Shown here one piece after another: positions 1-64,000 of a stretch of 64,000 nucleotides of DNA; position 1 is the stretch's first letter, and the number at the start of each line of letters is the position of its first letter. The stretch is from Patescibacteria group bacterium. Lineage in GTDB: Bacteria; Patescibacteriota; Patescibacteriia; UBA1558; GWA2-36-10. Made by a program: the position numbers and the translations under genes. The notes below the pieces were generated by a model that saw nothing but the letters and a program-made list of their open reading frames with translations, ran no database searches and was not told the DNA's origin. Location of the stretch: positions 64,067-128,066 of the forward strand of contig JAQUKX010000001.1 in assembly GCA_028718865.1 (NCBI GenBank), given 5' to 3'.

Positions 1-494
1 AAAATAAGATAATTACCGGCCGATCGGGCCAACTGACCTCCTTTTAAAGGATTAAGCTCAACATTGTGTACCTGGGTGCCTGTAGGAATTTTTTTCAAAG
101 GCAGGCAATTACCGATTTTAATCGGGGCTTTTTTCAAAGAAGAAATCACTTTATCGCCGGCTTTTAAACCTTCCGGAGCAATGATATAACGCCTAGCGCC
201 ATCAATATAAACCAATAAAGCAATATTGGCATTGCGGTTGGGATCGTACTCTACTGACTCCACACGAGAAGCAATGTCAAACTTGTCTCTTTTAAAATCA
301 ACAATTCTGATATATTGCCTGGCGCCGCCGCCTTGATGACGAACCGTGATTCTACCAGTATTGTTGCGGCCAGATTTTTTGATTTTTTTCACCACCAGAG
401 ATTTTTCCGGTCTTTTTTTGGTCAGCCCATCTCTAAGCAGGACGCTGGTTTTACGTCGGGCAGGAGTGGTTGGTTTGTAAACTTTAATTGGCAT
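1..494 (-). CDS. rplB: 50S ribosomal protein L2, N-terminal part (gene runs off window start)
   Basis: Own minus-strand translation from ATG near 494 gives [19 protein letters not shown]...[17 protein letters not shown], the typical L2 N-terminus. Position after rplW matches S10-operon order. Not in the ORF track because it is truncated. Confidence 0.8.
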
Positions 495-529
495 ATTTTT
501 GCTTATAGCTTAGGGATTAATGGTCCTTA

Positions 530-946
530 TTATATTCCTTCGTAAAGTTTGATGCTATCTCCTTTTTTCAAAGTAACCACGGCTTTTTTAGTATTTTTGG
601 TCTGGCCAAAATAACGGCCAAAGCGCACCTGTCTGCCTCTTTGATTAACAATATTAACTGCTTGCGGATTAATACCGTAAACCTCTTTGATAGCTTTTTT
701 TATTTCTACTTTGTTAGCGTCTTGAGCCACCTCAAAAACATATTTATTGAGGGAAACGCCGATAGTAGCTTTTTCGGAAATAATCGGCCGAATGAGAATA
801 CGATAAGCTCGCTGGACTTTATTTTGCCCAGCTGATTTGACGACTTTGCTATCTTCTGTCTTTTTGTCATCAACTGGTAAAGCAGCTTTCTTTTGGCTAC
901 TCTCCTTAATCTCCGCTTCTGATTTTTTTCTTTTAAACAAACCCAT
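530..946 (-). CDS. rplW: 50S ribosomal protein L23 with about 45-aa K/E-rich N-terminal extension
   Basis: The ORF contains the L23 core YRILIRPIISEKA...KYVFEV...VN. It sits between rplD and rplB. Confidence 0.8.
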   Translation of the reverse strand: MGLFKRKKSEAEIKESSQKKAALPVDDKKTEDSKVVKSAGQNKVQRAYRILIRPIISEKATIGVSLNKYVFEVAQDANKVEIKKAIKEVYGINPQAVNIVNQRGRQVRFGRYFGQTKNTKKAVVTLKKGDSIKLYEGI

Positions 947-950
947 ATCT

Positions 951-1601
951 TTAGGAATAATGTTGGCTTACTTTTTTAAGCATTTCTTGATTGATAAGCA
1001 GATATTCACTGCTCAGCAAGTCTACTACGTTCAAGCTGGCATAATTGATGGTTTTTACCTTAGGTAAATTCTTAGCGGCAATCACTATATTTTCTTTGGC
1101 CTCTTGGCTGACAATCAAGGTCTTTTTTCCTTTGAGGGGCAAAGTGTCCAAAGCCTGCTTAAGCAACTTAGTTCTGGCCTCCGGTAAATTATAAGCATCG
1201 ACTAGCACTAGCTTCTGATTGGCCACTTTATCACTTAGCACCATTGCCAATGCTTTTTTCTTTACTTTTTTATTTATCTTGACGGAAAAATTTCTTTCCT
1301 TGGTCGGTCCAAAAGTCACGCCGCCGCCCGACCACAAAGGAGAACGAATTGAGCCGTGTCGAGCTCGACCAGTGCCTTTTTGGCGCCAAGGCTTGGCACC
1401 GCCGCCTCTTACTTCTGCTCGGCCTTTGGCGTGAGCCAAAATCTGACGGGAGTTTTTTTGCTGAGCCAAAACCGCTTCTTGAATCAAAGCCGGACTGACT
1501 GTTACGCCAAAAAGAGCTGGATCCAGTTTTTCTTCACCTGCTGACTGGCCCTTAAAATCGTATAATTTGACCGTTAAAGATTGTTTCTTTTTTTCCGCCA
1601 T
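951..1601 (-). CDS. rplD: 50S ribosomal protein L4
   Basis: 216-aa ORF with L4-like sequence (GTGRARHGS, RSPLWSGGGVTFGP). Synteny rplC-rplD-rplW. Confidence 0.85.
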   Translation of the reverse strand: MAEKKKQSLTVKLYDFKGQSAGEEKLDPALFGVTVSPALIQEAVLAQQKNSRQILAHAKGRAEVRGGGAKPWRQKGTGRARHGSIRSPLWSGGGVTFGPTKERNFSVKINKKVKKKALAMVLSDKVANQKLVLVDAYNLPEARTKLLKQALDTLPLKGKKTLIVSQEAKENIVIAAKNLPKVKTINYASLNVVDLLSSEYLLINQEMLKKVSQHYS

Positions 1602-1627
1602 AAAAATTTTATTAAAACCTACCGCGT

Positions 1628-2473
1628 TTATTTGTCTTTATCTTTGACAGTTGCCGCTTTTTCTTCTTCTGCCTGTATATCTGAACTTTCTTTAATTTCT
1701 ATTTCTTCTTTGGCCGAAACTGGCTTGGCTTCTTTTTCTTCTACTATCTGCTCTTTTGCCATTTTATCAGCTTCTGCCTTGTCTGCTATTGGAGTTGCTT
1801 CGGTTTTTTCTTCTGGCTTGACTGCGGCTGCTTTGACTTCTTCTTTGGCCAAAAATTTTATTTCTCCACTGGGACAAAGTATCTCCACCAAAGAACCGCG
1901 ATGTCCGGCAATAGCTCCTTTGATATAAATCAAGTTGGCTTGCGGATCAACTTCAGCAATTTCCAAATTCTTCAAAGTCACGGTGTCAGTGCCCATGCGG
2001 CCGGCCATTCTAGTACCCTTGAAAACCCTGGCCGGATCAGTCGCGCCGATAGAGCCCGGCATCCTCAATTGATCTTTATGGCCATGGGTGGCTGGTGAAC
2101 CAGCAAACCCATGTCTTTTGACTACTCCTTGGAAGCCCTTGCCTTTGGAAACGGCTCTGGCGTCAACAATATCGCCAGCAACGAAAGTATCTACTCCAAA
2201 AATCTGCCCACGGGAAAAAGCAAAACTATCCTTCACTCTGAACTCCTTCAAATAACGAAAATTATCCAAACCCTGCAAATGCCCGGCCTGTGACTTGTTC
2301 AATTTTTTCTTCAAGTCATAGCCGATTTGGACTGCCTGATAACCATCTTTTTCGCCTTTTACCTGAACCACGGTGCAAGGACCAGCCGAAACAACCGTCA
2401 CCGGAATAACTGTACCGTCAGCGGTAAACTTCTGAGTCATTTTCAACTTTTTTCCTAAAATAAACTTGGCCAT
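1628..2473 (-). CDS. rplC: 50S ribosomal protein L3 with about 70-aa K/E/A-rich C-terminal tail
   Basis: L3 core FILGKKLKMTQ...FKGTRMAGRMG is present. The C-terminus is low-complexity (KEEVKAAAVKPEEK...). It follows rpsJ. Confidence 0.9.
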   Translation of the reverse strand: MAKFILGKKLKMTQKFTADGTVIPVTVVSAGPCTVVQVKGEKDGYQAVQIGYDLKKKLNKSQAGHLQGLDNFRYLKEFRVKDSFAFSRGQIFGVDTFVAGDIVDARAVSKGKGFQGVVKRHGFAGSPATHGHKDQLRMPGSIGATDPARVFKGTRMAGRMGTDTVTLKNLEIAEVDPQANLIYIKGAIAGHRGSLVEILCPSGEIKFLAKEEVKAAAVKPEEKTEATPIADKAEADKMAKEQIVEEKEAKPVSAKEEIEIKESSDIQAEEEKAATVKDKDK

Positions 2474-2715
2474 ATTATTTCCACTTTTTATAAAAAATGC
2501 GATTTTATTCTCAAAAAATAACTGCCTTTAAGAACAAAATCGCATTTGCCAGCCGCAAACTTCGCAGCTGATTATTTATTTTGTTTTTGCTAAATAAGGC
2601 GATTTTATTCCTTTGCATCAAAGCCATATCGTCGACTCGGTACTTCCCTTTTATTTAAATTAAGGGGTTGCGCAAGCTGACAAAAGCTTTTTACTCCCTA
2701 GTAAACTAGGTTATT

Positions 2716-3048
2716 TTACATTTTAATTTCCAAATCCACACCCGCCGGCAAATTGAGATTTTGCAAAGCGTCCACTGTCTGGGCAGTAGGATTGATGATA
2801 TCCAACAACCGCTTGTGCACTCGCATCTCATATTGATCACGAGCATCTTTATGGACAAAAGTTGACCGCAAAACAGTAAACTTCTTTTTTTCCGTAGGCA
2901 AAGGAATGGGGCCGATTATTTTGGCTCCGGTCCTGTCAACCGTATCAATGATGGTCTTGGTAGATTGATCAATAATCTTGTGATCGTAGGCTCTGATTTT
3001 GATACGGATCCTAAACTGATTTTCGTCTTTTACCTCTTTAACTGGCAT
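2716..3048 (-). CDS. rpsJ: 30S ribosomal protein S10
   Basis: 110-aa ORF with [14 protein letters not shown]...STKTIID, canonical S10. The ATG position was verified on the sequence. Confidence 0.95.
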
Positions 3049-3097
3049 GGTAGTCTCTTGATTGTTAAACTGCTTAAAATAATTATTACTAACTTAT

Positions 3098-3129
3098 CCA
3101 GCCCAGCCCCTCGCGAGGGGCTGGGCTGG
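3098..3129 (-). terminator. perfect 16-bp GC-rich palindrome between tuf stop and rpsJ start; terminator or attenuator
   Basis: ccagcccagcccctcg/cgaggggctgggctgg seen directly. It lies 9 nt downstream of the tuf stop on the minus strand. Confidence 0.6.
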
Positions 3130-3137
3130 AAATAAAT

Positions 3138-4325
3138 TTACTTGATAATTTTGGTGACCACACCGGCACCGACAGTACGTCCGCCTTCGCGGATAGCAAA
3201 GCGGGATTTTTCTTCCAAGGCAACCGAGGTAATCAATTTAATAGTCAAATTGACCGTGTCTCCAGGCATGACCATTTCTGCTCCTTCTGGTAAAAATACT
3301 TCACCAGTTACATCGGTAGTACGGATATAAAACTGTGGTTTGTAGCCCTTGAAAAAAGGAGTATGGCGTCCGCCTTCTTCTTTGCTTAAGATATATACTT
3401 CAGCTTCAAATTCAGTATGCGGAGTAATAGTTCCTGGCTTAGCCAAAACTTGTCCGCGCTCCACCTCGTCTTTTTTGGTGCCGCGCAGTAAGAGTCCGGC
3501 ATTGTCTCCGGCTCGTCCTTCTTCCAATTGCTTGTTAAACATCTCAATACCGGTAATAACAGTCTTTTTAGTTTCACCCAAACCGACCATTTCTACCTCT
3601 TCATTGATTTTTACAATGCCTCTTTCAATTCTACCAGTAACCACGGTGCCACGACCTTCAATGGAAAAGATATCTTCTATCGGCATCAAGAAAGGATGCT
3701 CGACATCTCTTTGTGGCTCAGGAATATATTCATCCAAAGCTTTGACCAAGTCCAAAATAGGCTTAGCATCATCGCCGCTTGGATTTTCCAGAGCTTTCAA
3801 AGCTGTGCCGCGGATAATAGGTGTAGCGTCTCCTGGGAATTCATATTTTTTGAGTAAATCTCTGATTTCTTCTTCTACCAAATCGACCAATTCTGGATCG
3901 TCCACTTGGTCCATCTTGTTTAAGAAAACAACGATATAAGGCACGCCTACCTGACGAGCAAGCAAAATATGCTCTCTAGTCTGAGGCATGGGCCCGTCAG
4001 CAGCGGAAACGACCAAAATCGCTCCGTCCATCTGAGCAGCGCCGGTAATCATGTTTTTGACATAGTCAGCGTGACCAGGACAGTCAACGTGAGCATAGTG
4101 CCTGTTTTCAGACTCATACTCTACATGAGAAGTAGCAATGGTAATACCACGCTCTCTTTCTTCTGGAGCATTGTCAATCTGATCAACGTCCTTTTGCTGG
4201 GCAACGCCTCCGCTGGCGGCCAAGACTTTTAAGATAGCCGCTGTCAAAGTGGTCTTACCGTGGTCAACGTGACCAATGGTGCCCACGTTAACGTGTGGCT
4301 TTTCTCTTTTAAAAACTTCTGCCAT
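3138..4325 (-). CDS. tuf: elongation factor Tu
   Basis: [18 protein letters not shown] and NKMD motifs are present. True start is probably [13 protein letters not shown] at the ATG at 4323-4325, not the longer ORF ending at 4352. Confidence 0.95.
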
Positions 4326-4557
4326 TTTAAATTTTCTCCCAAATGATAGCATCCCTTACTTAATTGGGGAATTTGTAAACCAGCTATCTTAATTAAATTA
4401 TTTATTATTTAACCTTCAAATTACCGCGGTTAAAGCCCTTGATAATTCAAAGATGCTTTTTTAAAACAAACAGATTATAGCACTGTTTTTTATTTTTGGC
4501 AAGCCTTGGAGCCAAAAATAAACTACTATAACTTATTAGCTAACTTTAGCCAATAAT

Positions 4558-4932
4558 TTAATCTACTGGCTCTATATAATAACGGTTATCCTCTTCAGTC
4601 TTTATTTCTTTGGATTCAAGCGATGGCAAATTATCGGATTTTTGGCTGTCTTCAGGCTCAATTTTCATTAAATCATCTGCTTTGAAATCATCAAGATTAT
4701 AAGCATCTAGACTGTCCTGGGAAGCTTTCCAAACAGCAATATCTCGGTTGATTTTATCCAAAAGCTCATTTTCAGACAAATCTTTGAGAGAAGTAGAGCC
4801 AAAAATCAAAGCTTCGTAATCTTTGATGCCCATCAGCACATAAGGATCATGGCTATCCGACAAAACAATCACCTTATCCCCTGTTTTTAGGGCTAAATCA
4901 AGGACTTTTTCAATTTGTTTATACTTGGCCAT
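4558..4932 (-). CDS. hypothetical protein; N-terminal half weakly Phd/YefM-antitoxin-like, acidic C-terminal tail
   Basis: 124-aa ORF with ATG verified. No family confidently recognised. Confidence 0.45.
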   Translation of the reverse strand: MAKYKQIEKVLDLALKTGDKVIVLSDSHDPYVLMGIKDYEALIFGSTSLKDLSENELLDKINRDIAVWKASQDSLDAYNLDDFKADDLMKIEPEDSQKSDNLPSLESKEIKTEEDNRYYIEPVD

Positions 4933-5111
4933 TTTTTAAATAAAAAATACTATAAAGTTTGGATATTTTATGCAAAAATAAGAGTTTTGTCAAATTATTT
5001 AACCAAAATAGCCTTTTTGAGTTGACAAAAAGGAAAAATTATCCTAATTTATATAACTGTCCGCTCTTTTTCATCAACCTGTCCCTAAAACCCCAGACAA
5101 AGGAGTGTCGC

Positions 5112-5531
5112 ATGTTGAAATCGCCTACTTCCGTCTGTCCTTCCGTCATGGAACTGAAGTGCTTAATAGCTTGTTTGTTTGAAACTCCCAACCCTCATCC
5201 TGGACTGATATTTTTTGTTCTGTCGCTCTGCCGACAGAAAATCAAAAACAAAGTAAGCTCCTGGTATCACCTGGAGGTCAGTGAAAAGGAGCTCTTAGCT
5301 CTCCTTCATCAAGCTCAGCTAAGGCAAATCAAGAAACAACTACTCTGCATCCTGACCAAAAACCAGCATGGTCTTTTGACCAATGCTGACGCTGATTGGC
5401 TAACTGGAATCGTTGACGAGCTGGCCTTCGGCAATATCAGCGAAGAAGAGTTGGGCTTTACCGCCCAGTCTCTGACAGTCATCATTGACTGCATTCGCAA
5501 TGGCAACTGCGCCAAAGCAGTTGCCAACTAG
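5112..5531 (+). CDS. hypothetical protein (139 aa) in a GC-rich patch
   Basis: Strong SD aaaggag sits 6 nt before the ATG at 5112. It is in frame with track ORF 4959..5531. Local GC is about 50% against about 40% in flanks. A GC-rich terminator follows. Confidence 0.45.
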   Translation: MLKSPTSVCPSVMELKCLIACLFETPNPHPGLIFFVLSLCRQKIKNKVSSWYHLEVSEKELLALLHQAQLRQIKKQLLCILTKNQHGLLTNADADWLTGIVDELAFGNISEEELGFTAQSLTVIIDCIRNGNCAKAVAN

Positions 5532-5543
5532 GGACAAGTGCTT

Positions 5544-5591
5544 GAGCTCGCCTCGCCCTGCAAACGCAGTGGCAGGCGGGCTCACTTTTTT
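5544..5591 (+). terminator. imperfect GC-rich hairpin plus T6 run after the 5112..5531 ORF
   Basis: gagctcgcctcgccctgc...gcaggcgggctc followed by tttttt. Confidence 0.45.
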
Positions 5592-5776
5592 ATAAAATCA
5601 ATTCTTTCTAGAAAGAGAACGCTGATAATAACGATAAAAATCAAAAGCTGCAAAAAGAGAGTGTCTACGCAGCCAAATTTTGATTTTTTTATTCATTTTA
5701 AACATAAATTTTTACTATCTGTAATAAAAAACGGAAAAAATCTAAAAAAGTAACAATCTGAAAAAAATATTGGACT

Positions 5777-5814
5777 AAAAAACCCCCGCCCGGCATGCGC
5801 CGGGCGGGGGTTTT
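5777..5814. terminator. bidirectional rho-independent terminator downstream of fusA
   Basis: A6-cccccgcccggc-atgc-gccgggcggggg-T4, a 12-bp perfect GC stem flanked by A and T runs. Confidence 0.8.
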
Positions 5815-5825
5815 AAAATAATATT

Positions 5826-7919
5826 TTAGGCTTTTTTCATTATCTCAGCAGCAACATTTTGAGGAACTTGGCTGTATTTGCCGAATTCCATGCTGTAGCT
5901 GGCTCGACCCTGAGTCATAGAGCGCAAAGAAGTGGCATAGCCAAACATTTCTGATAAAGGCACTTCCGCGCTAATAACCTTGGCCGTAGCTCGGTCTGAC
6001 ATTTCGTTTATCTGACCTCGCTTGGAATTTAGATCGCCAATAACATCACCCATATACTGCTCAGGAGTAACTACCTCCACTTTCATAATCGGCTCCAAAA
6101 TAACTGGATTGGCTTTTTTGAAAGCTTCTTTGAAGGCCATTGATCCAGCCACTTTGAAAGCAGCTTCAGAAGAGTCAACATCATGGTAACTGCCATCATA
6201 GACCACTGCTTTGAGATCCTGCACTGGATAACCAGCCAAGATGCCGTTATCCATAGCTTCTTTGATACCCTTGTCTATAGCGGGAATATATTCTTTGGGG
6301 ATAATACCTCCTTTGACTTCATCGCCAAATTCATAACCCTTGCCTCTTTCCAAAGGTTCTACTCTCAACCAGCAGTGGCCGTATTGACCGCGTCCACCTG
6401 ACTGCTTGATGTATTTACCTTCAGCTTGAGCTGTAGCGGTAATAGTTTCTTTGTAAGCCACTTGCGGAGCGCCGACATTGGCCTCAACTGAAAACTCACG
6501 ACGCATGCGATCAACAATAATATCCAAATGAAGCTCGCCCATGCCACCGATAATAGTCTGATTGGTCTCCTCGTCGCTTCTGATGGTAAAAGTAGGATCT
6601 TCTTCCGCCAACTTGCCCAAAGCAATGCCCATTTTCTCTTGGTCGGCCTTGGTCTTGGGCTCCACTGCCACATGAATAACTGGCTCGGGGAAATCCATTG
6701 ATTCCAAAACCACTTCTCTTTTTTCGTCAACCAAAGTATGGCCAGTGGTCGTGTCTTTGAGTCCGACTACGGCTACAATATCACCGGTAAATATTTCCGA
6801 AACTTCTTCTCGACTATTGGCATGCATCCTGACTATGCGGCCTATTCTTTCTTTTTTGCCGTTGTTGCTGTTGACAACATAGGAACCGGCTGAAAGCTTG
6901 CCAGCATAGACTCGGATAAAAGTGAGCTTACCAACATAAGGATCAGTGGCTATTTTAAAAGCCAAAGCAACAAAAGGCTCATCATCGCTAGCTTTGACAA
7001 TCACTTTACTTTCTTCATCGTCCGGTTCATGGCCGTTTATATCTGGCACATCCAAAGGAGAAGGCAAATAAGAAACAATGGCGTCAAGCAAAAATTGCAC
7101 GCCTTTGTTTTTTAAAGCCGAACCGCAGAAAACCGGAACAATCTTATTGTCAGTGGTGGCCTGACGCAAAACTTTTTTCAACTCAATAATATCAGGCTCT
7201 TGGCCGTTTAGATATTTTTCCATCAAAACCTCGTCATGCTCAACAATAGCCTCAATCAGTTTGCCACGATATTCCTCTACCTTCTCTGCCATATCCGCCG
7301 GAATTTCCCTTTTCTCATATTGTTTGCCTTCTTCGTCAAGATAATACCAAGCTTCTTTTTCCAGCAAATTGATAATACCGACAAAAGTTTCAGCCGCGCC
7401 AATAGGCAACTGCATGGGATAAGCTGCTTTGGTCAAACGATCATGAATGGTCTTGAGGTCAAAATAAAAATCAGCACCCATTCTGTCCATCTTGTTGATA
7501 AAGGCCAGTCGCGGCACATGATATTTATCCGCCTGACGCCAAACAGTCTCTGACTGAGGCTCAACTCCGGCTACGCCGTCAAAAACAATCACGCCGCCAT
7601 CTAGCACGCGCAACGATCTTTCCACTTCAACAGTAAAATCGACGTGTCCTGGCGTATCGATAATATTGATATTGGCTTTATCACCTCCCAGCCAATCCGG
7701 TAGACTCCAAAAACAAGTAGTGGCCGCGGAAGTAATAGTAATGCCTCGTTCTTTTTCCTGCTCCATCCAGTCCATCTCTGCCTGACCTTCATGCACTTCG
7801 CCAACTTTATGTTTTTTGCCGGTATAAAAAAGAATACGCTCGGAAACCGTGGTTTTGCCAGCGTCAATGTGGGCGATAATGCCTATGTTTCTTACTTTTT
7901 CTAAAGGATGTCTAGCCAT
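5826..7919 (-). CDS. fusA: elongation factor G
   Basis: 697-aa ORF with [17 protein letters not shown] and NKMD motifs. str-operon position. Confidence 0.95.
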
Positions 7920-8051
7920 AATTTTAGCTTATAGCCTATGGTGTTATAGTTTATAATTTTATACTACCACTAAGCTTAATTAATACTTTAAATTTATATT
8001 TAACTTAAAAGCTAACGACTATAAGCCATTAGCTATATGCTACTTATCATT

Positions 8052-8516
8052 TTAGGCAAAGTGAGCAAAGGCTTTATTGGATTCAGCCATCTTCTGAACA
8101 TCTTCTCTTTTTTTCATGGCTGCTCCCTCGCCTTTGGCGGCAGCTATCAATTCTTCCGCTAGCTTGACGGACATAGCTGCTCCTTTTCTAGCTTTAGCTG
8201 CTTCTATTAGCCAACGATGAGCCAAAAGCATTTTTCTGTCACCAACCACTACTACCGGCACCTGATAATTGGCGCCGCCGATTCTTTTACCTTTTACTTC
8301 CAAATTGGGAGCAACATTTCTAATAGCAGCGTCATAAATCTCTATCGGATCCTGCTTGGTCTTATTAGAAATGTGATCAAAAGCTCCATAGACAATTTTT
8401 TCTGCCGTAGTTTTTTTGCCACGCTGCATTATTTTGTTTATCAGTTTGGCAATATCCAAACGGTGGAATTTGGAATCAGGATTAATAACTCGTTTTGGTG
8501 CTTGTTTTCCTCTCAT
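8052..8516 (-). CDS. rpsG: 30S ribosomal protein S7
   Basis: 154-aa ORF with classic S7 sequence (KRVINPDSKF..., MLLAHRWL). Confidence 0.95.
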   Translation of the reverse strand: MRGKQAPKRVINPDSKFHRLDIAKLINKIMQRGKKTTAEKIVYGAFDHISNKTKQDPIEIYDAAIRNVAPNLEVKGKRIGGANYQVPVVVVGDRKMLLAHRWLIEAAKARKGAAMSVKLAEELIAAAKGEGAAMKKREDVQKMAESNKAFAHFA

Positions 8517-8547
8517 ATTATTTTATCGGAAATTTTATCAAAATAAA

Positions 8548-8979
8548 TTAACTTTTTTTACTGGCTTTTTCTTTTTTGGCGCCATAAAGAGAACGGCCTT
8601 GTTTGCGATTTTGTACCCCTTGAGTGTCGAAAACTCCACGGACAATATGATAACGCACGCCCGGCAAGTCTTTGACTCTGCCGCCTCTAATCATTACAAT
8701 GCTGTGCTCCTGAAGATTGTGACCTTCGCCAGGAATATAAGCCGTGACTTCCATACCGTTGGAAAGCCGGACTCTGGCGATTTTGCGCAAAGCAGAGTTA
8801 GGTTTCTTGGGAGTGGTGGTAGTCACTTTCAAACAAACCCCTCGCTTAAAAGCTGCTCCTTTGGGCAGTTCGGAGCGACGACGACGCAAAGTATTAAAAA
8901 CAGTTTTTAAAGCCGGGGTTTTGCTTTTGGCTTTTTGCTGTTTTCTAGGTTTTTTTAACAATTGATTGACTGTGGGCAT
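8548..8979 (-). CDS. rpsL: 30S ribosomal protein S12 with short basic C-terminal extension
   Basis: [12 protein letters not shown]...[10 protein letters not shown]...[14 protein letters not shown] is present. The tail [13 protein letters not shown] is extra. Confidence 0.95.
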
Positions 8980-9120
8980 ATTAAAATTTTAGATTGTCTC
9001 TAGTATAAAACTATTTATTGAAAAAAAGCTATTGGCTATAGCGAACTGCTTCTAGTCATTAGCCGTGAAATGCCACAATAAAATAGCATAAAAAAATAAA
9101 TAGGTCAACAGTATTAGCTA

Positions 9121-9169
9121 AAAATAACACCCCTCTCCCGCTGACTTATAAAAATCTTTGGGAGAGGGG
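9121..9169 (-). terminator. rho-independent terminator after the GC-rich lipoprotein gene; a second short hairpin lies at 9180-9197
   Basis: cccctctccc...gggagagggg is a 10-bp stem, followed on the minus strand by UGUUAUUUUU. Confidence 0.65.
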
Positions 9170-9201
9170 CTGATGCAAAGGCTCCGATGGTGGGAGCCTG
9201 A

Positions 9202-9846
9202 CTAGTCAATCAAGACATAGTCGATAATGGGGCTAGCATTGGCGTCACGAAGCAGAACCGTCGGGCTCTCGCCGTCGTCCTTCCATTCAACCGAAAAAAT
9301 AGGCGCCTCCAACAACAAGGGGGAGTTATTACGGAACACGAACCAAGCGTACTCACCGCTTGTCACATAGGTGGGATACGCCCATCCTGCCTTGACGTGC
9401 ATGCTGAAGGGGTATCCGGAATCCAGACCCGTGCCACGAGCCATGCTGCCAGGCTCGTGGTTGTAGATCTCGCCGACGCCAGAGTTAACAAGGGTCCAAC
9501 CATTCTGATCGGAAATACTTACCACGAATGGCAAGTAATATCCCCTGACTTCTCCGGAGACATAAATGATCTGCTTGACTTCCCAGTAGAAATAGCCGCC
9601 GGAACTGCCTTGCGAACGGACAGCTAAAACCAAGGTGTCGGGATCCTCCGTCTTGAGATGACGGAAGAACTGAGAATTGCTGGACTGGCCGGCAATAGCC
9701 TGAGCCATTGATTGCTCGAAGTTGTGAAGAGTGTCTTGAGAGCTGCCATCCACGGCAGGCGGGGTAACCTGATTGACATTATCACAACCAGTGACCCAAG
9801 CCAGACAAGCCAGGATAAGCAGGGCAATCCAGGTGAACCGTTTCAT
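9202..9846 (-). CDS. putative lipoprotein of atypical (about 52% GC) composition; probable horizontal acquisition
   Basis: Signal peptide with lipobox (LACLAWVTGC). Codon usage is rich in ctg/ggc, unlike neighbours. ATG verified. Confidence 0.6.
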   Translation of the reverse strand: MKRFTWIALLILACLAWVTGCDNVNQVTPPAVDGSSQDTLHNFEQSMAQAIAGQSSNSQFFRHLKTEDPDTLVLAVRSQGSSGGYFYWEVKQIIYVSGEVRGYYLPFVVSISDQNGWTLVNSGVGEIYNHEPGSMARGTGLDSGYPFSMHVKAGWAYPTYVTSGEYAWFVFRNNSPLLLEAPIFSVEWKDDGESPTVLLRDANASPIIDYVLID

Positions 9847-10124
9847 GATCTGTTTTCCTTCCCGGAAAAATTATGGTTCCTTGCCTTTAAAAAGGCGTTC
9901 TGCACAATGAAATGCGCAGTTTCCCCTCCCAATAAAAAATAGCGTCCCCTCAACGCTTTCTTTCAACTCCTTTCTTGGCTAAATTGATGTAAACTGCAAA
10001 GCAAAAGATGCATAACCCAAAAGCTGCGTGAACGATCTATAAATTAAACCCAGTTACGGGTAGAAAACTTCAATGAACTTTAACAAACAGTTACACAGTA
10101 TACTATTCAATAATATTTCTGTCA

Positions 10125-10208
10125 ATAAAAAGAGGCCCCCGACGAGTACCGCTTTTACTAGTAGGAAGGAAAAAATCCTATCCACCAATAAAAGGGTAGT
10201 CGGGGGCC
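10125..10208 (-). terminator. 84-nt imperfect long hairpin closed by 10-bp GGCCCCCGAC/GUCGGGGGCC and followed by a U-run; terminator or part of an ncRNA
   Basis: Seen directly. It lies in a GC-rich non-coding stretch downstream of the M50 protease gene on the minus strand. Confidence 0.4.
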
Positions 10209-10427
10209 GAACCATCAACTCCAGAAAGTCAGCAAGTCCATACAGCGCCCGTAGGGCTGCGGTTCTTGGCGGAGAAATGGCGATCGTGCCATACTCCTCC
10301 TTTCAGGGTTTTTTGGTTTATGCCGTGGCCTTGAGCCCGGCGCTTCACAGTGTACTTATCCGCTTCTTTAGCAGACTAAGTATTATATACACAAAATCAA
10401 AAAATTGTCAAGGCTTTTTGTTTATTT

Positions 10428-11057
10428 TTAGAAGAAAAAATAGATCAAATTGATAAAAAAGCCGAAAATACGGCCAAAAATATTGACTCCGACAAACCTG
10501 TCTAAAAAAATCAGCCCCAATAAAATCCAAGGCCCATTGACAGCCAGTCCTCTTTTGAAAGACTCATATCTGTCCGGCAAAAAAGCAAAAAGAATCTTGG
10601 AGCCGTCCAGAGGCGGTATGGGTATAAGGTTGAAAATTCCTAAAATCAAATTGATAAAGATAAGATAAAACAAAAAAGTAAAAAGTAAACTATTCAAAGC
10701 TAAAAAATTACCCAAAAAATTGGCAATAATTATAAACAAAACTACGCTGATAAAATTGGACAAAGGCCCGGCCAAAGACACCAAAGCCATGCCCCATTTG
10801 CGAAAACGCAAATTATAGGTATTGACCGGCACTGGTCGACCCCAACCAAAACCGGCAAAAAGCAACATCAGAGTGCCAAAAAAATCCATATGGGAAAGCG
10901 GATTGAGATTCAAACGGCCGTTATATTTGGCCGTGGCATCGCCAAGATAATTGGCGGCCAAAGCATGAGAAAATTCATGCACCGTCAGGGCATAAATAAT
11001 GCTCAAAATTATCATTAAAAATATTTCCGGCGATTGAAAAAGAGTGTTTATCAGCAT
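10428..11057 (-). CDS. M50-family (site-2 protease-like) membrane metalloprotease
   Basis: HEFSHALAA (HExxH) is embedded in a polytopic membrane protein. Confidence 0.7.
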   Translation of the reverse strand: MLINTLFQSPEIFLMIILSIIYALTVHEFSHALAANYLGDATAKYNGRLNLNPLSHMDFFGTLMLLFAGFGWGRPVPVNTYNLRFRKWGMALVSLAGPLSNFISVVLFIIIANFLGNFLALNSLLFTFLFYLIFINLILGIFNLIPIPPLDGSKILFAFLPDRYESFKRGLAVNGPWILLGLIFLDRFVGVNIFGRIFGFFINLIYFFF

Positions 11058-11146
11058 ATATTATCTTTGACAAAAATTATAATTTATGTTAGCATTTTTT
11101 AGTCTATAATATATTATAGCTTACTTAATCACTATGTCAAAAAAAT

Positions 11147-11335
11147 ATGGCCAAAGTATGTAAAGTATGCCAGCGGACAGCAATCACCGGCAACAGCCGC
11201 AGTCATTCCAATATTGCCAGCAAAAGAAAAATGAGCCTAAATCTCCAAAGCAAAAAAATGGACGGCAAAAAAATCACTATTTGCACCGCTTGCTTGAAAA
11301 CCGCTAAAAAAATCCAAAGAGCAAAAACTGTCTAA
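11147..11335 (+). CDS. rpmB: 50S ribosomal protein L28
   Basis: 62-aa ORF MAKVCKVCQRTAITGNSRSHSNIASKRK..NLQ matches the L28 signature. Confidence 0.85.
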   Translation: MAKVCKVCQRTAITGNSRSHSNIASKRKMSLNLQSKKMDGKKITICTACLKTAKKIQRAKTV

Positions 11336-11372
11336 ACAAAAATCCCCGCTCGGGGAAATATTTACTATATAT

Positions 11373-11401
11373 AAAACGCCAAAAACAAAAAGGCGTTTTT
11401 A
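11373..11401 (+). terminator. terminator after rpmB; a shorter ccccgctcgggg hairpin lies at 11344-11355
   Basis: aaaacgcc-loop-ggcgttttt. Confidence 0.6.
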
Positions 11402-11665
11402 TAGTCCTTTTAAAAGGACTGATAAAACACCTTTCTGCTAGTCACTATTCACCATTTAATTTTGTGGTTACTGATTATGACTATTGTAGCCCGACTTTTA
11501 AAAATGTTGACCCCTAGTAAACCAAGGGCGGAACCCGCAGTCCAAAGGCCAAGGCCCAAGACAATAATAAGGTTCCAAAACAATAGTGTTGTAGAGTCAC
11601 ATATTGTTTAAAAGAATAAGGCTACACTATTAATATAGCATTTTTATAAAAGCCTGACAACTAAC

Positions 11666-11698
11666 AAAAAAACGGCTTAAATTAGCCGTTTTATTTTT
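11666..11698. terminator. bidirectional terminator downstream of ndk
   Basis: aaacggct-taaatt-agccgttt with U-runs on both strands. Confidence 0.65.
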
Positions 11699-11725
11699 AC
11701 TCTATTTATTTTTGCTCTATTTTGA

Positions 11726-12232
11726 CTATTCCAGCAAGGTAAAACGAGTATAGTCGGGATGATGATCCTGCAATTCATAAGGTAAAAACCAATAACTCAA
11801 TTCCATGACGGCTTCTTCAGGAGAAGATGAAGCATGAATCAGGTTAAAAACCGCTTTTTGGCTTTTGTCGGCATGGGAAAAAGACAAATGAGCAAAATCT
11901 CCTCTGATGGTGCCGGGAGCAGCTGACTTGGGCTCGGTTTCACCAACTATTTTCCTTACCACCTCTACTGCTTCTACTCCCTCAATGGCAATAGCCACCA
12001 CTGGACCGGAAGTAATCATTCCCACCATCATATCTCTGACCTTTTGGCCGCGGCGCTTGGCCAGATCCTCACTGTAATGCTTCAAGGCAGTGTCTTTATC
12101 TGACCAGACCAGCTTCAAGCCAGCAATTTTCAAGCCTACTCTTTCAAAACGATGCATTATTTCTCCTATCAAGCCGCGATTTAGAGCATCCGGCTTGAGT
12201 AAAACCAAAGTTCTTTGTAATTTGTCTGACAT
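11726..12232 (-). CDS. ndk: nucleoside diphosphate kinase
   Basis: TLVLLKPDA...NLIHASSS, classic NDK. Confidence 0.95.
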   Translation of the reverse strand: MSDKLQRTLVLLKPDALNRGLIGEIMHRFERVGLKIAGLKLVWSDKDTALKHYSEDLAKRRGQKVRDMMVGMITSGPVVAIAIEGVEAVEVVRKIVGETEPKSAAPGTIRGDFAHLSFSHADKSQKAVFNLIHASSSPEEAVMELSYWFLPYELQDHHPDYTRFTLLE

Positions 12233-12236
12233 AAAA

Positions 12237-12617
12237 TTAATTTACCATTTTCTTCTTAACCTCAGCTACAACTTCCGAGGGAGTGATATTGGCCTTGACC
12301 AAATAACCAATCGCGCCCAACTGCTTGCCTCTTTCTATGTCCTCGTCTTGGCCTAAGTTAGTAAGCAGCATCACCGGAATACCTTTGGTATCCGGATCTT
12401 CCTTGATAGCTTTCAAAACCGAGAAGCCGTCCATCTTGGGCATGATAATATCCAAGAGGATAAAATCCGGCTTGAAGCTCTTGGCTTTTTCCAAACCCTG
12501 AACTCCGTCTAGAGCCTTTTCCAAATCATATCCCTCGTTTTTGAACTTGACTTCATACATGTTGGCGAGCATTTCCTCGTCTTCAATCAGTAAGATTTTG
12601 ATCTTTTTTTCCGCCAT
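12237..12617 (-). CDS. stand-alone CheY-like response regulator receiver domain
   Basis: ILLIEDEE...DFILLDIIMPKMDG...VMLLT receiver motifs. No output domain or cognate kinase in the window. Confidence 0.85.
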   Translation of the reverse strand: MAEKKIKILLIEDEEMLANMYEVKFKNEGYDLEKALDGVQGLEKAKSFKPDFILLDIIMPKMDGFSVLKAIKEDPDTKGIPVMLLTNLGQDEDIERGKQLGAIGYLVKANITPSEVVAEVKKKMVN

Positions 12618-12700
12618 AAAATTAAAAAAGTTAATATTAACCTGCCTTTATTATAGGGCAAAAATAAGCAAAAATCAACCCGGTGGCTTATCTAATGGTT

Positions 12701-13516
12701 TTAGAAGTAATAAGTGAAGCCATTGCTAAAAACCGCTATAGTACCCTGTTCTATATTACTGAGTACTTTGCATTGAATTTTGGCTAAACGATCTAGAGTT
12801 TCCAAATGAGGATGCTTGAATTTGTTATTTAAGCCTGCCTGAATTAAACAAAGCTCAGGATTAACAAATTGTAAAAATTCTACTGCTGAAGAATAACGGC
12901 TGCCGTGATGGCCGATTTTTAAGATCTTTGATTGCAAATCAAAACCCGAAGACAGCAATTTTTTCTCCCCGACTTCTCCCAGATCGCCGGTAAAAAGAAA
13001 ATTTGTCTGGCCGTAGCTTATCTTTATCACCAGAGAATTTTCATTGAAATCATCGTGCTGGAAATCCGCCAAAAGTACCTGAGCGGACAAATCATCAGCC
13101 AGCTGGAAAACATCACCGGCCTCGGCGATAATAGGCGTGAGATTTTTTTCTTGGAGCTTGGCCTGCCAAATATGATATAAAAAATCATCCGGTTGATGGG
13201 CAGTGGTGATAATATTTTTTATCTGATATTTGTTCAGCAGTTCTATCAAGCCGACTATATGATCAGCATGGTAATGGCTGATAATCAAATAATCAATATT
13301 CCTTTCCTGCCAAGGCAAAACTTGCCCTAGACGATACAAAAGCAAATTGTCCGGCCCGCCGTCAATCAAAATATTTATACCCGAAGGATGACTGAGTAAA
13401 ATCGCATCGCCTTGACCCACATCCAGAAAATAAACTGCCAAGTCATCTGGCCGGCGTGGCCAAATAAAAAATAAAAACAAAATAATCAAAATCGCCAAAA
13501 ATATTTTTTTATTCAT
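12701..13516 (-). CDS. comEC: ComEC/Rec2 C-terminal metallo-beta-lactamase domain protein
   Basis: YFLDVGQGDAILL and HYHADH MBL motifs with its own N-terminal TM helix. The start overlaps the upstream ORF stop (ATGAATAA). Confidence 0.8.
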   Translation of the reverse strand: MNKKIFLAILIILFLFFIWPRRPDDLAVYFLDVGQGDAILLSHPSGINILIDGGPDNLLLYRLGQVLPWQERNIDYLIISHYHADHIVGLIELLNKYQIKNIITTAHQPDDFLYHIWQAKLQEKNLTPIIAEAGDVFQLADDLSAQVLLADFQHDDFNENSLVIKISYGQTNFLFTGDLGEVGEKKLLSSGFDLQSKILKIGHHGSRYSSAVEFLQFVNPELCLIQAGLNNKFKHPHLETLDRLAKIQCKVLSNIEQGTIAVFSNGFTYYF

Positions 13517-14855
13517 AATCTTGGGGTTTTAAAACCAAAGTAAGCAAGCCCATAAAAAACAAAGCCAGCAAAAGATAAGTGGCAGAGAAAGTGCTGTTTT
13601 GCAAATAAGCATAAGGCAGTCCGGCCAGCCAAGCAGCTATGGTCACTATCAACTTAAAACAAATAAAAAGCGGCCAGCTTATCAACCAAGCTATAGGAGC
13701 AACTAATCCGAAAATAGCCAAGGCCATGCTCAAAAGCAAAATCAAGGGCAAAAAAGGCAATATCAAAAAATTGGCCAGCGGGGCAATCAGAGAAAAAATC
13801 CCAAAATAATAAACAATCAAAGGCCAAGTAAAAACTTGAGCAGCTAGAGTCACTGACATTACTTCCCTTAATTTAAAAATTTTGGGAATAAAAACCAAGA
13901 CTCGCTGGAAAAATTTAACAAAATAAAGCAGTCCCAAGACTGCCAAAAAAGACAACTGAAAGCCAATGTCATAAAGTAGCACTTGCCTATTTATCAAAAC
14001 AAAAATATCAGCTGCTAAAAACAGACTAGAAATCGAGCTGGAGTTGCGGCCAAAAAAAGGCCCTAACAAAACCATCATGACCATCAAGCTGGCTCTGACT
14101 GCTGAACTGGGAAAAGCAATAAGATAAAGATAAAAAAATAGAATTGAAAGAAGCCAGACAAAAGATCTTTTGCGGGAAAAGCCTAGCCAAAGCAAAAAAC
14201 TCTGCAATAAATAAACAATAATAGCAATATGTAAGCCGGAAATAGCAATAATATGGCTTAGTCCCACTTGAGCAAAAACATCTCTTAGCTCAGCTGGAAT
14301 TTCCCGCCTATCAGCCAAAAGCATGGCTTTGGCCAGAGAGGAAGCCGGTTCAGGTAAATAAGAGTTGAGGTTATTCCAGAAATACTGCTTGGCCTGCAAA
14401 AGATAAAAATGACTATCCTTTTCTTGGCCAACGACTTTTATTTTGGCAAAAGAACAGGTGCCATAAATTTTGTCTTTGGCCAAATATTTGTCATAAAAAA
14501 ATTCCCGGCCGAATTCATCGGCTATAGGCTCGGGCTGGTAAACTTTGCAGGCAATTTCCAAGACATCGCCGACCTGATACTGGGGATAAAGTGGCCCGTA
14601 GAGCAAAATCCGGCCCAAATAATTTTCCAAATTTTGCGGCTCAATTGTCAAGTTCCAGCCAGCTAATTTTTTGTCGGCCTTTTTGACTAGGCCATTGAAA
14701 ACATAAAATTGATTATAAGCAAAATCTTGATTTTGAACTTCTTGGTCAAAATAAAGCAGCCAAACAAAATTGGCCAATAAAAAAATGAGACTAAAGGCTA
14801 AAAACCACTTACTTTTGCTTCTCATACGCTTTTGCCAAAAAGGCCAAAGGCGCAT
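13509..14855 (-). CDS. comEC: ComEC/Rec2 N-terminal part (DUF4131 plus polytopic competence channel domain)
   Basis: 448-aa ORF with many TM helices and a ComEC-like core (AISGLHI...). It directly precedes the MBL-domain ORF. Confidence 0.8.
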   Translation of the reverse strand: MRLWPFWQKRMRSKSKWFLAFSLIFLLANFVWLLYFDQEVQNQDFAYNQFYVFNGLVKKADKKLAGWNLTIEPQNLENYLGRILLYGPLYPQYQVGDVLEIACKVYQPEPIADEFGREFFYDKYLAKDKIYGTCSFAKIKVVGQEKDSHFYLLQAKQYFWNNLNSYLPEPASSLAKAMLLADRREIPAELRDVFAQVGLSHIIAISGLHIAIIVYLLQSFLLWLGFSRKRSFVWLLSILFFYLYLIAFPSSAVRASLMVMMVLLGPFFGRNSSSISSLFLAADIFVLINRQVLLYDIGFQLSFLAVLGLLYFVKFFQRVLVFIPKIFKLREVMSVTLAAQVFTWPLIVYYFGIFSLIAPLANFLILPFLPLILLLSMALAIFGLVAPIAWLISWPLFICFKLIVTIAAWLAGLPYAYLQNSTFSATYLLLALFFMGLLTLVLKPQDYE

Positions 14856-14952
14856 CCCGCTCCCCTTTCTTCTGAGGGAAAAGCGGAAAAATCGCTTTAC
14901 TTCTTACTTATCAACTATGCCATTAAATCTTATTTTAAAAATTTTGTCAAAA

Positions 14953-16422
14953 TCACTTGGACAAAACGCTGGGTAATAAAGGCAGATAAGGCAAGCCTAG
15001 GCTGCTGAAAAAATCATTGCCTGCCGACCAGATAAAATAAGCAGCCAAAGAATTAGGCGCCAAAGGTTTTTTGTCTGTCAGCAGCTGGCTGCTGAAAAAT
15101 GCCTGCCTGCCGGGACTTTTTATTTTGGCCAGCAAGGCCAATCTGCTACTATCAAAAGCAATAGGCCAAGGACGATTCCAGTCGGCCTTAACAGTCAGCT
15201 CATTGGCCGACAAGCTAAAATCCGCCATTATCGGCTGGCTATCCAGCCACAATTCCCAGTCGGTTATTGCCAAATCAGCATAATCAATTTGCCAACTTAA
15301 CTTATGGACAAATAAAGGATCTTGGCCGATTGCCCGCAAATCAAGCTCGTAAACTTTATTCCAGCCTTCAAGCAACTTGGTATTTAAAACTCCTTCTTTC
15401 ACCTCAAGATAATAAGGCTTGCCTTGATAATCACTCAAAAACAAAGAACGGTTCAATTTTATATTTTGACCAGAATAGTAAGCCAAAGCCTCTGCTTCAG
15501 CCAAAGTCAAGCTAAAATTTCCTGCCGGCAAATCCAGGGCGTAAACTTCAAAAAATCTCGGCTGGTTGATATTGGGCCTATGTTCAAGAAAAAATTCTAT
15601 AGCGCCAGCTTGCGCCAAAGCCTCGGACAAAAGACGATCGCCTTCAACCAAGGCAAAAGCTCGTCCAGTCAAATCAATATCTCCTTGGTAAATCAAGCGT
15701 AAATATCCCAGATCAGCTGATTCGCCATAATTGACCAGACTAAAACTAGCAATTGACTGAGGCAGTCCAGCCGCCAAAAAATAATCCGCACTGGCTGAAA
15801 CAAAAGCCGCCAAATACCCCTGCTCCAAAAAAGAAACCAGGCCGCTCTCGGCAGGGAAATCGCCGTCTGGGAAAAGTATCGTGCCTTTGTATTTGAGAGC
15901 CACATCAGCTCTGTCGGCAATGATAAAATTAAAAAGCGTGCCTGGCTGAGCGCTATGGCTTTCAACCAAACGCAAGCTAAAATGATTTTGGCCAGCTGGC
16001 AAAAAATAATCAGCTAGCTGAAAATGAAGACTGCCGCTTTCGTCTATGACTTTGATTGCGCCCAACTGAGTGGAGCCATGATAAAGCTGAAGCTTGTCTA
16101 TCAAATCTAAATCATAAACACCGACCATCCCTACTTTTAATTTATACAAGGAAGCGCCGGCTTGATTGTTTTCTAGGACAAAATCAAACAAAGAAACATT
16201 GCTAGCATCTTTGGCCAGAGGCAGATCAAAATTGGCTGAAATAAAACGGGAATAAAAACCGCTCACCGGATCACCGACTGCTTGTCCAGCTGGGCCGCGA
16301 GTAGCTGAAAAAATAAAGATAAAAATAAAAAAGGCCAAAAATAAAAAAGGCAAATACAGCTTGAGCTGGCTGGGATGGGAAAACTTTCTTGCTTCTACTG
16401 AGGGACTTAGGTGTTCAAACAT
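14953..16422 (-). CDS. hypothetical membrane-anchored extracytoplasmic protein
   Basis: 489-aa ORF with N-terminal TM. No family recognised. Confidence 0.5.
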   Translation of the reverse strand: MFEHLSPSVEARKFSHPSQLKLYLPFLFLAFFIFIFIFSATRGPAGQAVGDPVSGFYSRFISANFDLPLAKDASNVSLFDFVLENNQAGASLYKLKVGMVGVYDLDLIDKLQLYHGSTQLGAIKVIDESGSLHFQLADYFLPAGQNHFSLRLVESHSAQPGTLFNFIIADRADVALKYKGTILFPDGDFPAESGLVSFLEQGYLAAFVSASADYFLAAGLPQSIASFSLVNYGESADLGYLRLIYQGDIDLTGRAFALVEGDRLLSEALAQAGAIEFFLEHRPNINQPRFFEVYALDLPAGNFSLTLAEAEALAYYSGQNIKLNRSLFLSDYQGKPYYLEVKEGVLNTKLLEGWNKVYELDLRAIGQDPLFVHKLSWQIDYADLAITDWELWLDSQPIMADFSLSANELTVKADWNRPWPIAFDSSRLALLAKIKSPGRQAFFSSQLLTDKKPLAPNSLAAYFIWSAGNDFFSSLGLPYLPLLPSVLSK

Positions 16423-16487
16423 AGCTATATTATAACATAAAAAAATTGTTTTTAAAACAATTTTTGAGAAAAAAATCTAGTTAACAA

Positions 16488-17591
16488 CTACTGATTCTGC
16501 CGAGACAAACCATCAATAATCAAAGGCATTAGATCACCGTCTAAAACCCCTGCTGGATCGGTCAATTCAAAATCAGTGCGATGATCTTTGACCAGCTTAT
16601 AAGGGTGCAGCACATAAGAGCGAATCTGGTTGCCCCAAGCTGCTTCGGTATATTCACCCCGCAAAATTCTTTTTTCTTCTTCTTTTTCACTCTGATAATA
16701 CTGCTCCAGCTTACTCTGCAAATAAGCCAAGGCTTGTTTTTTGTTCTGGCCTTGAGAACGCTCATTTTGGCAAGTAGCGCTGATGCCTGTGGGCAAATGA
16801 GTAATTCTAACCGCTGAATCAGTGGTATTGACTGACTGGCCACCATGGCCGGAGGCGCGGAAAGTGTCTATTTTCAAATCTTCTTCTTTGAGTGCTGACT
16901 TGGCTTGGCTGATTTCAGGAATAACTATCACCATCGCAAAAGAAGTATGGCGAGCTTTATCAGCGTCATAAGGGGATAATCTCACCAGACGATGAACGCC
17001 CGCTTCGTTCTTGAGATGGCCATAAGCATAAGGCCCGCTAATCTTAAAAGTAGCGCTTTTGATGCCCGCCTCATTGCCAACCGATCTAGACAAATAAGCT
17101 ACTGACCAATTTTTTTGTTCAGCAAAACGCAAATACATTCTTTCTAGCATTTGCGCCCAGTCTTGAGCATCCACTCCGCCAGCGCCAGCGTTGATAGTGA
17201 CAATCGCCGGCAAATTATCATATTGGCCTTGCCAATAAAGGCTCTGGGAAAGCTGCTTATATTCTTTTTGCAAAAAATCCAAATCGTCAGCCAACAATCC
17301 CAAAGCCAGCTTGTCGGCTTCTTCTTCTTCAGCCAATGCTTGCAGGCCGGCCAAGCGACTTTGGACAAGACGCCAACGATTTATTGTCTCTTCCAAAAAA
17401 CTGACCTGCTGACTGATGTCTTTGACTTTTTCTCTGTCTTGCCAAAAATCCGGAGCTGACATTTTTGTCTGCCAGACCTGCAACTCTGCTTCTTTTTTGG
17501 GCAAATCAAACAACAAAATGGCCTGTGCAAACTTATCTGACAAATCCTTGATTTCTTCTCTTAAATCCCTAAATGTCTTAGTTTTGGACAT
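16488..17591 (-). CDS. prfB: peptide chain release factor 2 (contiguous ORF, no programmed frameshift)
   Basis: GGQ motif and an RF2-type SPF-region variant (LSPYDADKARHTSFA). 367 aa. Confidence 0.85.
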   Translation of the reverse strand: MSKTKTFRDLREEIKDLSDKFAQAILLFDLPKKEAELQVWQTKMSAPDFWQDREKVKDISQQVSFLEETINRWRLVQSRLAGLQALAEEEEADKLALGLLADDLDFLQKEYKQLSQSLYWQGQYDNLPAIVTINAGAGGVDAQDWAQMLERMYLRFAEQKNWSVAYLSRSVGNEAGIKSATFKISGPYAYGHLKNEAGVHRLVRLSPYDADKARHTSFAMVIVIPEISQAKSALKEEDLKIDTFRASGHGGQSVNTTDSAVRITHLPTGISATCQNERSQGQNKKQALAYLQSKLEQYYQSEKEEEKRILRGEYTEAAWGNQIRSYVLHPYKLVKDHRTDFELTDPAGVLDGDLMPLIIDGLSRQNQ

Positions 17592-18777
17592 TGTATTTCT
17601 CCAGAGTAACCCTGATACTTTTTATCTCTCCTTGAGACCAAACTTTGAGCTCAATGCTATCTCCAGGCAAAAAAGAGCTAATGGCTTTGGCTAAGTGATA
17701 ATTTTGATTCAAATCCTGGCCGTTTATCGCTAGAATAATGTCGTTTTCCGCCAAAGAAGCTTTGGCTGCCGGCGAGCCAGGTAAAACAGGTGGCTGGCTA
17801 GCGTTGCGGCCAGCGCTAATTAAAGCTCCTTGTTCAAAATCCAAATTATTTGCAGCGGCAATTTCCTTGTTGAGCATAACATAACGCACCCCCAAATAAG
17901 GCCGGACTATTTCTCCGCTCTCTTTGAGGCTCAAAATAATTGACTTGATGGAATTGATGGGAATAGCAAAACCAATAAGCTGGCCGGAACGGGAAATAGC
18001 CGTATTAACTCCTACTACTTGACCGCTTAAATTCAGCAGAGGCCCGCCAGAATTACCCGGATTAATAGCGGCATCGGTCTGAATAACATCTTCCAGTCTC
18101 TCCGAAGCTCCTGAGCTGGCTGCGGCAATAATACTGCGTCCTATACCAGAGACCACGCCGGTAGTCACGGTGTTGCTAAACTCAGCTAAAGCATTGCCTA
18201 TAGCTACAACACTCTGACCTATCATCAAGCTGTCAGAATCACCTAGCTCTACTACCGGCAAATTATTGGCTTCAATTTTTAGAGCGCCAATGTCGTTGAA
18301 AAGATCAGTCCCTACTATTTCAGCGGCAAATTCTCTGTCGTCATTTAAAACTACTTTGTAGCGGGCACTAGTATCACTCAAAACATGTTTATTGGTCAAA
18401 ATGTAACCATCTGGAGAAATAATGAATCCTGTGCCGCCGCCGACTTTTTGAAAATTGGGCTCACGATCGTTAGAACGGTCGTTCGGCAAGGGACTAGTAT
18501 AAGGCCAAGGGAAAAAATTCTCAAAAAATGGATCAATGCTGACACCGGCACTGACATCTTTTTCTATAATAATAGACACTACGGCTGGACTGACATTTTT
18601 GACCACATCTATCACTGCTGATTCTTGATTTAGTTCCACTATTGTTTTTTGTAAAACGGCCTCTAAGCCGCTGTCCCTAGACCAAGGCAAGCGATCAAAA
18701 GCAAAAATGGTCAAATAAGAGCCGAATAGGCCCCCTAAAATCACGCTAATAAAAATTGTCGCAATAGTTCTTGGCAT
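17578..18777 (-). CDS. htrA: HtrA/DegP-family serine protease with PDZ domain
   Basis: TNKHV, D and NPGNSGGPL catalytic-triad contexts. N-terminal TM anchor. Confidence 0.85.
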   Translation of the reverse strand: MPRTIATIFISVILGGLFGSYLTIFAFDRLPWSRDSGLEAVLQKTIVELNQESAVIDVVKNVSPAVVSIIIEKDVSAGVSIDPFFENFFPWPYTSPLPNDRSNDREPNFQKVGGGTGFIISPDGYILTNKHVLSDTSARYKVVLNDDREFAAEIVGTDLFNDIGALKIEANNLPVVELGDSDSLMIGQSVVAIGNALAEFSNTVTTGVVSGIGRSIIAAASSGASERLEDVIQTDAAINPGNSGGPLLNLSGQVVGVNTAISRSGQLIGFAIPINSIKSIILSLKESGEIVRPYLGVRYVMLNKEIAAANNLDFEQGALISAGRNASQPPVLPGSPAAKASLAENDIILAINGQDLNQNYHLAKAISSFLPGDSIELKVWSQGEIKSIRVTLEKYNVQN

Positions 18778-18801
18778 ATTGAAAACTAGACTTAAAAATT
18801 A

Positions 18802-19152
18802 TTATTGGCACCACTGCCTGATCATTGCCTCTCTGGTATCAGGGTTGCAAAAAGCTTCCAGCAAAATATCCATCTGATTTTGACTGTTGTTTGTCTCCTC
18901 TTTTTGCTGAACCAGACTAAGTTGAGAAGTAAAAATACGATAGGCCGGCTCAAAAATTTTAATGTATTCTTTCAGCACCGGAGTCAAATAAATAATACCG
19001 ATTATCAAAGGAGCGGCAATGATTATGACCCTGATAAAGCTAAAAATAGTGTTGAGAGTGAATTTTTTCTCTATTTTTTTGATTCTCTCATCTAGACTCT
19101 GCAAAAGAGCCTTGTTTTCTTTGTCTAGCTTTTTTAATTCTTCATCCAACAT
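18802..19152 (-). CDS. hypothetical coiled-coil/TM protein
   Basis: 116-aa ORF. Weak call. Confidence 0.4.
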   Translation of the reverse strand: MLDEELKKLDKENKALLQSLDERIKKIEKKFTLNTIFSFIRVIIIAAPLIIGIIYLTPVLKEYIKIFEPAYRIFTSQLSLVQQKEETNNSQNQMDILLEAFCNPDTREAMIRQWCQ

Positions 19153-19342
19153 AAAAAATATTATTTAATACTATACCTGAAAACTACTAGTTTTCCAAAC
19201 TTTCCCTTTATTTCCCTTTATATTATAACTATCTATGCTAAGAGCACAAGGGAAATCAAGTTATATAATTATTATACACCATTATCGCCCAGAGGGCGAC
19301 CGCCTTATGGGCGGTAACAAAAAAATAGAATTAACAAAACTG

Positions 19343-19918
19343 CTAGCGCCGGCGGCCAAGCCAATTCCGGCTACGCCCAAAACGCCCCAAAAAATTGACC
19401 TTGAGCCAAATATTCTTGCGCTTTTGCTGCCGCCGGCGCCAATAAAAATAAAATGATCTAAATAGCGCGCCTCCAAGCAAAACACCAAACAAAAGGGTCG
19501 CTATAAACAAATATTTGGTCCAAAATAAAACTTTGGCTGGAAAATAAATGGTCAAAGGAATTTTCAAGCCCGAAGCGGCATTGAATCTTTTTTGATCCAG
19601 ACTTCTGGCCAAAATTGATAAATTGGTTTTTTTGACGCCGCCCTGATCGCGGCTACCGGCAAAAGCCACTTCTACTGCCGCTGACTCTTCAGGCATCAGC
19701 GACAATTCGCTTGGATTTATTTTCAGCTCAGTGGCAAAAGCATCGGCATAAATAGAAATAGACATCGGCTCCAAGGATATATTTTTTATTGATAAAGAAG
19801 CGGCTGATTTATCAGGAACAATAATCTCAAGTTGCGCCGGGCGGACTGACAATCCCAAAGCCGCCGCCGCCAAGGGAAAGAAAAGAAAAAGTAAAATTGC
19901 CAAAAAAAATGCCTTCAT
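19343..19918 (-). CDS. hypothetical secreted Ig-like/PapD-like fold protein with C-terminal TM anchor and basic tail
   Basis: Signal peptide, then a beta-rich region, then TM plus RRRQQKRK. The 3' end may be shorter than the track ORF. Confidence 0.4.
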   Translation of the reverse strand: MKAFFLAILLFLFFPLAAAALGLSVRPAQLEIIVPDKSAASLSIKNISLEPMSISIYADAFATELKINPSELSLMPEESAAVEVAFAGSRDQGGVKKTNLSILARSLDQKRFNAASGLKIPLTIYFPAKVLFWTKYLFIATLLFGVLLGGALFRSFYFYWRRRQQKRKNIWLKVNFLGRFGRSRNWLGRRR

Positions 19919-19921
19919 ATT

Positions 19922-21703
19922 TTATCGGGCAGTAGCCCAGAAAATAAGCTGGCCACTTTTGGAACCAGACAAAGAAAATCCGGACGGCACAGCCAAGCGG
20001 ACATTGACCGCATTGCTGGCGGCCGTAGCCAAATTGGCCTGCCAGGCAGGCCAAAGTTGATTATCAAGCCTGACATTTTCTGCGAAAATATCCTCACCCA
20101 AAATACTTGACTCCAAATGAATATCCAGACTGCCCAGATTATTAACGATCACTATACTTTCGGCTGACTGACCGGGCCTGAGAGAGCCAAAGTTGATGCT
20201 AGACTGGCTAAGAGAAAAAGCCACTGTTCCCTCCTGCGGGCCAGGATCACTAGCTTCAATATAAGCCAAAAGATCCACGCTTTGCGATACTCCTTCGCCG
20301 ACGCTGGCAAATAGCTTTTCGCTACGGACATAATTGTCGCTGCCGGCAACAAAAAGCGGATAAACTCCATCGCTGGCAAAAGCAATTTCTGCTTGTCCGG
20401 CCGAGTCACTCTGATAATTTAAACTACCCGCTTTGATGTCGACACCGACCAAAGACTGCCAAACAGAACCGTCAAAATACTGAGTTAAAACAGTAATAAT
20501 TTCTCCTGCCTCGACTTGAAGCTTGTCAGCAGTCAAGCGGCTGGGGTAGAAAGGATAGCCGCCATAAGCCCACAAAACCTCATCATCGGCCGCCAGCTGA
20601 TAATTGTCAGCCGAGACTGTCCCGGCTTGCCAATTGACAAAATATTGCCAGCCACTGCTGCCTTGAGAATCAATACCGCCTATTGAAGATACATAAGGAC
20701 CATAGTCGGAATTTTCTATCTGATAAGTATAGCCGCAAATTTGTGCTGCTGCTGCCAAAATATCTAAAACCGTCACTGCTGATAAGCCTTGCGTCAAGCA
20801 CAAAGAATTATCCGGTCCTTCAATGCGTATTTTCTGGCCCAAAGGCAAAGGAGTATTACTCTCTTCTGACAAACTAAGATAATTGAGAGGATAATACTTG
20901 CCTGATAAAGCTACTAGCGCGTAGGCTGTCACCATAGCCGAGCCATTACTGTCGCTAGGCAGCCACAAAAAAGATCCGTTTGGCTGCAAAAGGCTGTTTA
21001 GAAAAACTACTGGATCAGCGCTATTTTTTTGCCAAGTCAAAGGACTGATATTCGCTTTGTTAAGCGCCGCTACGACCCAAGCTGTCGAAGCGCCGTCTGA
21101 CTGAGATCCAGCTTGATAAGGAAAACCACCGTCATCATTTTGCAAATCCTGTAAATAAACCAAGCTGGCTTGAAGCGGAGCTGAAGTCGGAGCCAATCCT
21201 GCGTCCAAAAGCGCCATTATAGCCGCTGCTGTATCATTGCTATCAGAATCATTTATCTCTACTGACCAGCTCCAGCCGCCATCCGAATTCTGCTGGCTTA
21301 AAATAAAATTTTTAATCTCCCCTATATTACTGCGTCTATCCGCCGCGGCCAAAGCCATCAGTCCCCAAGAATCATCATTGAGAAGCTCCGGCGAACCAAG
21401 CTGGCCATTGTTAAAATTATTTTCTACTGTATTGGCCAGCGCGACAATAGCGTCGCTATCTTGGCTGGCAACAGCCGCCAGAGCCAAAATATTTTTGGCA
21501 GCCGTCATTAAATCAGCCGTACCAGCATCAATATAAGAAATATCGGGATTGCTATAACCATTTGCTGCCAAAGCCTGCGTAATCCAACTGTTTTGATTTT
21601 GGCTCTGTAAATAAACAATACTGGCGCTATAATCAGCTTTGGCCGGAGCAAAAGAAAAAACCAGCGTCGCTACAAGCAGTAGTAAAATAATTCTTCTTTT
21701 CAT
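19922..21703 (-). CDS. secreted protein with prenyltransferase/squalene-cyclase-like alpha-alpha-toroid repeats
   Basis: Signal peptide. Repeated DGGW/DGGF motifs (NSDGGWSWS, DDGGFPYQAG) resemble PF00432/PF13243 repeats. Confidence 0.55.
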   Translation of the reverse strand: MKRRIILLLLVATLVFSFAPAKADYSASIVYLQSQNQNSWITQALAANGYSNPDISYIDAGTADLMTAAKNILALAAVASQDSDAIVALANTVENNFNNGQLGSPELLNDDSWGLMALAAADRRSNIGEIKNFILSQQNSDGGWSWSVEINDSDSNDTAAAIMALLDAGLAPTSAPLQASLVYLQDLQNDDGGFPYQAGSQSDGASTAWVVAALNKANISPLTWQKNSADPVVFLNSLLQPNGSFLWLPSDSNGSAMVTAYALVALSGKYYPLNYLSLSEESNTPLPLGQKIRIEGPDNSLCLTQGLSAVTVLDILAAAAQICGYTYQIENSDYGPYVSSIGGIDSQGSSGWQYFVNWQAGTVSADNYQLAADDEVLWAYGGYPFYPSRLTADKLQVEAGEIITVLTQYFDGSVWQSLVGVDIKAGSLNYQSDSAGQAEIAFASDGVYPLFVAGSDNYVRSEKLFASVGEGVSQSVDLLAYIEASDPGPQEGTVAFSLSQSSINFGSLRPGQSAESIVIVNNLGSLDIHLESSILGEDIFAENVRLDNQLWPAWQANLATAASNAVNVRLAVPSGFSLSGSKSGQLIFWATAR

Positions 21704-21961
21704 AAATTTTATTAAATTATTATTAAAAAACTCCGCCTAAGAAAAGCGGAGACAAACCTATTATATTTAAATAATAAACTCATCCCTTTTCTCCTTAGGA
21801 AAAGACACAAGAACTCAGGTATCTGACTTATCCCGATTTTGTTAAAAATCGGGCTTACAGTAGCTAGGACTGTGGGGGTTTTGCACCCCGCTTCCCTGAT
21901 TTGGTTGTTAAAATACCAGCCAAGTTATTCTAACAGGAAAAAAATCTCTTGGCAAATCAGC

Positions 21962-22432
21962 CTATTTTAAAGGCAATTTTTTGTTTTTGAGCAGACGGTT
22001 CAATTCTTTTTGAAAAGTTTTAGCGTCCTTAAAAGAGCGATAAACCGAAGCATAGCGGATATACGCTACTTGGTCAAAAGACTTAAGCCGCTTCATCAGT
22101 ATTTCGCCGATTTGCTGAGAGGTAATCTCGCTGCCAGACTGCTTTTGAATGTCCCTTTCTATGTCGCGAAACAACTTATAAAAATCCTCTTCCCGATAAG
22201 GCCTTTTTTCCAAAGGGATTTTCAGGCTTTTGATCAATTTCTCTTTGTTGTAGCTCTCCCGCCGGCCGTCGCGCTTGACCACGGTCAAATCCAATATTTC
22301 CATTTGCTCAACCGTAGAAAAGCGAAAATCGCAACGACTGCAAACTCGGCGGCGCCTAATACTAAAACCCTCGCCGCTTAAACGAGAGTCTATCACCTTA
22401 GTGTCCTTGCCTTTGCATTCCGGACAATGCAT
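21962..22432 (-). CDS. nrdR: transcriptional repressor NrdR
   Basis: MHCPECKGKDTKVIDSRL... zinc ribbon plus ATP-cone. Confidence 0.9.
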   Translation of the reverse strand: MHCPECKGKDTKVIDSRLSGEGFSIRRRRVCSRCDFRFSTVEQMEILDLTVVKRDGRRESYNKEKLIKSLKIPLEKRPYREEDFYKLFRDIERDIQKQSGSEITSQQIGEILMKRLKSFDQVAYIRYASVYRSFKDAKTFQKELNRLLKNKKLPLK

Positions 22433-22435
22433 GAA

Positions 22436-23629
22436 TTAACGGTTTTTTAATTTTTTTCTCAAAAAAGCCGGAATATCCAGTTCTTCCTCTTCTTTGCTTT
22501 TTTCCAATTCTATACGCTCTTCTTTTTCCTCATCTTCCTTTCTAGGTTTTTCAAAAGCACGCTTGAGAGTCCGCTCTTCTTCTTTTTTGGCAAAAGTTTC
22601 TGGGTAAGACAAACTGCTCTTGGACTGGCTAAGCGGTGCTGACGATGATTTCTCATGATCAGCCGCCTTAAATCCAGTGGCAATAACCGTCACTTTGATT
22701 TCATCTCCTAAAGACTCGTCAATCACCGCGCCAAAGATTATTTTGGCTTCTGGATCGCAGCTGCTGGTAATGACTTCCGCCGCTTCATTGACTTCCAGCA
22801 TGCTCAAACTGCTGTCGCCGCTGATAGTAAACAAGACTCCGGTCGCGCCGTTTATGGACAGCTCCAAAAGCGGACTGTCAATGGCGGCCTTGGCCGCATC
22901 CTTAGCTCGATTTTCACCGCTAGCTCGACCGATGCCCATCATGGCTGAGCCGGCCTGGTGCATAATGGCTTTGACATCGGCAAAGTCCACATTGACCAAG
23001 CCCGGGACAGTGATAACATCGGAAATACCCTGTACTCCTTGTTTTAATACTTCATCCACTATAGAAAATGCTTCTAGTAATGATGTCTTTTTTTCTATGA
23101 CCTGCAGCAAGCGGTCATTGGGAATAGTAATAATAGCATCCACTTTATCCAATAATTTTTCCAAGCCTCGCTGGGCTATTTCTCTTCTCTGCACTCCTTC
23201 AAAAGTAAAAGGCTTGGTCACTACCGCCACCGTCAAAGCCCCCACTTCTCTGGCCAGTGATGCAATCAAAGGCGCTGCACCCGTACCGGTACCTCCGCCC
23301 AAGCCGCAGGTAATAAACACCATGTCCGAGCCTTCCAGCTCGCTGATAATATCCTGCTCATTTTCCTCAGCGCTTTTGAGGCCTAGATCTGGATCCATGC
23401 CTGCTCCCAAGCCGCGCGTGGTATTTTTGCCAATGTGAATTTTTCTAGGAGCAACTGAGTGATGCAAAGCCTGAGCATCGGTATTGACGGCAATAAAATC
23501 AATTCCCCGGATTTTGGCTGTTACCATCCGATTGATAGCTGATCCGCCCGAACCGCCCACGCCGACTACTTTGATGTTGGCAAAAGCCTCTATAGGAGGA
23601 ATGACTTCTTTGATGTTTTTTCTAACCAT
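22436..23629 (-). CDS. ftsZ: cell division GTPase FtsZ
   Basis: GVGGSGGSAINRM, NTDAQAL and GGGTGTGAAP motifs. Confidence 0.95.
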   Translation of the reverse strand: MVRKNIKEVIPPIEAFANIKVVGVGGSGGSAINRMVTAKIRGIDFIAVNTDAQALHHSVAPRKIHIGKNTTRGLGAGMDPDLGLKSAEENEQDIISELEGSDMVFITCGLGGGTGTGAAPLIASLAREVGALTVAVVTKPFTFEGVQRREIAQRGLEKLLDKVDAIITIPNDRLLQVIEKKTSLLEAFSIVDEVLKQGVQGISDVITVPGLVNVDFADVKAIMHQAGSAMMGIGRASGENRAKDAAKAAIDSPLLELSINGATGVLFTISGDSSLSMLEVNEAAEVITSSCDPEAKIIFGAVIDESLGDEIKVTVIATGFKAADHEKSSSAPLSQSKSSLSYPETFAKKEEERTLKRAFEKPRKEDEEKEERIELEKSKEEEELDIPAFLRKKLKNR

Positions 23630-23659
23630 TATTTTGAATTAGTCAATTTACTTATTATT

Positions 23660-24931
23660 TTAAGAAGAAGGCCAAATTGATTTAAACCAATTTTTCAATT
23701 TGGAACTGGTTTTGGCTGCTGAAGAAAAAGGCGACAAATGAGACAAAAATCCGCTGCTGAAATTGATGTTTTGGTGCGCCCAAATCACTAAACCCAGAGC
23801 TGTAGTATACTCTAAATCATTTATCTTATCTATGGCAAAATTACGGTTGCTGGGCAAGCCTAAAAAAGCCGGCAAACCCAAAACTTTTTTGGCCAATTCC
23901 TCCACTAGAGCCAGCTTAGCGCCACCACCGGTCAAAACCACCCCAGCCGGCAACTTGCCTTCTTTGCCAATTTTTTTCAATTCTTGATTTAGCAAAGAAA
24001 AAATCTCCTCCATCCTGGCTTCACAAATCTCAGCTATGTCTTTTTTGTAAACATAGGAGCCTTTTTTCTCGTCTTCAGAATACTTGTGCAGATCCACTTC
24101 GTCTCTTTTGGCAATGCCCTCGCTGATGGCCTGAGCATGATCTATTTTGACTGCTTCGGCCACTTCTACCGAAGTCTTGAGTCCAATAGCCAAATCATTG
24201 GTAATATGACCGGCACCAACTGGCAGAACCGCCGTATGCAAAATATTGCCTTCTTCAAAAACAATCAAAGAAGTAGTAGCTGATCCGATGTTGACCACGG
24301 CCACGCCCAAATCTTTTTGCCGAGGAGTCAAAACTGCCTCAGCTGTAGACAAAATGGAAAAAACAATGGTTTCAATATCTACTCCTGTTCTATAAATAAC
24401 TTTGGTGAGATTTTTAACCTGGGAAGACAAAGCCATAATCACCTGCGTTTCTACTTCCAGACGCACACCGGACATGCCTTGAGGCTCTTTGAGGCCTTTT
24501 TGGTCATCAAGATTATAGCTAATAGGCAAAACATGTAAAACTTCGTAATTGGGCAAAGTAGTAGTGCTCTCTGCCACCTCTAGAGCTCTTTCTACATCAG
24601 AATCCTCTACCTGCTCATTGGCTTTGGCTACAGCGACCACTCCTTTACTGGGCAAAGTCTTGATATGAGCGCCGGCAATACCAACCACGATCTTATCAAT
24701 ACGCTGACCAGTCATTCTTTCGCATTTTTCTATGGTCTCGGAAATGCAAGAAACCGCCTCTTCAATAGAGGCGATGCTACCGCGGCTAATACCCTCGGCT
24801 GGTGTCTCTGCCGCGCCAATAATACTCAATCGGCCATCGGCTACCACCTGTCCCATCACTATCCGAATACTGCTCGTGCCTATGTCCAGTCCGCAAATTA
24901 TGTCTTTTTTACTTGCCATGATTAGCGCCAA
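23660..24931 (-). CDS. ftsA: cell division protein FtsA
   Basis: Actin-like ATPase (GLDIGTSSIR, VVNIGSATT, LTGGGA). It sits immediately upstream of ftsZ. Confidence 0.9.
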   Translation of the reverse strand: MALIMASKKDIICGLDIGTSSIRIVMGQVVADGRLSIIGAAETPAEGISRGSIASIEEAVSCISETIEKCERMTGQRIDKIVVGIAGAHIKTLPSKGVVAVAKANEQVEDSDVERALEVAESTTTLPNYEVLHVLPISYNLDDQKGLKEPQGMSGVRLEVETQVIMALSSQVKNLTKVIYRTGVDIETIVFSILSTAEAVLTPRQKDLGVAVVNIGSATTSLIVFEEGNILHTAVLPVGAGHITNDLAIGLKTSVEVAEAVKIDHAQAISEGIAKRDEVDLHKYSEDEKKGSYVYKKDIAEICEARMEEIFSLLNQELKKIGKEGKLPAGVVLTGGGAKLALVEELAKKVLGLPAFLGLPSNRNFAIDKINDLEYTTALGLVIWAHQNINFSSGFLSHLSPFSSAAKTSSKLKNWFKSIWPSS

Positions 24932-24987
24932 AACTTAACTTATGATTATTAATTATAACTAAATTATTGATTTTTGCCAAATGATAT

Positions 24988-25326
24988 TTATAAAAAAATA
25001 AGCGCTCCTATTATCAGAGCAAAGATACTGGCCAAAAGCACTGTAGCAGCTGCCAAATCCTTGATCTCCTTAGCAAAGGCATGAGTACGTGGGGCTAAAA
25101 TATCCACTAGCCGCTCCAAAGCCGAATTGACTATTTCTAGAGACAAAATCAAAGCAATAGTAACTATCAATATCAGCCAAGACTTGATATCAAGCTGTCT
25201 TTGCCAAGCCAATAAAAGAACTAAAAAAGCTATCACTACCTGAATCCGAAAAGTTTTTTCAGTTTTAAAAACCGTCTTTAATCCCCGAAATGCGTGTCTA
25301 AAACTGCGCCAAAGCGATTGAAACAT
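24988..25326 (-). CDS. dgkA: diacylglycerol kinase (prokaryotic DgkA family)
   Basis: 112-aa 3-TM protein with a conserved E...N..ALE region. The ybeY-dgkA pairing is conserved. Confidence 0.7.
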   Translation of the reverse strand: MFQSLWRSFRHAFRGLKTVFKTEKTFRIQVVIAFLVLLLAWQRQLDIKSWLILIVTIALILSLEIVNSALERLVDILAPRTHAFAKEIKDLAAATVLLASIFALIIGALIFL

Positions 25327-25331
25327 AAAAT

Positions 25332-25745
25332 TTATTTTGCTAAATCTCCCAATATCTCCTCTTCTAGTTTTGTTTGCTGCTTGGCCTCTTGTGCGCTTCT
25401 TTCATGGTCATAGCCCAAAAGATGCAATATCCCATGAACCGTCAAAAGCTGCAGTTGGGACTTGAGGCTTTGTTTTTTTTCTTTGGCTGCCTGCCTGGCT
25501 TGATTGACGGAAATAAGCACCTCACCCAATTCATCGCTAGCAGCCAAAGAAAAGGATAAAACATCAGTAGCCTTGTCTTTGCCGCGGTAAACCCTGTTCA
25601 ATTCCTTCATCTCTTTATCCGACAACAGAGCAATAGAGACATTTTTCAAGTAGCCAAAACGTTTATTGATTATTTTTTCCAAACTTCCCAGCCAAGAAAA
25701 GTCTGCTCGCTGTCCTCTTTTGTTCAAAAACAAAAAATTAGCCAT
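25332..25745 (-). CDS. ybeY: rRNA maturation endoribonuclease YbeY
   Basis: HGILHLLGYDHE metal-binding motif. Confidence 0.9.
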   Translation of the reverse strand: MANFLFLNKRGQRADFSWLGSLEKIINKRFGYLKNVSIALLSDKEMKELNRVYRGKDKATDVLSFSLAASDELGEVLISVNQARQAAKEKKQSLKSQLQLLTVHGILHLLGYDHERSAQEAKQQTKLEEEILGDLAK

Positions 25746-25763
25746 AAATAGAATTACAATAGC

Positions 25764-26789
25764 CTACATACTACTATCCAAAAGCTCAAAGCTGTTTTGC
25801 ATCATTTGAAAAGTAGTATGGAAATTCTCGGTCAAAGCCGCGCCGCTTTCGTAAATAAGTATATAAATAAACTGATTGTTCACTGCCAAAATTTGCTTGC
25901 CGTCAGCTGAGCGCAAAGCTGGTTGTCCAGCCAGAGAATAATTTTGCATATTAGCTGCCGACGGCAACAGATTGCCCAGCTCCTGCCTGGCTTGACTAAG
26001 CGTCAATGCTCCGTCGTTGGCCATGGCATAAATAATGAAAAACTCCCCGGTCTCGGAATCCGGCAAAATCATAATCTGAGATAAGTCATTGCCAATAGCT
26101 TGCGCTACCCAAGGATTGGGCTTGAGCAATGAATAGCCGAACAAAGAATTAATAAACCTGTCTACCAGACCCGAATCTTCCAAACGTCCCGGGCCAAGAG
26201 GGTTATAAAGGTTGACTATCTCCATGCCATCGCTATAACCATCGCGGTCAGTATCAGGATTGTTGGGGTCAGTGCCATAGAGCATTTCTTCTTCATAAGT
26301 AAGCATATCATTATCAGCGTCTATATTGGTAATGGGCGCTGGCTCTGGAGTAGGCGTAGGTTCTGGTATTGGCGCTGGCTCTGGAACCGGCTCGGGTTCT
26401 GGCTGAACTTGCCCAGGTGGCGCCTGAATATTATTGTCAGCCGCGGGAGCTTGCTGGCCTGTCTGACTATCAGCCGGCAAGACCGGCTCTTCTGCTTGGG
26501 AAAAATACCAAAAAATACCCGCTAAGACTCCCCCTGAAATAAACATAAAAACCAAAGTAAAAATAACTATGCCTTTGACCGGTGATTTGACTCGGCTAGC
26601 TTTGACTGTCTTGCCCGGCGAAGCTGGCTTAGGCTCATTTTTGGAAATAGTGAATTTACCCGGCATAACATAAATAGAAGATTGATCAATCTCCGGCTCT
26701 GGAATGCTTTTGGGCTGGATATTTTCCTGATCCTGATCGCTGGCCTGATTAAAATTATTTGGATTTTTTGGGCTGCCAAAATTAAGCAT
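25764..26789 (-). CDS. single-pass membrane protein with Pro-rich linker and thrombospondin type-3-like Ca-binding repeats
   Basis: TM helix, (PEP)n linker, and DADND...DPNNPDTDRDGYSDG repeats. Confidence 0.6.
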   Translation of the reverse strand: MLNFGSPKNPNNFNQASDQDQENIQPKSIPEPEIDQSSIYVMPGKFTISKNEPKPASPGKTVKASRVKSPVKGIVIFTLVFMFISGGVLAGIFWYFSQAEEPVLPADSQTGQQAPAADNNIQAPPGQVQPEPEPVPEPAPIPEPTPTPEPAPITNIDADNDMLTYEEEMLYGTDPNNPDTDRDGYSDGMEIVNLYNPLGPGRLEDSGLVDRFINSLFGYSLLKPNPWVAQAIGNDLSQIMILPDSETGEFFIIYAMANDGALTLSQARQELGNLLPSAANMQNYSLAGQPALRSADGKQILAVNNQFIYILIYESGAALTENFHTTFQMMQNSFELLDSSM

Positions 26790-26823
26790 GATTTCTCAAG
26801 TTTACTGATTATATAAAAATTTT

Positions 26824-27741
26824 TTAATATAAGCGACCTGTACTTTGATATCTACCCAGAGCTTCTTCTATATGCTGCATGGGACGGAAGAAAAAATCAT
26901 CCGGCACTTGCTCCCAGAAGCTAGCTGGCAAGGGTATGGGCATAGCCGGCATTTCATCCAAAAGACCCGGGCCAAGAGGATTATAGTCATTTTCCACTTC
27001 TACTCCATCGCTATAGCCATCGCGGTCAGTGTCGGGATTGTTGGGGTCAGTGCCATAGATAAATATCTCTTCGTAATCAGTCAAACCGTCACCGTCAGTA
27101 TCAGCCAATAGTGGATTGGTGCGATAAACTCTCACCTCGTCATAATCCAGCACGCCGTCATTATCCGTGTCAGGATCATAAGGATTGGTACCCAAGGCTC
27201 TTTCTTCAGCATCACTTAGTCCATCCAGATCGCTGTCTAAAAACCTGTCATCGCCTATATCAATGATGGGATCAACATCTATGGGCGGCTCGTCGCCATT
27301 GCCGTTTTGCCCATTTACTGGTGGTTGCTCAATCGGCAAACCACCCCCTTCCGGCAAAAAATCGCTTCTAAAAACAAAATAATAAAAAGCGCCCCCCGCC
27401 AGTAGCAAAAGAAAAAATACTGATAACACTATAATTATTTTTTGCTTGGGACTTTGCCCCTCGGGAATATCTTGGCTAACCAAGTCTGCCGGCAAAGCTG
27501 GAGCCATTTGTTCGCTCTGCTGAGACGCTTCAGCAGTAGCTAAAGGTAAGCCTTGGTTGGGTGATATGGGCTGCATTTTGCCAGAACGCAAAGCACTAGG
27601 CTTCTCTTCAAATGAAGCGGCTCTTGCGACTGGCGACTGATTGACTTGGGAAGTTGGATCAACATCGGCAAACATATCGTCCAGCTTTTTCGGAACTTGG
27701 CCAGAACTCTGATTTTGATCTTTTTTTAAGTCATCAAACAT
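26824..27741 (-). CDS. single-pass membrane protein with four or more thrombospondin type-3-like repeats; paralog of 25764..26789
   Basis: DSDLDGLSD, DPDTDNDGVLD, DTDGDGLTD and DPNNPDTDRDGYSDG repeats. It shares a 53-nt near-identical tract with its neighbour. Confidence 0.6.
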   Translation of the reverse strand: MFDDLKKDQNQSSGQVPKKLDDMFADVDPTSQVNQSPVARAASFEEKPSALRSGKMQPISPNQGLPLATAEASQQSEQMAPALPADLVSQDIPEGQSPKQKIIIVLSVFFLLLLAGGAFYYFVFRSDFLPEGGGLPIEQPPVNGQNGNGDEPPIDVDPIIDIGDDRFLDSDLDGLSDAEERALGTNPYDPDTDNDGVLDYDEVRVYRTNPLLADTDGDGLTDYEEIFIYGTDPNNPDTDRDGYSDGVEVENDYNPLGPGLLDEMPAMPIPLPASFWEQVPDDFFFRPMQHIEEALGRYQSTGRLY

Positions 27742-27767
27742 GATTTTTTACTATAATTTTTATAAAA

Positions 27768-30700
27768 CTAAGGAGTAGGTAAAGTACAATCCATAAACCC
27801 ATCACCACGGCCATCACAGAAAGTGGAATTAATCACTGATATAGTAGCCGCTGACCAGCCAGTAGTACTACTCAAATACCTGCCACCAGTGCCATCTGCC
27901 AAACATTGTCCATGAGCAGCCAATTCTGCGTGAAAATTAGTAAACAATACCGGACTAATAGCAACTTTTGTATTCTGAGAATTGGCCAAATCTATGGAAT
28001 GAGCTAAAACATCATGAGTGCCTGAACCAAAACTTGTATCTGGATTACAGTTTTCATTTGCTCTCAAAATAGATGCATTACTACCGCAATAACCACCTTC
28101 ATCGCTTACTGGAATAAGCAACCTGTGATATCCTGGTAGCCAATTATAATCTGGAATTATCTTGGTCATAGCATAGCCCCAGTTACTCAATCGTCCAGCT
28201 GCGTCGCCATGTCCGCTTATAAAACCCGGGTCAGGATTACCTATTATATTTAAATAATCCTGGCATCTTTCTCCGTAAAGAACTTGATCCCCATCTGCAG
28301 AAACTTCGCTGTTAATATCATTACTACTATTGTTATAAAAACTCAAATAACGAACTCTTTGGTTATAAGGAGCCTGGCGTAAAGGACAGTCAGTATACAA
28401 AGCTTTGAAGACTACTTGTGATTCATCTAGCCAGCCAGCCGATCCGAGCCAAGGCGATAAGCTCGGTATATCGTCAATGGTGATAGGTGTTAAATAAGTA
28501 GGAGTTACCGGATTGGTATATACACCGCCTCCTGGAACACCAGAGCCATCGGCCGATACTATACCACCGTCATTATCCCCCATTACAAAAATGGATATAC
28601 GATAATCAATGTCCCCGTAAGCGCCACTATCTAAATTATTCACCACCTGCTGCAAAGAGCTGCAAAGAGCGACCGCTCTATCATACATACTACCAGAAAC
28701 ATCAAATACATACACTATGTCTATATCTTTCTCTATCTGCACCGCTGGATCAAAACCAGTATCGCATTGTTCCCACTGCTGCACTATTCCGTCGCCGCAC
28801 CAACCGCCGGTATTGCCGCAACTAACACACTCGTACTGATTGTTGGGAGAGGAAAAATTAGCAAAATTGCTACCCCTAGGCCAAGGGAAACTACCGCCTG
28901 GAGGATTATTGCCACCCGGACCCCAATCGCAGCCTTCGCCAAAAAATACCTGTCTAATTCCGTCACCGCAATAAGGGCCGCTGGGATCGCTTCTTTGACA
29001 CATAAAGCTCCCTGTCATATCACAAGTATAAGTATTGTCCGGACCTGATTGAGCCGGCAAAGGTCTATTTGGATAATGCAGGCCATCACAAACCTCACTA
29101 TAAGCCAATTGGGCAATGCCGTCGCCGCAGTAACCGCCTATTCTAGCTAGACAATCCGCTCGGCAAGAATACTGATTAGTCTGACTTGACTGATCGGGCG
29201 AAGGCGGTGCCGGGCTTTGAGTTATACCTCGCCAAGGATCGCCTGGATCACAGAATTCATCATTACCCAAATCCCAAACGCCGTCGCCGCACCAACCGCC
29301 ATAAGTAGGAGAACAAGCTCCGTAGTTAAGCCCGTTATAAGTAAAATATCCAACTCCATGTGGACGACAAGCGTATTGATTAAAAGGAGTAGAATTAGGA
29401 GGGCTGGGCGTACTATAATTCATCAGATAATCACAATTCTCACCGAATTGAGATTGTAAAGTACCGTCGCCGCAATACTGGCTGGTAAATTGACACAATG
29501 TATTGCAAGCATAGGCTAAATTAGGACCAGAATCATGCGGGCTGGGTGTACTATAATTCATATAATCACACTGCTCTTCCGCTTGCACTATGCCATCACC
29601 GCAATACCCGGCATAAGGGGCGCCAACACTACAAGTCACTTGGCAAGAGCTGTTGCAACTAGCCACGCCGCCATTGGTACAGCCCCAGGTACTCAAGCCG
29701 CTGGGACTGGCTGATGAGTCACACTGCTCTATACCTGCCGACCAAACACCGTCACCACAACGAGCAGCTGGGTAAGCATTGGGTCCTTGATTACACATTG
29801 CCTGACAGCCTTGGCCACAGAATAAACCATGTCCAGACTGACAAATAAAATCACCAGCAAAATTATTACCTTCGCACTGCTCATAATAAGACTGAATAGT
29901 GCCATCACCACAATAACCACCGCATTCAGCCTCACCAAAAGGCGGATCTGGTACATACCAAGTACAGCTGATATCATTGCCGTTGGAGCCAATGGTGCCA
30001 GGCGGATTACAACCAACCATACGCGGTGTCCACCAATCATAGTTAGCTGGACAAGCATTTATAAATCCACCGTCACACTGCTCATTACCGTCAACTATAC
30101 CGTTACCGCAATAAGGACTAGCTGGCCCGCCAGGAGCATTGAGGTTTGTAGCATTACAATAACTAACCAAACCCAAATTGACATTTATACCTAAAGAAGA
30201 AAGTGTTGGTCGCAATCTATTAACAAAATTAATATTATACTGCGCCGGATAAATATCATATTCAAAGTTGGCACCTAAGTCATAATCCTGCCCCCCTGAT
30301 AAAACATTGTATAAATAAACTAAAGAATTTTGAGGACAAACAAAAGTATTAGGATCAACCGACTGATTCCAGCAAGTAGCAGGGTCAGCCCCCTCTGGAC
30401 AACCATTAAATCTATTAATTGGGTCAACTGCTGCCAATGAACCTAAGGCGGAAGAAAAAGCATCCTGCCAAGACGGCCAAGGGCTGGTAGACATGCCTTG
30501 GACATAAGTACCGGCTCCTAAAATAGGGTAATAAGGCCTGCAAGTTTGAGTACCGGGGCAATCATTATCTTGAGCGCAAGCCATCAAACTATTACCGCTG
30601 CAAGCTTTGTGACTTTGGCCGTATTCTTCCAGTCGCAAAGCTATACTAACCAAATCTGCCAAACGCTTGGTATCACGACGGAGCTTGAGTCCTTGGGAAA

Positions 30701-33700
30701 GGCAACGACCCTCACAGTCAAAATCGCTGCTACAAGCAATACTTGCATCTACTTCACAGACATTATTATTATTTTGAGTAATATTAATATTTAATTTAAG
30801 ATTATCCACAAATTGGCTAAAAATATTTATAGTATCCGGCCGAGCGCCAATATTATGCGCTAAAATATAAATATTGGTATACAAATTACCAGATATATTT
30901 GTACCGGCAATATAAATAGTACTGCCTACTTGCAAAGCCTGATAACCATCCACCTCTATCAAAATGCCTGGAATATTGGGGTTGGGGGCATGGCGCAAAA
31001 ACCAATCACGCACTGACAAATGCTGGTCATTTCTCATTATCCTAATACCAATAATATCAATACCTGGCTGAACATCAGCAACAGTCACTACCACTGGCGA
31101 AGAACGACTAAACTGATCGTCTCCGCCCGCACAAGCATCAGCATAAGAAGCCACTATATACTCATAAGTTTGCCCAGAAGCAACTGAAGCATCGGTATAA
31201 TTCAAAGTGGAAGTAGGCAAGGTATTTAGTAGGACATAATTACCGCCTAAAACCCGCCTATAAACCCTGAAGCCAGACGGGGGCAGCTGCAAAGGATTGC
31301 TGGGAGAAGAAGGAGTCAGCCAGCTCAAAGAAACACTATCATCAGTCACTGCTGTCACTTGTAGATTTCTTGGTGCATTAGGTATACACAAATCAATGCC
31401 TTGTTCCTGTCCCTGAGCAGAACCAATACCCAAAAAAGTCAACAGACGATTAAAAGGATTCTCTTTTGCTTGCTTTCTTTGCCGGACCGAATCTGAAGCA
31501 AACGCCAAACTGCCTAATCCGACATCCTCAATATATGAAGAAGTGATCGATGGATTAATAGTAAAAATATACTCCCGCAAACCATCGGTACTAAAATTAT
31601 CTCTAGGCGTAGGCAAATATTGCAAGTGTGGCAAAGATGTGCTACCCGGCAAACCTGAATACTGACAATAGAAAGTAGAAAAATTATAAGTTGACTCATT
31701 CCAAGGAAAGCCAGGAAGACTGGGCCAAGGATTCTCGCAGAAAAAAAGATTGATCAAGCCGCTGGCAGTGGTGGAACTGCCATCATCAGGACTACTGACT
31801 CCCGCACCTAGAGTCACTTGGCCGTTTTGACTGCCAGAAGTAACCAAAGTGTTTCCTGGTAACTGTGCCGCCGCCAAAGTAGCCAAAGAATTACTTAAAG
31901 ACCAAGTAAAATTTAGTAGGCTATTATTGAGAAGCTGGCCGGAAATACTATAGACAAAGGCCTCATAACTGCGCTGATTACCCAGCAAAGGACTGGCATC
32001 ATCAGGACAGTCATTTCTGCCTGTGCAGGTAAACCAGTCTGGAGTAGGGGCAATCCAAGCATTATGGACTCGGCAAGTTTGACCGCCCGTGCTAAAACTC
32101 CAACCCGCCTCGCCTGATAATCCCGGTGGCAAAGACGATAAGCCGGCAGATCCCGCCAAATCCAAAGGTATGTTATTTTGACTGACTACCTGACTAGCAT
32201 CTATTATCGCCATCCAAAATTGAGTATCAGCAGGCAATAAACTGCTAGGATTAAATATTGCCCGAGTTTCTCTTTCTGGATCATCATCCAAATTCATAGT
32301 AACAAAGCGGAAAGAGCCAGGTACTTCAATATAAGAACCATTGTCTTCTCTATATAATTTTATATTATTTCTAATACTCTCCTCGTTCATCCGCTCGGAA
32401 AAATCCAAATAAGGCGAAACATTGGTGCAGATATTTTGTCCAATAGGCTCACGGCCTATGATAGTAGGTGTATTATAAGAAACTGTGGTACCGCTGTTAT
32501 CAATAGTCAATAATCCAAAATCAGAGAAACTGCCGGCAATGGGATCGGTGAGTAAAACATCAACATTAGTACTACCAGACTCAAGAGCTGGTAAATCATT
32601 TCTTACTTGGACAAAACTATTACTACCTGAACCAGGTATTGAAGCTGCTCCTGAGGGAGTAGTATTACTCAAAGACCATTGATAAGTGCAATTAGGACAA
32701 TATACTGGCACGGGTCCGCAATTGGGAATATTGCTAGCCATAGCAGTAGCGTCAAATCTAGAAAGTTGTCCCAGCTGAGTAGATAGCTGTGTGTCGGGAT
32801 CTACATCAGCGCCTGACACCACGCACTGACTATCACCAGTGCTAAAATTCCAGCTAAGACTAACTGTGCTATTACCATCAGAAATAAATCCGGAGCTCAA
32901 AACTATATAATAAGTTTCTCCGGGCAGCAGAGGCCCATTGTAGCCAAAATCCATACGTCTATTGTTGGGGCTGAAAACAACAGAGTCATTAAAAATATTC
33001 GATCCGTTCGGAGCACCTTGATAAATAGCTATATTGCTGATATTAAGCGTGGCCGGCAAAACACTACGATTAAACTCCACTCTGATAATCGGATCCAAAC
33101 ACATGCCATCGCAATTCGGCCAATAATTAGTAATTGCCAAAGGCGTCTGCATAGAACCGCTAATATCCATAAGAAGTTCCCCTTGGGAAACAAAATTTTG
33201 ACCGCCATCAATTATAGTACCTAGTACTTCCGCACTACCTTGGCCAGCCAGCAAAAGATTTTGCACTCCCACTATTTGCTGATTTTGTCCACTGGCAATA
33301 TTTGCCGCTGAACTGTCCGGCAAAACAGCACCCAAAGCCCAGTTGTAAGTACAATTCTGGCAATAAACTATTGTTTCACCGCACTGGGGAGTGCTGCTGA
33401 TAGCATTAAGTCTATAATTGACAATCTGATTGGTAAGACTAGAAGTATAAGTTGACGGCGTAACCCGAGCATTGGAGATAACACACTGGTCATTACCAGT
33501 GGTAAAATCCCAGCTATAATCGGCAGCCAAAGCATTTCCCAATATATCAGTAAAACCTTGGCCCAAAGTAACACTATAAACAACGCCTGGTTGCAAAGGA
33601 ATAGGCAACTGAACATGCAAATATTGACCATTACCGGAAAAGCTATGGACAACTGGAGTAACCAGTGTAGCACCGGCTAACACCCTGATGTCATTTATAT

Positions 33701-36197
33701 CTGCGTGATTGAAAGTGGTTTGATCTATCTCCCTATTAAACCTAACCATCAATTCGGAAGTGGTGCAGGCGCCATCGCAATCAGGCGAGTGACTCAAGAC
33801 TTCCAAATTACCGCTCTCTGAGCTTATGCTCCAAGTATATTCGCAAAAATTAACTGTATCGCAACTGGTGCCACTCATACAAGAACTACCAGCGCTGGTT
33901 GGACAGCAAAGATTGCCTAATCCACTATCCATACATTGCTGATTGCTAGTGCAATTGCCGACATTAAAAGGCCAAGGATTGCTTTCGGTATTATTATTAT
34001 CTCTGACTATCGCCAATCCGGTTTGAGCATTGTTTGGCACACTAGTCATAATCTGATTATTGTTCCAAATCGAAGGAGTAGCCAAAGCGCCGTTGTAAAA
34101 AATAACACTGCCCATAGTAGCGCCAAAATTCTCCCCGACAAAAGTAACTGCCGTGCCTATTGGTCCGTTGTCTGGAGAGACATTACAGATCTGCGGTCCA
34201 GGCAAGCCGGCTAATACTTGGAAATTAACTGAATTGCTTTCAGCTTGGTCTGAATTTCTAATTACCCTAATAGGTTGTCCGCCCAAAGGCAAGCCAGAGG
34301 GCACCTTGACAATAATCCTGTCATTACGCCAATAATTACCGCCGCAAATCGCCGGAAAGCTAAAATCTCCATCTATACTGCCAAACAAAACTCTTCCTTG
34401 AGTATTGCCAAAGTTGGCTCCCATAATAGTGACATACTGGCCTATTGGGCCAGAATTTGGACTGACGCTATTGATTATAGGCAAACCACTTACTTGAGAT
34501 AAAGCTGTAAAAGGATAGGAATTACTCTCTTCTTCACTCGGAGATTCTATAACTACTCCTACATTACCCACTACATTGGGCACTTGGGCGGTATAAAGAT
34601 ATTGGGAAGAAAAATTAACCACACTGCTTTGGAAATTACCAAAATGAATCTGGCTATTATCCGCAAACTTCAAGCCATGGATGGTCACGCTTGTTTCAAA
34701 CGCGCCTGACAGGGGATCCAAACGGCAAATACCAGGCCGGTCAATGTTGTTTCTGGTAAATTGCACACCATTGCTCGTCTCTCCTCCTTCACTTATATCT
34801 TTCGTGATCGTCAATAAGCCATTTACAGCCGCTGCAGGCACAGCAATGACAATATAATTATCAGTCCAGGTATTGCTACACTGATTATTTATATCCGCCG
34901 GACGAATGCCATTGACAGTTGCGCCAGCGCCAGCGTCAAACGTCACTACTCCTTCCAAATCTCCAAAACCACTTCCATAAATGGTAATCAAATTACCTTC
35001 GTTGCCATTATCAGGAGAGATAGAATCAATCCTCGGCCCACCGGGCGTGCCGCTACCGGCACAAATAGCCGCTGGTAGACATGAATTTGACCGACAACAC
35101 CCTGAAGAACAATCGTTTCCCGAAGAACACTCTACTGTAAAAAACTCATTATCACTCTGACCACCGACTTCCACTACTACCTGACTGCTAAGAGCATTGG
35201 CCGGCACCTGGAAATTTATCAAATTATCTGTCCAATTGCTTATATTCAAATCAGTGTTGGTCAAATCAATTGTTTGATCATTTAGCCAGCCCAACATACT
35301 TAAACTTCCTTGAGTATTACCAAAGCCTATACCTTCTATATCCACGTTAATGGGCGCCGTGGCGCTATCAGGATTGAGACAATGGATATCTGGTCCAGTT
35401 ACATTACTGTCAACATTAAAGACAAAATCTGCCAGACCTGGCGGCACTTCATTTATGTTTCCCAAATCATTATAAAGATGAATGGTATAAAGGCCGTCAG
35501 TCAAGGTCAGAGGCACTCTCACATTTACTCTAGTATTTGACCAAGAATTGGCTGTTGTGCCGCCACAGACTACTAATTCAGCAACTGTTTCAGCCCCGCC
35601 AGCATCTCTTAATAAGACTCTACCATCCGCGTCCGGGTTATTATTTCCATTGGTATCAAAATTACGACCCCTGATAGTAATAGAAGCTCCCGGAGGCCCT
35701 GATTGCCTGTTTGTACTGCAAATAATAGGATTATCAGGATTAAGTGGCGCCGGACAATTACTCTGGCCGCCAGGAGGAGGAATACCATTTCCCGGTGTTC
35801 CCGGTGTTCCCGGACCAGTAGCATCATAGAGCTGATTCAGCACAAATCTAGCAATGCCATAAGAAGCCAAAATAATCACCAGACCAATAACAGCACTAAT
35901 AATCAGCATTTTGGCTCTTTGAATTTTGTCAGTTGCCCCGCGCGAGGTCATCCATAAAAATCCGCCATAAAGGAGCAGAAGCACCGCCAAAGTTCCCAAA
36001 AATCCCAAAAATATATTTATCACCAAAGCAATGGTTTCTTGAATAGACCTGGTACCCAAATAAACACCGGCATCAGCCAATTCATCAATGCCCAGCTCCT
36101 GGGCAGCTTGCGCCTGCACTTTGCTCATACTGACCAAAAACAAAGAAGAAGCGCTAAAAGTGATAAAAAATATTTTTTGCATGGCTATATTAAACAT
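27768..36197 (-). CDS. giant (2809 aa) multidomain cell-surface protein, putative adhesin
   Basis: Domain order: signal peptide, VirB2/TrbC-pilin-like two-TM anchor, Gly/Pro linker, five or more IPT/TIG domains, two Big_5/SbsA-Ig-like modules, FN3, about nine Cys-rich CGDG...CD repeats, then a C-terminal VWA domain (DIVYVFDVSGSM). Single uninterrupted ORF. Confidence 0.85.
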   Translation of the reverse strand: MFNIAMQKIFFITFSASSLFLVSMSKVQAQAAQELGIDELADAGVYLGTRSIQETIALVINIFLGFLGTLAVLLLLYGGFLWMTSRGATDKIQRAKMLIISAVIGLVIILASYGIARFVLNQLYDATGPGTPGTPGNGIPPPGGQSNCPAPLNPDNPIICSTNRQSGPPGASITIRGRNFDTNGNNNPDADGRVLLRDAGGAETVAELVVCGGTTANSWSNTRVNVRVPLTLTDGLYTIHLYNDLGNINEVPPGLADFVFNVDSNVTGPDIHCLNPDSATAPINVDIEGIGFGNTQGSLSMLGWLNDQTIDLTNTDLNISNWTDNLINFQVPANALSSQVVVEVGGQSDNEFFTVECSSGNDCSSGCCRSNSCLPAAICAGSGTPGGPRIDSISPDNGNEGNLITIYGSGFGDLEGVVTFDAGAGATVNGIRPADINNQCSNTWTDNYIVIAVPAAAVNGLLTITKDISEGGETSNGVQFTRNNIDRPGICRLDPLSGAFETSVTIHGLKFADNSQIHFGNFQSSVVNFSSQYLYTAQVPNVVGNVGVVIESPSEEESNSYPFTALSQVSGLPIINSVSPNSGPIGQYVTIMGANFGNTQGRVLFGSIDGDFSFPAICGGNYWRNDRIIVKVPSGLPLGGQPIRVIRNSDQAESNSVNFQVLAGLPGPQICNVSPDNGPIGTAVTFVGENFGATMGSVIFYNGALATPSIWNNNQIMTSVPNNAQTGLAIVRDNNNTESNPWPFNVGNCTSNQQCMDSGLGNLCCPTSAGSSCMSGTSCDTVNFCEYTWSISSESGNLEVLSHSPDCDGACTTSELMVRFNREIDQTTFNHADINDIRVLAGATLVTPVVHSFSGNGQYLHVQLPIPLQPGVVYSVTLGQGFTDILGNALAADYSWDFTTGNDQCVISNARVTPSTYTSSLTNQIVNYRLNAISSTPQCGETIVYCQNCTYNWALGAVLPDSSAANIASGQNQQIVGVQNLLLAGQGSAEVLGTIIDGGQNFVSQGELLMDISGSMQTPLAITNYWPNCDGMCLDPIIRVEFNRSVLPATLNISNIAIYQGAPNGSNIFNDSVVFSPNNRRMDFGYNGPLLPGETYYIVLSSGFISDGNSTVSLSWNFSTGDSQCVVSGADVDPDTQLSTQLGQLSRFDATAMASNIPNCGPVPVYCPNCTYQWSLSNTTPSGAASIPGSGSNSFVQVRNDLPALESGSTNVDVLLTDPIAGSFSDFGLLTIDNSGTTVSYNTPTIIGREPIGQNICTNVSPYLDFSERMNEESIRNNIKLYREDNGSYIEVPGSFRFVTMNLDDDPERETRAIFNPSSLLPADTQFWMAIIDASQVVSQNNIPLDLAGSAGLSSLPPGLSGEAGWSFSTGGQTCRVHNAWIAPTPDWFTCTGRNDCPDDASPLLGNQRSYEAFVYSISGQLLNNSLLNFTWSLSNSLATLAAAQLPGNTLVTSGSQNGQVTLGAGVSSPDDGSSTTASGLINLFFCENPWPSLPGFPWNESTYNFSTFYCQYSGLPGSTSLPHLQYLPTPRDNFSTDGLREYIFTINPSITSSYIEDVGLGSLAFASDSVRQRKQAKENPFNRLLTFLGIGSAQGQEQGIDLCIPNAPRNLQVTAVTDDSVSLSWLTPSSPSNPLQLPPSGFRVYRRVLGGNYVLLNTLPTSTLNYTDASVASGQTYEYIVASYADACAGGDDQFSRSSPVVVTVADVQPGIDIIGIRIMRNDQHLSVRDWFLRHAPNPNIPGILIEVDGYQALQVGSTIYIAGTNISGNLYTNIYILAHNIGARPDTINIFSQFVDNLKLNINITQNNNNVCEVDASIACSSDFDCEGRCLSQGLKLRRDTKRLADLVSIALRLEEYGQSHKACSGNSLMACAQDNDCPGTQTCRPYYPILGAGTYVQGMSTSPWPSWQDAFSSALGSLAAVDPINRFNGCPEGADPATCWNQSVDPNTFVCPQNSLVYLYNVLSGGQDYDLGANFEYDIYPAQYNINFVNRLRPTLSSLGINVNLGLVSYCNATNLNAPGGPASPYCGNGIVDGNEQCDGGFINACPANYDWWTPRMVGCNPPGTIGSNGNDISCTWYVPDPPFGEAECGGYCGDGTIQSYYEQCEGNNFAGDFICQSGHGLFCGQGCQAMCNQGPNAYPAARCGDGVWSAGIEQCDSSASPSGLSTWGCTNGGVASCNSSCQVTCSVGAPYAGYCGDGIVQAEEQCDYMNYSTPSPHDSGPNLAYACNTLCQFTSQYCGDGTLQSQFGENCDYLMNYSTPSPPNSTPFNQYACRPHGVGYFTYNGLNYGACSPTYGGWCGDGVWDLGNDEFCDPGDPWRGITQSPAPPSPDQSSQTNQYSCRADCLARIGGYCGDGIAQLAYSEVCDGLHYPNRPLPAQSGPDNTYTCDMTGSFMCQRSDPSGPYCGDGIRQVFFGEGCDWGPGGNNPPGGSFPWPRGSNFANFSSPNNQYECVSCGNTGGWCGDGIVQQWEQCDTGFDPAVQIEKDIDIVYVFDVSGSMYDRAVALCSSLQQVVNNLDSGAYGDIDYRISIFVMGDNDGGIVSADGSGVPGGGVYTNPVTPTYLTPITIDDIPSLSPWLGSAGWLDESQVVFKALYTDCPLRQAPYNQRVRYLSFYNNSSNDINSEVSADGDQVLYGERCQDYLNIIGNPDPGFISGHGDAAGRLSNWGYAMTKIIPDYNWLPGYHRLLIPVSDEGGYCGSNASILRANENCNPDTSFGSGTHDVLAHSIDLANSQNTKVAISPVLFTNFHAELAAHGQCLADGTGGRYLSSTTGWSAATISVINSTFCDGRGDGFMDCTLPTP

Positions 36198-36204
36198 TTT
36201 TTTA

Positions 36205-37830
36205 CTAAGGCACCTGACAATTCACTCCCGGACATTGCGAGCCAGAGGCATTATTATCACAAACACAAGACCCGCCTACTGGATCTTCGCAAGCACAAGG
36301 ATACCAGCAATTTTGCCTGGCATCTTTAATGCCGGAATTAAGCGTAACTCTATAATCAGCACTCAAATCAAAAGTGTCATGCTGAATTCTCAAAGTATCT
36401 CCCGGGCTGCCGCTGTCAATTCTCATCCAATAATTTATCAAGCCACCACCGGATCTTGTTAAATTAACGCTATTGGTATTTATAGAGCTGGAAAGAAGTG
36501 TTTTGTCAAAAACAACTCGAATAGGTTCATTTGCGCCAACGCTATTTGGCTCGTCCATACTGCTAATAACCGGCGGCGTCAAATCAATCTGATTATTAGT
36601 GGCAAACTGCCAGCCATAGCTGGTAGGCGCTACTGCAGCCACACCGCAACTCCCGGCGCAATTGAGTTGATTACCGGCCATATCACGAATATTATTGGTA
36701 ACCTCGCCGATAAAATCAGCGCCGCCGGGAAGGCAATAGACTTCTCCGCCACAGGAATTGTTGCCACAAAGGTCATCCGTCATAAACTCAATTGTCTGAT
36801 ATTGATTGGAAATAACATACTCTCCTGCTACTGGTGAACCTGCCGTACTCACCGTGATGTTGGCAAAAGAAGGGTGTATGCCCACGGCAAATAGCGGATT
36901 GACCGCTTCAGAAAAATTTATTTGCACTATACTGTTTCGAGGATTATTACTTGAATTGTGCCTAGGTTGAACTGAAATAACACGAGGCGGAGCAAGATCA
37001 AGATCGGTACTGACAGTAAAACGCCAGCTATAACCCCCAACCAGCGGAAAAGCCGCTGCTCCAGCAGCTGTACGCAAAGAAGCCAAGTCCATCCTATATC
37101 TGACATTTTCCGTATCACTGCCTAAATGACTATCGGTGTTGCCATAAGGATTAAACTCAAAAACTCGCGGACTAGCCGTATAGCTAATCAGCAAATCACT
37201 ACCGCTAATATAATTATTTGTCCCATCTATATATAACCTGATATTTGTTTCATGAGCCGGACAATCGCTAACACAACTGGCATTAGCCACAATAGTAGAA
37301 ACATCCATATCTTCTCTAAAAGTCACGTAAATATTGGTATTTCTAGGAATCCCCGTAGCATTTCTAGCCGGATAATGACTATCTAGAACTCCGCCTGACA
37401 ATCCAACGCCGCCGCTGTAGCCGCTGCCTACTCCCGAACCACCAGGCCCCTGAATAACATAACGATCATAGTTCTGTAAAATAAAGCGAGCAATAGCATA
37501 GGAAGATAATACTATTACCAAACCAATCACTCCGTTGATAATGATTCTCTTAGCTTTATCTACCTTATCGGAACTACCTCCGGACGTCATCCAAATAAAA
37601 CCGCCGTAGAGTATGATCAAGGTGGTCAAAACTCCCAAAAATCCTAAAAATATATTTATAATCAAAGCAATGGTCTGACGTATATCTCTAGTGCCCAAAT
37701 TAACGCCAGCGTCTGCCAACTCATCAATACCCAATTCTTGAGCAGCTTGAGCCAAAGATAGCTGGGGGAATAAAAAAATAACCGCCAAAAACAAAATAAA
37801 TAAAACGGTTATTTTTTTACGACTAAGCAT
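36205..37830 (-). CDS. 541-aa surface protein with the same VirB2/TrbC-pilin-like N-terminal anchor plus Big_5/Ig-like domains
   Basis: Residues about 27-110 are about 75% identical to the giant protein N-terminus. A Gly-rich linker and PPV...SbsA-Ig-like motifs follow. It ends 7 nt upstream of the giant gene. Confidence 0.75.
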   Translation of the reverse strand: MLSRKKITVLFILFLAVIFLFPQLSLAQAAQELGIDELADAGVNLGTRDIRQTIALIINIFLGFLGVLTTLIILYGGFIWMTSGGSSDKVDKAKRIIINGVIGLVIVLSSYAIARFILQNYDRYVIQGPGGSGVGSGYSGGVGLSGGVLDSHYPARNATGIPRNTNIYVTFREDMDVSTIVANASCVSDCPAHETNIRLYIDGTNNYISGSDLLISYTASPRVFEFNPYGNTDSHLGSDTENVRYRMDLASLRTAAGAAAFPLVGGYSWRFTVSTDLDLAPPRVISVQPRHNSSNNPRNSIVQINFSEAVNPLFAVGIHPSFANITVSTAGSPVAGEYVISNQYQTIEFMTDDLCGNNSCGGEVYCLPGGADFIGEVTNNIRDMAGNQLNCAGSCGVAAVAPTSYGWQFATNNQIDLTPPVISSMDEPNSVGANEPIRVVFDKTLLSSSINTNSVNLTRSGGGLINYWMRIDSGSPGDTLRIQHDTFDLSADYRVTLNSGIKDARQNCWYPCACEDPVGGSCVCDNNASGSQCPGVNCQVP

Positions 37831-37853
37831 GGGTTTTATCTTAAACTAATTAA

Positions 37854-38297
37854 TCAAAGGTCCAATTTTTCTTTTATCAGACGCTGGACCAAAGAGCCTT
37901 CGGCTCGGCCTTGCAGTCTGACCATGGCTTCTTTCATAGCCGGGCCAAAATCATTTTTGCCTTCACTAATAATCTGATCAATTATTTTACTCGCTTCTTC
38001 CTCTGAGAGCATGGCCGGCAGATAAGCCTGCAAAATCTCCGCCTCCTGCTTTTCTTTTTGGGCCAGATCAGCTCTATTGGCCTGCTGATAAGCGGCCATG
38101 GAGTCTTGTCTTTTTTTTAGCTCTTTTCTGATAAGAGCCAAGACATCATTATCGGACAATGCTTGGTGTTTTTTCTCAATAAAAAAATTCTTCAGAGCGC
38201 TTCTCAGCAAGCGCAAAGTCTGAAGCCTGATTTCATCTTTTTCTTTTAGGGCAGACTTGAGATCTTGTTCTATTTTTTCTTCCAAAGAAATATCCAT
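37854..38297 (-). CDS. yqeY: GatB/YqeY domain protein
   Basis: 147-aa ORF typical of YqeY. The rpsU-yqeY pairing is conserved. Confidence 0.8.
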   Translation of the reverse strand: MDISLEEKIEQDLKSALKEKDEIRLQTLRLLRSALKNFFIEKKHQALSDNDVLALIRKELKKRQDSMAAYQQANRADLAQKEKQEAEILQAYLPAMLSEEEASKIIDQIISEGKNDFGPAMKEAMVRLQGRAEGSLVQRLIKEKLDL

Positions 38298-38301
38298 TTA
38301 T

Positions 38302-38559
38302 CTATCGCTTTTTGTTGCTTTTTCCTTTTTTGAAGCCGCCAAAATCCTCTAGCTTACCGATGCGCTTAAGATAATCCATTTTGGTGCCTATCTTATTGCG
38401 TCTGAGAGCGCCTTCTTTTAGAGCTCGCTTGCTTTTCTCCTTGGTGAAAAATCTTACTTTTTTAGCTTGCAAAATTTTGCCGCTTTGGATTGTTTTTTTG
38501 GTAAATCTACGAATTAAACTTTCAAAAGATTCTCCGTCCTTCCTCTTTACTTCCAACAC
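38302..38559 (-). CDS. rpsU: 30S ribosomal protein S21
   Basis: 85-aa basic protein (VKRKDGESFESLIRRFTKK...) resembling S21. Confidence 0.75.
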   Translation of the reverse strand: MLEVKRKDGESFESLIRRFTKKTIQSGKILQAKKVRFFTKEKSKRALKEGALRRNKIGTKMDYLKRIGKLEDFGGFKKGKSNKKR

Positions 38560-38658
38560 TTAAAAATCACCTCCGTTTCTTAAAAATAAATTATTTAATA
38601 ATAATTTCTATTTTCTAATTTCTGCTATAATAATGACAAATTATCACTCAAAAGTCAA

Positions 38659-39996
38659 CTACTGAACTGGTTTTTTGAGCTTGATTTGCTTGGCAGCGTG
38701 AGCAGCCAGTCTTTTTTTGATTTCTGACTTGATTTTGTTGAAATCCACTACCTCTTGAACGCCACTTTCCATATCGCGAATAATAATAGTGCCGTCGCTT
38801 ATTTCCTTTTGTCCCAAAATCAAAGTAAACTTGGCACCCTTTTTATCAGCAATATCAAGCTGGTCTTTTAGGCCTTTTTTGGAAAAATTTTCCCACAGAA
38901 GCAGCTCCTCTTTTCTTAACTGTTCAAAAAGAAATAATGATTTTTTGCGAGCTTCTTGCCCTAGTTGGGCAACATAAACATCAATTTCTTTTTTTCTCGG
39001 CACTTCCACTTTGTTTTCTGCCATGGCCAAAATAATTCTTTCTACACCCAAAGCAAAACCAACGGCCGGAGTTGGCCGGCCGCCCAAATCCTCCACCAGA
39101 TAATCATAACGACCGCCGCCACCCAAGGCGCTGAGCTTGCCCTCCGGCTTATCACTCTGACTGATAAATATCTCCCAAGCTGTCCGGCTATAATAATCCA
39201 ATCCCCGGACTATAGCCGGATTGAGCACATAATTGATATTCATTTCATCAAGATATTCAACTACTGCCATAAAATGCTCTTTGCAAGGTTCGCAAAGATG
39301 ATCCAGTATCTGCGGAGCTCCTTGGGAAATCTCCTGGCATTTTTTGTTTTTACAATCCAAAAGCCGCAAAGGATTTTTGCCCAGACGCTTCAAGCAATCT
39401 TTGCATAATTCTTTTTTGTTGTCCTGATAATATTTTTTCAAAACTTTGATATACTGAGGGCGGCACTGGTTGTCGCCGATGCTGTTGACATGGATTTCTG
39501 CTTCTAGCCCCAAATCTTTGATAAGATTATAAGAAATGCCAATAAGCTGAGCATCAATCACTGGATCGCTTTCACCAAAAACCTCGCAACCGAACTGCCA
39601 AAACTGGCGGTAACGGCCGGCTTGAGGATTGTCATGGCGAAACTGCGGACCAAAATAAAAAAGCTTGACCGGCTGAGGCAAGTTGACCATGCCGTGCTCA
39701 ATATAAGCTCTGGCCACCGAAGCAGTGTTTTCCGGACGAAGCGACAGCTTATCACCACCTTGAGTGACAAAAGAATACATTTCTTTGCTGACTATATCAC
39801 TTTCTTCCCCGACTGTCCGCTTAAACAAATTGCTGAATTCCAAAATTGGCGTATCAATGCGCTTGAAGCCGTAAGCTTGCGAAATAGCATCGGCTTTTTC
39901 TTTGATAAAATCCCAATAAGGCTGATCATCGGGCAAAATGTCCTTCATGCCCTTGACCAGTTGGATTTTGTTCTTCTTGGATTTTTTGCTGCTCAT
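38659..39996 (-). CDS. hisS: histidyl-tRNA synthetase with Cys-rich insertion
   Basis: Class II motifs (FRHDNPQAGRYRQFWQFGCEVFG, GGGRYD) are present. The insertion is C-x2-C...C-x4-C...C-x2-C. Confidence 0.9.
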   Translation of the reverse strand: MSSKKSKKNKIQLVKGMKDILPDDQPYWDFIKEKADAISQAYGFKRIDTPILEFSNLFKRTVGEESDIVSKEMYSFVTQGGDKLSLRPENTASVARAYIEHGMVNLPQPVKLFYFGPQFRHDNPQAGRYRQFWQFGCEVFGESDPVIDAQLIGISYNLIKDLGLEAEIHVNSIGDNQCRPQYIKVLKKYYQDNKKELCKDCLKRLGKNPLRLLDCKNKKCQEISQGAPQILDHLCEPCKEHFMAVVEYLDEMNINYVLNPAIVRGLDYYSRTAWEIFISQSDKPEGKLSALGGGGRYDYLVEDLGGRPTPAVGFALGVERIILAMAENKVEVPRKKEIDVYVAQLGQEARKKSLFLFEQLRKEELLLWENFSKKGLKDQLDIADKKGAKFTLILGQKEISDGTIIIRDMESGVQEVVDFNKIKSEIKKRLAAHAAKQIKLKKPVQ

Positions 39997-40001
39997 AATA
40001 T

Positions 40002-40661
40002 TTATGGATATTGAGGCAAATTAAAAGTGCCCAGCCGGTTAAAAGGCCAGCCTCTGACCCAGACCCGGCCGATAATGTTGCTTTTGGCTATAGGTCCAAG
40101 CTGGCGGGAATCAAAACTATTGATGCGATTGTCGCCCAAGATAAAATACTGATCATCAGCCAAGGCCACACTGGGATGATCCTCAGTGGAAAAATGACTG
40201 ATGTACTCCTCAGCTAGAATTTGGCCGTCTATATAGACGCGACCTTCTTTCAAGCTTACTTCTTCACCGGGCAAACCAATGACTCTTTTGATAAAATAAC
40301 TACCCCGTTGACGAGGATTTTTGAAAATAATCACCTCACCTCTTTGCGGCTCATTGAAGCGATAAGATATCTCATCAATTATCAAATATTCATTTTCATA
40401 AAAATTGGGCTCCATGGAAGCGCCCTCTACATAAAAAGGTTGAATGAGAAACATCCGCACTGGCAGAATAATAGCCAAAGATATCAAAACAACTTTGATT
40501 ATCTCAAAAATAAACAGGCCTATTTTTTTACCAAAACTCAAGCCCGGATCCTCGTCGTTTTGGGAAAAATTGTCCAAATCCAAATCATCAGGCTCAAATT
40601 CCGGCTCTTGGCGGGAAAAATGGGCAAAATCATTTTCCTTATCTTGTTTCTCGTTTTCCAT
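40002..40661 (-). CDS. lepB: signal peptidase I
   Basis: GASMEPNF and GDNRINSFDSR boxes. The longer track ORF ending at 40760 would start with TTG (per my position count) and covers the promoter. The ATG at 40659-40661 (MENEKQ...) is preferred. Confidence 0.85.
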   Translation of the reverse strand: MENEKQDKENDFAHFSRQEPEFEPDDLDLDNFSQNDEDPGLSFGKKIGLFIFEIIKVVLISLAIILPVRMFLIQPFYVEGASMEPNFYENEYLIIDEISYRFNEPQRGEVIIFKNPRQRGSYFIKRVIGLPGEEVSLKEGRVYIDGQILAEEYISHFSTEDHPSVALADDQYFILGDNRINSFDSRQLGPIAKSNIIGRVWVRGWPFNRLGTFNLPQYP

Positions 40662-40695
40662 AAAAAATAATAAATTAGCTCTTAATAATGGACTT

Positions 40696-40724
40696 ATTAT
40701 ACACAAAGACCAAATTAAAATCAA
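40696..40724 (-). promoter_or_regulatory. sigma70-like promoter for the lepB-hisS-rpsU-yqeY operon
   Basis: Minus strand reads TTGATT, a 17-nt spacer containing TG, then TATAAT. This is about 35 nt upstream of the lepB ATG. Confidence 0.5.
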
Positions 40725-40769
40725 ATCAAAAATAAGCGGAAAATAAAGGGAAAATAACAAAACCCAGGT

Positions 40770-40798
40770 TTGACTTGGCAGGTTTTTATTAGTATAAT
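40770..40798 (+). promoter_or_regulatory. near-consensus sigma70 promoter for the divergent LCP-der-pth operon
   Basis: TTGACT, 17-nt spacer, TATAAT. About 38 nt upstream of the ATG at 40836. Confidence 0.6.
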
Positions 40799-40835
40799 AA
40801 AGCTATTGTAAAAAACTCCAAAAAGTATATAGTTA

Positions 40836-42422
40836 ATGAGTTTTCAAAAAAGAAAAATAAACCTCTTGGAACCAGAGGGGGCTTACTTTGAACGTCCTGA
40901 CAAAACGCCAGTAAAAGAAGCCGGGCCTTCCGGCGATGGCAGCGAACCAAGATCAAAGGCCAACTCGAGAAAAAGACGAGGAAGCAGAAAGATTTCCTTC
41001 TTTTTTATATTACTGATTATTATTTTCAGCTTGGGAGCAAAGATAATATCCGCCGGCAATGATAGCTTTTTGTCCGGAGTAAAAAACAGCTACCTGCTGC
41101 GCCAAATCAGTAATATCATTTCTCCCAAAGAAAAATGGCTAAAAGGAGAAAAAGACGATAGAATAAATTTTGTCCTTTTGGGCATGGGCGGCGAAGGCCA
41201 TGACGGGCCTTATCTGACCGACACGATAATCATCGCCAGCTTCAAGCCTTCAAGCAAAGAAGCAGCGATTTTCTCCTTGCCCAGAGACATGATCGTGCCT
41301 ATCAATAGAGAATACCGCAAAATCAATTCCATTTATAGCATCGGACTCACCGGCCGCAATAAAAATGGCGGCGAACTGGTCAAAGAAATTTTGAGCCAAA
41401 CTTTTGATTTGCCTATTCATTACTATGTGGCGGCTGACTTCAAAGGATTTATGGAAATGATAGACGCTATTGGCGGCGTAGAAGTGGAAGTAGAAAGAAG
41501 TTTTGTTGACAATCAATTTCCAGCCGCTAATTACCAATACCAGAGAATAGCTTTCCAGGCCGGCTGGCAGGAAATGGATGGCTTGACCGCTTTGCGCTTT
41601 GCCCGCTCCCGCTATGGCAACAATAACGAAGGCTCGGATTTTGCCCGCATCAAAAGACAGCAAAAAATAATCATTGCCGCCAAAGAAAAAGTGACTTCTT
41701 TTGACACACTGATAAATCCCAAAAAAATCAGCCAGCTTTATTCAATTTTTAACCAATATACTCAAACTGATCTGGAGCTCTGGGAAGCGGTCAAGCTTTT
41801 TAATCTAGGCAAAGAAATAAATTCCCAAAAAATCATCACTCAATCAATAGATGACCGAGCTGGCGGTTATCTCCGATCAGGTATTGCCCTAAGCGGCGCT
41901 TATATCCTTCAGCCTATAGGCGGCAGCTATGACCAGATTTCTTTTCTCCTGCAAAATGTCTTTGAAATCAGCCCCCAGAACAATGAAGAGGCCAATATCG
42001 TCATTCAAAACGGCACTTTGCTACCCGGCCTGGCGCTCAAAGCTGTCAATCATCTCAATCAAATCGGCTACAGAGTAATAAGATATGGCAATGCCGAATT
42101 CCAGAATCAGGAAAAAACCTTGATCTATAATTATAATGAAGACAACCCCCAAACCAAGCGCTCGCTGGAAGCGATTTTTAAAAGTAAAGCCAACGACAAT
42201 CCGCCATTAGAACACTTGGCTCAAGCTGTAGCGGAAAGATGGCACATGCGCGATGCAAACAACCAATTGGAAAAAATCGACTTCTTAATCATCTTGGGAA
42301 AAGATCAAATAATCGATGAAACATTGGAGCTTTTGGAAACCATACCGCCTGAGCTTCTAGCGCCTACTTCTACTGAAGAAACAAGCGACGAAGAAGACCA
42401 AATAGAAGAAAACCCCAACTAA
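40836..42422 (+). CDS. LytR-CpsA-Psr (LCP) family cell-envelope phosphotransferase
   Basis: N-terminal TM. LCP core (FVLLGMGGEGHDGPYLTDTIIIAS...SLPRDM). Confidence 0.85.
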   Translation: MSFQKRKINLLEPEGAYFERPDKTPVKEAGPSGDGSEPRSKANSRKRRGSRKISFFFILLIIIFSLGAKIISAGNDSFLSGVKNSYLLRQISNIISPKEKWLKGEKDDRINFVLLGMGGEGHDGPYLTDTIIIASFKPSSKEAAIFSLPRDMIVPINREYRKINSIYSIGLTGRNKNGGELVKEILSQTFDLPIHYYVAADFKGFMEMIDAIGGVEVEVERSFVDNQFPAANYQYQRIAFQAGWQEMDGLTALRFARSRYGNNNEGSDFARIKRQQKIIIAAKEKVTSFDTLINPKKISQLYSIFNQYTQTDLELWEAVKLFNLGKEINSQKIITQSIDDRAGGYLRSGIALSGAYILQPIGGSYDQISFLLQNVFEISPQNNEEANIVIQNGTLLPGLALKAVNHLNQIGYRVIRYGNAEFQNQEKTLIYNYNEDNPQTKRSLEAIFKSKANDNPPLEHLAQAVAERWHMRDANNQLEKIDFLIILGKDQIIDETLELLETIPPELLAPTSTEETSDEEDQIEENPN

Positions 42423-42424
42423 TC

Positions 42425-43804
42425 ATGACCAATTTACATAAAGTAGCCATAATCGGCCGAACCAATGTCGGCAAATCCACGCTCTACAATCGCCTGATAG
42501 GTAAAAAAAAGGCGATTATTTCTCCTGTGGCCGGTACTACCAGAGACCGCAATTACGCTATTTGCTCTTGGCGGGATATGGATTTTTATTTGATTGACAC
42601 TGGCGGATTAGAACGATCCTATGCTAGCGCAGACTCTGGCCAGCTTGACGACATGGACAACAAAATAATAGCGCAAGCTCTTTTGGCAGCCGAAGAAGCT
42701 GATTTGATTTTATTTGTGGTGGACAGCAAAAACGGCCTGATGCCCAATGACTTGGCGCTGGCCAAAAAAATCAAAAGAAGCGGTAAAAACATCCTTTTGG
42801 CGGCCAACAAAGCCGACAATCAGTCTCTACGCCAGTCAATCAATGAATTTTATAAGCTCAATCTGGGCCAACCCTGGCCAGTCTCAGCTGCCAACGGTAG
42901 TGGCAGTGGCGATCTGCTCGATGAGATAGTAGATAATCTCAAAAAACAAAAAAATAAAAAAAGAAAGAAAGCCGCTGAAGAAAAATCAACTAGCATCAGA
43001 GTAGCGATGGTCGGCAAGCCTAATGTCGGCAAATCATCGCTGATAAACTCTATTTTAGGAGACAATAGATTGATAGTTTCGCCGCAGGCTCACACCACCA
43101 GAGACTCGCAAGATATCAATTTCAAATATCAGAATCAGCTGATTACTTTTATTGACACCGCCGGATTGCGCCGCAAAAGTTCAATAGCCGCGGATCCTTT
43201 TGAAAAACAAAGCGTGGAACAAAGCCTCAAAAGCATAGAAAAATCCGATATAGTATTATTGGTCACCGACGCTTCCCAAGAGCTAAGCTTCCAAGACAAG
43301 CGCCTGATAGACGAAACCCAAAAAATGGGCAAAGGCCTGATCATCCTGATAAATAAATGGGATCTGGTGCCGGACAAAAGCACCGACAGCGCTCATAAAT
43401 TCACTCGCTACTACCAAGGATTTTTCCCTTTTATCAACTGGGCGCCGATGATTTTCTGCTCAGCTAAAGAAAAAATAAGAATAAAAAAAATCTTGGAAAC
43501 TATTTTGGAAGTACACAGCGAAAAAAATAAATTTATCAGTGAAAACGCTCTGAGTAAATTGTTGCAGCAAATCATAAAAAAACATAAGCCGTCACGAGGT
43601 AAGGGAACTAACCATCCCTATATCTACAGCCTCAAGCAATTAGAAACCAATCCCCCTTATTTCACCATCAAATTATCTTTTAAATCCAGCCTACATGAAT
43701 CTTATCTGCGCTTCATTGAAAACAATCTCCGCTACAAATTCGGTTTTATCGGCACGCCGATAAAAATAAAAATAATTCGCAGCCAAAATAAATACGATAA
43801 ATAA
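42425..43804 (+). CDS. der: ribosome biogenesis GTPase Der (EngA)
   Basis: Two tandem GTPase domains (GRTNVGKSTL and GKPNVGKSSL) plus a C-terminal KH-like domain. Confidence 0.9.
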   Translation: MTNLHKVAIIGRTNVGKSTLYNRLIGKKKAIISPVAGTTRDRNYAICSWRDMDFYLIDTGGLERSYASADSGQLDDMDNKIIAQALLAAEEADLILFVVDSKNGLMPNDLALAKKIKRSGKNILLAANKADNQSLRQSINEFYKLNLGQPWPVSAANGSGSGDLLDEIVDNLKKQKNKKRKKAAEEKSTSIRVAMVGKPNVGKSSLINSILGDNRLIVSPQAHTTRDSQDINFKYQNQLITFIDTAGLRRKSSIAADPFEKQSVEQSLKSIEKSDIVLLVTDASQELSFQDKRLIDETQKMGKGLIILINKWDLVPDKSTDSAHKFTRYYQGFFPFINWAPMIFCSAKEKIRIKKILETILEVHSEKNKFISENALSKLLQQIIKKHKPSRGKGTNHPYIYSLKQLETNPPYFTIKLSFKSSLHESYLRFIENNLRYKFGFIGTPIKIKIIRSQNKYDK

Positions 43805-43808
43805 AACC

Positions 43809-44366
43809 ATGCGCATTATAATCGGACTGGGCAATCCAGACAAAGAATATTTTTACACCCGCCACAATTTCGGCTGGCTGACTTTGGACAGTCTGGCGGA
43901 AAAAAGAAAATTGTCCTGGAACAAGCACAAAAACAGCAATAGCCTGCTGGCGGAATTTAGTCAGGGTCGGGAAAAGATAATCCTAGTTAAGCCCCTGACC
44001 TATATGAATAATTCCGGCTTGGCCGTGAGGGCACTGAAAAAATTCTTCAAACTGCCCAACAACAAACTGATTATTGTCTATGACGATCTTGACCTGCCTT
44101 TTGGCAAGATTCGCCTATCCAAAAATAAAAACTCCGGCGGCCATAAAGGCTTGGATTCTATTATTGGTCAATTAAAAAGCAAGGACTTCAAACGCATACG
44201 TCTAGGTATAGGTCCTCAAGAAGGGTCAGCGGAAAATTTTGTCTTGCAAAAATTCTCCAAAGAGGAAAAAAATAAGATCAATGAAATCATTGATACCAGT
44301 CATCTGATAATTGAATATATTTTAGAAAACAGTTTTGATCTGGCTGCCAATAAATACAATCAATAA
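43809..44366 (+). CDS. pth: peptidyl-tRNA hydrolase
   Basis: IIGLGNP...YTRHNFGW signature. Confidence 0.9.
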   Translation: MRIIIGLGNPDKEYFYTRHNFGWLTLDSLAEKRKLSWNKHKNSNSLLAEFSQGREKIILVKPLTYMNNSGLAVRALKKFFKLPNNKLIIVYDDLDLPFGKIRLSKNKNSGGHKGLDSIIGQLKSKDFKRIRLGIGPQEGSAENFVLQKFSKEEKNKINEIIDTSHLIIEYILENSFDLAANKYNQ

Positions 44367-44372
44367 CCCCGA

Positions 44373-44517
44373 AAAACCCGCTGGGTCTTGTCATTCTGAA
44401 GCGAATCGGGCGTATGCCCGATGAAGCGATAGAATCTACCAATTTTATAACTTTGGATTCTATCGGTCGCTACGCTCCCTCCAGAATGACACAATGACAA
44501 GACCCAGCGGGTTTTTA
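44373..44517. repeat. 145-nt composite palindromic element with 27-bp outer stem and two internal hairpins; bidirectional terminator or MITE-like
   Basis: aaaaacccgctgggtcttgtcattctg pairs with cagaatgaca(caatgaca)agacccagcgggttttt. Inner stems are atcggg/cccgat and gcgatagaatc/gattctatcg(g)tcgc. U-runs lie on both sides. Confidence 0.6.
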
Positions 44518-44539
44518 TTTAAAATTATATTTCTACTGA

Positions 44540-44620
44540 TTACAAACTCATCAGCCAGCGAGCCATAGTACGCACGCCAAAGCCAGATGCACTAGCTGGG
44601 GTGTAGCTATCGACCAAGAG
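44540..44620 (-). repeat. duplicate copy of the last about 25 codons of the aminopeptidase gene; direct repeat with 46796..46875
   Basis: ttacaaactcatcagccagcgagccatagtacgcacgccaaagcc differs from the sequence at 46796 by 1 of 45 nt. It translates on the minus strand to ...SYTPASASGFGVRTMARWLMSL*. Confidence 0.8.
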
Positions 44621-44625
44621 TAGAT

Positions 44626-45531
44626 CTAATAATTTCTGAAGGAAGATTGAGGTATTTTTTCAAAATTCCATCTTTCTTTCCAACTTTCACCATCACGTGA
44701 TACATCAAAATTTTTTGCACCTAAATTTATAGCTTCATCAATATTTTTTATAATTATATATTTGCCTATATTAGGAAGTAATTCTATATCAGAAGCTGTC
44801 TCAAGAAAAAAATATTTATTTCTAAATAAAATTGAAATTGATATGCCTATTTTTTTTTCACCTAGCATAAAAGTAAATACATGATAGTTGTATTTTAGCT
44901 TCAAAAAATCGATGAAATTTTGTCTTTCATCTTTATCATTGAAGCTAGATTCAGCTCCCCATCTTTTAATCTTAAATTTGAAGTATATATCTATATCATC
45001 GAAGTTATTTTTAATTACCTTTATATCTTTTTCACTGATTTTTTTTATTTCTCTTCTCAATTTTCTACGGTGCTCAATAGAACCTTTAAATTTTTTTTCT
45101 ATAAAATCATTATGATCTTTTATGTTGCCTAAAGGAAGATTGTATATATAGTTTTTAATCTGTTTTTGTATTATAAAAATATGATTTCTTTCTAAATTAT
45201 CGAAATAGGCCTTTTCGTTGGCAGCTTCATAAAATTTCGGCACATATTCCTCCCAACCTGGAGTGATAAAAACTTTATTTTCATCCATATATTCGCCACC
45301 GAAAAATTCAAGATAACCTTTTTCGGAATTAAATTGCAGTGGAAGTAACCCTATATTCTTTTCTTGATATTCCCCCACAAAAAATTTTATTGGAAATTTT
45401 TTGTGGCTAAAAAAACAATAACGAAACTCCCAATCATCATATAAGGATTTTTTTGGAGATAATTCTTCCCAGATAATTTTTGCTTTTTGAATATCATCAA
45501 CTATTTTTATTATCAAAGATGATTCATTCAT
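44626..45531 (-). CDS. putative FemAB/BioF2-like (GNAT-fold) acyltransferase
   Basis: 301-aa AT-rich ORF resembling Acetyltransf_6-type enzymes from polysaccharide/peptidoglycan modification clusters. Low-confidence family call. Confidence 0.35.
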   Translation of the reverse strand: MNESSLIIKIVDDIQKAKIIWEELSPKKSLYDDWEFRYCFFSHKKFPIKFFVGEYQEKNIGLLPLQFNSEKGYLEFFGGEYMDENKVFITPGWEEYVPKFYEAANEKAYFDNLERNHIFIIQKQIKNYIYNLPLGNIKDHNDFIEKKFKGSIEHRRKLRREIKKISEKDIKVIKNNFDDIDIYFKFKIKRWGAESSFNDKDERQNFIDFLKLKYNYHVFTFMLGEKKIGISISILFRNKYFFLETASDIELLPNIGKYIIIKNIDEAINLGAKNFDVSRDGESWKERWNFEKIPQSSFRNY

Positions 45532-46642
45532 AGTCTTTTTTCATACAAAAAAATTTATTAACTTCATCGTAAATATACTCCACATCCCTACTTGATATTT
45601 GCCAATTTACTGGGAATACCAAAAAAGAAGTGTAGAGCTTTGTGTTCAGTTCTGAAAGATATGGAGTCTTAACCAAGTCCCATAAACGCCATGGGAATAT
45701 TTTATTTTTTGAGAGATGTTCTATAAAACTAGATTGAATTTTATCTTCTATAAAAACGGGGTAATAGTTTATTAGTGAGGATAACTCTAACGTTTCTCTT
45801 GGTAATATTTTAAAATTTTTATTTTTTATTTTATTAAAGTGTTTATGAAATGTAAGGATTATTGATTTGTTATGTTTTATTATTTTTTTAAAATCTATAA
45901 AATTATAGATATAAAAAGACAACCCTCCCATAGTCGCTTTATTCGGAGGCTCTCCTATAAATGAATTAAATTTTATAAAGACTTTTTCAGATATTGAATA
46001 AATTTTTGTGGAGTTAAAAATATAAATAAAAAAAATCAATACCCTATACATTAAATATGTTAATTCACATTTTATTTTATACCAATTAATCAATTCTACA
46101 TCACGGCGGCTATAGTGAAAATGGCGATTTATTAAGTGGGCTCCAAGTAGCGAACAATGTTTTCTTATGCTATCTATATAAAAATGATTTTCATTAATAG
46201 GTGATATTTCCGAAGTAGATAAAATTTTATGAGCAAAGTCGTCTATAAATATTGTTTCTTTATTACATAACTTGACGAGCCGTATTTTTTCCTCTGGACT
46301 TAGTGAAAATCCTAGAAAAGAATAGTTCAGAATTATTCGTGGCTGGTATTTAATTATTTGTTGAAAATAGTTATTTTTATCAATTGAAAAATCATCATTT
46401 ACTTTATAAAATATAATATTTAAATATTTACTAATAAAATTCAATGTTTCAATACAATAAAAATTGGGCATAAGTATAACTTCTTTTTTGCCGGAAATTT
46501 TATAATGACTAAAGATACATACTAAGGCATCACTAAAAGAGATGAAAAAATTATTAATCTTCCTCTCGCCTTGTAATAAGCCACCACTTAGTGTAAAAGG
46601 TTGTAATATAAGTGGTCTTAATACTTCAATTACTTTTTTCAT
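45524..46642 (-). CDS. divergent DegT/DnrJ/EryC1-like (fold-type I PLP aminotransferase-like) protein
   Basis: 372-aa ORF. EVILMPNFYCIETLNFI...IFIDDFAH aligns in pattern with the DegT region (EVIVPAFTFVATANAI...VIEDAAQAHG), but key residues are altered. Confidence 0.35.
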   Translation of the reverse strand: MKKVIEVLRPLILQPFTLSGGLLQGERKINNFFISFSDALVCIFSHYKISGKKEVILMPNFYCIETLNFISKYLNIIFYKVNDDFSIDKNNYFQQIIKYQPRIILNYSFLGFSLSPEEKIRLVKLCNKETIFIDDFAHKILSTSEISPINENHFYIDSIRKHCSLLGAHLINRHFHYSRRDVELINWYKIKCELTYLMYRVLIFFIYIFNSTKIYSISEKVFIKFNSFIGEPPNKATMGGLSFYIYNFIDFKKIIKHNKSIILTFHKHFNKIKNKNFKILPRETLELSSLINYYPVFIEDKIQSSFIEHLSKNKIFPWRLWDLVKTPYLSELNTKLYTSFLVFPVNWQISSRDVEYIYDEVNKFFCMKKDYE

Positions 46643-46795
46643 TTTTTAATAAGTAAACGCATACGAAGTTGGTTCCGCAGTGACCATAATATAATTTTAA
46701 CATCACGGAAACAAGAAGGCAACTTAAAGAAAACCAGCTCAAAAAGTTGATTTTCTCACATAATTAGTATTATTGAATTTATTATCTAGAAAAAA

Positions 46796-47764
46796 TTACA
46801 AACCCATCAGCCAGCGAGCCATAGTACGCACGCCAAAGCCCGATCCGCCAGCTGGCGTATAACTATTGACCGGCTTCTCGGCATACACTGGCCCGGCTCC
46901 ACCCATGTCTATTTTCATCTGTCCCATATTTTCCCAGGGCTTGATATTTAGTCCACCGCTGTCAAAAGTAATGCCCTTGCCCACTAGAGCTACTTTTTTC
47001 TTTGCTCCTTTTTGGGGTTTATAAACCAAGTGAATAAACTTAGGCGCTTCATGTGATCCTCGGGAAATGGCCAAAAAAGCATTCATCCCTAATTTGGCAA
47101 TTTCTTCTTTTTCCAAAATTTTTACTTTGATGTTTTTACTTTTCTTTGCTAAGCCCACTGCCTCTTTGGCCAAAAAATCCGGAGTCATAGTGCCAGCTGG
47201 TTCATTGACCAAATCTCTAGTCAATTTTATTCCCTGGACTAATTGACAACCAAAATCCCAACCTTTGAGCCAAGATTTTTTTTGAGCTGGATTAGAGTAA
47301 ATATAAAATTCCTTAATAGCTAGATTTCTTTTATCTGGTAATTTTTTCTTGTATTTTGAAAATTCATATGCCCCGAGCTTGAGTCCCTCGGCCATTGACT
47401 GTGCCAACAGAGAAACATCTTTGCTGCCTTTGAGCCAATACTGTAAATCTAAACCAATCTTGGTTGTCTGATATTTTTTAGAATAAAGAGCGATTTCTCC
47501 AGCTGCCAAGCGCCAATTTTCCGGAGCAAAAGACTTGCTTTGGCCAGTACCGACAAAAACAACTGTTTGCTCATTGTCATGGATAACAAAAATCTCCCCT
47601 TTTTTACCGCTAAAATTTTCTTTTTCCAGACGACGGCCAATAGCGGATTGATCTTCGTAGTTGAGACTAGTGATCAATTTTTTGGCGGCTGACTGATCAG
47701 CCAAGAGCGGATAAAACAAAACTTCCGCCTCCCCTGCTTCTTGCATTTTAAATATTAACTGCAT
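46796..47764 (-). CDS. pepA: M17 leucyl aminopeptidase homolog with internal deletion of about 190 aa of the catalytic domain; probably non-functional or a pseudogene
   Basis: N-terminal domain and VGKGITFDSGG...DMGGAG are intact. The NTDAEGRL box and the Asp/Glu metal ligands are absent. The C-terminal tail GFGVRTMARWL matches the PepA C-terminus. Confidence 0.6.
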   Translation of the reverse strand: MQLIFKMQEAGEAEVLFYPLLADQSAAKKLITSLNYEDQSAIGRRLEKENFSGKKGEIFVIHDNEQTVVFVGTGQSKSFAPENWRLAAGEIALYSKKYQTTKIGLDLQYWLKGSKDVSLLAQSMAEGLKLGAYEFSKYKKKLPDKRNLAIKEFYIYSNPAQKKSWLKGWDFGCQLVQGIKLTRDLVNEPAGTMTPDFLAKEAVGLAKKSKNIKVKILEKEEIAKLGMNAFLAISRGSHEAPKFIHLVYKPQKGAKKKVALVGKGITFDSGGLNIKPWENMGQMKIDMGGAGPVYAEKPVNSYTPAGGSGFGVRTMARWLMGL

Positions 47765-47857
47765 AAGCTTATATCTTAATAGTTTATTTTAATTAAAACT
47801 TAATTTAACATAATAAATAAAGGCTGGCAAATGCTCGCCTTATTAGACAAATAATTT

Positions 47858-48316
47858 TTATATCCAGCCGAAATCAATGCCAAAAATCCTAAACAGCAAA
47901 AATATCAAAAAAGTCACTCTCAAAGGCATAATCATGTGAACATTGGTCTTGTGATTCAAAAAAGTCAAAACCAAATTTAGAAAAAACATCGGCAGCCAAA
48001 GCAGAGGCGAATAAATAGCAATAACCAATTCATTCAAACGGTCGCAAATAATATCCAAGAAATATCCATGACGAGTGACACGATTATATTTCCGAGCTAT
48101 AACTCCATCAAGCCAATCCAAAAGCAGAGACAAAAGAATCATGGAAAAAATCCACCAATCGCTTTCCCGATACAAAAAAGCACTGACCGCAGCAAAAACA
48201 GACAAGACCGAGATAATATCCGGATTGATATTGGGCAAAGGCACGCCTTCGAGCACAAAAGAATCGGCCCAACGCCTGAATCTAATCATCCAATCGTATT
48301 TTTTTGGAGTTGCCAT
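47858..48316 (-). CDS. CDP-alcohol phosphatidyltransferase family protein
   Basis: The DG(x2)AR(x8)G(x3)D(x3)D motif is present (DWLDGVIARKYNRVTRHGYFLDIICD). The start at MATPKK (ATG 48316) avoids overlap with the rplA terminator. Confidence 0.75.
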   Translation of the reverse strand: MATPKKYDWMIRFRRWADSFVLEGVPLPNINPDIISVLSVFAAVSAFLYRESDWWIFSMILLSLLLDWLDGVIARKYNRVTRHGYFLDIICDRLNELVIAIYSPLLWLPMFFLNLVLTFLNHKTNVHMIMPLRVTFLIFLLFRIFGIDFGWI

Positions 48317-48330
48317 GATGATTTTATTAT

Positions 48331-48369
48331 AATTTAAAAAGCCGCGCTTTGCCAGAGGCAAAGCGCGGC
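48331..48369 (-). terminator. rho-independent terminator after rplA
   Basis: gccgcgctttgcc-agag-gcaaagcgcggc followed on the minus strand by UUUUUAAAUU. Confidence 0.75.
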
Positions 48370-48390
48370 GCAAAACTATTCTCAATAAAA

Positions 48391-49077
48391 CTAATTAACA
48401 GCTATCTTGACACTGGGTCCCATTGAAGAAGTCAAATGCATAGACTTGATATAGACTCCCTTGATGGTTTGCGGCTTGGCTTTTTTGAGCGAATCTAAAA
48501 AAGCAGTAAAATTCTCTGCCAGCTTATCTTGACCAAAAGATAGCTTGCCTATAATCAAATGAATATTGGCGGTGTCGTCGTTTTTATAAGACACCTTGCC
48601 TTTTTTCAATTCGCCAACTAGCTTGGCCACGTCCGGTCCAATAGTGCCGCTTTTGGGATTAGGCATCAAGCCCTTTTGTCCCAAGATCTTGGCAATGGCC
48701 GCTAGTTTGGGCATCATATCAGGCGTAGTGACTGCCACATCAAAGTCGGTCTTGCCAGTCTTTTTTATCTCTTCAATCAAAGACTCGGCGCCGCATAAAT
48801 CAGCGCCAGCGGCTTTGGCTGCTTTGGCCTTGGCTTCATCGACAAAAGCCGCTACTTTTACTGTCTTACCGCTTCCATGAGGCAAAACCACTGAAGCTCT
48901 CACTATCTGATCGCCTTTTTTTGGATCAATACCCAACTTAGCATGAACTTCCACTGAAGCATCGAATTTGACTGCGCCGCTTTCTATCACCAAAGCAATT
49001 GCTTCTTGGGAATTATAAACTTTACTTTTATCAATTTTACCGCGGGCTTGTTTTAAGCGCTTGCTAATTTTTCCCAT
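48391..49077 (-). CDS. rplA: 50S ribosomal protein L1
   Basis: L1 sequence from MGKISKRLKQ.... The ATG at 49075-49077 was verified. The upstream in-frame extension is unlikely to be real. Confidence 0.9.
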   Translation of the reverse strand: MGKISKRLKQARGKIDKSKVYNSQEAIALVIESGAVKFDASVEVHAKLGIDPKKGDQIVRASVVLPHGSGKTVKVAAFVDEAKAKAAKAAGADLCGAESLIEEIKKTGKTDFDVAVTTPDMMPKLAAIAKILGQKGLMPNPKSGTIGPDVAKLVGELKKGKVSYKNDDTANIHLIIGKLSFGQDKLAENFTAFLDSLKKAKPQTIKGVYIKSMHLTSSMGPSVKIAVN

Positions 49078-49111
49078 ATTTTTTAGTTTATAGAGGTAAT
49101 AGCGCCCAGAA

Positions 49112-49137
49112 CGACTAGATCCAGGCTCCCTCAATAA
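49112..49137 (-). promoter_or_regulatory. conserved leader motif between rplK and rplA; candidate L1 autoregulatory binding site
   Basis: Minus strand reads AUUAUUGAGGGAGCCUGGAUCUAGUCG. A near-identical copy lies at 49601..49627. It is 34 nt from the ATG, too far for a Shine-Dalgarno. Confidence 0.4.
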
Positions 49138-49139
49138 TT

Positions 49140-49565
49140 TTAATCTTCTATTTTGACGCCCATTTGTCTGGCTGTGCCGGCAATGATTTTTTTGGCGGCT
49201 TCCAGATCATTGGTGTTTAGATCTGGCATTTTAGCTTTGGCAATTTCCGCCAGCTGAGCCTGAGAAATCTTGCCAACTTTTTCCTGCAGGGGTTTGCCTG
49301 ATCCTTTGGGTAAATTCAAAGCTTTTTTTATCATCTCTGAAGCCGGCGCTGTCTTAAGCACAAAAGTAAAAGTCCGGTCTTGATAAATCGTCAGTTCTAC
49401 CGGCACAATTTCTCCGGGACGGTCTTTGCTGGCCTCATTGAACTTGGTGCAAAATTCCTGAATATTTAGGCCGTGAGGTCCCAAAGCCGTGCCCACCGGT
49501 GGCGCCGGCGTGGCTTTAGTTCCCGGAATCTGCAGCTTGATGATTTGTTTGATTTCTTTTGCCAT
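49140..49565 (-). CDS. rplK: 50S ribosomal protein L11
   Basis: 141-aa L11 (QIKLQIPGTKATPAPPVG...). ATG verified. Confidence 0.95.
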   Translation of the reverse strand: MAKEIKQIIKLQIPGTKATPAPPVGTALGPHGLNIQEFCTKFNEASKDRPGEIVPVELTIYQDRTFTFVLKTAPASEMIKKALNLPKGSGKPLQEKVGKISQAQLAEIAKAKMPDLNTNDLEAAKKIIAGTARQMGVKIED

Positions 49566-49600
49566 ATGAATGCTTGTTTACGAGGTCTTAATGCTCGGAT

Positions 49601-49627
49601 CGACTAAAACCAAGCTCCCTCAATAAT
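49601..49627 (-). promoter_or_regulatory. second copy of the conserved leader motif, upstream of rplK
   Basis: Minus strand reads AUUAUUGAGGGAGCUUGGUUUUAGUCG, about 36 nt upstream of the rplK ATG. GAGG...CCUC pairing potential flanks it in both copies. Confidence 0.4.
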
Positions 49628-49637
49628 AAATATTAAT

Positions 49638-50183
49638 TTATATTTTTTTGATTTGGAGAAAATCCAGCTCCACCGGAGTTTCCCGGCCGAACATGGAAAC
49701 CAAAACTTTTACCTTGCCACGAGCCTGATCAATATCAGAAATCTTGCCTTCATAATCCTTGAAAGGCCCGTCGCTGATTTTGACCATATCTCCCTCATCC
49801 AGATCAATCTTGAATTCCGGCTCTTCCTTACCCATCCTCTGCATCAGAGCTTTTATTTCTGATTCGGAAACCGGCGTAGGCGTAGTGCCTGAGCCGACAA
49901 AACCAGTAACATTAGGGGTATTTCTCACTACATACCAAGAAGCGTCAGTGACTATCATATTGACTAGCACATAGCCGGGAAAAATTTTTTCCTTGACCGT
50001 TCGACGCTTGCCGTTTTTTATCTTAATTTTGGTTTCAGTAGGAATCAAAACATCAAAAATCTTGTCTTCCATATCCATAGACTCAATACGCTGTTTGAGA
50101 TTGCGAGAGACATTTTCCTCATAGCCGGAATAGGTATGAAGCACATACCAGCGGCGACCTTGTTGTCCGGTTTGCTTTGACAT
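49638..50183 (-). CDS. nusG: transcription antiterminator NusG
   Basis: NGN plus KOW domains (GDMVKISDGPFKDYEGKI). Confidence 0.9.
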   Translation of the reverse strand: MSKQTGQQGRRWYVLHTYSGYEENVSRNLKQRIESMDMEDKIFDVLIPTETKIKIKNGKRRTVKEKIFPGYVLVNMIVTDASWYVVRNTPNVTGFVGSGTTPTPVSESEIKALMQRMGKEEPEFKIDLDEGDMVKISDGPFKDYEGKISDIDQARGKVKVLVSMFGRETPVELDFLQIKKI

Positions 50184-50209
50184 ATGATTGAAATCTTAAA
50201 AATTTAAAA

Positions 50210-50392
50210 TTAGCTTATCACTAGCTCCAGAATTTTTACCAGCAAAAAGTCCACCAGCCCCAAAAATAAAGCTACAGCCAAAGACACGCCGATAACCACC
50301 AAAGTATGATTGATAGTTTTTGCCCGATTGGGCCAGGCCACTTTGGCCAACTCGGCTTTGGACTCATTGAGATATTTGCCTAACTTGTTCAT
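50210..50392 (-). CDS. secE: preprotein translocase subunit SecE
   Basis: 60-aa single-TM protein in the conserved secE-nusG-rplK-rplA order. Confidence 0.8.
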   Translation of the reverse strand: MNKLGKYLNESKAELAKVAWPNRAKTINHTLVVIGVSLAVALFLGLVDFLLVKILELVIS

Positions 50393-50548
50393 TTCTTTAA
50401 AATTCAGGTTTTTTAAAACAGCTTCTGCGGCTGTTTAATAACAAAATAACTATAGCACAAAAAAAATATTTTGGCAAGAGCAAAGAAAAAACAAAAACCA
50501 AGCCCTATAATCCAGCGCCTGCCCGCACTGAAAAACTAGCTCAATCGG

Positions 50549-52648
<2,100 letters not shown>

Positions 52649-52758
52649 TTATTTTTTTCTGGTCATTTTAACTCAAATTACGCCTATATTTTAGCACGAA
52701 AAAAAGAAAAAAACAAGCAAAAAAGGCCTATTGGTTCTGCTTATTTTTTTCTCTTATT

Positions 52759-55191
52759 TTAGCGCAATTTTGCCTCAAATTTTTTCACCAGAATCGCCAA
52801 AATTTCTGCCATAATTTTATCTATATCTTCAGCCAAAAGCGTCCGTTCATCACTTCTAAATTCCAAGTGAAAAGCCACTGATTTTTTACCCGGCTCAATC
52901 CCCTGGCCAGCAAAGACGTCAAAGGGCTCCAACTGCCTGATCAAAGGATTGATTTTTTTGATTTCTTTTTCCAAATCCCGCCAAGCTGTCTGACTGGAAA
53001 CAATAACCGCCATATCACGATAGACTGCCGGAAACTTGGGCAAAGCTTTATGCTTTTTGCTCCAACTCAAATATTTGACCAGCAAAGCAAAGTCCAGATC
53101 CCAAAAAGCAACATTGACTTTGGCCTTGTTTTCTTTGACCAGCAAATTTTCATCTAAAATTCCGAATTGCCCCAAAGCCAGTTCTTGGGTATTTATCTGA
53201 TAAGCAAAACGGCCATAAGGAAGTTTTTGTTCTGCTAGTTCATATTCAATGTTTAATTTCTCCAGCAATGCTTCCAATAGGCCTTTGACCGATAAAAATA
53301 CTTCTTCCTGATTCTTTTGGCTTAGCTCTAGGCCGGACAAACGCTTGTCTTGACGAGGCAAAAACTTCTTGCGGCTAGCATCGCTGTGAAAAACTCCTTT
53401 GTTTTTTTTGTCAAAAACCCGCTCCAGTTCAAAAATCTTAAAATTATCAAACCAGCGCAAATTCTCTTGGGCCTTTTTAAACAAATTGGGCAAAAGCGAC
53501 AAATTAAGATAAGTCTGCTCAGGACTCAAAGCGTTTTTTACTTTGACATGATCACTTAGATCCAATTCCATTTTTTTTATCCAGGACTGATCGCTAAAAG
53601 GATAAGTCATCAACTGATGATAGCCTTGGCTCAAAGCCAGCCACTTGACGAGCTCCCTTTCAGTATATAGGGCGATATCCACCATGGGTTTTTCCAGAGA
53701 CACCAGCGGCAGTTTTGGATCAATATTGTTATAGCCATAAATACGAGCTATCTCTTCTACTATATCCTCGGCTATGGACAAATCTTTTGTTGCCCGCCAG
53801 CTGGGAACCTGGATATAAAAAGTTTTGTGCTGGTAGCGGAAATCAAATTCCAAACGCTTCAAGATACTTTTTATCTCGGCGGTTTGGATAATCTGGCCGC
53901 AGCGACGGTTGATAAGATCTTCTTCTACTTCAATACTTATAGCTTTGAAAGGATTGTTGTCTATATCTAGCAAATCGCTGGCCACATAAGCTTCAGGGCA
54001 AAGAGACAAAATAAGCTCAGCGGCTCTTTTTATGGCCAGTTGGGTCAATAAGGGGTCTAGGGATTTTTCAAAACGAGACGAGCTCTCAGTTCTTAGTCCT
54101 AAGGCGCTGGAAGTGCGGCGGATATTGACTGCTCGGAAATTGGCCGACTCCAAAATAATATCTTTGGTCTGATCGCTGATTTCGCTATTTTGTCCGCCGA
54201 TAATACCAGCCAAGGCAACATACTTATCTTTGTCCGCTATCATCAAGGCGCCGGCTGGCAACTTGCGGCTCTGGCCATCAAGACTGACGAATTTATCACC
54301 CTTTTGAGCCTGTTTGACAATTATTTTATGACCGCTGATTTCTTTAGCATCAAAAGCATGCAAGGGCTGGCCCAGCTCGTACATCAAATAATTACTCACA
54401 TCAACAATATTGTTTATCGGCCTAATACCGACTGCCGCCAAACGATTTTTTAGCCACCAAGGAGACTCAGCTACGCTGATATTTTTGATAGCCAAGGCCT
54501 GATAACGAAAACAATTTTCTTTGTCCTCCACTACGGCTTTTAGCTTAAGCTCGTTTTTGCTTTTTATCTCCGGCGTTTTGTAAGGCGCTAGTTTCAATTT
54601 ATAAATTGCCGCCAGTTCGCGAGCTAGGCCGTACTGCCCCCAAAGATCCGGGCGATGGTTAATAGATTTATTGTCAATATCAATAATCTGGTCATTGAGC
54701 TCCAGAGCTTCAGCCAAGGACTGGCCCGGTTTTATCTTTGTTCCCGATAAAATAAGAATCTCGCCCGACTCAAAAGACGGAAACAAAGTTTCCAGACCTA
54801 TTTCATCAGCCGCGGCAATCATGCCTTGGGATTCTATGCCTCTGATTTTGGTTCTGTCCAGCTGGACATAATCACCCTGGCCATGCCATTTCACTTTGGC
54901 GCCAGGCAAAGCCAAGGCTACTAGTATTCCCTTACTAAGATTGGTGCCACCGCAGACGATTTGCTCTGTACTCAGACCGATGTTGACTTGACAGACTTGC
55001 AATTTATCAGCATTGGGATGCTTGGCTATTTCCTCCACTTTGCCGACAATTATATTTTCCAAAGCTGCCGACTGATCTATCAGTTCTTCCACCTCTACCG
55101 TTGACATAGTCAAAGCCAAAGCCAAATCTTTTGGCGAGGCATCTTTCGGGAGCTTAAGCCAGTCTTTTACCCAATTGAGTGATAAATACAT
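52759..55191 (-). CDS. pheT: phenylalanyl-tRNA synthetase beta subunit
   Basis: 810-aa ORF with tRNA-binding, B3/B4 and B5 domains. Adjacent to pheS. Confidence 0.9.
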   Translation of the reverse strand: MYLSLNWVKDWLKLPKDASPKDLALALTMSTVEVEELIDQSAALENIIVGKVEEIAKHPNADKLQVCQVNIGLSTEQIVCGGTNLSKGILVALALPGAKVKWHGQGDYVQLDRTKIRGIESQGMIAAADEIGLETLFPSFESGEILILSGTKIKPGQSLAEALELNDQIIDIDNKSINHRPDLWGQYGLARELAAIYKLKLAPYKTPEIKSKNELKLKAVVEDKENCFRYQALAIKNISVAESPWWLKNRLAAVGIRPINNIVDVSNYLMYELGQPLHAFDAKEISGHKIIVKQAQKGDKFVSLDGQSRKLPAGALMIADKDKYVALAGIIGGQNSEISDQTKDIILESANFRAVNIRRTSSALGLRTESSSRFEKSLDPLLTQLAIKRAAELILSLCPEAYVASDLLDIDNNPFKAISIEVEEDLINRRCGQIIQTAEIKSILKRLEFDFRYQHKTFYIQVPSWRATKDLSIAEDIVEEIARIYGYNNIDPKLPLVSLEKPMVDIALYTERELVKWLALSQGYHQLMTYPFSDQSWIKKMELDLSDHVKVKNALSPEQTYLNLSLLPNLFKKAQENLRWFDNFKIFELERVFDKKNKGVFHSDASRKKFLPRQDKRLSGLELSQKNQEEVFLSVKGLLEALLEKLNIEYELAEQKLPYGRFAYQINTQELALGQFGILDENLLVKENKAKVNVAFWDLDFALLVKYLSWSKKHKALPKFPAVYRDMAVIVSSQTAWRDLEKEIKKINPLIRQLEPFDVFAGQGIEPGKKSVAFHLEFRSDERTLLAEDIDKIMAEILAILVKKFEAKLR

Positions 55192-55233
55192 AATTATTTG
55201 CTAATAGTTTATGATCTATAACTAATTTAACTA

Positions 55234-56244
55234 TTAAAATTGTTTCAAAAATCGCAAATCACCGGAGCTAAGCAAGCGAATATCATTGATACGATATTTC
55301 ATCATTACCAGCCTAGTCAATCCCAGACCAAAAGCAAAACCGCTATAATTGGCCGGATCTATTCCGCCAGCTTTCAAAACCTCAGGATGGACCAAGCCGC
55401 AAGGCATCAGCTCTAGCCAGCCTGACTGCTTGCAAACCGAGCAGCCAGCGCCATCGCAAATCAGGCATTTGATATCCATCTCAAAACCGGGCTCCACAAA
55501 AGGAAAAAATCCGGGCCGCAATCTCACTGCAACATCCTTGCTAAAAACCAGAGATAAAAATGCCTGCATCGTGGCGATCAAATTGCCGATATTTATATCC
55601 TTGTCTACCATCAAGCCTTCCAACTGATAAAAAGTATGTTCATGACTGGCATCGGTCGCCTCATTTCTAAACACTCGGCCGGGAAAAATCCCCCGAAAAG
55701 GCGCCCCGTATTTTTCCAACATTCTTACTTGCAAATTGGAAGTCTGGCTTCTCAGCAGCCAGCCGCCTTCTAGCCAAAAAGTATCCTGACTGTCTCGAGC
55801 CGGATGATCAGCCGGAGTATTGAGAGCCGTAAAATTATAATAATCCGATTCCAGCTGCGGACCGTCATACACCATAAAGCCCATTTGCTTAAAAGCTTCT
55901 TCCACTTCGTACTGGACAATGGTAGAAGGGTGCAAATGACCAACAGCATTTCTTCTGCCCGGCATGGTCGGATCAAAATCGGTCTCGGCGGCTGCTTTTT
56001 TTTCTTTGACAGCTTTTTCCAAGCTGGCAAAAATATCCCCCAGCTCTTTTTTTACTTCATTGACCAGTTGGCCGGCTCGCGGTCTTTCTTCTTCAGCTAG
56101 GTTTTTTACTTCTTTCAAAAACCGAGCCAGTTCGCTTTTGCGTCCAAGATACTTTGTTTTGAGTTGAGCCAAAAACTGACTGTCGCTTACATCTTTAATT
56201 TCCTGAACCAGCTTGTCCTTTATTTTTTTCAAATCCTCTTCCAT
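55234..56244 (-). CDS. pheS: phenylalanyl-tRNA synthetase alpha subunit
   Basis: Class II core is present. Start is likely MEEDLKKIKDKL (ATG 56242-56244), which aligns with the E. coli PheS N-terminus. Confidence 0.9.
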   Translation of the reverse strand: MEEDLKKIKDKLVQEIKDVSDSQFLAQLKTKYLGRKSELARFLKEVKNLAEEERPRAGQLVNEVKKELGDIFASLEKAVKEKKAAAETDFDPTMPGRRNAVGHLHPSTIVQYEVEEAFKQMGFMVYDGPQLESDYYNFTALNTPADHPARDSQDTFWLEGGWLLRSQTSNLQVRMLEKYGAPFRGIFPGRVFRNEATDASHEHTFYQLEGLMVDKDINIGNLIATMQAFLSLVFSKDVAVRLRPGFFPFVEPGFEMDIKCLICDGAGCSVCKQSGWLELMPCGLVHPEVLKAGGIDPANYSGFAFGLGLTRLVMMKYRINDIRLLSSGDLRFLKQF

Positions 56245-56254
56245 AAAAATTTTT

Positions 56255-56647
56255 TCAATTTTTATCCCCTCTTTTTTTAAACAAGGCAATGACAAACTCC
56301 ACCAAAGCAGCCAAAAGCGCCAGCAAGCTGATATTCCACCAGGTCAAGAGCCGCTCGGCTTGCAAAAGCAAAGCCACGATAATGGCCAAAGAAAAAATCA
56401 AAGACTGGCGAAAAGACTCAAAAGCCATAAAACGAGGCTGGCGTTTTTTGCGGTTGAGCAAAAGCCTCAACCAAAAACCCAAAAGCGCCCAAGTGCCCAA
56501 CAATGCCAAAAACAAAACAAGATAAAACAAAACAAAAATAAGCCTATCAATTTGCTCCGGATCAAAATTGGCTATTAGTATCAAAAATCCCAGCCAGGCC
56601 AAAGCCGTGGCCAAAAGCATGGAAATATTGTAGCTTTTAGCTGTCAT
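56255..56647 (-). CDS. hypothetical small membrane protein
   Basis: 130-aa ORF with 3-4 TM helices. Confidence 0.45.
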   Translation of the reverse strand: MTAKSYNISMLLATALAWLGFLILIANFDPEQIDRLIFVLFYLVLFLALLGTWALLGFWLRLLLNRKKRQPRFMAFESFRQSLIFSLAIIVALLLQAERLLTWWNISLLALLAALVEFVIALFKKRGDKN

Positions 56648-56786
56648 AACTACTCAATTCTACAAGAAAAAAGCGTAAAAATCAACCTGCAAACAAAATA
56701 CTTTTAGAAGGAGGCGAAACGCAGCTGGTATCAGCTTTGTTTCGCCTGCCTGGGAAAGAACAGTAGGCTTAGGAAAGGAAAAATGG

Positions 56787-57077
56787 TCATAACTCGACCT
56801 CAATAGCTTCGTCATGAACCACTATCCGGCCGAAATCTGCCGAAATAGCCAGATGAGACCATTCTCTGTATTGAATAACTTGCTCCCAAAGGCGAGCAAT
56901 GCCCCAACGGCCTTCCTTGCGGAGAGTTGTCAAAAGCTCTTGAGCTCGCACATGATAATAGCCATCAGCGGCAAAGGAATCGTCTACTCTCAAATAGAGT
57001 CCGCGAAGACCTCCACGCAAAACTAGATCAACACCGGATATTTCCGGACAAGCAATGACTAAAATCACCACGGCCAA
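56787..57077 (-). CDS. hypothetical protein (possibly DUF503-like)
   Basis: 96-aa ORF in locally GC-richer sequence. Weak family resemblance only. Confidence 0.35.
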   Translation of the reverse strand: MAVVILVIACPEISGVDLVLRGGLRGLYLRVDDSFAADGYYHVRAQELLTTLRKEGRWGIARLWEQVIQYREWSHLAISADFGRIVVHDEAIEVEL

Positions 57078-57127
57078 ACCTCCCTGTAAAAGACCAAAGC
57101 CTAGAACCTTCTAAAAATATTCTGTTT

Positions 57128-57424
57128 TTAATTTAAAAATCTCAAGGTACTGACTGTTTTATATGCCTGCCTGTCATTAAGCCGGCTGATAAAAAAATCT
57201 CTTTGCTCTACAAGGCTATGATACAAATCATCAGCCAAGACAGCAATGCTCAATTCTCCATCCTGCCAGTAAACTGCCCGAGCTTTATCTAGGCTGTCAG
57301 CGCCAAAAATCTCTGCCAACAATTCATTGGCCTGGCTAAGCAAAAGCGCCTGACGGGCTTTTTCTTTGATGCCTTTTTTCTCCAAAGAGCTATCGGCCAA
57401 ATCTTTAATGTTTGTCCAGGACAT
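57128..57424 (-). CDS. DUF721/DciA-like small protein
   Basis: 98-aa ORF with a ...WQDGELSIAVLADDLYHSLVEQRDFFISRLND pattern like DUF721. Confidence 0.5.
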   Translation of the reverse strand: MSWTNIKDLADSSLEKKGIKEKARQALLLSQANELLAEIFGADSLDKARAVYWQDGELSIAVLADDLYHSLVEQRDFFISRLNDRQAYKTVSTLRFLN

Positions 57425-57428
57425 AAGC

Positions 57429-60395
57429 TTAGTTTTTATTCAAATTGGTATAAGGACAAACGCTTTTGAAATCACAATAACTGCAAACATGGCCGGGGCT
57501 AGCGCTAAAATCATGAGACAATATCTTTTCTATAGTAGTCACTATCCAATCCTTGGTTTTGGCAATATCTTTTTCCTGGCCGACAAAAGACAGAGGTTGA
57601 TTGTTTTCCAAATAATAAAAAGTGAGATTGTTTATTTTTTGGCCAAAAACCTCTTCCGCAGCTATCTGATAAATCAGTAATTGTTTTTTGTCATCAAAGT
57701 CCAGCTTAGTCTTGGGCCGGCCGGTCTTGTAATCAATGATTTCCCAGCCACCTGCCAAGGCATCCACTCTGTCAAAAACACCTCGCAGACTGTAATCTTT
57801 TATCTTGATAGTAAAGCCTTTTTCCAAAAATAAAGGCACCCGCCAATTGTCTTTGAACTTGCGATAAAACTCTTTGAGCTGTTTGATGCCCGACTGATAG
57901 TACTTGTCTTTCTGCTGCTGGTCTTGATACCAGTCATCAATCCAGGATTGTTTGTAGAATTCCAAGAGATCCTTTTCAGTCGGATGAGGCGGCTCAATAT
58001 TTTTTTTGTTTTTGCCAAACAAATCTCCCTGCTTGGCTTCAGCGCGACTGATCATCAACTGATAAAATTTCTGCAAAGCTGAGTGCATGGTCTTGCCGAA
58101 GCTAAATTGAGCACTGCCACGACTGGGCACCTTGGCAACAAAATTATAAAAATACTGCCAGGGACAGGCCTCGTAAGCTTTGAGCTGGGAAAAAGAAAAA
58201 GTCTTGGGTAAAGGATATTTTACTTTCTCAATCTTGGGATTGAGGTCTTTTGGCTTTTCTAACGAAAGCTTGGCTTCAGAAGAAGCAATGTCTAGCTCAT
58301 CGATAAATCTGGAAGGTTTTTTGGCCGTGGCTCCGCCGTAATTTTTGGCCCAAGTAAGATAAACTGCTTTTTTGGCTCGGGTCAAGGCTACATAAAACAA
58401 ACGCCTTTCTTCCTGCAAATGCGCGTCGCCGCTGGGCAGAGTTTCCTTGATAAAAACCTCGGGGATCTCTATAGCATCTTTTCTCTCTATGGAAGGAAAG
58501 CGCAAATGAACCAAGTTGGTGATAAAAACATATTTAAACTCCAAGCCCTTGGCGCCGTGGACGGTCATCACTTTTATCACATCCGGACCAGCTTCGCTGT
58601 CATATTGCAAAGCGCCCATTTCTCCAGATTCTAGCTCCAGATTGAACTTGGCCAAAAAATTGTGCACCGAATTATCGCCCAGCGCTTCCTCCTCCCACTG
58701 GCGGATTTTTTTGAAAAATTGATTGAGGAAATGCAGCTGTTCTTGATTGTACTGATTTTGCTCCAGAGTGAGCATCTGCAAATATCCGCTGTCTTCCAGC
58801 CACTGATAAATCACCCGCGAAACACTGGCCGTCTTGCCCAGCTCAGTATGCTGGCTGATATTTTTCAAAAGCTCAGTCAAAATCCTCTGCTCGCCTAAAG
58901 GCAGATTTATCTGCCCTGGATAATTTTTGGCGGCATAATACAAGCTCCAGCTTTTTTTACTGGCCAAATGAGACAAGTCAATGATGGTCTGCACCTGCAA
59001 ATTGGTAACACCCAAGCTCAAAATACGAAAAAAAGCCGGCGATTCATGATAATTGTCCAAAAGCTTCAAATAAGCGACAATATCCTGAACCACGTCCTGG
59101 GCATAGAGACCGCGCGAAGCCATAAACTGATGCGGCAAGCCCCTTTTTCTCATCATAGAAACAAAACCCTGCGCTTGATCATTGGCTCTGACCAAAATGG
59201 CAAAATCAGACCAGCGAGCCGACTGATCACTTTTTCTCAAATTCATTATCTTGTCCAAGATGCCGTCAATTTCCGAATCCTTATCCGGATAAGCCAAAAC
59301 CGCCACTTCGCCTTTATCATCGCTGTGGCTGACTAATTTTTTATTCAAAATAATTTTTTTGGCGCTCTTGGCCGAAGTGGTCTTGCTGCTCTTTGGCCTA
59401 TACTGGTATTCCAAACGATCGGGATTGTTGAGCTGGATAAAATCATAAGCAGCGTCCAGAATCTTCTGGCCGCTGCGATAATTATCGAGCAAAAATATCT
59501 CTTTTAAGTTTGGGTAATCTTTTTTGAAATTCAAAATATTGGAAATGGCTGCCCCGCGGAATTTGTAAATCGCCTGATCATCATCGCCGACCGCCATAAT
59601 GTTGTTTTTGGGAGCCGCCAGTATTTTGACCAGCTCATATTGCGCCCAGTTGGTGTCCTGAAACTCATCGACCAAAATATATTTGAATTGCTCTCTGAAT
59701 TTTTTGAGAATCTGCGGCCGCTTTTGAAAAAGCCTAAGCGTGTAATTGATCAAATCACCAAAATCCATGGCATCTCTATCTAAAAGCAGTTGTTGATAAA
59801 CATGATAGGCATTGGCCAGTTCCCGCTGGCGCAGTATTTCCATCTCCCTTTCCTCCCTGTCTAGAGCTTGATCGCTGTCCAGCTGGAGATTTTGGGCATA
59901 CTCCAGATAATCTTCAGGCGAAATCACTTCATCTTTGAGGCGGGAAAAATGAGTTAAAAGAGCGTGGATAAAACGACTGGGGCTGCCCAAAGGAGAATAA
60001 TAATCCAAATTAAATTTATCAAGATTTTCTCTGACCAAAAGCCAAGCAGCGGTAGTATCCAAAAGCTTGAAGTCATTGCTAAGACCAATATCAATAGCAT
60101 GATTTTTGAGCACCCGATCGCAAAAACCGTGAAAAGTATGCACCCATAAATCAGCATAGCCCAGAGGCAAAAGTTTATCCACTCTCTCGGACATTTCGCC
60201 AGCAGCTTTTTCAGTAAAAGTAAGCGCCAGAATCTCCTCTGGTCTAGCCTTGCCTTGTTCCACCAAATAAGCTAATTTTTGGGTAATAACCGTGGTCTTG
60301 CCCGTACCGGCGCCAGCTATCAGAATAAGAGGGCCTTGGTCATGAAGCAAGGCCTCTTTTTGAGCCAAATTGAGATAAGACAAGTCTATAGCCAT
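57429..60395 (-). CDS. UvrD/PcrA-type SF1 helicase fused to a C-terminal PD-(D/E)xK nuclease domain with 4-Cys cluster (AddA/AddB- and Cas4-like)
   Basis: Walker A (AGAGTGKTT) and UvrD motifs are in the N-terminal region. The C-terminal region has CPWQYF...IDYKTG...CSYCDF...CPY. Confidence 0.8.
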   Translation of the reverse strand: MAIDLSYLNLAQKEALLHDQGPLILIAGAGTGKTTVITQKLAYLVEQGKARPEEILALTFTEKAAGEMSERVDKLLPLGYADLWVHTFHGFCDRVLKNHAIDIGLSNDFKLLDTTAAWLLVRENLDKFNLDYYSPLGSPSRFIHALLTHFSRLKDEVISPEDYLEYAQNLQLDSDQALDREEREMEILRQRELANAYHVYQQLLLDRDAMDFGDLINYTLRLFQKRPQILKKFREQFKYILVDEFQDTNWAQYELVKILAAPKNNIMAVGDDDQAIYKFRGAAISNILNFKKDYPNLKEIFLLDNYRSGQKILDAAYDFIQLNNPDRLEYQYRPKSSKTTSAKSAKKIILNKKLVSHSDDKGEVAVLAYPDKDSEIDGILDKIMNLRKSDQSARWSDFAILVRANDQAQGFVSMMRKRGLPHQFMASRGLYAQDVVQDIVAYLKLLDNYHESPAFFRILSLGVTNLQVQTIIDLSHLASKKSWSLYYAAKNYPGQINLPLGEQRILTELLKNISQHTELGKTASVSRVIYQWLEDSGYLQMLTLEQNQYNQEQLHFLNQFFKKIRQWEEEALGDNSVHNFLAKFNLELESGEMGALQYDSEAGPDVIKVMTVHGAKGLEFKYVFITNLVHLRFPSIERKDAIEIPEVFIKETLPSGDAHLQEERRLFYVALTRAKKAVYLTWAKNYGGATAKKPSRFIDELDIASSEAKLSLEKPKDLNPKIEKVKYPLPKTFSFSQLKAYEACPWQYFYNFVAKVPSRGSAQFSFGKTMHSALQKFYQLMISRAEAKQGDLFGKNKKNIEPPHPTEKDLLEFYKQSWIDDWYQDQQQKDKYYQSGIKQLKEFYRKFKDNWRVPLFLEKGFTIKIKDYSLRGVFDRVDALAGGWEIIDYKTGRPKTKLDFDDKKQLLIYQIAAEEVFGQKINNLTFYYLENNQPLSFVGQEKDIAKTKDWIVTTIEKILSHDFSASPGHVCSYCDFKSVCPYTNLNKN

Positions 60396-60485
60396 GGATA
60401 TATTTTAGCGAAAAAAATCCTTCTTGGCAAAGGTTTTTAGCAAAACAAAAAAGCCCTTAAACAAGGCGATTTTGGTATTTTATTA

Positions 60486-60935
60486 TTATTCCAAAACTAC
60501 ATATTCCAGAGCTTGGGGCACGGATTTGCTATAAGCCATGATTATCTCCAGATCGTCGGGCAGTTCTTTGGCTAGAATTTCCTTGATAGCCAAAAGATCT
60601 TGCTTGTATTTATCCTCTTCTTCCTGAGCTGATTTGAAATTCTGGCTACCGCCGTAAGCTTGGCTGTCCCAATTCCACAAAAGCAAAATCTTCTTGATGC
60701 CGTGAAGATTTTTGGACACAGCCACTATTTTTTCAATAAAAGAAAGCTTAAAACCATTGTTTTTGAGGACATCCTTGGCTGATCCTGGCCAAGCATAAAG
60801 GTCAAAATCTTTATAACCCAAGCCCTTTTCCACAAACTCCTGATCGGATTCGCGGAAGCGAAAATCCACGCATTTGATCAAAGCCAAAGAACACTGCTTT
60901 TTCTCTAAATTATCATTGGGAACCGTAAAGTTCAT
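60486..60935 (-). CDS. hypothetical protein
   Basis: 149-aa ORF. No family recognised. Confidence 0.45.
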   Translation of the reverse strand: MNFTVPNDNLEKKQCSLALIKCVDFRFRESDQEFVEKGLGYKDFDLYAWPGSAKDVLKNNGFKLSFIEKIVAVSKNLHGIKKILLLWNWDSQAYGGSQNFKSAQEEEDKYKQDLLAIKEILAKELPDDLEIIMAYSKSVPQALEYVVLE

Positions 60936-61045
60936 AAATATTAGCCAATTTTTAAATTTTTGCTAAAAAATAAAAGCGGCTCCACTATATATTAGCCGCT
61001 ATTAAATGTCAAGGGAATAAATACGACTCGCCAAACTCTAAGGCT

Positions 61046-62086
61046 TTATTCCAATTGAGGGCGCTCTACTTCATCAATTTCCAGTTTACTATTGCTACCG
61101 GTGATTTTAAAAAGATCTTTGTCAATTTTAGCGAATTCCTTGCTGGAAAAATTATAAGTATTGACCGAAGCTGACAGCTGGGAACCGAGCTTCTGGTGAT
61201 ACTGAGCATAGGCCAACATGTGTTTTTGCAGCTTCTCCACATTTTTGCGGATTTCCTTGGCTGACTCTTCAATTTGCAAAGCGCGCAAACCCTGTAAAAC
61301 GGTCTGAAGATAAGCGGCAAAAGTAGTAGGCGAGACAATAATGACTTTTTTCTCATTGAAGGCATAATCAATCAAGCTGCGCGTGTTGATTTTGACTGCT
61401 CCCACTTCATTGATCAGTAAATCATAATAAATGCCCTCAGCCGGAATAAACATAAAAGCAAAATCCAAAGTATCCTCAGTCGGCCGGATATACTTACTGC
61501 TTTCATCAATCCGCTTTTTCAAGTCGTTTTTAAATTCTTTTTCCAAAATCAGCTTTTTGTCTTTATCCTTTTCATTGATAATGCGACGATAATTATCCAA
61601 AGAAAACTTAGCGTCAATCGGCAACAGCTTATCTTTTATTTTTACCACGGCGTCCACTGCTTCACCGTTTTTAAAGGCATACTGCATCTGATAACTCTGC
61701 GGCGGCAAGATATTGGACAAAATAAGCTCCAGACTAGCTTCACCCAAATTGCCTCTGGTCTTGGCATTAGTCAAGACTTTTTCCAAATTCTGCAATTGAT
61801 CGGTAAAACTCACCACTTGCTTATTGGTCTCTTCCAATTTGAGCAGCTTTTCACTTACTTCTTTGGACAGTCGGCTGGTTTCCATGAATTGATCTTGGAG
61901 CATTTTGGCGCTATGACGAGTGGTCTGGTCGATTTTTTCTCCCAGCTGGCGGTTGAGCTCGTTTATCTGTTGCTGCAAAAGCAAAATCGCCTGCGGATCT
62001 TTGGCTTCGGGCTTGGCTTTTTTGATCAAAAACCAAAATATCAGACCAAAGCCAACTAGTATCAAAATTGTGTTTAAATATTCCAT
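61046..62086 (-). CDS. rmuC: DNA recombination protein RmuC
   Basis: N-terminal TM and coiled coil. RmuC core (GEASLELILSN...LPIDAKFSLDNY). Confidence 0.8.
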   Translation of the reverse strand: MEYLNTILILVGFGLIFWFLIKKAKPEAKDPQAILLLQQQINELNRQLGEKIDQTTRHSAKMLQDQFMETSRLSKEVSEKLLKLEETNKQVVSFTDQLQNLEKVLTNAKTRGNLGEASLELILSNILPPQSYQMQYAFKNGEAVDAVVKIKDKLLPIDAKFSLDNYRRIINEKDKDKKLILEKEFKNDLKKRIDESSKYIRPTEDTLDFAFMFIPAEGIYYDLLINEVGAVKINTRSLIDYAFNEKKVIIVSPTTFAAYLQTVLQGLRALQIEESAKEIRKNVEKLQKHMLAYAQYHQKLGSQLSASVNTYNFSSKEFAKIDKDLFKITGSNSKLEIDEVERPQLE

Positions 62087-62093
62087 TATATTA

Positions 62094-62966
62094 TTATTTT
62101 AAGCCAAAAAGATTTATGGCATTTTGACTGCTAATGCTAATTATTTCATCCACTGAACTGCCTCTGATTTGAGCGATTTTTTCCGCCACATACTTAACAT
62201 ATATCGGCTCATTGCGCTTGCTTCTATAAGGCTCGGGAGTCAAATAAGGAGCATCAGTTTCTATCAAAAACCTGTTCTCGGGTATCCATTTGGCAATATC
62301 CCACAAAATATTGTGGCTACTAACATCCTTCGCCAGAGGCTTCGGATGTTGACCCCCCGAAATTTTACGTGAAGAGGGGTCAAAAGTAATAATACCCGTA
62401 AAGCCCAGATAAAAGCCCAAATCCACAAACTGCTTGGCTTCTTCTAAAGATCCGCCAAAGCAATGAACAACTCCTCTATCTACTCCCTCTTCCTTTAAAA
62501 CACTATAAATACCCTGATAAGCTTGCGGGTCATTTTTGCCATTGCGACCATGAATTATCAAAGGTAAATTATTGGCTTTGGCCAGCTTGATGTGCTGACG
62601 AAATACTTTTTCCTGCTTTTTTTTAATTTCTTCAATTGACTGCGCTCCTTTGGCTAGTGATTCCTGCAAATGCCAATAGTCAAAACCGGTTTCACCAATA
62701 GCAACAATATTTTCTTTGGCGCTATAAATCAAATCTTGATAATCCTCGGCCTTAAATTCCTCATCATAGACATGAATGGGATGCAGGCCAATGGCAGCAT
62801 AAAAACTGCTCTCCGCCAGTGCCAAATTGACAGCCTTGCGGCTGGTATCATAAGCCGCTCCGACATTAATTACTTTCATCGGCTCCTGCCGGCAACGCTC
62901 AATCACCGCCAACAAATCATCTTTGTAGGCTTTGAAATTCAAATGCGCGTGAGTGTCTATCAACAT
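62094..62966 (-). CDS. tatD: TatD-family metal-dependent hydrolase/DNase
   Basis: MLIDTHAHLNF with His/Glu/Asp ligands throughout. Confidence 0.85.
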   Translation of the reverse strand: MLIDTHAHLNFKAYKDDLLAVIERCRQEPMKVINVGAAYDTSRKAVNLALAESSFYAAIGLHPIHVYDEEFKAEDYQDLIYSAKENIVAIGETGFDYWHLQESLAKGAQSIEEIKKKQEKVFRQHIKLAKANNLPLIIHGRNGKNDPQAYQGIYSVLKEEGVDRGVVHCFGGSLEEAKQFVDLGFYLGFTGIITFDPSSRKISGGQHPKPLAKDVSSHNILWDIAKWIPENRFLIETDAPYLTPEPYRSKRNEPIYVKYVAEKIAQIRGSSVDEIISISSQNAINLFGLK

Positions 62967-62968
62967 AA

Positions 62969-63475
62969 TTATAAAATTGATTGCAGGCTCTTTATGGCTT
63001 CGGGAATAAATGGCCTAACGATAATAGCCACATGCACGGCCCAATTGGCCATCTGGGAATTAACAATCGCTTCAGAAATCGTATCGCTAATAGGCAATAA
63101 AGACATCAGATAAACCAAAGCCGCAATAGCCACTACTCCGCCTATCAAGCCAATGACTGCTCCCATTAGTTTATTAAATAAATCTATAAAAGGAATGATA
63201 TGAAAAACCCGATTGATAACCGAGACAATAATACCCACGGCAATATTGACTGCCATAAAAATACCGATAAAGGCCAAAATATTGGCCAAGGCTGGATTGT
63301 CAAAGTTAGCCACATCCATTAGCCACTCGCCAATAGGCTGCATATAATGACTGCCGGCCCAAATGCCGAAAATAATGCCAAAAAATCCGCCGATAGCCCC
63401 GACTAGTCCGGTGCGGAAGCCTTTCCATGTAAAAAAGAATAAAATTACTATAAGCGCAATGTCGTACCAATTCAT
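62969..63475 (-). CDS. cvpA: CvpA-family membrane protein
   Basis: 168-aa ORF with four TM helices and an N-terminus typical of CvpA. Confidence 0.7.
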   Translation of the reverse strand: MNWYDIALIVILFFFTWKGFRTGLVGAIGGFFGIIFGIWAGSHYMQPIGEWLMDVANFDNPALANILAFIGIFMAVNIAVGIIVSVINRVFHIIPFIDLFNKLMGAVIGLIGGVVAIAALVYLMSLLPISDTISEAIVNSQMANWAVHVAIIVRPFIPEAIKSLQSIL

Positions 63476-63490
63476 ATTTGTTTTTATATT

Positions 63491-64000
63491 TTAATCTGAT
63501 AAATCCAAGCGGGGGAAAATAGGTTCAGTTGGTTTTTTAATTTTGTCAGCAGTCAAAATAGCTATAATCTGAGCGGATTTTTCTGGCATAAAAGGCTTCA
63601 ATCCTGTCGCTATATTATACAAGTCAAAGACCAATTCTTTCAATAGTTCTTCTAACTTGCCTTTGTTTTTTTCGTCTTTAGCCAGTAGCCAAGGCTTTTC
63701 CTGATCAATTAGAGTATTGCTGTTTTGAATTACCTGCCAAATAGTGAGTAGAGCCTCCCGAAATCTCAGTTGACGAATTTCTTCTTGAGCTAACTTCTTA
63801 TCTACAAATTGCAAATCAATTTTGCCGTCCAGATATTTTTCTACCATATTGGTCACCCGATTGAGCAGATTACCCAAGCCATTGACCAAATCCGCATTAT
63901 ATTTTTCGGCAAAATTTTCTATTTTTATATCAGACTCGGCGCCAAAAGAAAACTGCGACAGGATAAGATATTTACTGACTTCCGCGCCATATTTCTCCGC
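63491..64000 (-). CDS. metG: methionyl-tRNA synthetase C-terminal region (anticodon-binding), 5' part beyond window end
   Basis: LGNLLNRV...EKPW pattern. The ORF stays open to the window end. Confidence 0.6.
   Translation of the reverse strand, partial: AEKYGAEVSKYLILSQFSFGAESDIKIENFAEKYNADLVNGLGNLLNRVTNMVEKYLDGKIDLQFVDKKLAQEEIRQLRFREALLTIWQVIQNSNTLIDQEKPWLLAKDEKNKGKLEELLKELVFDLYNIATGLKPFMPEKSAQIIAILTADKIKKPTEPIFPRLDLSD

Follow-up and report, generated by a model that had tools for sequence, protein, structure and literature searches.

Why would four genes for large surface proteins lie within a string of ribosome-related and division genes? Patescibacteria probably live in attachment to other microbes, and what is known of how they build their surface and recognize a host comes mainly from the Saccharibacteria. 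In the 64-kb window, the whole stretch of DNA that was analysed, the gene pairs rpsU-yqeY and ybeY-dgkA are separated by genes for a protein of 541 residues (P541), a giant protein of 2809 residues and two proteins with TSP3 repeats (TSPa and TSPb). An earlier note on this DNA raised the possibility that these genes were acquired recently. We favor, with a probability of about 0.7, the reading that the four genes are an ancient module, passed down vertically in the core genome of a deep Patescibacteria (Parcubacteria-type) lineage. The module would lie in a unit led by the rpsU promoter and would form an envelope or attachment structure. The evidence comes from gene content, the depth of synteny, outgroups in which the site is empty, the conservation of promoters, domain folds and the co-evolution of two protein anchors.

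All of these genes are on the minus strand, in the order lepB-hisS, then rpsU-yqeY-P541-giant-TSPa-TSPb-ybeY-dgkA, then ftsA-ftsZ-nrdR. Open reading frames and Pfam matches place the eight central genes where the earlier note had put them: rpsU (38302-38559, ribosomal protein S21 with a GTG start, 28.1 bits versus a cut-off of 27), yqeY (37854-38297, GatB/YqeY domain protein, 135.7 bits), P541 (36205-37830), the giant gene (27768-36197), TSPa (26824-27741, 305 residues), TSPb (25764-26789, 341 residues), ybeY (25332-25745, rRNA maturation RNase, 115.8 bits) and dgkA (24988-25326, prokaryotic diacylglycerol/undecaprenol kinase family, 104.8 bits). The gaps between yqeY, P541, the giant gene, TSPa, TSPb and ybeY measure 23, 7, 26, 34 and 18 nt, in agreement with the 7-34 nt first reported, and from rpsU to dgkA the range is 4-34 nt. 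Pfam also identifies hisS (histidyl-tRNA synthetase, 38659-39996) and lepB (signal peptidase I, 40002-40661, Peptidase_S26 with 157 bits) on the 5' side; the lepB product has about 219 residues from the ATG at 40661, and those of relatives have 216-220. LytR-CpsA-Psr and signal peptidase genes are found just upstream of the module. On the 3' side ftsA (ATG at 24919), ftsZ and nrdR (21962-24919, Pfam) continue the conserved string of genes. In the Bacillus-type cluster rpsU-yqeY ... phoH-ybeY-dgkA-era, the genes between the pairs are yqfA-D, phoH and pgpH. The window resembles this cluster in having both pairs on one strand a few genes apart, but here four surface-protein genes separate the pairs and the string runs on into ftsA-ftsZ.

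When did the four genes arrive? Synteny between yqeY and ybeY was compared among relatives, and the same four genes occupy the same site in about 45 independent metagenomic or genomic relatives whose histidyl-tRNA synthetases are 43-72% identical to that of the window. Relatives found through YqeY (YqeY only 52-56% identical) have lepB-hisS-rpsU-yqeY followed by a pilin/Big_5 protein of 530-568 residues and then a pilin protein of 3000-3500 residues, and those found through YbeY have giant-TSPa-TSPb-ybeY-dgkA-ftsA-ftsZ-nrdR; in one locus (L028) the whole unit is contained within 15.5 kb. A metagenome scan with the P541 family returned 51 loci, with YqeY as the upstream neighbor in 43, S21 in 3 and HisRS in 1, and the pilin-anchored giant protein is downstream of P541 in 36/36 loci where the sequence continues. 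For the body of P541 the identity is only 32-59%. Every relative that carries the P541 family has the module at this site, and absence was seen in distant outgroups only. In the Nealsonbacteria genome CP179887.1 yqeY overlaps ybeY and is followed by ftsA-ftsZ, which supports the statement that yqeY and ybeY are normally close, and a Saccharimonadales contig, one of the only two distant loci returned by a YqeY scan of genome contigs, reads S21-yqeY-adk-map-ftsA-ftsZ-nrdR. Since the module separates housekeeping pairs that adjoin each other in an outgroup, it counts evolutionarily as an insertion. The host string lepB-hisS-rpsU-yqeY-ybeY-ftsA-ftsZ would be older than the lineage, and a single insertion between yqeY and ybeY would have kept its position ever since.

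If an adhesion island had entered a housekeeping operon recently, it too would split gene pairs that are adjacent in an outgroup, and the tetranucleotide profile of the giant gene does deviate from the rest of the window (correlation of 0.71 versus about 0.95 elsewhere). This deviation probably reflects the unusual amino-acid composition of the protein. The GC content of the module (0.43-0.46) is like that of its flanks, with a somewhat lower GC3 of 0.35-0.36 in P541 and the giant gene. No tRNA gene was found in the 64-kb window, no integrase domain was found by Pfam among the open reading frames scanned in and flanking the module, and no repeats were found at its borders. The actual compositional island of the window, with a GC of 0.26, is at 44.6-46.6 kb, outside the module. 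The recent-acquisition framing fails: relatives throughout the lineage, as diverged as 43-57% HisRS identity, share the insertion, which is the outcome that the earlier note itself had named as refuting it. A recent island is therefore highly improbable.

How is such a module transcribed? It had been proposed that a promoter at 40696-40724 drives the module. The site itself is real (minus strand, TTGATT-17-TATAAT with a TGTG extension) and the same element, TTG(A/C)TTTTA...TTGTGTATAAT, is also found upstream of lepB in L003, L004, L006, L021, L024, L030 and L031; however, this conserved site is about 35 nt upstream of the lepB ATG and belongs to lepB. The conserved promoter closest to the module lies in the hisS-rpsU gap, immediately ahead of rpsU (38630-38658, minus strand), where TTGACTTTTG...TTTGTCATTAT provides a -35 element TTGACT, a 17-nt spacer and a TG-extended -10 element CATTAT. 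In an alignment of this promoter from 22 relatives with protein identities of about 50%, 21 columns are invariant, and the S21 start follows 56-86 nt downstream of the element. A conserved promoter, the third in the region, is also found in front of ftsA (24952-24980, minus strand, TTGGCA-17-TATAAT, 11/12 consensus positions), and its TTTGGCAAA...TTTAGTTATAAT is kept in L008-L011 and L028. These promoter calls rest on consensus and conservation, and they make the rpsU promoter the more likely start, compared with 40696-40724, of a transcript covering the module.

The rpsU promoter is followed by a 5' leader (38560-38629, minus strand) in which nt 38588-38607 make up an A/T hairpin and GGAGGTG at 38568-38574 is a strong Shine-Dalgarno sequence. 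A hairpin just 3' of the -10 element is found in most relatives, with 79% of cells paired versus 40-61% in slid controls; it was tested as a structure named by the analyst, and the support is moderate. RNAalifold, run on the alignment of promoter and leader, picked only the promoter's own TGAC/GTCA inverted repeat, and an Rfam search of the leader gave no match.

The eight genes have the features expected of an operon: one strand, short gaps, an order conserved across species, a conserved 5' promoter and no internal terminator-like site. In relatives no median gap between S21 and DgkA exceeds 28 nt, and TSPb overlaps ybeY in most of them. The median gap is 138 nt ahead of S21 and 68 nt ahead of ftsA, and the conserved promoters sit at exactly these two larger gaps. 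A scan found no terminator-like site in any module gap, and the gaps are pure A/T. Co-transcription is the default expectation because the genes share a strand and are separated by tiny gaps that contain no such site. The tightly packed unit rpsU-yqeY-P541-giant-TSPa-TSPb-ybeY-dgkA would extend from the sigma-70-type rpsU promoter and its leader to just before the ftsA promoter, with possible read-through from the lepB promoter. As the unit is bounded by these two conserved promoters, the module is most likely transcribed with the ribosome-related genes, and its co-transcription with both rpsU/yqeY and ybeY/dgkA is plausible from the sequence.

Does the neighborhood mean anything, or is it a frozen accident in which gene order is simply stable and the module is transcribed mainly from its own promoters inside upstream coding sequence? 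Relatives are collinear over all of the roughly 40 kb between secE-nusG and comEC, so position alone is no proof of functional coupling to the ribosome genes. The promoter scan of the window returned many matches inside genes at 9/12 consensus positions, and promoters within coding sequence may serve as extra starts for the module genes. The internal genes, unlike rpsU, also have no Shine-Dalgarno sequences, and expression levels could therefore be uncoupled at translation. Against this, the 7-34 nt gaps of the window, the equally short ones of its relatives and the overlap of TSPb with ybeY have been kept across deep divergence while the larger gaps hold conserved promoters, and the pure A/T gaps could not form the G+C-rich stem of a terminator. 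In addition, when yqeY is missing P541 directly follows S21 or HisRS in 4/5 loci (L039, L046, L048 and L049; in L053 S21 and P541 are about 1.6 kb apart). A meaningless neighborhood is thus possible but on balance rather unlikely, and a unit led by the rpsU promoter is preferred.

P541 and the giant protein begin with the same type of anchor. In P541 a signal peptide and a VirB2-like two-helix hairpin (residues 1-125) are followed by a Gly-rich linker, three Big_5 Ig-like domains (80.5 bits) and a Cys-rich C-terminus. The P541 family has 635 representative clusters at E<=1e-30, and database names for its members are hypothetical or Ig-like proteins only. The giant protein has the corresponding hairpin at residues 1-125 (nt 35823-36197), followed by four IPT/TIG domains, Big_5, fn3, and Cys-rich acidic repeats (about nt 28788-29930; TIGR02232, 48.6 bits versus a cut-off of 20.8); its C-terminal domain (nt 27771-28820) contains a DxSxS motif. 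Each anchor consists of a signal peptide and two hydrophobic helices with a short basic loop. Both pass the gathering score of PF18895 (T4SS_pilin), with 32.8 bits for P541 and 28.0 bits for the giant protein versus 26.6, and both score below the cut-offs of TrbC PF04956 and NCBIfam NF045849. The two anchors are 61% identical over 125 residues (E 2e-36), and among 27 genomes anchor identity within a genome averages 65% versus 52-54% between orthologues. Judged by these identities, the anchors of P541 and the giant protein evolve in concert inside each genome. A 127-nt core of the two anchors of the window has 79% DNA identity; recent gene conversion across the whole anchor was considered as well, and a third-position identity of 0.44 does not support it.

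The C-terminal part of the giant protein varies strongly, with 12-53% identity between sublineages, and the motifs VYVFDVSGSM, PVSDE and DTGG are kept among the close orthologues aligned. In vWA domains DxSxS is the MIDAS motif. Matches to vWA-type Pfam families reach E values of only 0.046-0.09 and are below threshold, a profile search against the PDB gave no match, and the AlphaFold2 model made from the single sequence has a pLDDT of 31. Sequence searches of P541 and TSPb against the PDB gave no informative match.

TSPa and TSPb are paralogues that share a 123-nt repeat at 79% identity. TSPa has the layout of a type-II membrane protein: its cytoplasmic tail leads into a single transmembrane helix, which a linker connects to TSP3 calcium-binding repeats (TSP3_bac, 84.1 bits versus a cut-off of 25). 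In TSPb the cytoplasmic tail contains a conserved IHVMPxKF motif, and a single transmembrane helix is followed by a Pro-rich linker, one TSP3 repeat and, at the C-terminus, a PsbP/Mog1-like domain; the repeat, DPNNPDTDRDGYSDG, is clear despite a score of 21.5 bits, just below the same cut-off (PF18884). In the AlphaFold2 model, where pLDDT is above 90 for most of residues 160-335, the C-terminus of TSPb is predicted to be a PsbP/Mog1-like fold. Foldseek aligns it with PsbP (2xb3, E 2.8e-6, probability 1.0, target TM-score 0.56; 0.46-0.57 for PsbP structures), and CyanoP, Mog1 and Tsi3 of the PsbP/Mog1/DcrB/Tsi3 fold also align. The domain is only 11-15% identical in sequence to these proteins, has no Pfam match and is found in a non-photosynthetic context; the match is one of fold and not of function. 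The TSP3 repeats of TSPa and TSPb resemble those of Myxococcus CglD/MtsD-type adhesion proteins (NF033765, NF047639), and the Cys-rich acidic repeats of the giant protein resemble a myxococcal Cys-rich repeat (TIGR02232). However, the repeats alone match; full-length family scores are far below the cut-offs (39.7 versus 400 bits), and the module proteins are therefore not orthologues of the CglD/MtsD type.

What might the four proteins build? Giant Ig-repeat surface adhesins are known from other bacteria, for example SiiE, the SasG/Ebh type and the Mobiluncus adhesin. The giant protein is similar to them in its very long, presumably extracellular stalk, which is built from Ig-like, TIG and fn3 domains, and in its distinct distal domain, but it has no LPXTG/sortase or type I secretion signal, carries an N-terminal VirB2-like hairpin instead, and is core-genome and syntenic rather than accessory. 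P541 and the giant protein may be held in the membrane by hairpins of the VirB2/T4SS-pilin type and project Ig-like stalks that would end in Cys-rich, possibly vWA-like, domains. TSPa and TSPb would be paralogous single-pass membrane proteins with calcium-binding TSP3 repeats, one of them also carrying the PsbP/Mog1-like domain. Together the four proteins may form a constitutive envelope or host-attachment structure that is made in step with growth. Such a core structure is most likely the function of the module, and the surface location is likewise a prediction from domain content.

The hairpins could also act as pilin modules, joining with each other, and perhaps with the stand-alone VirB2-like pilins of these genomes, to build a T4SS-type filament or a membrane platform. 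This structure would display the giant adhesin, and synthesis would be wired to growth via the rpsU promoter. The anchors of P541 and the giant protein are like VirB2/TrbC-type pilins in exceeding the PF18895 threshold, and stand-alone pilins of 110-180 residues from tandem arrays in other Patescibacteria contigs match them (phmmer E<1e-5). The "VirB2 arrays" of Patescibacteria are reported in Quinonero-Coronel et al. 2025 (PMC12102498), which describes arrays of small T4SS pilins, and in Wang et al. 2023 as cited in PMC12857230. Unlike those pilins, the hairpin of the module is only the N-terminal 125 residues of a much larger protein, fused to about 400 extracellular residues in P541 and about 2700 in the giant protein, and the module is in a housekeeping operon and not beside virB4; the Pfam scan of the 36 larger open reading frames of the window found no T4SS ATPase or other T4SS gene (VirB4, VirB6 etc.). 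The retrieved passages on Patescibacteria T4SS pilins in PMC12102498 contain no pilin fusions of this kind, and a literature search found the VirB2 arrays and nothing on pilin-fused giant proteins or this gene cluster. We consider assembly into a T4SS-type filament or platform unlikely. If it were true, the module would define a class of giant adhesins with fused pilins that belongs to the core genome of a large Patescibacteria clade, and the concerted evolution of the anchors within a genome would reflect direct interaction.

Alternatively, the module may belong functionally to dgkA, ftsA and ftsZ and form a structural envelope layer or cell-wall-spanning scaffold on which growth and division depend; it would then be neither a host adhesin nor a pilus. 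Proteins of the S-layer type typically have Big_5 Ig-like domains. Envelope scaffolding also fits the TSP3 repeats and the PsbP/DcrB-like domain, ybeY-dgkA-ftsA-ftsZ always follow the module, LytR-CpsA-Psr and signal peptidase genes precede it, and retention in every relative is what one expects of a structural component more than of an accessory adhesin. However, the strong variation in the C-terminal part of the giant protein would rather be expected of a tip that faces a ligand or host, and the conserved ftsA promoter parts the division genes from the module. A role confined to growth and division is thus rather unlikely, and the broader reading of an ancient core envelope or attachment structure is retained.

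The reading of this locus as a mobile adhesion island is corrected, which matters for inferring horizontal transfer from such neighborhoods. In this lineage of Patescibacteria the inheritance of a four-gene surface module matches in stability that of the ribosomal and division genes that surround it. With VirB2-type hairpin anchors in two of its proteins, the module is a concrete candidate, present across the lineage, for a core envelope or attachment structure, and the linkage to rpsU, ybeY and ftsAZ together with three conserved promoters provides a testable model that would tie surface synthesis to growth in very small genomes.

The genes of the locus lie on the minus strand in the order lepB (40002-40661, with its real ATG at 40661), hisS (38659-39996), rpsU (38302-38559), yqeY (37854-38297), four surface-protein genes, ybeY (25332-25745) and dgkA (24988-25326), and ftsA, ftsZ and nrdR come next on the same strand. 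The four surface-protein genes encode a 541-aa protein, P541 (36205-37830), a giant protein of 2809 aa (27768-36197), and TSPa (26824-27741) and TSPb (25764-26789), both of them membrane proteins that contain thrombospondin type-3 repeats. The earlier note placed this module, with short gaps, between rpsU-yqeY and ybeY-dgkA, which is correct; the gaps flanking the four genes measure 23, 7, 26, 34 and 18 nt. The remainder of the window beyond the module consists of housekeeping genes. Proteins of the window match those of a Patescibacteria MAG at 100%, and its ybeY-dgkA-ftsA part is contained in a contig built from run SRR22315506. Downstream of nrdR, a cobalamin riboswitch (46.5 bits, 21797-21942, minus strand) lies upstream of a gene for a 593-aa Prenyltrans/DUF4430 protein, an arrangement that is kept in relatives.

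Relatives were retrieved via homologues of YqeY and YbeY. Genomes found with YqeY (52-56% identity) carry lepB-hisS-rpsU-yqeY followed by a T4SS_pilin/Big_5 protein of 530-568 aa and a T4SS_pilin protein of 3000-3500 aa, and those found with YbeY carry giant-TSPa-TSPb-ybeY-dgkA-ftsA-ftsZ-nrdR. P541 belongs to a large family (635 representative clusters at E<=1e-30). Scanning metagenomes with an alignment of this family yielded 79 loci, and the window proteins were mapped by phmmer onto these and onto twelve loci fetched before. A full P541 homologue is found in 51 loci, and the gene upstream of it encodes YqeY in 43, S21 in 3 and HisRS in 1. The pilin-anchored giant protein is the next gene after P541 wherever there is downstream sequence (36/36 loci), and one locus, L028, contains the unit in full, hisS through ftsA, within 15.5 kb. 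The site is free of the module in two outgroups. In a complete 'Candidatus Nealsonbacteria' genome the order is lepB-hisS-HIT-(73 aa)-yqeY-ybeY-ftsA-ftsZ, and its yqeY and ybeY genes overlap. The other outgroup, a Saccharimonadales contig, reads S21-yqeY-adk-map-ftsA-ftsZ-nrdR. Measured against this older string of genes, the module is therefore an insertion. The relatives that share it have diverged deeply from the window (43-72% identity for HisRS and 32-59% for the body of P541), and this synteny refutes a recent acquisition. The insertion, judged from gene order and divergence, is ancient and fixed, and the view of the earlier note that a lineage-wide insertion would speak against recent acquisition is borne out.

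The neighbourhood varies in some of the diverged relatives. The yqeY gene has been lost in loci L039, L046, L048, L049 and L053; P541 directly follows S21 or HisRS in the first four, and about 1.6 kb separates S21 from P541 in L053. In another locus, L041, yqeY and P541 are separated by an insertion of about 4.7 kb.

Further observations fit an ancient module: its GC is normal for the window, no tRNA genes were found in the window and no repeats were found at the module borders. A caveat is that the giant gene (28001-36000) departs from this picture in its tetranucleotides, whose profile correlates with the whole window at 0.71 vs about 0.95 for other 4-kb blocks, at normal GC. This is probably due to the unusual amino-acid composition of the protein, which is rich in Gly, Ser, Asn and Cys. 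The window does have a real compositional island, but at 44.6-46.6 kb. This part (44626-46642, together with 46796-47764) has two minus-strand ORFs with a GC of 0.26 vs about 0.43 elsewhere. One encodes 301 aa with a weak match to the FemAB/GNAT-like Acetyltransf_6 family, and the other encodes 372 aa for which a Pfam search gave no match. Both ORFs are flanked by pth on one side and a gene for leucyl aminopeptidase on the other, and are absent from relatives. The 44.6-46.6 kb region looks like the window's actual recent insertion, and it possibly truncated the aminopeptidase gene, whose product has 322 aa in the window vs 496 aa in relatives.

No terminator-like sites were found in any gap from rpsU to dgkA. 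These gaps consist almost wholly of A/T, in the window as in the relatives, and leave no room for a promoter together with a leader. In relatives no median gap between S21 and DgkA exceeds 28 nt, and an overlap of TSPb with ybeY is usual. Larger median gaps occur between hisS and rpsU (138 nt) and between dgkA and ftsA (68 nt), exactly where conserved sigma-70-type promoters are found. The rpsU promoter, TTGACTTTTG...TTTGTCATTAT (38658-38630, minus strand), is near-invariant in 22 relatives, even though the adjoining intergenic sequence is not conserved, and the ftsA promoter, TTGGCA-17-TATAAT (24980-24952, minus strand), is also conserved. The earlier note assigned transcription of the module to a promoter at 40724-40696 (minus strand). 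This site exists and is conserved; however, it is the promoter of lepB, whereas rpsU has its own. The best model from these signals is three units, lepB-hisS, rpsU through dgkA including the module, and ftsA-ftsZ-nrdR, with read-through among them possible. The module is thus probably embedded and co-transcribed with its neighbours as suggested before, from the corrected promoter. It is also possible that this constant, tightly spaced neighbourhood is a frozen accident that has no regulatory meaning.

Right after the -10 element of the rpsU promoter, most relatives have a hairpin in the 5' leader that shows some compensatory changes (alignment A2, of promoter and leader). The window, whose promoter and leader cover 38560-38658 (minus strand), has an A/T-only hairpin at 38588-38607 instead. 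A search of Rfam with the leader matched no family. The hairpin could act as a 5' stem that stabilises the mRNA or as an element of S21 autoregulation.

A strong Shine-Dalgarno sequence, a perfect GGAGGTG, is present only at rpsU. None was seen at the module genes, including the gap at 37831-37853 and the other module gaps, so translation levels may differ widely along a single mRNA. In most relatives a conserved CCCATG stands in front of the P541 start.

At the N-terminus, P541 and the giant protein each have a signal peptide and then a two-helix hairpin, which scores above the Pfam T4SS_pilin threshold. This domain also makes up the known tandem 'VirB2 arrays' of Patescibacteria (PMC12102498). 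Other Patescibacteria contigs (L057-L090) have tandem arrays of up to 12 stand-alone small pilin genes (110-180 aa) homologous to the anchor, for example L066 9280-15773 and L065 1726-6334, and these are the arrays that this paper describes. Once the signal peptide is cleaved, the hairpin topology would place all C-terminal parts of both proteins outside the cell. In P541 these are three Ig-like domains (Big_5) and an end rich in Cys. In the giant protein, TIG, Big_5 and fn3 domains are followed by Cys-rich acidic repeats (TIGR02232) and a C-terminal domain in which the motifs DxSxS, PVSDE and DTGG are conserved and which looks like a putative vWA domain. The C-terminal part is strongly variable between sublineages.

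The two anchors (37456-37830 and 35823-36197, minus strand) are 61% identical in the window. Across 27 genomes the mean identity of the anchors within a genome is 65% vs 52-54% for orthologous anchors, while paralogous anchors from different genomes are as alike (51%) as orthologues. The best match of an anchor is its own-genome partner in 15 of the 27. The anchors therefore evolve in concert, which points to a direct interaction or a shared fast-evolving partner. In the window, the DNA of the two anchors has 79% identity over a core of 127 nt, but a third-position identity of 0.44 speaks against a recent conversion of the anchor segment as a whole.

TSPa and TSPb are paralogous type-II membrane proteins, and the C-terminal domain of TSPb is modelled with confidence as a PsbP/Mog1-like fold. 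The cytoplasmic tail of TSPb is disordered and unconserved among orthologs (alignment A3) except for a short motif, IHVMPxKF, which is IYVMPGKF in the window (aa 37-44, about 26658-26681, minus strand) and may serve to dock a partner in the cytoplasm.

The kinds of constituents, VirB2-like pilins, Ig-repeat giant adhesins, TSP3 repeats and the PsbP fold, are already known. In the literature searched, we did not find large extracellular proteins fused to a VirB2-type hairpin, two such anchors that are paired and evolve in concert, or a fixed place of hairpin-anchored proteins in a core operon. Databases give the module proteins only as 'hypothetical' or 'Ig-like domain-containing', and these features are unnamed there. 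A surface location of the module proteins would follow from their topology and domain types, and their function is inferred. Possibly the module is no adhesin but a structural element, of the wall or S-layer-like, with ties to the division genes. Most likely, the module is a constitutive envelope or attachment structure, comprising two stalk proteins anchored by hairpins and two membrane proteins that bind Ca, whose synthesis would keep step with the ribosome and division genes.

Follow-up and report, generated by a model that had tools for sequence, protein, structure and literature searches.

How two neighbouring genes that can hardly be aligned with one another come to share a short stretch of almost identical DNA is the question raised by a locus in a 64-kb window (the whole stretch of DNA analysed here) from the metagenome-assembled genome (MAG) of an uncultured Patescibacteria group bacterium. 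Gene A (25764-26789, minus strand; a 341-aa ORF identical to NCBI protein P0001) and gene B (26824-27741, minus strand; a 305-aa ORF identical to P0016, PHO91_00490) lie in tandem; the NCBI gene calls coincide exactly with both ORFs, and the product of gene A is named there as a 'thrombospondin type 3 repeat-containing protein'. When the two proteins are aligned, only about 50 residues can be matched, at 72% identity. The reading developed below, which we consider probable, is that A and B are ancient tandem surface-protein paralogs and that the shared patch was left by short-tract gene conversion from A to B.

The patch occupies 26227-26281 in gene A, the probable donor, and 27005-27059 in gene B, the probable recipient, where alignment and codon comparison place it across the last thrombospondin type 3 (TSP3) repeat; both copies are read on the minus strand and lie 778 nt apart. 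Only 3 of 55 nt differ (94.5% identity), and all three differences are synonymous third-position transitions that, written on the plus strand, have A in the gene A copy and G in the gene B copy. A near-identical tract with three mismatches had been reported in the earlier note on this DNA and is real, but its position in gene A had been given one nucleotide off: in that register (26228-26280 vs 27007-27059), 44 of 53 positions mismatch. The accompanying statement that both tracts encode one common peptide holds, as the in-frame product of either copy is YGTDPNNPDTDRDGYSDG, with 18 of 18 residues identical. No further copies were found within the window, which thus contains two only, and 100 dinucleotide shuffles yielded 0 matches to the patch. 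By blastn, the patch is part of a longer match, 106 nt at 82% identity (26176-26281 vs 26954-27059), the remainder of which encodes, on the minus strand, a diverged MEIVNL and then a second similar patch, YNPLGPG (26184-26204), in gene A (26176-26226) and a diverged VEVEND followed by YNPLGPG (26962-26982) in gene B (26954-27004). Outside this 106-nt block, A and B show no significant similarity in DNA, so that divergence across the pair is not uniform, as comparison by eye had suggested; the high-identity segment is discrete, with a core of 94.5% over 55 nt and flanks and a middle stretch of 39-44%.

The proteins themselves are predicted to be single-pass membrane proteins of N-in/C-out orientation, presumably displayed on the cell surface. 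Protein A comprises a cytoplasmic tail (HxMPxKF motif), a transmembrane (TM) helix (residues ~74-96; 26502-26570, minus strand; KD19 maximum 2.51; AF2 helix 71-97), a Pro/Glu-rich linker, two TSP3-like units (one exact DxDxDGxxDxxE and one degenerate) and a PsbP-like C-terminal domain. Five K/R residues fall within the 15 residues preceding the helix and none follow it, and this restriction of positive charge to the N-terminal side argues for the N-in topology. Protein B comprises a cytoplasmic tail (MFDDLK and DDMFADVDP motifs), a TM helix (residues ~102-124; 27370-27438, minus strand; KD19 maximum 2.63) with a weak charge bias (2 K/R and 2 D/E ahead of it), four TSP3 (DxDxDGxxDxxE) repeats (residues 169-248; 26998-27237, minus strand; located by Pfam and motif) and a 43-aa C-terminal tail. 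The layout proposed earlier, a single TM helix with extracellular TSP3 units, therefore stands for both proteins, although the PsbP-like domain of A had been overlooked. A profile check of the repeats had a divided outcome: against Pfam TSP3_bac (PF18884), B scores 84.1 bits (E=5.5e-24, 4 stretches), passing the 25-bit gathering cut-off and marking it, on this profile match, as a bona fide TSP3_bac protein, whereas A reaches 21.5 bits in a partial match (profile positions 8-22) and stays under the cut-off. The same profile is matched by 31 of 60 members of the A family (E<=0.01). Binding of Ca2+ by the DxDxDGxxDxxE loops of A and B is putative, being suggested by the motif.

The PsbP-like domain (Mog1/PsbP superfamily; residues ~203-335; 25785-26183, minus strand) is predicted to be extracytoplasmic and, according to the structural model, is the main extracellular module of A. 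In the AF2 model, pLDDT is mostly >90 across residues ~160-330, and the C-terminal domain forms an alpha-beta-alpha sandwich whose fold matches solved PsbP structures; the best Foldseek PDB matches are PsbP/CyanoP (E=1.4e-6, TM 0.46-0.59). Profile comparisons point the same way. An A-family profile matches CyanoP 2xb3 at E=6.5e-5, and a Pfam search over 60 family members returned PsbP in 8 and PsbP_2 in 7 (best 3.5e-7), as well as DcrB; in a Pfam search of A itself, nothing was found in the C-terminal domain. An exhaustive representative search with a profile of this domain delineated an uncharacterised A-type family that comprises, at 50% identity, 240 clusters or more; the common plan is a cytoplasmic motif followed by a TM helix, then TSP3 repeats and a PsbP-like domain. 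The paralogy of A and B, likewise asserted in advance, is borne out by the B ortholog in L003, whose alignment to A (E=2e-17) starts at the last TSP3 repeat and takes in the entire C-terminal domain. As a PsbP-like domain is still present in some B orthologs, domain comparison indicates that A and B are ancient tandem paralogs.

Codon comparison separates the DNA similarity of the patch from that of its peptide. In what follows, W_A and W_B denote A and B of the window, L1_A the A ortholog in L001 and L84_B the B ortholog in L084. L1_A is 63% identical to A in amino acids overall and has the same patch peptide bar one substitution; W_A and W_B nevertheless share identical codons at 14 of 18 positions, as against 7 of 17 for W_A and L1_A, so that 10 of 17 codons in this stretch have changed where the residue has not. 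The genome's codon usage predicts 8.2 identical codons in 18 (P(>=14)=0.003), a pooled within-genome A/B baseline, in which a fraction of 0.52 of the codons for identical residues are themselves identical, gives P=0.024 for 14/18, and a W-L1 ortholog baseline of ~0.55 would give roughly 0.04. The shared codons include several non-preferred ones (GAC, CCC, AAC and CGC). Local alignments were also made for 22 other genomes that have the tandem pair; stretches of 18 codons never exceed 10 identical codons there, save in L014, where 15 of 15 codons are identical at the homologous position; DNA similarity at the patch position is absent in other genomes with the same gene pair. As a control for chance identity, a degenerate DNA pattern for the peptide was used to find genes, and only unrelated TSP3 genes were returned; those with the same or nearly the same peptide match W_A at 35-40 of 47 nt, compared with 44 of 47 for W_B.

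Gene B is, moreover, a mosaic. In a segment matrix, the flanks of W_B group with B orthologs and its core groups with W_A: across the upstream flank and the middle stretch, the identity of W_B is 62-78% with most B orthologs but 39-44% with W_A. In the core, the identity between W_A and W_B reaches 91%, above the 79% of W_A and L1_A and the 68% of W_B and L84_B. Relative to the orthologs in L084 and L085, four core residues of W_B are replaced (D>N, S>T, D>R and L/M>S), and because all four match W_A and L1_A, we infer that copying ran from A to B. Maximum chi-square mosaic tests with two proxy parents gave P=0.0015 and P=0.011. A four-taxon tree was precluded by the truncation of the sister B gene (L001 lineage) just before the patch; the contigs of the B homologs P0041 and P0044 likewise stop short of the A patch, and a metagenome scan with protein A for a closer relative having both genes found none. 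Owing to the shortness of the patch (18 codons), each test is only moderately significant, and the statistical support for gene conversion is accordingly moderate (P about 0.002-0.02).

Of the two explanations put forward in the earlier note, gene conversion is thus favoured by the codon, segment and mosaic comparisons. In mechanistic terms, RecA-type short-tract conversion would have transferred a copy of the segment for the TSP3 unit of A to the last TSP3 repeat of B, after the window lineage had split from its closest sampled relative, and 3-4 synonymous differences would have accumulated since. The exchange can be termed recent only in this relative sense, the patch already having 4 synonymous differences in 18 codons. 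Strong purifying selection on the repeat in both paralogs may preserve enough DNA similarity to seed such exchanges, and L014 may hold a similar, independent patch at the same position. Two further features bear on the extent of the event. A similar peptide, YGTDPNDPDSDDDGY, is already present in those B orthologs that are nearest to W_B, which implies that part of the patch identity is ancestral, and the 6-codon diverged stretch that splits the 106-nt block calls for either two tracts or selection after conversion.

The rival that deserves the most careful weighing dispenses with DNA exchange altogether and attributes the patch to purifying or convergent selection on an 18-residue Ca2+-binding sequence combined with shared codon bias. 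It draws on the family alignments of both A and B, in which the repeat is the most conserved part, with invariant D/E columns, and on the similar peptide of the B orthologs; A/B pairs within a genome use the same codon at ~52% of identical residues, an unrelated gene with a one-substitution peptide attains 40/47 nt, and the P values, which range over 0.003-0.07 according to the null chosen, are modest. Yet B would need to have acquired four convergent replacements in the space of 10 codons, each to the A state, and to have 14 of 18 codons identical to those of A, several of them non-preferred. The true A ortholog, whose peptide is equally constrained, retains only 7 of 17. Since such a patch is also absent from 21 of 22 other genomes and the mosaic test is significant, we regard selection without exchange as unlikely.

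A second family of explanations treats the DNA itself as the object of selection or as an artefact. The 'strong nucleotide-level constraint' offered earlier as the alternative to conversion is excluded by the contrast between L1_A, which keeps the peptide with 7/17 codons, and the paralogs with 14/18. The same comparison has already largely refuted the specific version in which both genes embed an element that functions as DNA or RNA, such as a recoding signal, a site bound by a protein or a regulatory RNA structure: near-identical copies 778 nt apart in otherwise unalignable genes might suggest one, but the L001 ortholog alters 10 of 17 same-residue codons, other genomes with the gene pair show no DNA similarity at the patch, an Rfam scan returned no match at E<=1 overlapping it, and the copies differ only by synonymous third-position transitions, as in neutral coding drift. 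Such an element is therefore highly improbable. Slimmer still are the chances of a chimeric MAG assembly or of a template/variable repeat (TR/VR) pair of a diversity-generating retroelement (DGR), which might be entertained because the source is a MAG and because all three mismatches pair A in gene A with G in gene B on the plus strand. The copies lie in frame in intact ORFs with flanks that match their respective orthologs, and as they are not identical, assembly collapse or duplication is unlikely; under a DGR, most template adenines should vary, with non-synonymous changes at AAC/AAT codons, yet the AAC and AAT codons are identical here, just 3 synonymous transitions are seen, and typical TR/VR pairs are much longer than this tract. 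Short-tract conversion from A to B accordingly remains the reading that we prefer.

The genomic setting of the pair places it beside a giant protein. Directly upstream of B, at a gap of 26 nt, lies the ORF of a 2809-aa surface protein (27768-36197, minus strand; Pfam, NCBIfam), as had been stated; its N-terminus is a T4SS_pilin/VirB2-like membrane domain, it also has 5 TIG, Big_5, fn3 and acidic repeats rich in Cys, and its C-terminus may be VWA-like (the L003 ortholog has a recorded VWA_2). The 541-aa protein preceding it also has a T4SS_pilin/VirB2-like start. Downstream of A, on the same strand, ybeY (25332-25745; Pfam YbeY) and dgkA (24988-25326; Pfam DAGK_prokar) follow at gaps of 18 nt and 5 nt and probably belong to the same operon; a promoter-like site (score 11/12) occurs only upstream of ftsA. 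The order giant-[X]-B-A-ybeY-dgkA-ftsA recurs at >20 loci from several Patescibacteria classes, and the family keeps a fixed place between the giant and ybeY-dgkA-ftsA-ftsZ in many Patescibacteria classes. Preservation of this gene order in >20 Patescibacteria genomes supports the functional link between A/B and the giant that had been proposed; the label 'adhesin', the description as functional partners and cooperation with the giant are suggested by domains and synteny. No paper on this gene cluster was found in the literature; a 2026 Pam-pilus preprint concerns different proteins.

A more speculative reading, to which we assign a low probability, would cast A and B as Patescibacteria-specific transmembrane adaptors. 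Conserved motifs of their disordered tails (HxMPxKF in A; MFDDLK, [DE]D[MI]F and KPSAxQSGKxKPxS in B) would engage a partner in the cytoplasm, for which the adjacent FtsA/FtsZ machinery is a possibility, and the TSP3 and PsbP-like modules outside would dock the giant VirB2-like-anchored surface protein; repeated conversion of the last TSP3 unit, in the window and in L014, would then keep a Ca2+-dependent binding interface shared by the two paralogs identical rather than being a neutral accident. Should A and B indeed anchor or regulate the giant, they would be candidate parts of the apparatus with which episymbiotic bacteria attach to their hosts, which is poorly understood beyond type IV pili and Pam pili. 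The family and its genomic setting are more useful than the patch.

PsbP and CyanoP (Mog1/PsbP superfamily, which includes DcrB, Tsi3 and Apa) have the alpha-beta fold in common with the C-terminal domain of A, but at 11-15% identity, and the domain of A forms part of a fusion with a TM anchor and with TSP3 repeats; its host is non-photosynthetic and offers no photosystem context, so that the parallel is limited to the fold and a probable role in protein binding. Bacterial TSP3 proteins (PF18884) share the tandem DxDxDGxxDxxE units, and Myxococcus CglD and MtsD appear as weak NCBIfam matches. TSP3 relatives in databases, the nearest ones through this region included, are mostly OmpA-family proteins, as anticipated, in which TSP3 repeats serve as linkers, but A and B have neither a beta-barrel nor a lipoprotein signal, each being anchored instead by a single TM helix behind a cytoplasmic N-terminal tail, and the OmpA C-terminal domain (PF00691) has no match in either at E<=1. 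VirB2-like proteins (T4SS_pilin, PF18895) were described in a survey of Patescibacteria as small pilins, some in tandem arrays (PMC12102498), whereas here the domain is the membrane portion at the N-terminus of much larger multidomain proteins, of 541 aa and 2809 aa; A and B themselves lack it.

As for the patch, conversion between tandem paralogs is well known, with tufA/tufB as a bacterial example, and the process invoked here is an ordinary, textbook one. Gene conversion or concerted evolution between paralogs has been described for Brucella omp2a/omp2b (PMC7050475), the bab/sab adhesin genes of Helicobacter pylori (PMC3960876) and a tandem lipoprotein paralog cluster of Staphylococcus aureus (PMC2568036). 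For A and B, no evidence of antigenic or phase variation or of repeated switching was obtained. The present case resembles the known conversions in its short near-identical tract within diverged surface-protein paralogs, in an intragenomic identity that exceeds the orthologous one and in the mosaic recipient; it differs in that the tract is very short (~55 nt), covers a repeat module and joins genes that are otherwise unalignable, and in its host, an uncultured Patescibacteria bacterium. Homologous exchange apparently acts between surface-protein paralogs even in such a small genome.

Genes A and B adjoin on the minus strand of the window (GC content, 41.7%) and are identical to NCBI gene calls on a 137,949-bp contig of a Patescibacteria-group metagenome-assembled genome (MAG): A (25764-26789, 341 aa) to a "thrombospondin type 3 repeat-containing protein" and B (26824-27741, 305 aa) to "hypothetical protein PHO91_00490". 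Their position directly downstream of the giant-protein ORF (27768-36197, minus strand, 2809 aa) was borne out, as 26 nt separate its stop from the start of B; a further 34 nt separate B from A, and an AT-rich palindrome is found at this spacer (26810-26829). The thrombospondin type 3 (TSP3) repeats that the earlier note ascribed to both proteins were recovered by the Pfam model TSP3_bac in B (84 bits, four repeats) but not in A (21.5 bits, under the cut-off of 25), in which one exact and one degenerate DxDxD unit occur. Each protein has one strongly hydrophobic segment (A residues 74-96, B residues 102-124); the five K/R residues ahead of that of A argue for an N-in, C-out orientation, and the charge bias around that of B is weak. 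An AlphaFold model of A, based on a 9-sequence alignment, comprises a disordered tail (residues 1-69), a transmembrane helix (71-97), a disordered Pro/Glu-rich linker, and a confidently folded region (~160-330, pLDDT mostly >90). The PEPxPx linker (PEPEPVPEPAPIPEPTPTPEPAP), encoded by an 18-nt periodic direct repeat (26332-26402), is a low-complexity spacer, and orthologs have Asn-rich runs in its place. At its 3' end, just before ybeY, gene A has an inverted repeat of 16 nt (88% complementary, with a 22-nt loop; 25767-25820).

The C-terminal domain of A (25785-26183, minus strand), overlooked in the earlier note, is assigned to the PsbP-like (Mog1/PsbP) superfamily by structure and profile matches. 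Foldseek against the PDB ranks PsbP/CyanoP first (E=1.4e-6, TM 0.46-0.59), followed by BT_1490, Apa, Tsi3, Mog1, and DcrB; a profile of 18 homologs matches CyanoP 2xb3 by sequence (E=6.5e-5); and Pfam matches among 60 A-family members are to PsbP (8), PsbP_2 (7), and DcrB (1). An exhaustive phmmer search with the domain returned at least 240 representative clusters (50% identity), in nearly all of which it lies at the C-terminus of 300-550-aa proteins. A 50-residue piece of the domain (query residues ~58-116) was also matched 9 and 12 times in two database proteins, P0165 (1469 aa) and P0191 (4428 aa), which may point either to a repeat that originated from part of the domain or to an artefact of composition.

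The proposed paralogy of A and B, of which only ~50 protein residues are alignable (72% identity), is upheld by L003, a locus in another Parcubacteria genome, where the B-position gene encodes a 392-aa protein alignable to A over a stretch that begins at the last TSP3 repeat and takes in the entire PsbP-like domain (27% identity over 194 aa, E=2e-17). The B-position gene of locus L017 resembles this case, and an MF[DE][DE] start is common to many members of both families; B and A are therefore ancient tandem duplicates. The window's B has a 43-aa tail where the PsbP-like domain would be.

Within this pair, the near-identity of a short tract reported earlier is real, although the A copy had been placed one base off, a register at which the two 53-mers differ at 44 positions; correctly aligned, 26227-26281 (in A) and 27005-27059 (in B, last TSP3 repeat) mismatch at 3 of 55. 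The two copies are the only ones in the window, no match to the patch arose in 100 dinucleotide-preserving shuffles, and both encode YGTDPNNPDTDRDGYSDG in frame. Rather than uniform divergence, nucleotide alignment yielded a discrete 106-nt block (82% identity) around the patch, the sole significant blastn match between the genes.

Gene conversion between A and B is the most likely origin of the patch, as judged from codon and residue patterns. Nucleotide-level constraint, the other explanation offered earlier, is refuted by locus L001, whose A is the closest ortholog (63% protein identity overall; neighbouring FtsA, 93%): it encodes YSTDPNNPDTDRDGYSDG at the patch, yet only 7/17 codons are common with the window's A, compared with 14/18 between the paralogs, so that peptide conservation does not force nucleotide conservation. 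Codon usage of this genome predicts 8.2 identical codons (P(>=14/18)=0.003), and those in common include the non-preferred GAC, CCC, AAC, and CGC. In two unrelated genes whose peptide is identical or almost so, 35-40 of 47 nt agree with the window's A, compared with 44/47 in B. Alignments of the tandem pair from 22 further genomes served as a codon-bias control; in these, pooled codon identity at identical residues was 0.52 and every 18-codon window had at most 10 identical codons, except in L014; against this baseline, the window's 14 identical codons at 18/18 identical residues give P=0.024. In the distant L014 (1123-2424 vs 535-1074), an independent patch of 36 nt (97% identity, 15/15 identical codons) occupies the homologous place in the last TSP3 repeat, which suggests that conversion recurs there. 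The patch in the window matches no Rfam family. The template/variable pair of a diversity-generating retroelement (DGR) is excluded by identical AAY codons and by differences limited to three synonymous transitions; an assembly artefact is unlikely given copies that are in frame, non-identical, and flanked by sequence matching their own orthologs.

A segment identity matrix shows the window's B to be a mosaic: over the upstream 15 and middle 6 codons it is 62-78% identical to most B orthologs and 39-44% to A, whereas in the core it is 68% identical to the B ortholog of L084 and 91% to A (A vs its L001 ortholog, 79%). A maximum chi-square test of this mosaic gave permutation P values of 0.0015 (L084) and 0.011 (L085). 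At the patch, these nearest B orthologs encode YGTDPNDPDSDDDGY[LM]DG, and the four residues by which the window's B departs from them (N, T, R, S) are exactly the states of A here and in L001, pointing to transfer from A (donor) into B (recipient). The tests mutually agree; given so short a tract, each is of only moderate strength. The earlier interpretation largely holds: A and B are paralogs with TSP3 repeats, and conversion is the favoured origin of the patch. Nucleotide constraint fell, and the PsbP-like domain had gone unseen.

Conversion had been called recent; codon identity (0.78 at the patch, 0.55 between window and L001 orthologs, saturation ~0.45) would place it, as a rough estimate (n=18), at about one-third of the window-L001 divergence, after that split but not very recently. 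A downstream YNPLGPG patch is also raised (81% between A and B); there, A of the window and of L001 are B-like relative to other A orthologs, a hint of an earlier transfer running the other way (B to A).

A scan of GTDB species representatives, with contig look-ups, showed the genes to be arranged alike in more than 20 loci (including L002-L021, L034, L046, and L059) from several classes, labelled Parcubacteria, Komeilibacteria, Magasanikbacteria, Falkowbacteria, Buchananbacteria, and others; no paper describing this cluster (22436-37830, minus strand) was found in the literature. The conserved order is a T4SS_pilin plus Big_5 protein (~540 aa), the giant, an optional Cys-rich 250-aa protein X, B, A, ybeY, dgkA, ftsA, and ftsZ. 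Close spacing (26 and 34 nt, then 18 for A-ybeY and 5 for ybeY-dgkA) and a first good promoter-like site only upstream of ftsA suggest that all genes from that of the giant through dgkA are transcribed as one unit. The giant protein has an N-terminal T4SS_pilin/VirB2-like domain (28 bits vs cut-off 26.6), five TIG, Big_5 and fn3 domains, Cys-rich acidic repeats, and a possible VWA-like C-terminus (visible DxSGS motif, only a faint match here; the L003 ortholog has VWA_2 on record). Both it and the preceding 541-aa protein (36205-37830, minus strand) begin with the VirB2-like domain followed by Ig-like domains; here the pilin-like module appears to anchor large surface proteins in the membrane instead of forming a small pilin. 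Some MAG records among the loci (L006, L007, L012, L013, L046, and others) are titled "uncultured Gammaproteobacteria", "Bdellovibrionales", or "Fluviicola"; the "Gammaproteobacteria" titles look taxonomically wrong because those records bear the cluster typical of Patescibacteria (giant-B-A-ybeY-dgkA-ftsA).

As probable type II membrane proteins, A and B would present Ca2+-loaded TSP3 units at the cell surface, joined in A to the PsbP-like domain as a putative protein-binding module, and probably act with the co-encoded giant protein, e.g., as membrane-proximal docking or stabilising partners. Their cytoplasmic tails are disordered apart from short, strongly conserved motifs, namely HxMPxKF in A (26664-26684, residues 36-42 region; M42 and P43 being kept by at least 90% of the 60 members) and MFDDLK, [DE]D[MI]F, and KPSAxQSGKxKPxS at the N-terminus of B (27655-27741), which suggest a putative cytoplasmic binding partner. 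Conversion among tandem paralogs for surface proteins is a well-known process in bacteria (PMC7050475, PMC3960876, PMC2568036). The patch would be a new example of it, in a Patescibacteria gene family that is widespread yet uncharacterised and in which the PsbP-like domain, here in a non-photosynthetic host, is fused to a transmembrane anchor and TSP3 repeats.

What the first reader, a model, noticed from the sequence alone, without database searches (positions are those of the whole stretch)
27768..37830. Tandem surface-protein pair sharing a VirB2/TrbC-pilin-like N-terminal anchor: a 2809-aa multidomain giant and a 541-aa paralog
Both proteins begin with a signal peptide followed by two TM helices separated by a short loop (AQELGIDELADAG...LYGGF[LI]WMTS.G..DK...AK...). 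That layout is the architecture of conjugative T4SS pilins, not of a sortase or lipobox anchor. The giant then has a Gly/Pro linker, at least five IPT/TIG domains, two Big_5-like modules each followed by a conserved Cys motif (CG....YC.NCTY.W), an FN3, about nine Myxococcus-type CGDG Cys-rich repeats and a C-terminal VWA (MIDAS DxSxS) domain. A pilin-like domain fused to about 2700 aa of adhesion domains suggests a filament- or membrane-tethered adhesin, possibly for attachment to a host or partner cell. The 7-nt gap between the two genes implies co-translation.
Basis: partly seen in the sequence, partly recalled or inferred. Interest (0 to 1): 0.85.

Follow-up and report, generated by a model that had tools for sequence, protein, structure and literature searches.

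The report
Pilin-anchored giant adhesin gene pair
Two neighbouring genes of an ultra-small (Patescibacteria) bacterium encode surface proteins, one of them 2,809 residues long, that begin with the small membrane module normally found only in conjugation-type (type IV secretion) pilins; this fusion is conserved in hundreds of species, was not described in the papers I could search, and may be how these host-dependent cells display their adhesins.

Summary
ORFs 36205-37830(-) (541 aa) and 27768-36197(-) (2,809 aa) lie 7 nt apart. They share only their first ~125 residues (61% identity): a signal peptide plus two hydrophobic helices.

That module scores above Pfam's curated cut-off for PF18895 T4SS_pilin in both proteins. 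All 40 relatives tested match it, and 25 of 40 also match TrbC/VirB2. TIG x5, Big_5 x3, FN3 and nine Myxococcus-type Cys repeats are confirmed. The C-terminal VWA has only moderate support.

It is not an artefact. In 380 species genomes (named ones are GTDB class ABY1: Komeili-, Falkow-, Uhr-, Buchananbacteria) the ~540-aa gene exists. In 66 of 70 informative loci a second, large pilin-module gene follows it, and usually two TSP3-repeat membrane proteins after that, all in a housekeeping neighbourhood.

No T4SS gene is nearby. Five of six carrier genomes listed in a published survey have VirB4 elsewhere, and that survey counted an orthologous giant as "VirB2" without noting its size.

The hairpin is the best-conserved part of the small protein, and the two modules co-evolve within genomes.

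Most likely these are fibrillar surface adhesins held by an exapted pilin module. True modular T4SS pilins remain possible. I rate it a new variant of a known kind.

The parts
36205..37830 (-). Gene A: 541-aa protein = signal peptide + VirB2/TrbC-type pilin module + Gly-rich linker + 3 Big_5 Ig-like domains + Cys-rich C-terminal knob
   Evidence: ORF. Pfam PF18895 32.8 bits (cut-off 26.6) and Big_5 with 3 stretches. Identical to the NCBI protein named 'Ig-like domain-containing protein [Patescibacteria group bacterium]'. At least 120 full-length orthologue clusters.
37750..37830 (-). Gene A signal peptide (aa 1-27; SLA|QA cleavage site inferred)
   Evidence: Hydrophobic segment 1-30. The AxA-type site is read from the sequence. 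Cleavage was not tested.
37471..37749 (-). Gene A pilin module (aa 28-120): short N-terminal helix, TM1 (about 53-82), loop SGGSSDKVDKAKR, TM2 (about 97-118)
   Evidence: PF18895 covers positions 3-71 of 71; TrbC scores 25.9 bits, sub-threshold. AF2 model has pLDDT 82, and above 90 in the hairpin H23-54/H60-99. This is the most conserved region of the family: 59% mean pairwise identity against 43% for the Ig region.
36208..37383 (-). Gene A ectodomain (aa 150-541): three Big_5 domains and a Cys-rich end (invariant D503, Q506, N507, C508)
   Evidence: Pfam. Invariant columns in a 41-sequence alignment.
27768..36197 (-). Gene B: 2,809-aa giant with the same N-terminal pilin module and a long multidomain ectodomain
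   Evidence: ORF. Pfam PF18895 28.0 bits, TIG, Big_5 and fn3. Identical to library protein P0126. Full-length orthologues P0150, P0152, P0149 and P0198.
35832..36110 (-). Gene B pilin module (aa 30-122)
   Evidence: PF18895 34.2 bits on the N-terminus alone. 61% identical to the gene A module over 125 aa. The orthologue KKP92012.1 is listed as VirB2 (T_virB2 profile) in PMC12102498 Table S3.
33954..35726 (-). Gene B stalk part 1: five IPT/TIG domains (about aa 158-748), preceded by a Gly/Pro linker (aa 125-146)
   Evidence: PF01833, 5 stretches, E 1.2e-37.
32088..33800 (-). Gene B stalk part 2: three Big_5 stretches (about aa 800-1370), two followed by CGxxxVYCxNCTYxW
   Evidence: PF13205 E 2.6e-22, 3 stretches. 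Motifs read at about residues 940 and 1160.
31134..31376 (-). Gene B FN3 domain (aa 1608-1688). The flanking segments aa 1371-1600 and 1700-2020 match no family.
   Evidence: PF00041 28.2 bits against a cut-off of 25. The 1371-1600 segment has 0 Pfam families.
28758..30116 (-). Gene B: nine Myxococcus-type Cys-rich acidic repeats (CG[DN]G at 2030...2467)
   Evidence: TIGR02232 48.6 bits (cut-off 20.8). PF13948 35.6 bits (cut-off 27). Regex count of 9.
27771..28757 (-). Gene B C-terminal head (aa 2481-2809): VWA-like domain with DVSGS (2499-2503) and SDE (2698-2700)
   Evidence: DxSxS and SDE are invariant in 5 orthologues. AF2 model has pLDDT 54 and pTM 0.64 with a beta-alpha-beta pattern. Foldseek top hits are integrin beta3 beta-I (prob 0.96-0.99, E about 2e-3), VWF A1, CD11b I, BatB and SpaC. 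No VWA Pfam hit below E 0.04.
26824..27741 (-). Associated gene: type II membrane protein with bacterial TSP3 (Ca-binding) repeats, 26 nt downstream of gene B
   Evidence: PF18884 84 bits. Single TM read from the sequence. A homologue follows the giant in 26 of 29 genomes where this can be seen.
25764..26789 (-). Associated gene: second TSP3-repeat type II membrane protein
   Evidence: Sub-threshold TSP3_bac hit. Sequence. A homologue follows the giant in 24 of 29 genomes.
40002..40760 (-). Context only: signal peptidase I (LepB), the candidate enzyme for removing the pilin-module leader
   Evidence: PF10502 157 bits. Within 5.5 kb upstream on the same strand in 52 of 63 loci. A functional link is inference only.

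Best explanation
A conserved chromosomal module of class-ABY1 Patescibacteria encodes a pair of fibrillar surface adhesins. They are held in the cytoplasmic membrane by an exapted VirB2/TrbC-type pilin module.

Shown:
- Both proteins start with a Sec-type signal peptide and a PF18895 helical hairpin.
- Everything after the hairpin is built from extracellular-type domains.
- The pair, plus two TSP3-repeat membrane proteins, is syntenic across hundreds of species.

Inferred:
- After export and cleavage by signal peptidase I, the hairpin sits N-out/C-out, with the basic loop (DKVDKAKR) on the cytoplasmic side, as in pilin membrane pools.
- The Gly-rich linker and Ig-like stalk (5 TIG, 3 Big_5, FN3) carry the Cys-rich repeats and the VWA-like, metal-dependent head through the wall to the distal tip. 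There it binds a partner or host cell or a polymer.
- The 541-aa protein is a shorter, much more conserved companion.
- The two hairpins contact each other or a common partner in the membrane. This would explain why the hairpin is the best-conserved region and why the two copies co-evolve within each genome.

In this reading the proteins stay membrane-anchored and do not need the T4SS.
For: - Pilin-family membership of the module.
- Only three hydrophobic segments and no other anchor type.
- Confident hairpin model.
- The domain order (anchor, linker, Ig-like stalk, Cys repeats, VWA-like head) is that of a stalk-plus-tip fibrillar adhesin.
- No T4SS gene lies in the 64-kb window.
- No third pilin-module ORF lies within +/-10 kb of the pair in 76 of 80 loci. 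There the neighbours are LepB-HisRS-S21-YqeY upstream and TSP3, YbeY, DAGK and FtsA downstream.
- In GCA_000991205.1 the orthologous giant is flagged 'not near virB4'.
- The module is used widely as an N-terminal handle. Of the 150 closest representative clusters, 67 are single-module proteins of 201-5,873 aa, always with the module at the N-terminus.
- A 2,680-aa appendage on every subunit is sterically incompatible with being the major subunit of a VirB2-type helical filament. This rests on established knowledge of F- and T-pilus packing and was not tested here.
Against: - A passive anchor should be the least constrained part of the protein. Here the hairpin is the most conserved part: 59% against 43% mean pairwise identity.
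- Fused modules are as similar to a stand-alone 126-aa pilin (P0133, 52%) as to each other.
- Within-genome identity of the two modules (63%) far exceeds that of orthologous modules across genomes (46-47%). This points to specific protein contacts or repeated gene conversion.
- Five of six carrier genomes listed in PMC12102498 Table S1 do have VirB4, so T4SS-dependent assembly is not excluded.
- Four of 80 loci hold a third pilin-module ORF; in three of them (L075, L082, L086) it is a small, stand-alone-size pilin gene between the two, like a pilin array.
- Nothing has been tested for surface location, cleavage or binding.
Confidence: 0.45

Rival explanations
1. They are true modular T4SS pilins. 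The chromosomal Patescibacteria T4SS (VirB4, TrsD, VirB3, VirB6) extracts the two pilin modules from the membrane. It builds them, at low copy and probably as the initiating or tip complex, into a filament of stand-alone VirB2-like pilins. The pilus thereby carries its own adhesins.
For: - The module keeps the full family signature and is the most conserved region.
- The two modules co-evolve within genomes, as expected for subunits that pack against each other.
- The module's C-terminus points outward, so a C-terminal extension is topologically compatible (pilus topology is from established F-/T-pilus structures).
- Some loci have a small pilin gene between the pair.
- Carrier genomes usually have VirB4.
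- The published survey found VirB2-like pilins but 'no adhesins such as PrgB' in Patescibacteria.
- Single-chain proteins with 2-17 tandem pilin modules exist.
- A tube about 8.6 nm wide links a Patescibacterium to its host in cryo-ET (PMC11880426).
Against: - The pair is never seen next to T4SS genes in the window or in 80 loci. VirB4 is common in the phylum anyway, so co-occurrence says little.
- No Patescibacteria VirB2-like protein has been shown to form a pilus.
- The appendage is huge.
- Fold and PDB-sequence searches give no specific link to solved conjugative pilins.
- tblastn against 72,556 plasmids finds nothing.
Confidence: 0.3
2. It is a structural envelope component, such as an S-layer-like or wall-spanning scaffold or a division-associated surface structure, rather than a host or partner adhesin.
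For: - Core-genome location between S21/YqeY and YbeY, DAGK, FtsA and FtsZ, conserved across a class-level lineage.
- The 541-aa protein is strongly conserved, with many invariant Cys, Trp and His residues. That is unusual for host-range adhesins.
- Constant association with Ca-binding TSP3 membrane proteins.
Against: - The giant varies widely in length (907-3,347 aa when complete) and in its distal domains. Only 4 of about 22 giant clusters share the VWA-like head. This is typical of ligand-facing adhesins.
- TIG, FN3, VWA and Cys-repeat domains are adhesin-type modules.
- No lattice-forming (SLH or S-layer) domain was detected.
Confidence: 0.15
3. The similarity to pilins is a chance resemblance of any signal peptide plus two TM helices, or the giant ORF is an assembly artefact.
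For: - Helical hairpins are structurally generic.
- The TrbC score of the window proteins is below Pfam's cut-off.
Against: - PF18895 scores above its curated cut-off in both proteins and in 40 of 40 relatives, and TrbC matches 25 of 40.
- Independent T_virB2 hit in the literature.
- 30,307 representative clusters match the module at E<=1e-3 with a conserved loop motif.
- No near-identical DNA repeats.
- The architecture is reproduced in at least 66 independent assemblies.
Confidence: 0.02

Closest known systems
VirB2-like pilins and pilin arrays of Patescibacteria (Wang et al. 2023, PMC10633639; Quinonero-Coronel et al. 2025, PMC12102498; review PMC12857230)
   Same: Same Pfam family (PF18895, partly PF04956) and same phylum. 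Two adjacent, sequence-divergent pilin-module genes fit the paper's definition of a 'VirB2 array'. The orthologous giant KKP92012.1 is in that paper's VirB2 list.
   Different: Described pilins are small. Neither the survey nor the review mentions pilin modules fused to hundreds or thousands of residues of adhesin domains, and the survey states that no adhesins were found. The essential Southlakia array lies inside the T4SS cluster; this pair lies in a housekeeping neighbourhood far from virB4.
Canonical conjugative pilins: VirB2 (T-pilus), TraA (F-pilus), TrbC (RP4)
   Same: Leader peptide, two hydrophobic helices and a short basic loop. There is profile-level homology. Topology has both ends outside.
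   Different: Those are pre-proteins of about 70-145 aa, often cyclised or acetylated, encoded in T4SS operons of diderm plasmids. Here the proteins are 541 and 2,809 aa in a chromosomal core region of a monoderm. No sequence hit to any solved pilin or to plasmids was found.
Modular type IV pilins, e.g. Streptococcus sanguinis PilB with a vWA module (from my own knowledge: Raynaud et al., PNAS 2021; not checked here)
   Same: Same design idea: a polymerisation or anchor module at the N-terminus and an adhesin module, including a MIDAS-type VWA, grafted on the C-terminus.
   Different: An unrelated pilin superfamily with a class III signal peptide and prepilin peptidase, which are absent here. 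Those appendages are tens of kDa, not about 290 kDa.
Gram-positive T4SS adhesins such as PrgB (pCF10)
   Same: A surface adhesin proposed to make the cell-cell contact needed by a monoderm T4SS.
   Different: PrgB is LPXTG-anchored and encoded in the T4SS operon. The survey found no homologue in Patescibacteria. Here there is no LPXTG and no T4SS linkage.
Giant Ig-repeat fibrillar adhesins (e.g. SiiE, PMC6272769; Mobiluncus 7,651-aa adhesin, PMC10619420)
   Same: A long stalk of Ig-like domains with a distal binding region; the largest protein of a small proteome.
   Different: Those use T1SS or sortase/LPXTG anchoring at the opposite end. Here an N-terminal pilin-type hairpin is the only anchor.
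Mbov_0395 family pilin-like conjugal transfer protein of Mycoplasma ICEs (NCBIfam NF045849)
   Same: A weak profile match over 72 of 80 positions for both proteins (E 1.5e-6 and 3e-5). It is a pilin-like component in another wall-less or monoderm lineage.
   Different: Scores of 27.8 and 23.6 bits are below the 40-bit cut-off, so the proteins are not members. Those proteins are small.

Membership tests
T4SS pilin superfamily (Pfam PF18895 T4SS_pilin / PF04956 TrbC-VirB2) | Profile match above the curated gathering score | tested here: met
   PF18895 scores 32.8 and 28.0 bits on the full proteins and 35.2 and 34.2 on the N-termini, against a cut-off of 26.6. 40 of 40 relatives match. PF04956 scores only 25.9 and 13.4 against 27.9 for the window proteins, but 25 of 40 relatives match at E<=1e-3.
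T4SS pilin superfamily | Leader peptide followed by two hydrophobic helices joined by a short basic loop (helical hairpin) | tested here: met
   Hydropathy segments at 1-30, 50-83 and 95-119 (small) and 4-27, 52-85 and 91-121 (giant). AF2 hairpin with pLDDT above 90.
T4SS pilin superfamily | Specific structural similarity to solved conjugative pilins | tested here: inconclusive
T4SS pilin superfamily | Small protein (about 70-150 aa pre-pilin) with no further domains | tested here: not met
   541 and 2,809 aa, with 410 and 2,680 residues of extracellular domains after the module.
T4SS pilin superfamily | Encoded with the T4SS machinery (virB4 neighbourhood) | tested here: not met
   No VirB4, B6, B11 or D4 Pfam hit among 40 neighbouring ORFs of the window. 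Conserved housekeeping neighbours in 80 loci. KKP92012.1 is flagged 'No' for virB4 proximity. The rest of the source genome could not be read.
T4SS pilin superfamily | Polymerises into an extracellular pilus in a VirB4-dependent way | not testable with these tools
   Needs fractionation, cryo-EM or cryo-ET, or genetics.
von Willebrand factor A (VWA) domain with MIDAS | VWA profile match | tested here: not met
   Only TssR_VWA at E 0.043 and 13.3 bits over 39 residues. No PDB sequence hit.
von Willebrand factor A (VWA) domain with MIDAS | DxSxS motif plus downstream MIDAS Thr and Asp on a Rossmann-like beta-alpha-beta fold | tested here: inconclusive
   DVSGS (2499-2503) and SDE (2698-2700) are invariant in 5 orthologues. 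The model shows alternating beta-alpha-beta but has pLDDT 54. Best Foldseek matches are integrin beta-I and other VWA domains, at E about 2e-3 and TM 0.38. The MIDAS Thr could not be assigned.
Myxococcus cysteine-rich acidic repeat (TIGR02232 / PF13948 DUF4215) | Profile above cut-off; repeated CGDG...C units | tested here: met
   TIGR02232 48.6 bits against 20.8. PF13948 35.6 bits against 27. Nine CG[DN]G motifs.
Type IV (class III signal peptide) pilins, including modular T4P pilins | N-terminal class III signal peptide (G|F/M-xxx-E) followed by a single hydrophobic alpha1 helix | tested here: not met
   No such motif in the first 60 residues. Instead there is a Sec-type leader with an AxA site and two TM helices.
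Sortase-anchored (LPXTG) surface proteins | C-terminal LPXTG, hydrophobic segment and basic tail | tested here: not met
   No C-terminal LPXTG (one internal LPPSG at residue 1638). No hydrophobic segment after residue 121.

The most novel reading that the evidence does not exclude
These would be the first modular conjugative-type (VirB2) pilins. The two co-evolving pilin modules would co-assemble with the cell's small VirB2-like pilins, as the priming or tip complex of a T4SS-dependent filament. That would supply the 'missing' adhesin of the essential Patescibacteria T4SS. Together with the tandem 'poly-pilin' proteins, it would mean the phylum has turned the VirB2 fold into a general, polymerisable surface-display scaffold.
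Probability: 0.3. Interest if true: 0.85.

Novelty: new variant of a known kind. Interest (0 to 1): 0.6.

Why it matters
Patescibacteria make up a large share of bacterial diversity and live attached to other cells. Their T4SS and its VirB2-like pilins are essential in the one species tested, yet their role is described as unknown (PMC10633639, PMC11665869, PMC12857230). The phylum-wide survey found pilins but no adhesins.

This analysis adds four points:
- The pilin module is very often the N-terminal handle of large extracellular proteins.
- One such pair is a core, syntenic feature of a whole class.
- The hairpin is under stronger constraint than the ectodomain.
- An orthologous giant of this pair has already been counted as a 'VirB2' in published tallies, so some such counts include giant fusion proteins.

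The result gives concrete candidates (a conserved 541-aa protein and a giant with a VWA-like head) for the structures that tether these cells. It also gives a clear either/or experiment: membrane anchor or pilus subunit. If they are pilus subunits, that would change the view that conjugative pilins are always minimal peptides.

Tried and rejected
- A homologue search with the giant's C-terminal 329 aa found nothing, not even the protein itself. Orthologues were recovered instead by local BLAST among proteins fetched for the N-terminal search.
- I tried to walk along the source contig (137,949 bp in NCBI) to look for VirB4. Only Logan contigs of about 2 kb carry the window's end genes, so the rest of this genome was not inspected.
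- The context of stand-alone pilins closest to the module was uninformative. P0133 sits on a 687-bp contig, P0145 is not on record, and P0166 sits at a contig end with no T4SS gene in the 8 kb visible.
- A profile of 40 modules against PDB sequences gave 0 hits. tblastn of the module against 72,556 plasmids gave no match.
- The promoter and terminator scan gave no intergenic terminator within the S21...DAGK run and only consensus-level promoter matches, so the operon structure is not established.
- Recent gene conversion was rejected as the sole cause of module similarity in this genome. The two 5' regions are about 80% identical at DNA level, with no long identical tract. Older conversion cannot be excluded.
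- Sortase, lipoprotein and type IV pilin anchors were rejected.
- Collapsed-repeat artefact was rejected.
- My look-up of the giant in the listing of cluster members failed because I omitted the first codon. Identity to P0126 was confirmed separately.

Full report
**1. What is in the sequence**

They are 36205-37830 (541 aa) and 27768-36197 (2,809 aa), separated by 7 nt.

Each protein has three hydrophobic segments, all within the first ~120 residues, and none afterwards. They are a Sec-type leader ending in an AxA-like site and two transmembrane-length helices joined by a short basic loop (SGGSSDKVDKAKR and SRGATDKIQRAKM). Neither protein has a class III (type IV pilin) leader, a C-terminal LPXTG motif or a C-terminal anchor.

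The two proteins are 61% identical over residues 1-125 (E 2e-36). They show no other significant BLAST similarity, so they are paralogous only in this module. Both ectodomains do contain Big_5 domains and a shared CGxxxVYC motif.

**2. Domain check**

- Small protein: three Big_5 stretches and a Cys-rich C-terminal end whose D503/Q506/N507/C508 are invariant in 41 orthologues.
- Giant: a Gly/Pro linker, five TIG stretches, three Big_5 stretches and an FN3.
- Two of the giant's Big_5 stretches are followed by CGxxxVYCxNCTYxW.
- Giant: nine CG[DN]G repeats, which score above the curated cut-offs of TIGR02232 (48.6 against 20.8 bits) and PF13948 (35.6 against 27).
- About 550 residues (1371-1600 and 1700-2020) match no family.

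- No VWA profile is significant; the best is TssR_VWA at E 0.043. No PDB sequence matches.
- Four orthologous giants share this domain, with DxSxS and an SDE motif invariant.
- An AlphaFold model has low confidence (pLDDT 54, pTM 0.64) but alternates beta-alpha-beta.
- Its best PDB matches are integrin beta-I domains (probability 0.96-0.99, E about 2e-3, TM 0.38). VWF-A1, the CD11b I-domain, BatB and the pilus adhesin SpaC follow.

I call the domain VWA-like with moderate support. The MIDAS Thr could not be assigned.

**3. Is the N-terminal module a T4SS pilin?**

By family criteria it is.
- PF18895 (T4SS_pilin) scores 32.8 and 28.0 bits on the whole proteins and 35.2 and 34.2 on the isolated N-termini, against a gathering score of 26.6.
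- TrbC/VirB2 (PF04956) falls just below its cut-off for the small protein (25.9 against 27.9) and well below for the giant (13.4). Of 40 diverse relatives of the module, 40 match PF18895 and 25 match TrbC at E<=1e-3, the best at 3.3e-8.
- NCBIfam gives a sub-threshold match to the Mycoplasma ICE 'pilin-like conjugal transfer protein'.
- The phylum-wide T4SS survey of Quinonero-Coronel et al. (PMC12102498) lists KKP92012.1 as a VirB2 homologue found with the CONJScan MPF-T VirB2 profile. I showed that KKP92012.1 is the 2,268-aa orthologue of the giant in locus L038.

Structure adds little. The mature module models confidently as a helical hairpin (pLDDT 82, above 90 in the helices), but hairpins are generic.
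- Foldseek finds nothing with E<1.
- A profile of the module hits no PDB sequence, and tblastn finds nothing in 72,556 plasmids.

Homology to the VirB2/TrbC superfamily is therefore supported by several independent sequence profiles, not by fold comparison.

**4. It is real, conserved and lineage-wide**

The 541-aa protein is identical to an NCBI MAG protein annotated only as 'Ig-like domain-containing protein [Patescibacteria group bacterium]'. It has at least 120 full-length orthologue clusters at 32-59% identity, 117 of them with precomputed PF18895 plus Big_5.

A scan of one genome per GTDB species found relatives in 380 genomes. The named ones are Komeili-, Falkow-, Uhr- and Buchananbacteria and 'Parcubacteria group'. 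The six carrier genomes I looked up in the survey's Table S1 are all assigned to class ABY1.

In the best 80 loci:
- 66 of 70 loci with enough downstream sequence have a second pilin-module ORF within 1 kb on the same strand. Complete ones are 907-3,347 aa, median 2,523.
- Homologues of the two TSP3-repeat type II membrane proteins that follow the giant in the window (26824-27741 and 25764-26789) follow it in 26 and 24 of 29 informative loci.
- The upstream block LepB-HisRS-S21-YqeY is present in 49-55 of 63 loci.

DNA repeats inside the genes are only 63-85% identical. An assembly artefact is excluded.

**5. How common is the fusion?**

The 130-residue N-terminus matches 30,307 representative clusters (50% identity level) at E<=1e-3 and 6,434 at E<=1e-10. 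The best 150 break down as follows:
- 35 are stand-alone, pilin-size proteins (200 aa or less).
- 39 are 201-1,000 aa, 6 are 1,001-2,000 aa and 22 exceed 2,000 aa (up to 5,873 aa). All of these have the module at the N-terminus.
- 48 are single chains with 2-17 tandem modules.

The pilin module is thus a widely reused N-terminal handle for extracellular proteins in this phylum.

In the literature I could search, I found no description of such fusions. The sources were the survey, the 2025 T4SS nomenclature review (PMC12857230), Wang et al. 2023 (PMC10633639) and a 2024 perspective (PMC11665869), plus five full-text searches. The survey states that no adhesins such as PrgB were detected.

**6. 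Relation to a T4SS**

Nothing in the 64-kb window is a T4SS component. Forty neighbouring ORFs are housekeeping or envelope genes; ComEC lies 13 kb away. Only the two ORFs carry the module. I could not read the rest of the source contig.

In the survey's tables, five of six carrier genomes have VirB4, and the sixth is a 619-kb partial MAG. In GCA_000991205.1, VirB4 and TrsD are genes 233-234 while the giant is gene 648, flagged as not near virB4. VirB4 is common in the phylum, so this co-occurrence is compatible with a link but not diagnostic of one.

**7. Two observations that constrain the mechanism**

First, in 41 orthologues of the small protein the TM1-loop-TM2 hairpin is the most conserved region. 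Its mean pairwise identity is 59%, against 43% for the Ig region and 36% for the linker. This is the opposite of what a passive membrane anchor would show.

Second, in 71 genomes the two modules of one genome are on average 63% identical. Orthologous modules across genomes are 46-47% identical, and non-partner A-B pairs 45%. The genome's own partner is the best-matching B module in 31 of 71 cases.

In the window, the two 5' regions are about 80% identical at DNA level without long identical tracts. So there is either repeated older gene conversion or co-adaptation, for example because the hairpins touch each other or the same partner.

**8. Mechanism**

Shown: export signals, a pilin-family hairpin, an extracellular-type domain string and conserved synteny.

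Inferred from pilin biology and the positive-inside distribution: after cleavage, probably by the nearby LepB-type signal peptidase I, the hairpin lies N-out/C-out. Everything C-terminal of it is therefore outside the cell.

The order of parts (anchor, flexible linker, Ig-like stalk, Cys-rich repeats, VWA-like head) is that of a fibrillar adhesin with a distal binding tip.

My best single reading, at 0.45, is a membrane-rooted adhesin pair using an exapted pilin module that works independently of the T4SS. This is the most parsimonious reading given the housekeeping context, the sheer size of the appendage, and the broad use of the module as an N-terminal handle.

The main rival, at 0.30, is that these are genuine modular VirB2-type pilins incorporated at low copy, most plausibly as an initiating or tip complex, into a T4SS-built filament. 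That would explain the strong constraint on the hairpin, the within-genome co-evolution, the occasional small pilin gene between the pair and the absence of any other T4SS adhesin. A tube about 8.6 nm wide between a Patescibacterium and its host seen by cryo-ET (PMC11880426) shows that pilus-calibre structures exist in the phylum, although in another class.

A structural-envelope role (0.15) is suggested by the core-genome position and the conservation of the small protein. It is disfavoured by the variable, adhesin-type distal domains of the giant.

**9. Comparison with known systems and verdict**

The module is a member of the T4SS_pilin family by profile and hairpin criteria. The proteins fail two features that characterise known conjugative pilins: small size and linkage to the T4SS gene cluster. 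Polymerisation cannot be tested here.

They work like fibrillar adhesins and, conceptually, like the modular type IV pilins of Gram-positive bacteria. That analogy comes from my own knowledge and was not checked here. They belong to neither family.

I rate the finding a new variant of a known kind. It is a conserved, class-wide pair of VirB2-type pilin-module fusion proteins. Databases hold them and at least one is counted in a published tally, but I did not find them recognised or explained as fusions.

Interest is 0.6. A T4SS or CPR specialist would be surprised by a 2,809-aa 'VirB2', and the membrane-anchor versus pilus-subunit question can be tested directly. The function is still inferred, and the more ordinary anchor reading is at least as likely.

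Noticed in passing
Library proteins P0124, P0125, P0127, P0131 and others; not in the window: 48 of the 150 closest relatives of the pilin module are single polypeptides with 2-17 tandem pilin modules ('poly-pilins'). They have one signal peptide. Each module is helix, TM1, a GGNxEKVxKAKK loop and TM2, joined by linkers of about 25 residues that would be extracellular. The papers I read did not mention them.
   Followed up: partly
window 44543-47764: A low-GC island (GC 0.31-0.34 against about 0.42) carries a FemAB/GNAT-like gene (44626-45531) and a 372-aa gene with no Pfam hit (45524-46642). It lies between pth and pepA, which are adjacent in relatives. The pepA here (46796-47764, 322 aa) lacks residues about 294-463 of the 496-aa orthologue, which is most of the catalytic domain. 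A second copy of the last 24 pepA codons lies at 44543-44614, suggesting an insertion that duplicated the pepA 3' end.
   Followed up: partly
window 25764-27741 (-): Two type II membrane proteins with bacterial thrombospondin type 3 (Ca-binding) repeats follow the giant. They are syntenic with it in 24-26 of 29 other genomes, so they are probably part of the same functional module. Their role is unknown.
   Followed up: partly
PMC12102498 Table S3; locus L038 5212-12015: The published VirB2 tally for Patescibacteria includes at least one giant fusion protein: KKP92012.1, 2,268 aa, annotated 'Fibronectin type III domain protein'. Its 529-aa partner KKP92013.1 does not appear in the rows shown. 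Counts of 'VirB2 pilins' in such surveys therefore mix small pilins with large fusion proteins.
   Followed up: partly
window 19343-21703 (-): A secreted 593-aa protein has a prenyltransferase/terpene-cyclase-like alpha-alpha toroid region and DUF4430. A 191-aa protein with a signal peptide and a C-terminal TM helix plus basic tail follows it. These envelope proteins of unknown role lie between NrdR and a HtrA-like protease.
   Followed up: no
window 14953-16422 (-): A 489-aa protein with an N-terminal TM segment and no Pfam match lies directly upstream of ComEC (13509-14855) and an MBL-fold protein (12701-13516). The survey notes that in ABY1 the T4SS loci often sit with competence or recombination genes, but no T4SS gene was recognised here.
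   Followed up: no
loci L075, L079, L082, L086: Four of 80 loci have three pilin-module ORFs. In L075, L082 and L086 a small 149-186-aa stand-alone-size pilin ORF lies between the ~540-aa gene and the giant. In L079 there are two mid-size ORFs (842 and 868 aa) plus a giant. This links the pair to conventional 'pilin arrays'.
   Followed up: no
window 1-64000: No tRNA or tmRNA gene occurs in 64 kb. Nearly all genes are on the minus strand, with uniformly negative GC skew, so the window lies within one replichore and far from the origin-proximal position reported for many Patescibacteria T4SS clusters.
   Followed up: no

Follow-up and report, generated by a model that had tools for sequence, protein, structure and literature searches.

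In the window, that is, the whole 64,000-nucleotide stretch of DNA analysed, an AT-rich two-gene insert was found between pepA and pth of an ultra-small bacterium (Patescibacteria), forming a unit of 2,256 bp (~2.26 kb) flanked by direct repeats of the pepA 3' end. In 7/7 relatives pepA is directly convergent on pth, which makes the segment a derived insertion, located at the 3' end of pepA. Both its composition and the finding of the gene pair in other contexts indicate that the two-gene unit is of foreign origin. What is documented here comprises the repeat with its anatomy, the foreign composition of the insert, the empty sites, the presence of the cassette elsewhere, and the enzyme folds. 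The islet belongs to a known kind, CIME-like or H47-island-like, being a fairly ordinary small genomic islet. Its features and those of its surroundings are the following:

43809 to 44366, forward strand: pth (peptidyl-tRNA hydrolase; PF01195, E 3e-60), the convergent pepA neighbour kept in relatives
44372 to 44516, no strand assigned: compound hairpin, with the orphan tail on one side and the convergent pth on the other
44539 to 44615, reverse strand: repeat copy 1 (attR-like), an orphan pepA 3' end located 10 nt past the ORF1 stop and encoding VDSYTPASASGFGVRTMARWLMSL followed by a stop
44549 to 44584, reverse strand: identical core of copy 1, 36 nt
44626 to 45531, reverse strand: ORF1, 301 aa, tandem-GNAT, Fem-type, aminoacyl-tRNA-dependent transferase-like
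45524 to 46642, reverse strand: ORF2, 372 aa, divergent PLP-dependent fold-type-I protein, DegT/PseC-like
46643 to 46794, reverse strand: AT-rich spacer, 152 nt, between repeat copy 2 and ORF2
46795 to 46871, reverse strand: repeat copy 2 (attL-like), the 3' end fused to pepA, encoding VNSYTPAGGSGFGVRTMARWLMGL followed by a stop (46796-46798)
46805 to 46840, reverse strand: identical core of copy 2, 36 nt, putative crossover segment
46796 to 47764, reverse strand: pepA (M17 leucyl aminopeptidase), shortened from 496 to 322 aa
Integrated junction from ORF1 into copy 1 (pepA orientation): ...CCTTCAGAAATTATTAGATCTACTCTTGGTCGATAGC...
Integrated junction from copy 2 into the spacer (pepA orientation): ...GATGGGTTTGTAATTTTTTCTAGATAATAAATTC...

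The fall in GC content that a previous sequence-only reading had described across the cassette was recovered in 300-nt windows, with values of 0.22-0.30 over 44650-46700 versus ~0.40-0.45 in the flanks. The insert has a GC content of 26% and a GC3 of 21%, compared with 42% GC for the genome, and 45001-46000 is the bin with the lowest GC (0.265) among the 64 1-kb bins of the window. At the gene level, GC3 is 0.20-0.22 in both cassette genes versus 0.39-0.47 in nine neighbouring genes.

The same reading had claimed that about 25 pepA codons, including the stop, are repeated on either side of the cassette. The repeat proved real on alignment, with limits slightly shifted to 44539-44615 and 46795-46871: both copies are 77 nt long, lie in the same orientation, are identical at 68/77 positions (88%), and contain the last 24 pepA codons, the stop, and one further base. 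According to a binomial estimate, chance alone would fall far short of such identity in 64 kb and, paralogous coding repeats aside, the window has no second repeat of this kind. Of the nine mismatches, eight are located in the 31-nt inner (pepA-internal) arm, which is followed by the 36-nt identical core; the last one lies 9 nt before the end, and similarity ceases one base past the pepA stop codon. The clustering of mismatches is non-random (hypergeometric P = 0.002), as is the length of the longest identical run (36 nt, P = 0.02).

The two copies exhibit different affinities. The inner arm of copy 2 encodes amino acids identical to those of the closest relative (P0002/L003). AGTTATACGCC is common to copy 2 and distant relatives, AGCTACACCCC is common to copy 1 and L003, and at three adjacent synonymous sites (within 7 nt) copy 1 agrees with L003, copy 2 with relatives that are more distant. 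Copy 1 is decayed, with D, S, and A where N, G, and G are invariant in nine relatives, and no ORF was found upstream of this orphan pepA tail. Copy 1 aligns collinearly with the L003 region made up of pepA tail, hairpin, and pth, and its outer base (A, in a Ser codon) is the L003 base, as a native outer arm predicts. Changes specific to copy 2 comprise four synonymous third positions and one non-synonymous change, while those specific to copy 1 are mostly non-synonymous, at invariant residues. Because both inner arms are equally far from L003 as outgroup (5/31 each), the assignment of native and foreign arms rests on few sites.

In agreement with the earlier statement that no integrase remains, the insert contains only two ORFs, with Fem-type and PLP aminotransferase folds, and neither an integrase nor any other recombinase, the 152-nt spacer being too short for a gene. 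A recombinase domain was found in none of the 20 window ORFs scanned (170-590 aa), which are housekeeping, surface, or without a Pfam match. Likewise, no transposase domain was detected in the cassette, and no terminal inverted repeats were present at its ends among the pairs reported; together with the 77-nt imperfect duplication, this does not fit the insertion of a transposon or IS, which would leave a short identical target-site duplication. Rfam and tRNA scans of the junctions revealed no RNA genes. The spacer carries a promoter-like site (TTGCCT-17-TAAAAT with TG, 46722-46694), which is a consensus match only, such sites not being enriched over shuffles. The spacer does not resemble the sequences that flank the cassette in its other locations. 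The cassette has its own promoter-like spacer and ends on a large conserved compound hairpin, two features absent from the earlier reading.

The pepA-pth site is empty in 7/7 relatives with enough flank (L003, L005, and L017-L021), in all of which a 496-aa pepA is convergent on pth. The gap between both genes measures 47-494 nt in these relatives versus 2430 nt in the window and contains only the terminator, the seven genomes spanning 57-80% pepA identity (80% aa for L003). Of the site-specific integration into a gene 3' end originally proposed, the insertion at the pepA 3' end is supported by these empty sites, whereas site-specificity of the recombination is only consistent with the attL/attR-like anatomy.

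The closest relative of the cassette, L004, exhibits 85.7% nucleotide identity over a stretch that begins precisely at the ORF2 ATG and ends precisely at the ORF1 stop (84% amino-acid identity), and is located between unrelated genes in a genome of roughly 31% GC. More distant copies of the gene pair were found after a tRNA synthetase gene (L012) and after an L-PSP gene (L016), and more distant homologues adjoin ATP-grasp amino-acid ligases, MR_MLE epimerases, and PLP decarboxylases. Scanning genome contigs with the single ORF2 protein retrieved nothing, and scanning them with the ORF2-family alignment retrieved six distant loci, with an ORF1 partner in L011 only. No flanking repeats, pepA-tail peptides, or spacer-like DNA were detected in L004, L012, L013, L016, and L006-L011, where only chance-level AT-rich matches occur. 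Similarly, there was no match on viral contigs (protein alignment and 32-nt core), INPHARED phages, or PLSDB plasmids, and exact look-ups of pth, pepA, ORF1, and ORF2 led back to the same population alone (SRR22315506), in which the sequence is split at the repeat, and yielded no second strain.

With moderate confidence, we favour a Campbell-type integration of a circular cassette bearing a pepA 3' end, by a recombinase acting in trans or by short homology. We infer a circular intermediate, a crossover position, and catalysis in trans, as follows. The circular unit would comprise a pepA-tail-like segment, the 152-nt promoter-bearing spacer, ORF2, and ORF1, and a single reciprocal crossover would take place between the chromosomal pepA tail and the 77-nt pepA-tail-like segment of the circle. 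Exchange inside the 36-nt identical core would generate two hybrid sites: copy 2 (attL-like), composed of the native inner arm, the core, and the element outer arm, which would complete the pepA reading frame, and copy 1 (attR-like), composed of the element inner arm, the core, and the native outer arm, which would precede the native terminator hairpin and pth. In the pepA orientation, the predicted attB would be GGTCAATAGTTATACGCCAGCTGGCGGATCG + GGCTTTGGCGTGCGTACTATGGCTCGCTGGCTGATG + AGTTTGTAATCAGTAGAAAT, and the predicted attP ATCTACTCTTGGTCGATAGCTACACCCCAGCTAGTGCATCT + the same core GGCTTTGGCGTGCGTACTATGGCTCGCTGGCTGATG + GGTTTGTAATTTTTTCTAGAT. As the cassette has no recombinase gene, the exchange would depend on a recombinase supplied in trans by the host or by a co-resident element, as in CIMEs and the E. 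coli H47 island, or on short homology.

This integration is supported by the att-like anatomy, the empty sites, the foreign composition, the differing inner-arm affinities, and the metabolic folds of both proteins. Against it stand the lack of a recombinase in the cassette and in the 20 scanned window ORFs, and the lack of phage, plasmid, or viral relatives; moreover, no other cassette copy carries pepA-tail-like or spacer-like sequence, leaving the proposed attP form without an observed example. The contrast between synonymous changes in copy 2 and non-synonymous changes in copy 1 is also expected from simple divergence after an in-situ duplication. The repeat anatomy fits attL/attR, but crossover at short homology, whether RecA-type or RecA-independent, would be compatible with it as well, and so would duplication in situ.

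In the case of an in-situ duplication, foreign linear DNA, acquired for instance by ComEC uptake, would have been joined at a staggered break or template switch just past the pepA stop, duplicating 77 nt of the target; the copies would then have diverged, with the orphan drifting, the pepA-linked copy under purifying selection, and the outer 46 nt homogenised by gene conversion. Such a history would explain why changes are mainly synonymous in copy 2 and affect invariant residues in copy 1, ComEC is encoded in the window, and neither a recombinase nor an attP-bearing copy was found. We nevertheless consider it rather unlikely: all divergence but one site is packed in the inner 31 nt (P = 0.002), so that an extra gene-conversion step is needed, the outer repeat limit coincides with the gene end to within one base, and the grouping of copy 1 with L003 and of copy 2 with more distant relatives would need three reversions in 7 nt. 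In addition, a target duplication of 77 nt is far longer than known transposition or end-joining footprints. Alternatively, the insert could be what remains of a larger phage-like or ICE/IME-like element with its own integrase, internal deletions having left two cargo genes, and hence a true CIME. The att-like repeat anatomy would be the same, CIMEs are defined in just these terms (PMC5704250), and the adjoining 522-nt pepA deletion shows the genome to be prone to deletions. Yet only these two genes are common with L004, from ATG to stop, and the pair recurs in other contexts, and therefore the moving unit looks like the pair itself; furthermore, the 152-nt spacer is too small for an integrase pseudogene, and no related sequence occurs on viral, phage, or plasmid records, so that this origin appears unlikely. 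A more speculative and doubtful proposal is that the ORF2-ORF1 pair might be a self-promoted, recombinase-free mini-element circulating in Patescibacteria (Komeilibacteria-, Falkowbacteria-, and Gracilibacteria-like genomes), picking up the 3' end of a host gene as a portable attachment site and, once taken up through the competence channel, re-integrating by recombination that the host provides or that relies on short homology.

Two further explanations have less in their favour. The structure could result from an assembly artefact or a mixed population, the real molecules being a pepA-pth site without the insert and a free 2.26-kb circle, or else two strains having been joined via the 36-nt core. 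The Logan k=31 assembly of SRR22315506 does have the cassette as a separate 2,280-nt contig with both ends in the core, and the pth-side Logan contig also stops short; this graph, whose contigs break exactly at the 36-nt core, is equally compatible with an integrated or a separate-circle topology. However, the 137,949-nt NCBI MAG contig runs through both repeat copies, assemblers with k above 36 would follow only k-mers present in the reads, and a separate circle would still join the cassette to the pepA tail on both sides, thus representing the excised form of the element, which makes an artefact very unlikely. Finally, the cassette could have long occupied the pepA-pth spacer and have been lost from relatives by repeated deletion through its flanking repeats. 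Although direct repeats would favour precise deletion, this ancestral arrangement is highly improbable given that 7/7 relatives over the whole range of pepA identity have no cassette and only a terminator, that the GC3 of 0.21 is not ameliorated towards the host value of 0.45, and that the closest homologues are found at other loci in other genomes.

The gene that received the insert has itself been altered, as an in-frame deletion of 522 nt in pepA joins ...KIDMGGA to GPVYAEKP... at about 46896, which the earlier reading had overlooked. The protein matches the Pfam M17 catalytic domain at positions 2-115 of 310 only, the deletion taking out positions 116 to about 290, and nothing in the window corresponds to residues ~294-453 of the 496-aa relative P0002, among them the HTDAEGR segment (tblastn of P0002). 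The deletion was defined from Pfam, PDB alignments, the tblastn of P0002, the junction sequences, and the 496-aa length of almost all listed closest relatives. Judging from these alignments, the catalytic domain is incomplete, both metal-binding segments not being retained together. The deletion is recent; an old pseudogene was rejected, as no rate acceleration was observed (dN/dS 0.18). Downstream, the compound hairpin has arms of 27 nt that are 96% complementary, a predicted folding energy of -76.7 kcal/mol (z = -8.3), and a centre of ~105 nt that is 97-100% identical to L003, and it matches no Rfam family. Presumably, it is the native bidirectional terminator of pepA and pth, now also ending the cassette transcript. 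The idea that an imported recombination tract brought the cassette was discarded, since high identity between the window and L003 is limited to the ~105 nt of the hairpin centre.

Regarding the cargo, the start of ORF1 overlaps the ORF2 stop by 8 nt (ATGAATGA). The initial description of a FemAB-like acyltransferase holds for ORF1, which matches PF13480 (Acetyltransf_6; E 4e-6, 27.4 bits versus a gathering cut-off of 22). The best Foldseek matches of its AF2 model (pLDDT 94.2) are Sbb17/Sba18, FemX, and MprF, with E 1e-9 to 1e-11 and TM 0.6-0.67 for Sbb17/Sba18 and FemX. On the basis of this model, ORF1 is a FemX-like tandem-GNAT protein that may use aminoacyl-tRNA. The DegT-like assignment of the second protein was borne out in part: the fold is DegT/PseC according to Foldseek, whereas ORF2 itself has no Pfam match at E<=0.1, including PF01041, a family matched by 2/14 ORF2 homologues (best E 1.2e-9). 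The best PDB matches of the ORF2 AF2 model (pLDDT 89.9) are PseC, WlaRG, and DesI (E 1e-10, TM about 0.6), and by its modelled fold ORF2 is a DegT/PseC-type sugar aminotransferase-like enzyme. In the family alignment, D135 and K161 are invariant, the motif being YIDSxRK, and these residues would be the conserved Asp and the Schiff-base Lys, a catalytic role suggested by motif position. A PDB profile search with the ORF2-family alignment hit only artificial RecA concatemers at 4.7 bits per domain, and was dismissed as additive noise. Compared with L004, dN/dS is 0.14 for ORF2 and 0.13 for ORF1. The cargo is a probable surface- or cell-wall-modification gene pair, in which ORF2 would probably aminate a sugar or cell-wall precursor and ORF1 would then aminoacylate or acylate the new amino group. 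The solved Fem-type and DegT/PseC-type members whose folds match the models, among them FemX, Sbb17/Sba18, and MprF, share only 11-16% sequence identity with ORF1 and ORF2, and ORF2 falls below the Pfam threshold.

Among known systems, CIMEs are integrase-less elements flanked by attL/attR-type repeats, whose cargo lacks integration or transfer genes (PMC5704250). As in the Streptococcus-type ICE/IME systems, the att-type direct repeats of the islet take in the 3' end of the protein-coding gene that is targeted and enclose cargo only; the repeats are kept, with neither recombination nor transfer genes in the interval, their att function being putative. In contrast, the islet is only 2.26 kb long, carries two genes, and resides in a Patescibacteria MAG, an ICE/IME origin is not indicated, and no ICE or IME of matching specificity was found in the window. 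The E. coli microcin H47 island is likewise integrase-less and flanked by att-type repeats in which recombination within identity segments gives rise to hybrid sites, its mobility being attributed to host functions or to RecA-independent short-repeat recombination (PMC3191183, PMC5426353). Both share extensive imperfect direct repeats and the lack of an encoded recombinase. The 36-nt identity segment, clustered mismatches (P = 0.002), and mixed arm affinities of the islet are compatible with hybrid sites, which they do not prove. They differ in that the H47 island measures 13 kb and has been shown by experiment to excise and integrate, whereas the islet, known from sequence alone, has a single identity segment of 36 nt and repeats that correspond to a gene end. 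Integrase-bearing islands and prophages at gene 3' ends (tRNA, tmRNA, and protein-gene targets) resemble the islet in the duplicated gene end, the frame restored by the element copy, the core with diverged arms, the empty sites in relatives, and the deviant composition, but the islet lacks the defining integrase and is one to two orders of magnitude smaller.

The islet represents a clean, datable case in which a reduced Patescibacteria genome has acquired a surface- or cell-wall-modification module horizontally and has kept both junctions. If the circle or the empty site is present in the reads, integrase-less cassette mobility would be documented for the group, with a defined 36-nt exchange site. 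Its cargo, which combines a PLP aminotransferase-like enzyme with a Fem-type transferase, is a candidate pathway, small and portable, by which amino-sugars could be aminoacylated or peptidoglycan altered in a group with poorly known envelopes. If the pair is indeed a mini-element, it would represent a minimal way of moving genes that suits tiny genomes without dedicated mobile-element machinery.

A 77-nt direct repeat was found in the window at 44539-44615 (copy 1, orphan) and 46795-46871 (copy 2, pepA-linked), with identity at 68/77 positions; on the minus strand, both copies correspond to the end of an M17 aminopeptidase gene (pepA): its final 24 codons, the stop and one further base. Eight of the nine mismatches fall in the gene-internal 31 nt, followed by 36 identical bases (the core) and a last mismatch 9 nt from the end (hypergeometric P=0.002 for the clustering, P=0.02 for the identical run of 36 nt). 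GC content is 0.22-0.30 between the copies versus 0.40-0.45 outside, 45001-46000 being the lowest-GC bin among all 64 1-kb bins of the window, and GC3 is 0.20 and 0.22 in the two enclosed genes versus 0.39-0.47 in nine neighbour genes. Therefore, the same-orientation duplication of the pepA 3' end and the GC drop across the cassette, both noticed in the sequence-only reading, were confirmed, with limits moving by a few bases. The ORF1 end lies 10 bases from the orphan copy.

Features of the islet and its flanks (window positions)
43809-44366, plus strand: pth, convergent neighbour
44372-44516: compound hairpin of 145 nt between orphan copy 1 and pth (folding energy -76.7 kcal/mol, z -8.3)
44626-45531, minus strand: ORF1, 301 aa; ATG overlaps the ORF2 stop (ATGAATGA)
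45524-46642, minus strand: ORF2, 372 aa
Between pepA and ORF2, minus strand: AT-rich spacer of 152 nt with promoter-like TTGCCT-17-TAAAAT, a match to consensus only
46796-47764, minus strand: pepA, whose 3' end is repeat copy 2

The closest pepA relative is P0002, encoded at the related locus L003 (80% amino-acid identity), which was compared together with six more relatives having sufficient flank (L005, L017-L021; pepA 57-61%). In 7/7 of these, a pepA of 496 aa is directly convergent with pth across 47-494 nt of non-coding DNA, mostly a simple bidirectional terminator, versus 2430 nt in the window. The L003 alignment stays collinear on both sides of the cassette: through copy 1, the hairpin, pth and der at one end, and through pepA and copy 2 at the other. 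Judged from these alignments, the segment between pepA and pth is an insertion, and the earlier proposal of integration into the pepA 3' end is matched by a site empty of the cassette in every relative compared.

ORF2 and ORF1 have their nearest homologues (84% and 83% amino-acid identity) side by side on a single Logan contig, L004, which comes from a ~31% GC genome and places them between a PQ-loop gene plus a hypothetical gene and a NUDIX gene. Nucleotide similarity to L004 (85.7%) is bounded by the ORF2 ATG and the ORF1 stop. With dN/dS values against L004 of 0.14 (ORF2) and 0.13 (ORF1), both genes are maintained. The pair was also found behind a class-I tRNA synthetase gene (L012) and behind an L-PSP gene (L016). 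A search of viral contigs, phages and plasmids found no relatives. The cassette is foreign and present in several unrelated contexts. In L004, an AT-rich 25-nt sequence also occurs twice (88% identical), immediately ahead of the ORF2 ATG (810-834) and of the downstream NUDIX ATG (2891-2915); this could be an insertion footprint or a coincidence of AT-rich composition.

As for the cargo, the suggested FemAB-like acyltransferase was recovered: ORF1 exceeds the Pfam threshold for PF13480 and was modelled (pLDDT 94) as a tandem GNAT, with Sbb17/Sba18 (aminoacyl-tRNA-dependent peptide synthases), FemX and MprF as the best matches. The suggested DegT-like protein held in part, since the ORF2 model (pLDDT 90) matches PseC, WlaRG, DesI and other sugar aminotransferases (E 1e-10) and 2/14 homologues reach PF01041, but ORF2 itself had no match in the Pfam search. 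Asp135 and Lys161 (motif YIDSxRK) are invariant in the family, and the clusters of distant members contain ATP-grasp amino-acid ligases, MR_MLE epimerases, GNATs and a PLP decarboxylase. We infer that the PLP enzyme would add an amine to a sugar or wall precursor, which the Fem-type transferase would then acylate or aminoacylate.

The repeat layout is that expected of hybrid attachment sites after one crossover, a mechanism read from the anatomy of the locus. A single reciprocal crossover would have joined the chromosomal pepA tail to a circular cassette bearing a pepA-tail-like segment. In copy 2, an inner (gene-internal) arm whose encoded residues match those of relatives exactly is followed by the core and by a 10-nt outer arm, in which the frame still closes (Gly-Leu-stop) and after which the AT-rich foreign DNA starts. 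Similarity ends one base past the stop, as expected if an element-borne segment need only complete pepA. In copy 1, the inner arm is contiguous with ORF1 and reads D, S and A at positions that are invariably N, G and G in copy 2 and in nine relatives; after the core, an outer arm ending Ser-Leu-stop, as in L003, leads into the native hairpin and pth. At three adjacent synonymous sites, the inner arm of copy 1 shares AGCTACACCCC with L003, and copy 2 has AGTTATACGCC in common with relatives that are more distant, which argues that the inner arms differ in history.

No recombinase is encoded by the two cassette ORFs, in agreement with the sequence-only reading and as judged by Pfam search and structure-model matches, nor among 20 suitably sized window ORFs; therefore, the exchange would have been catalysed in trans or have depended on short homology. 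CIMEs are a precedent for elements without their own recombinase (PMC5704250), and the integrase-less E. coli H47 island is another: its imperfect repeats recombine within segments of identity, and neither RecA nor any known site-specific recombinase is needed (PMC3191183, PMC5426353). The islet is CIME-like or H47-island-like: its repeats are att-like by their anatomy and putatively hybrid, and it lacks a recombinase. A ComEC (PF03772) competence channel and an adjacent metallo-beta-lactamase-domain ORF are encoded ~30 kb away, at 12701-14855, which makes DNA uptake a possible way in for the islet.

A rival reading, illegitimate insertion with duplication of the target in place, would likewise leave the selected copy with synonymous changes and the orphan with damaging ones. 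It requires an additional gene-conversion step for the mismatch clustering and three reversions in 7 nt, and leaves the repeat limit at the gene end as a coincidence. The islet could possibly be the remnant of a larger, decayed integrase-bearing element, but the unit common to other genomes is exactly the ORF2-ORF1 pair.

An assembly artefact is unlikely: although Logan k=31 contigs end in the 36-nt core, making the graph ambiguous, the cassette contig has pepA-tail sequence at both its ends and the MAG contig (137,949 nt, locus tags PHO91_) runs through both copies. An ancestral cassette repeatedly lost in relatives is contradicted by the empty sites in 7/7 of them and by the un-ameliorated composition.

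The gene termed simply an aminopeptidase in the sequence-only reading is not intact, an in-frame deletion having been overlooked. The window pepA has 322 aa versus 496 in nearly all closest relatives, and only positions 2-115 of 310 of the Pfam M17 catalytic domain are matched. The 522-nt deletion fuses ...KIDMGGA to GPVYAEKP... at about 46896, with microhomology of a few bases at most, and takes out most of the M17 catalytic domain, the HTDAEGR metal site included. Compared with P0002, the 290 codons that are left have evolved without acceleration (dN/dS 0.18); the deletion therefore looks recent, without obvious tie to the insertion.

Over the central ~105 nt of the hairpin (about 44400-44497), identity to L003 is 97-100%, versus 72-85% for the flanking genes; in the other relatives this position holds just a simple terminator. 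The element had no Rfam match, and Logan contig L001 ends within it; a conserved structured RNA and a small mobile insertion sitting inside a terminator are both possible explanations. At the pepA-pth junction, the relatives L020 (6486-6757) and L021 (6127-6622) carry non-coding inserts of 270 and 494 nt with several terminator-like hairpins, suggesting that it tolerates insertions.

Elsewhere in the window, a 46-nt direct repeat (78% identical; 49093-49138 and 49582-49627) lies on the coding strand just upstream of rplA and rplK, possibly as a leader or regulatory element common to both. A cobalamin riboswitch (RF00174, 46.5 bits; 21797-21942, minus strand) precedes an ORF with DUF4430 and prenyltransferase-like domains (19922-21703). 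The region 27768-37830 encodes a giant 2809-aa ORF, then a 541-aa protein with Big_5 and T4SS-pilin domains, and contains a 127-nt direct repeat (79% identical; 35988-36114 and 37627-37753).

Recent acquisition of the 2.26-kb islet by this Patescibacteria genome, at a gene junction whose convergent layout is conserved, is well supported.
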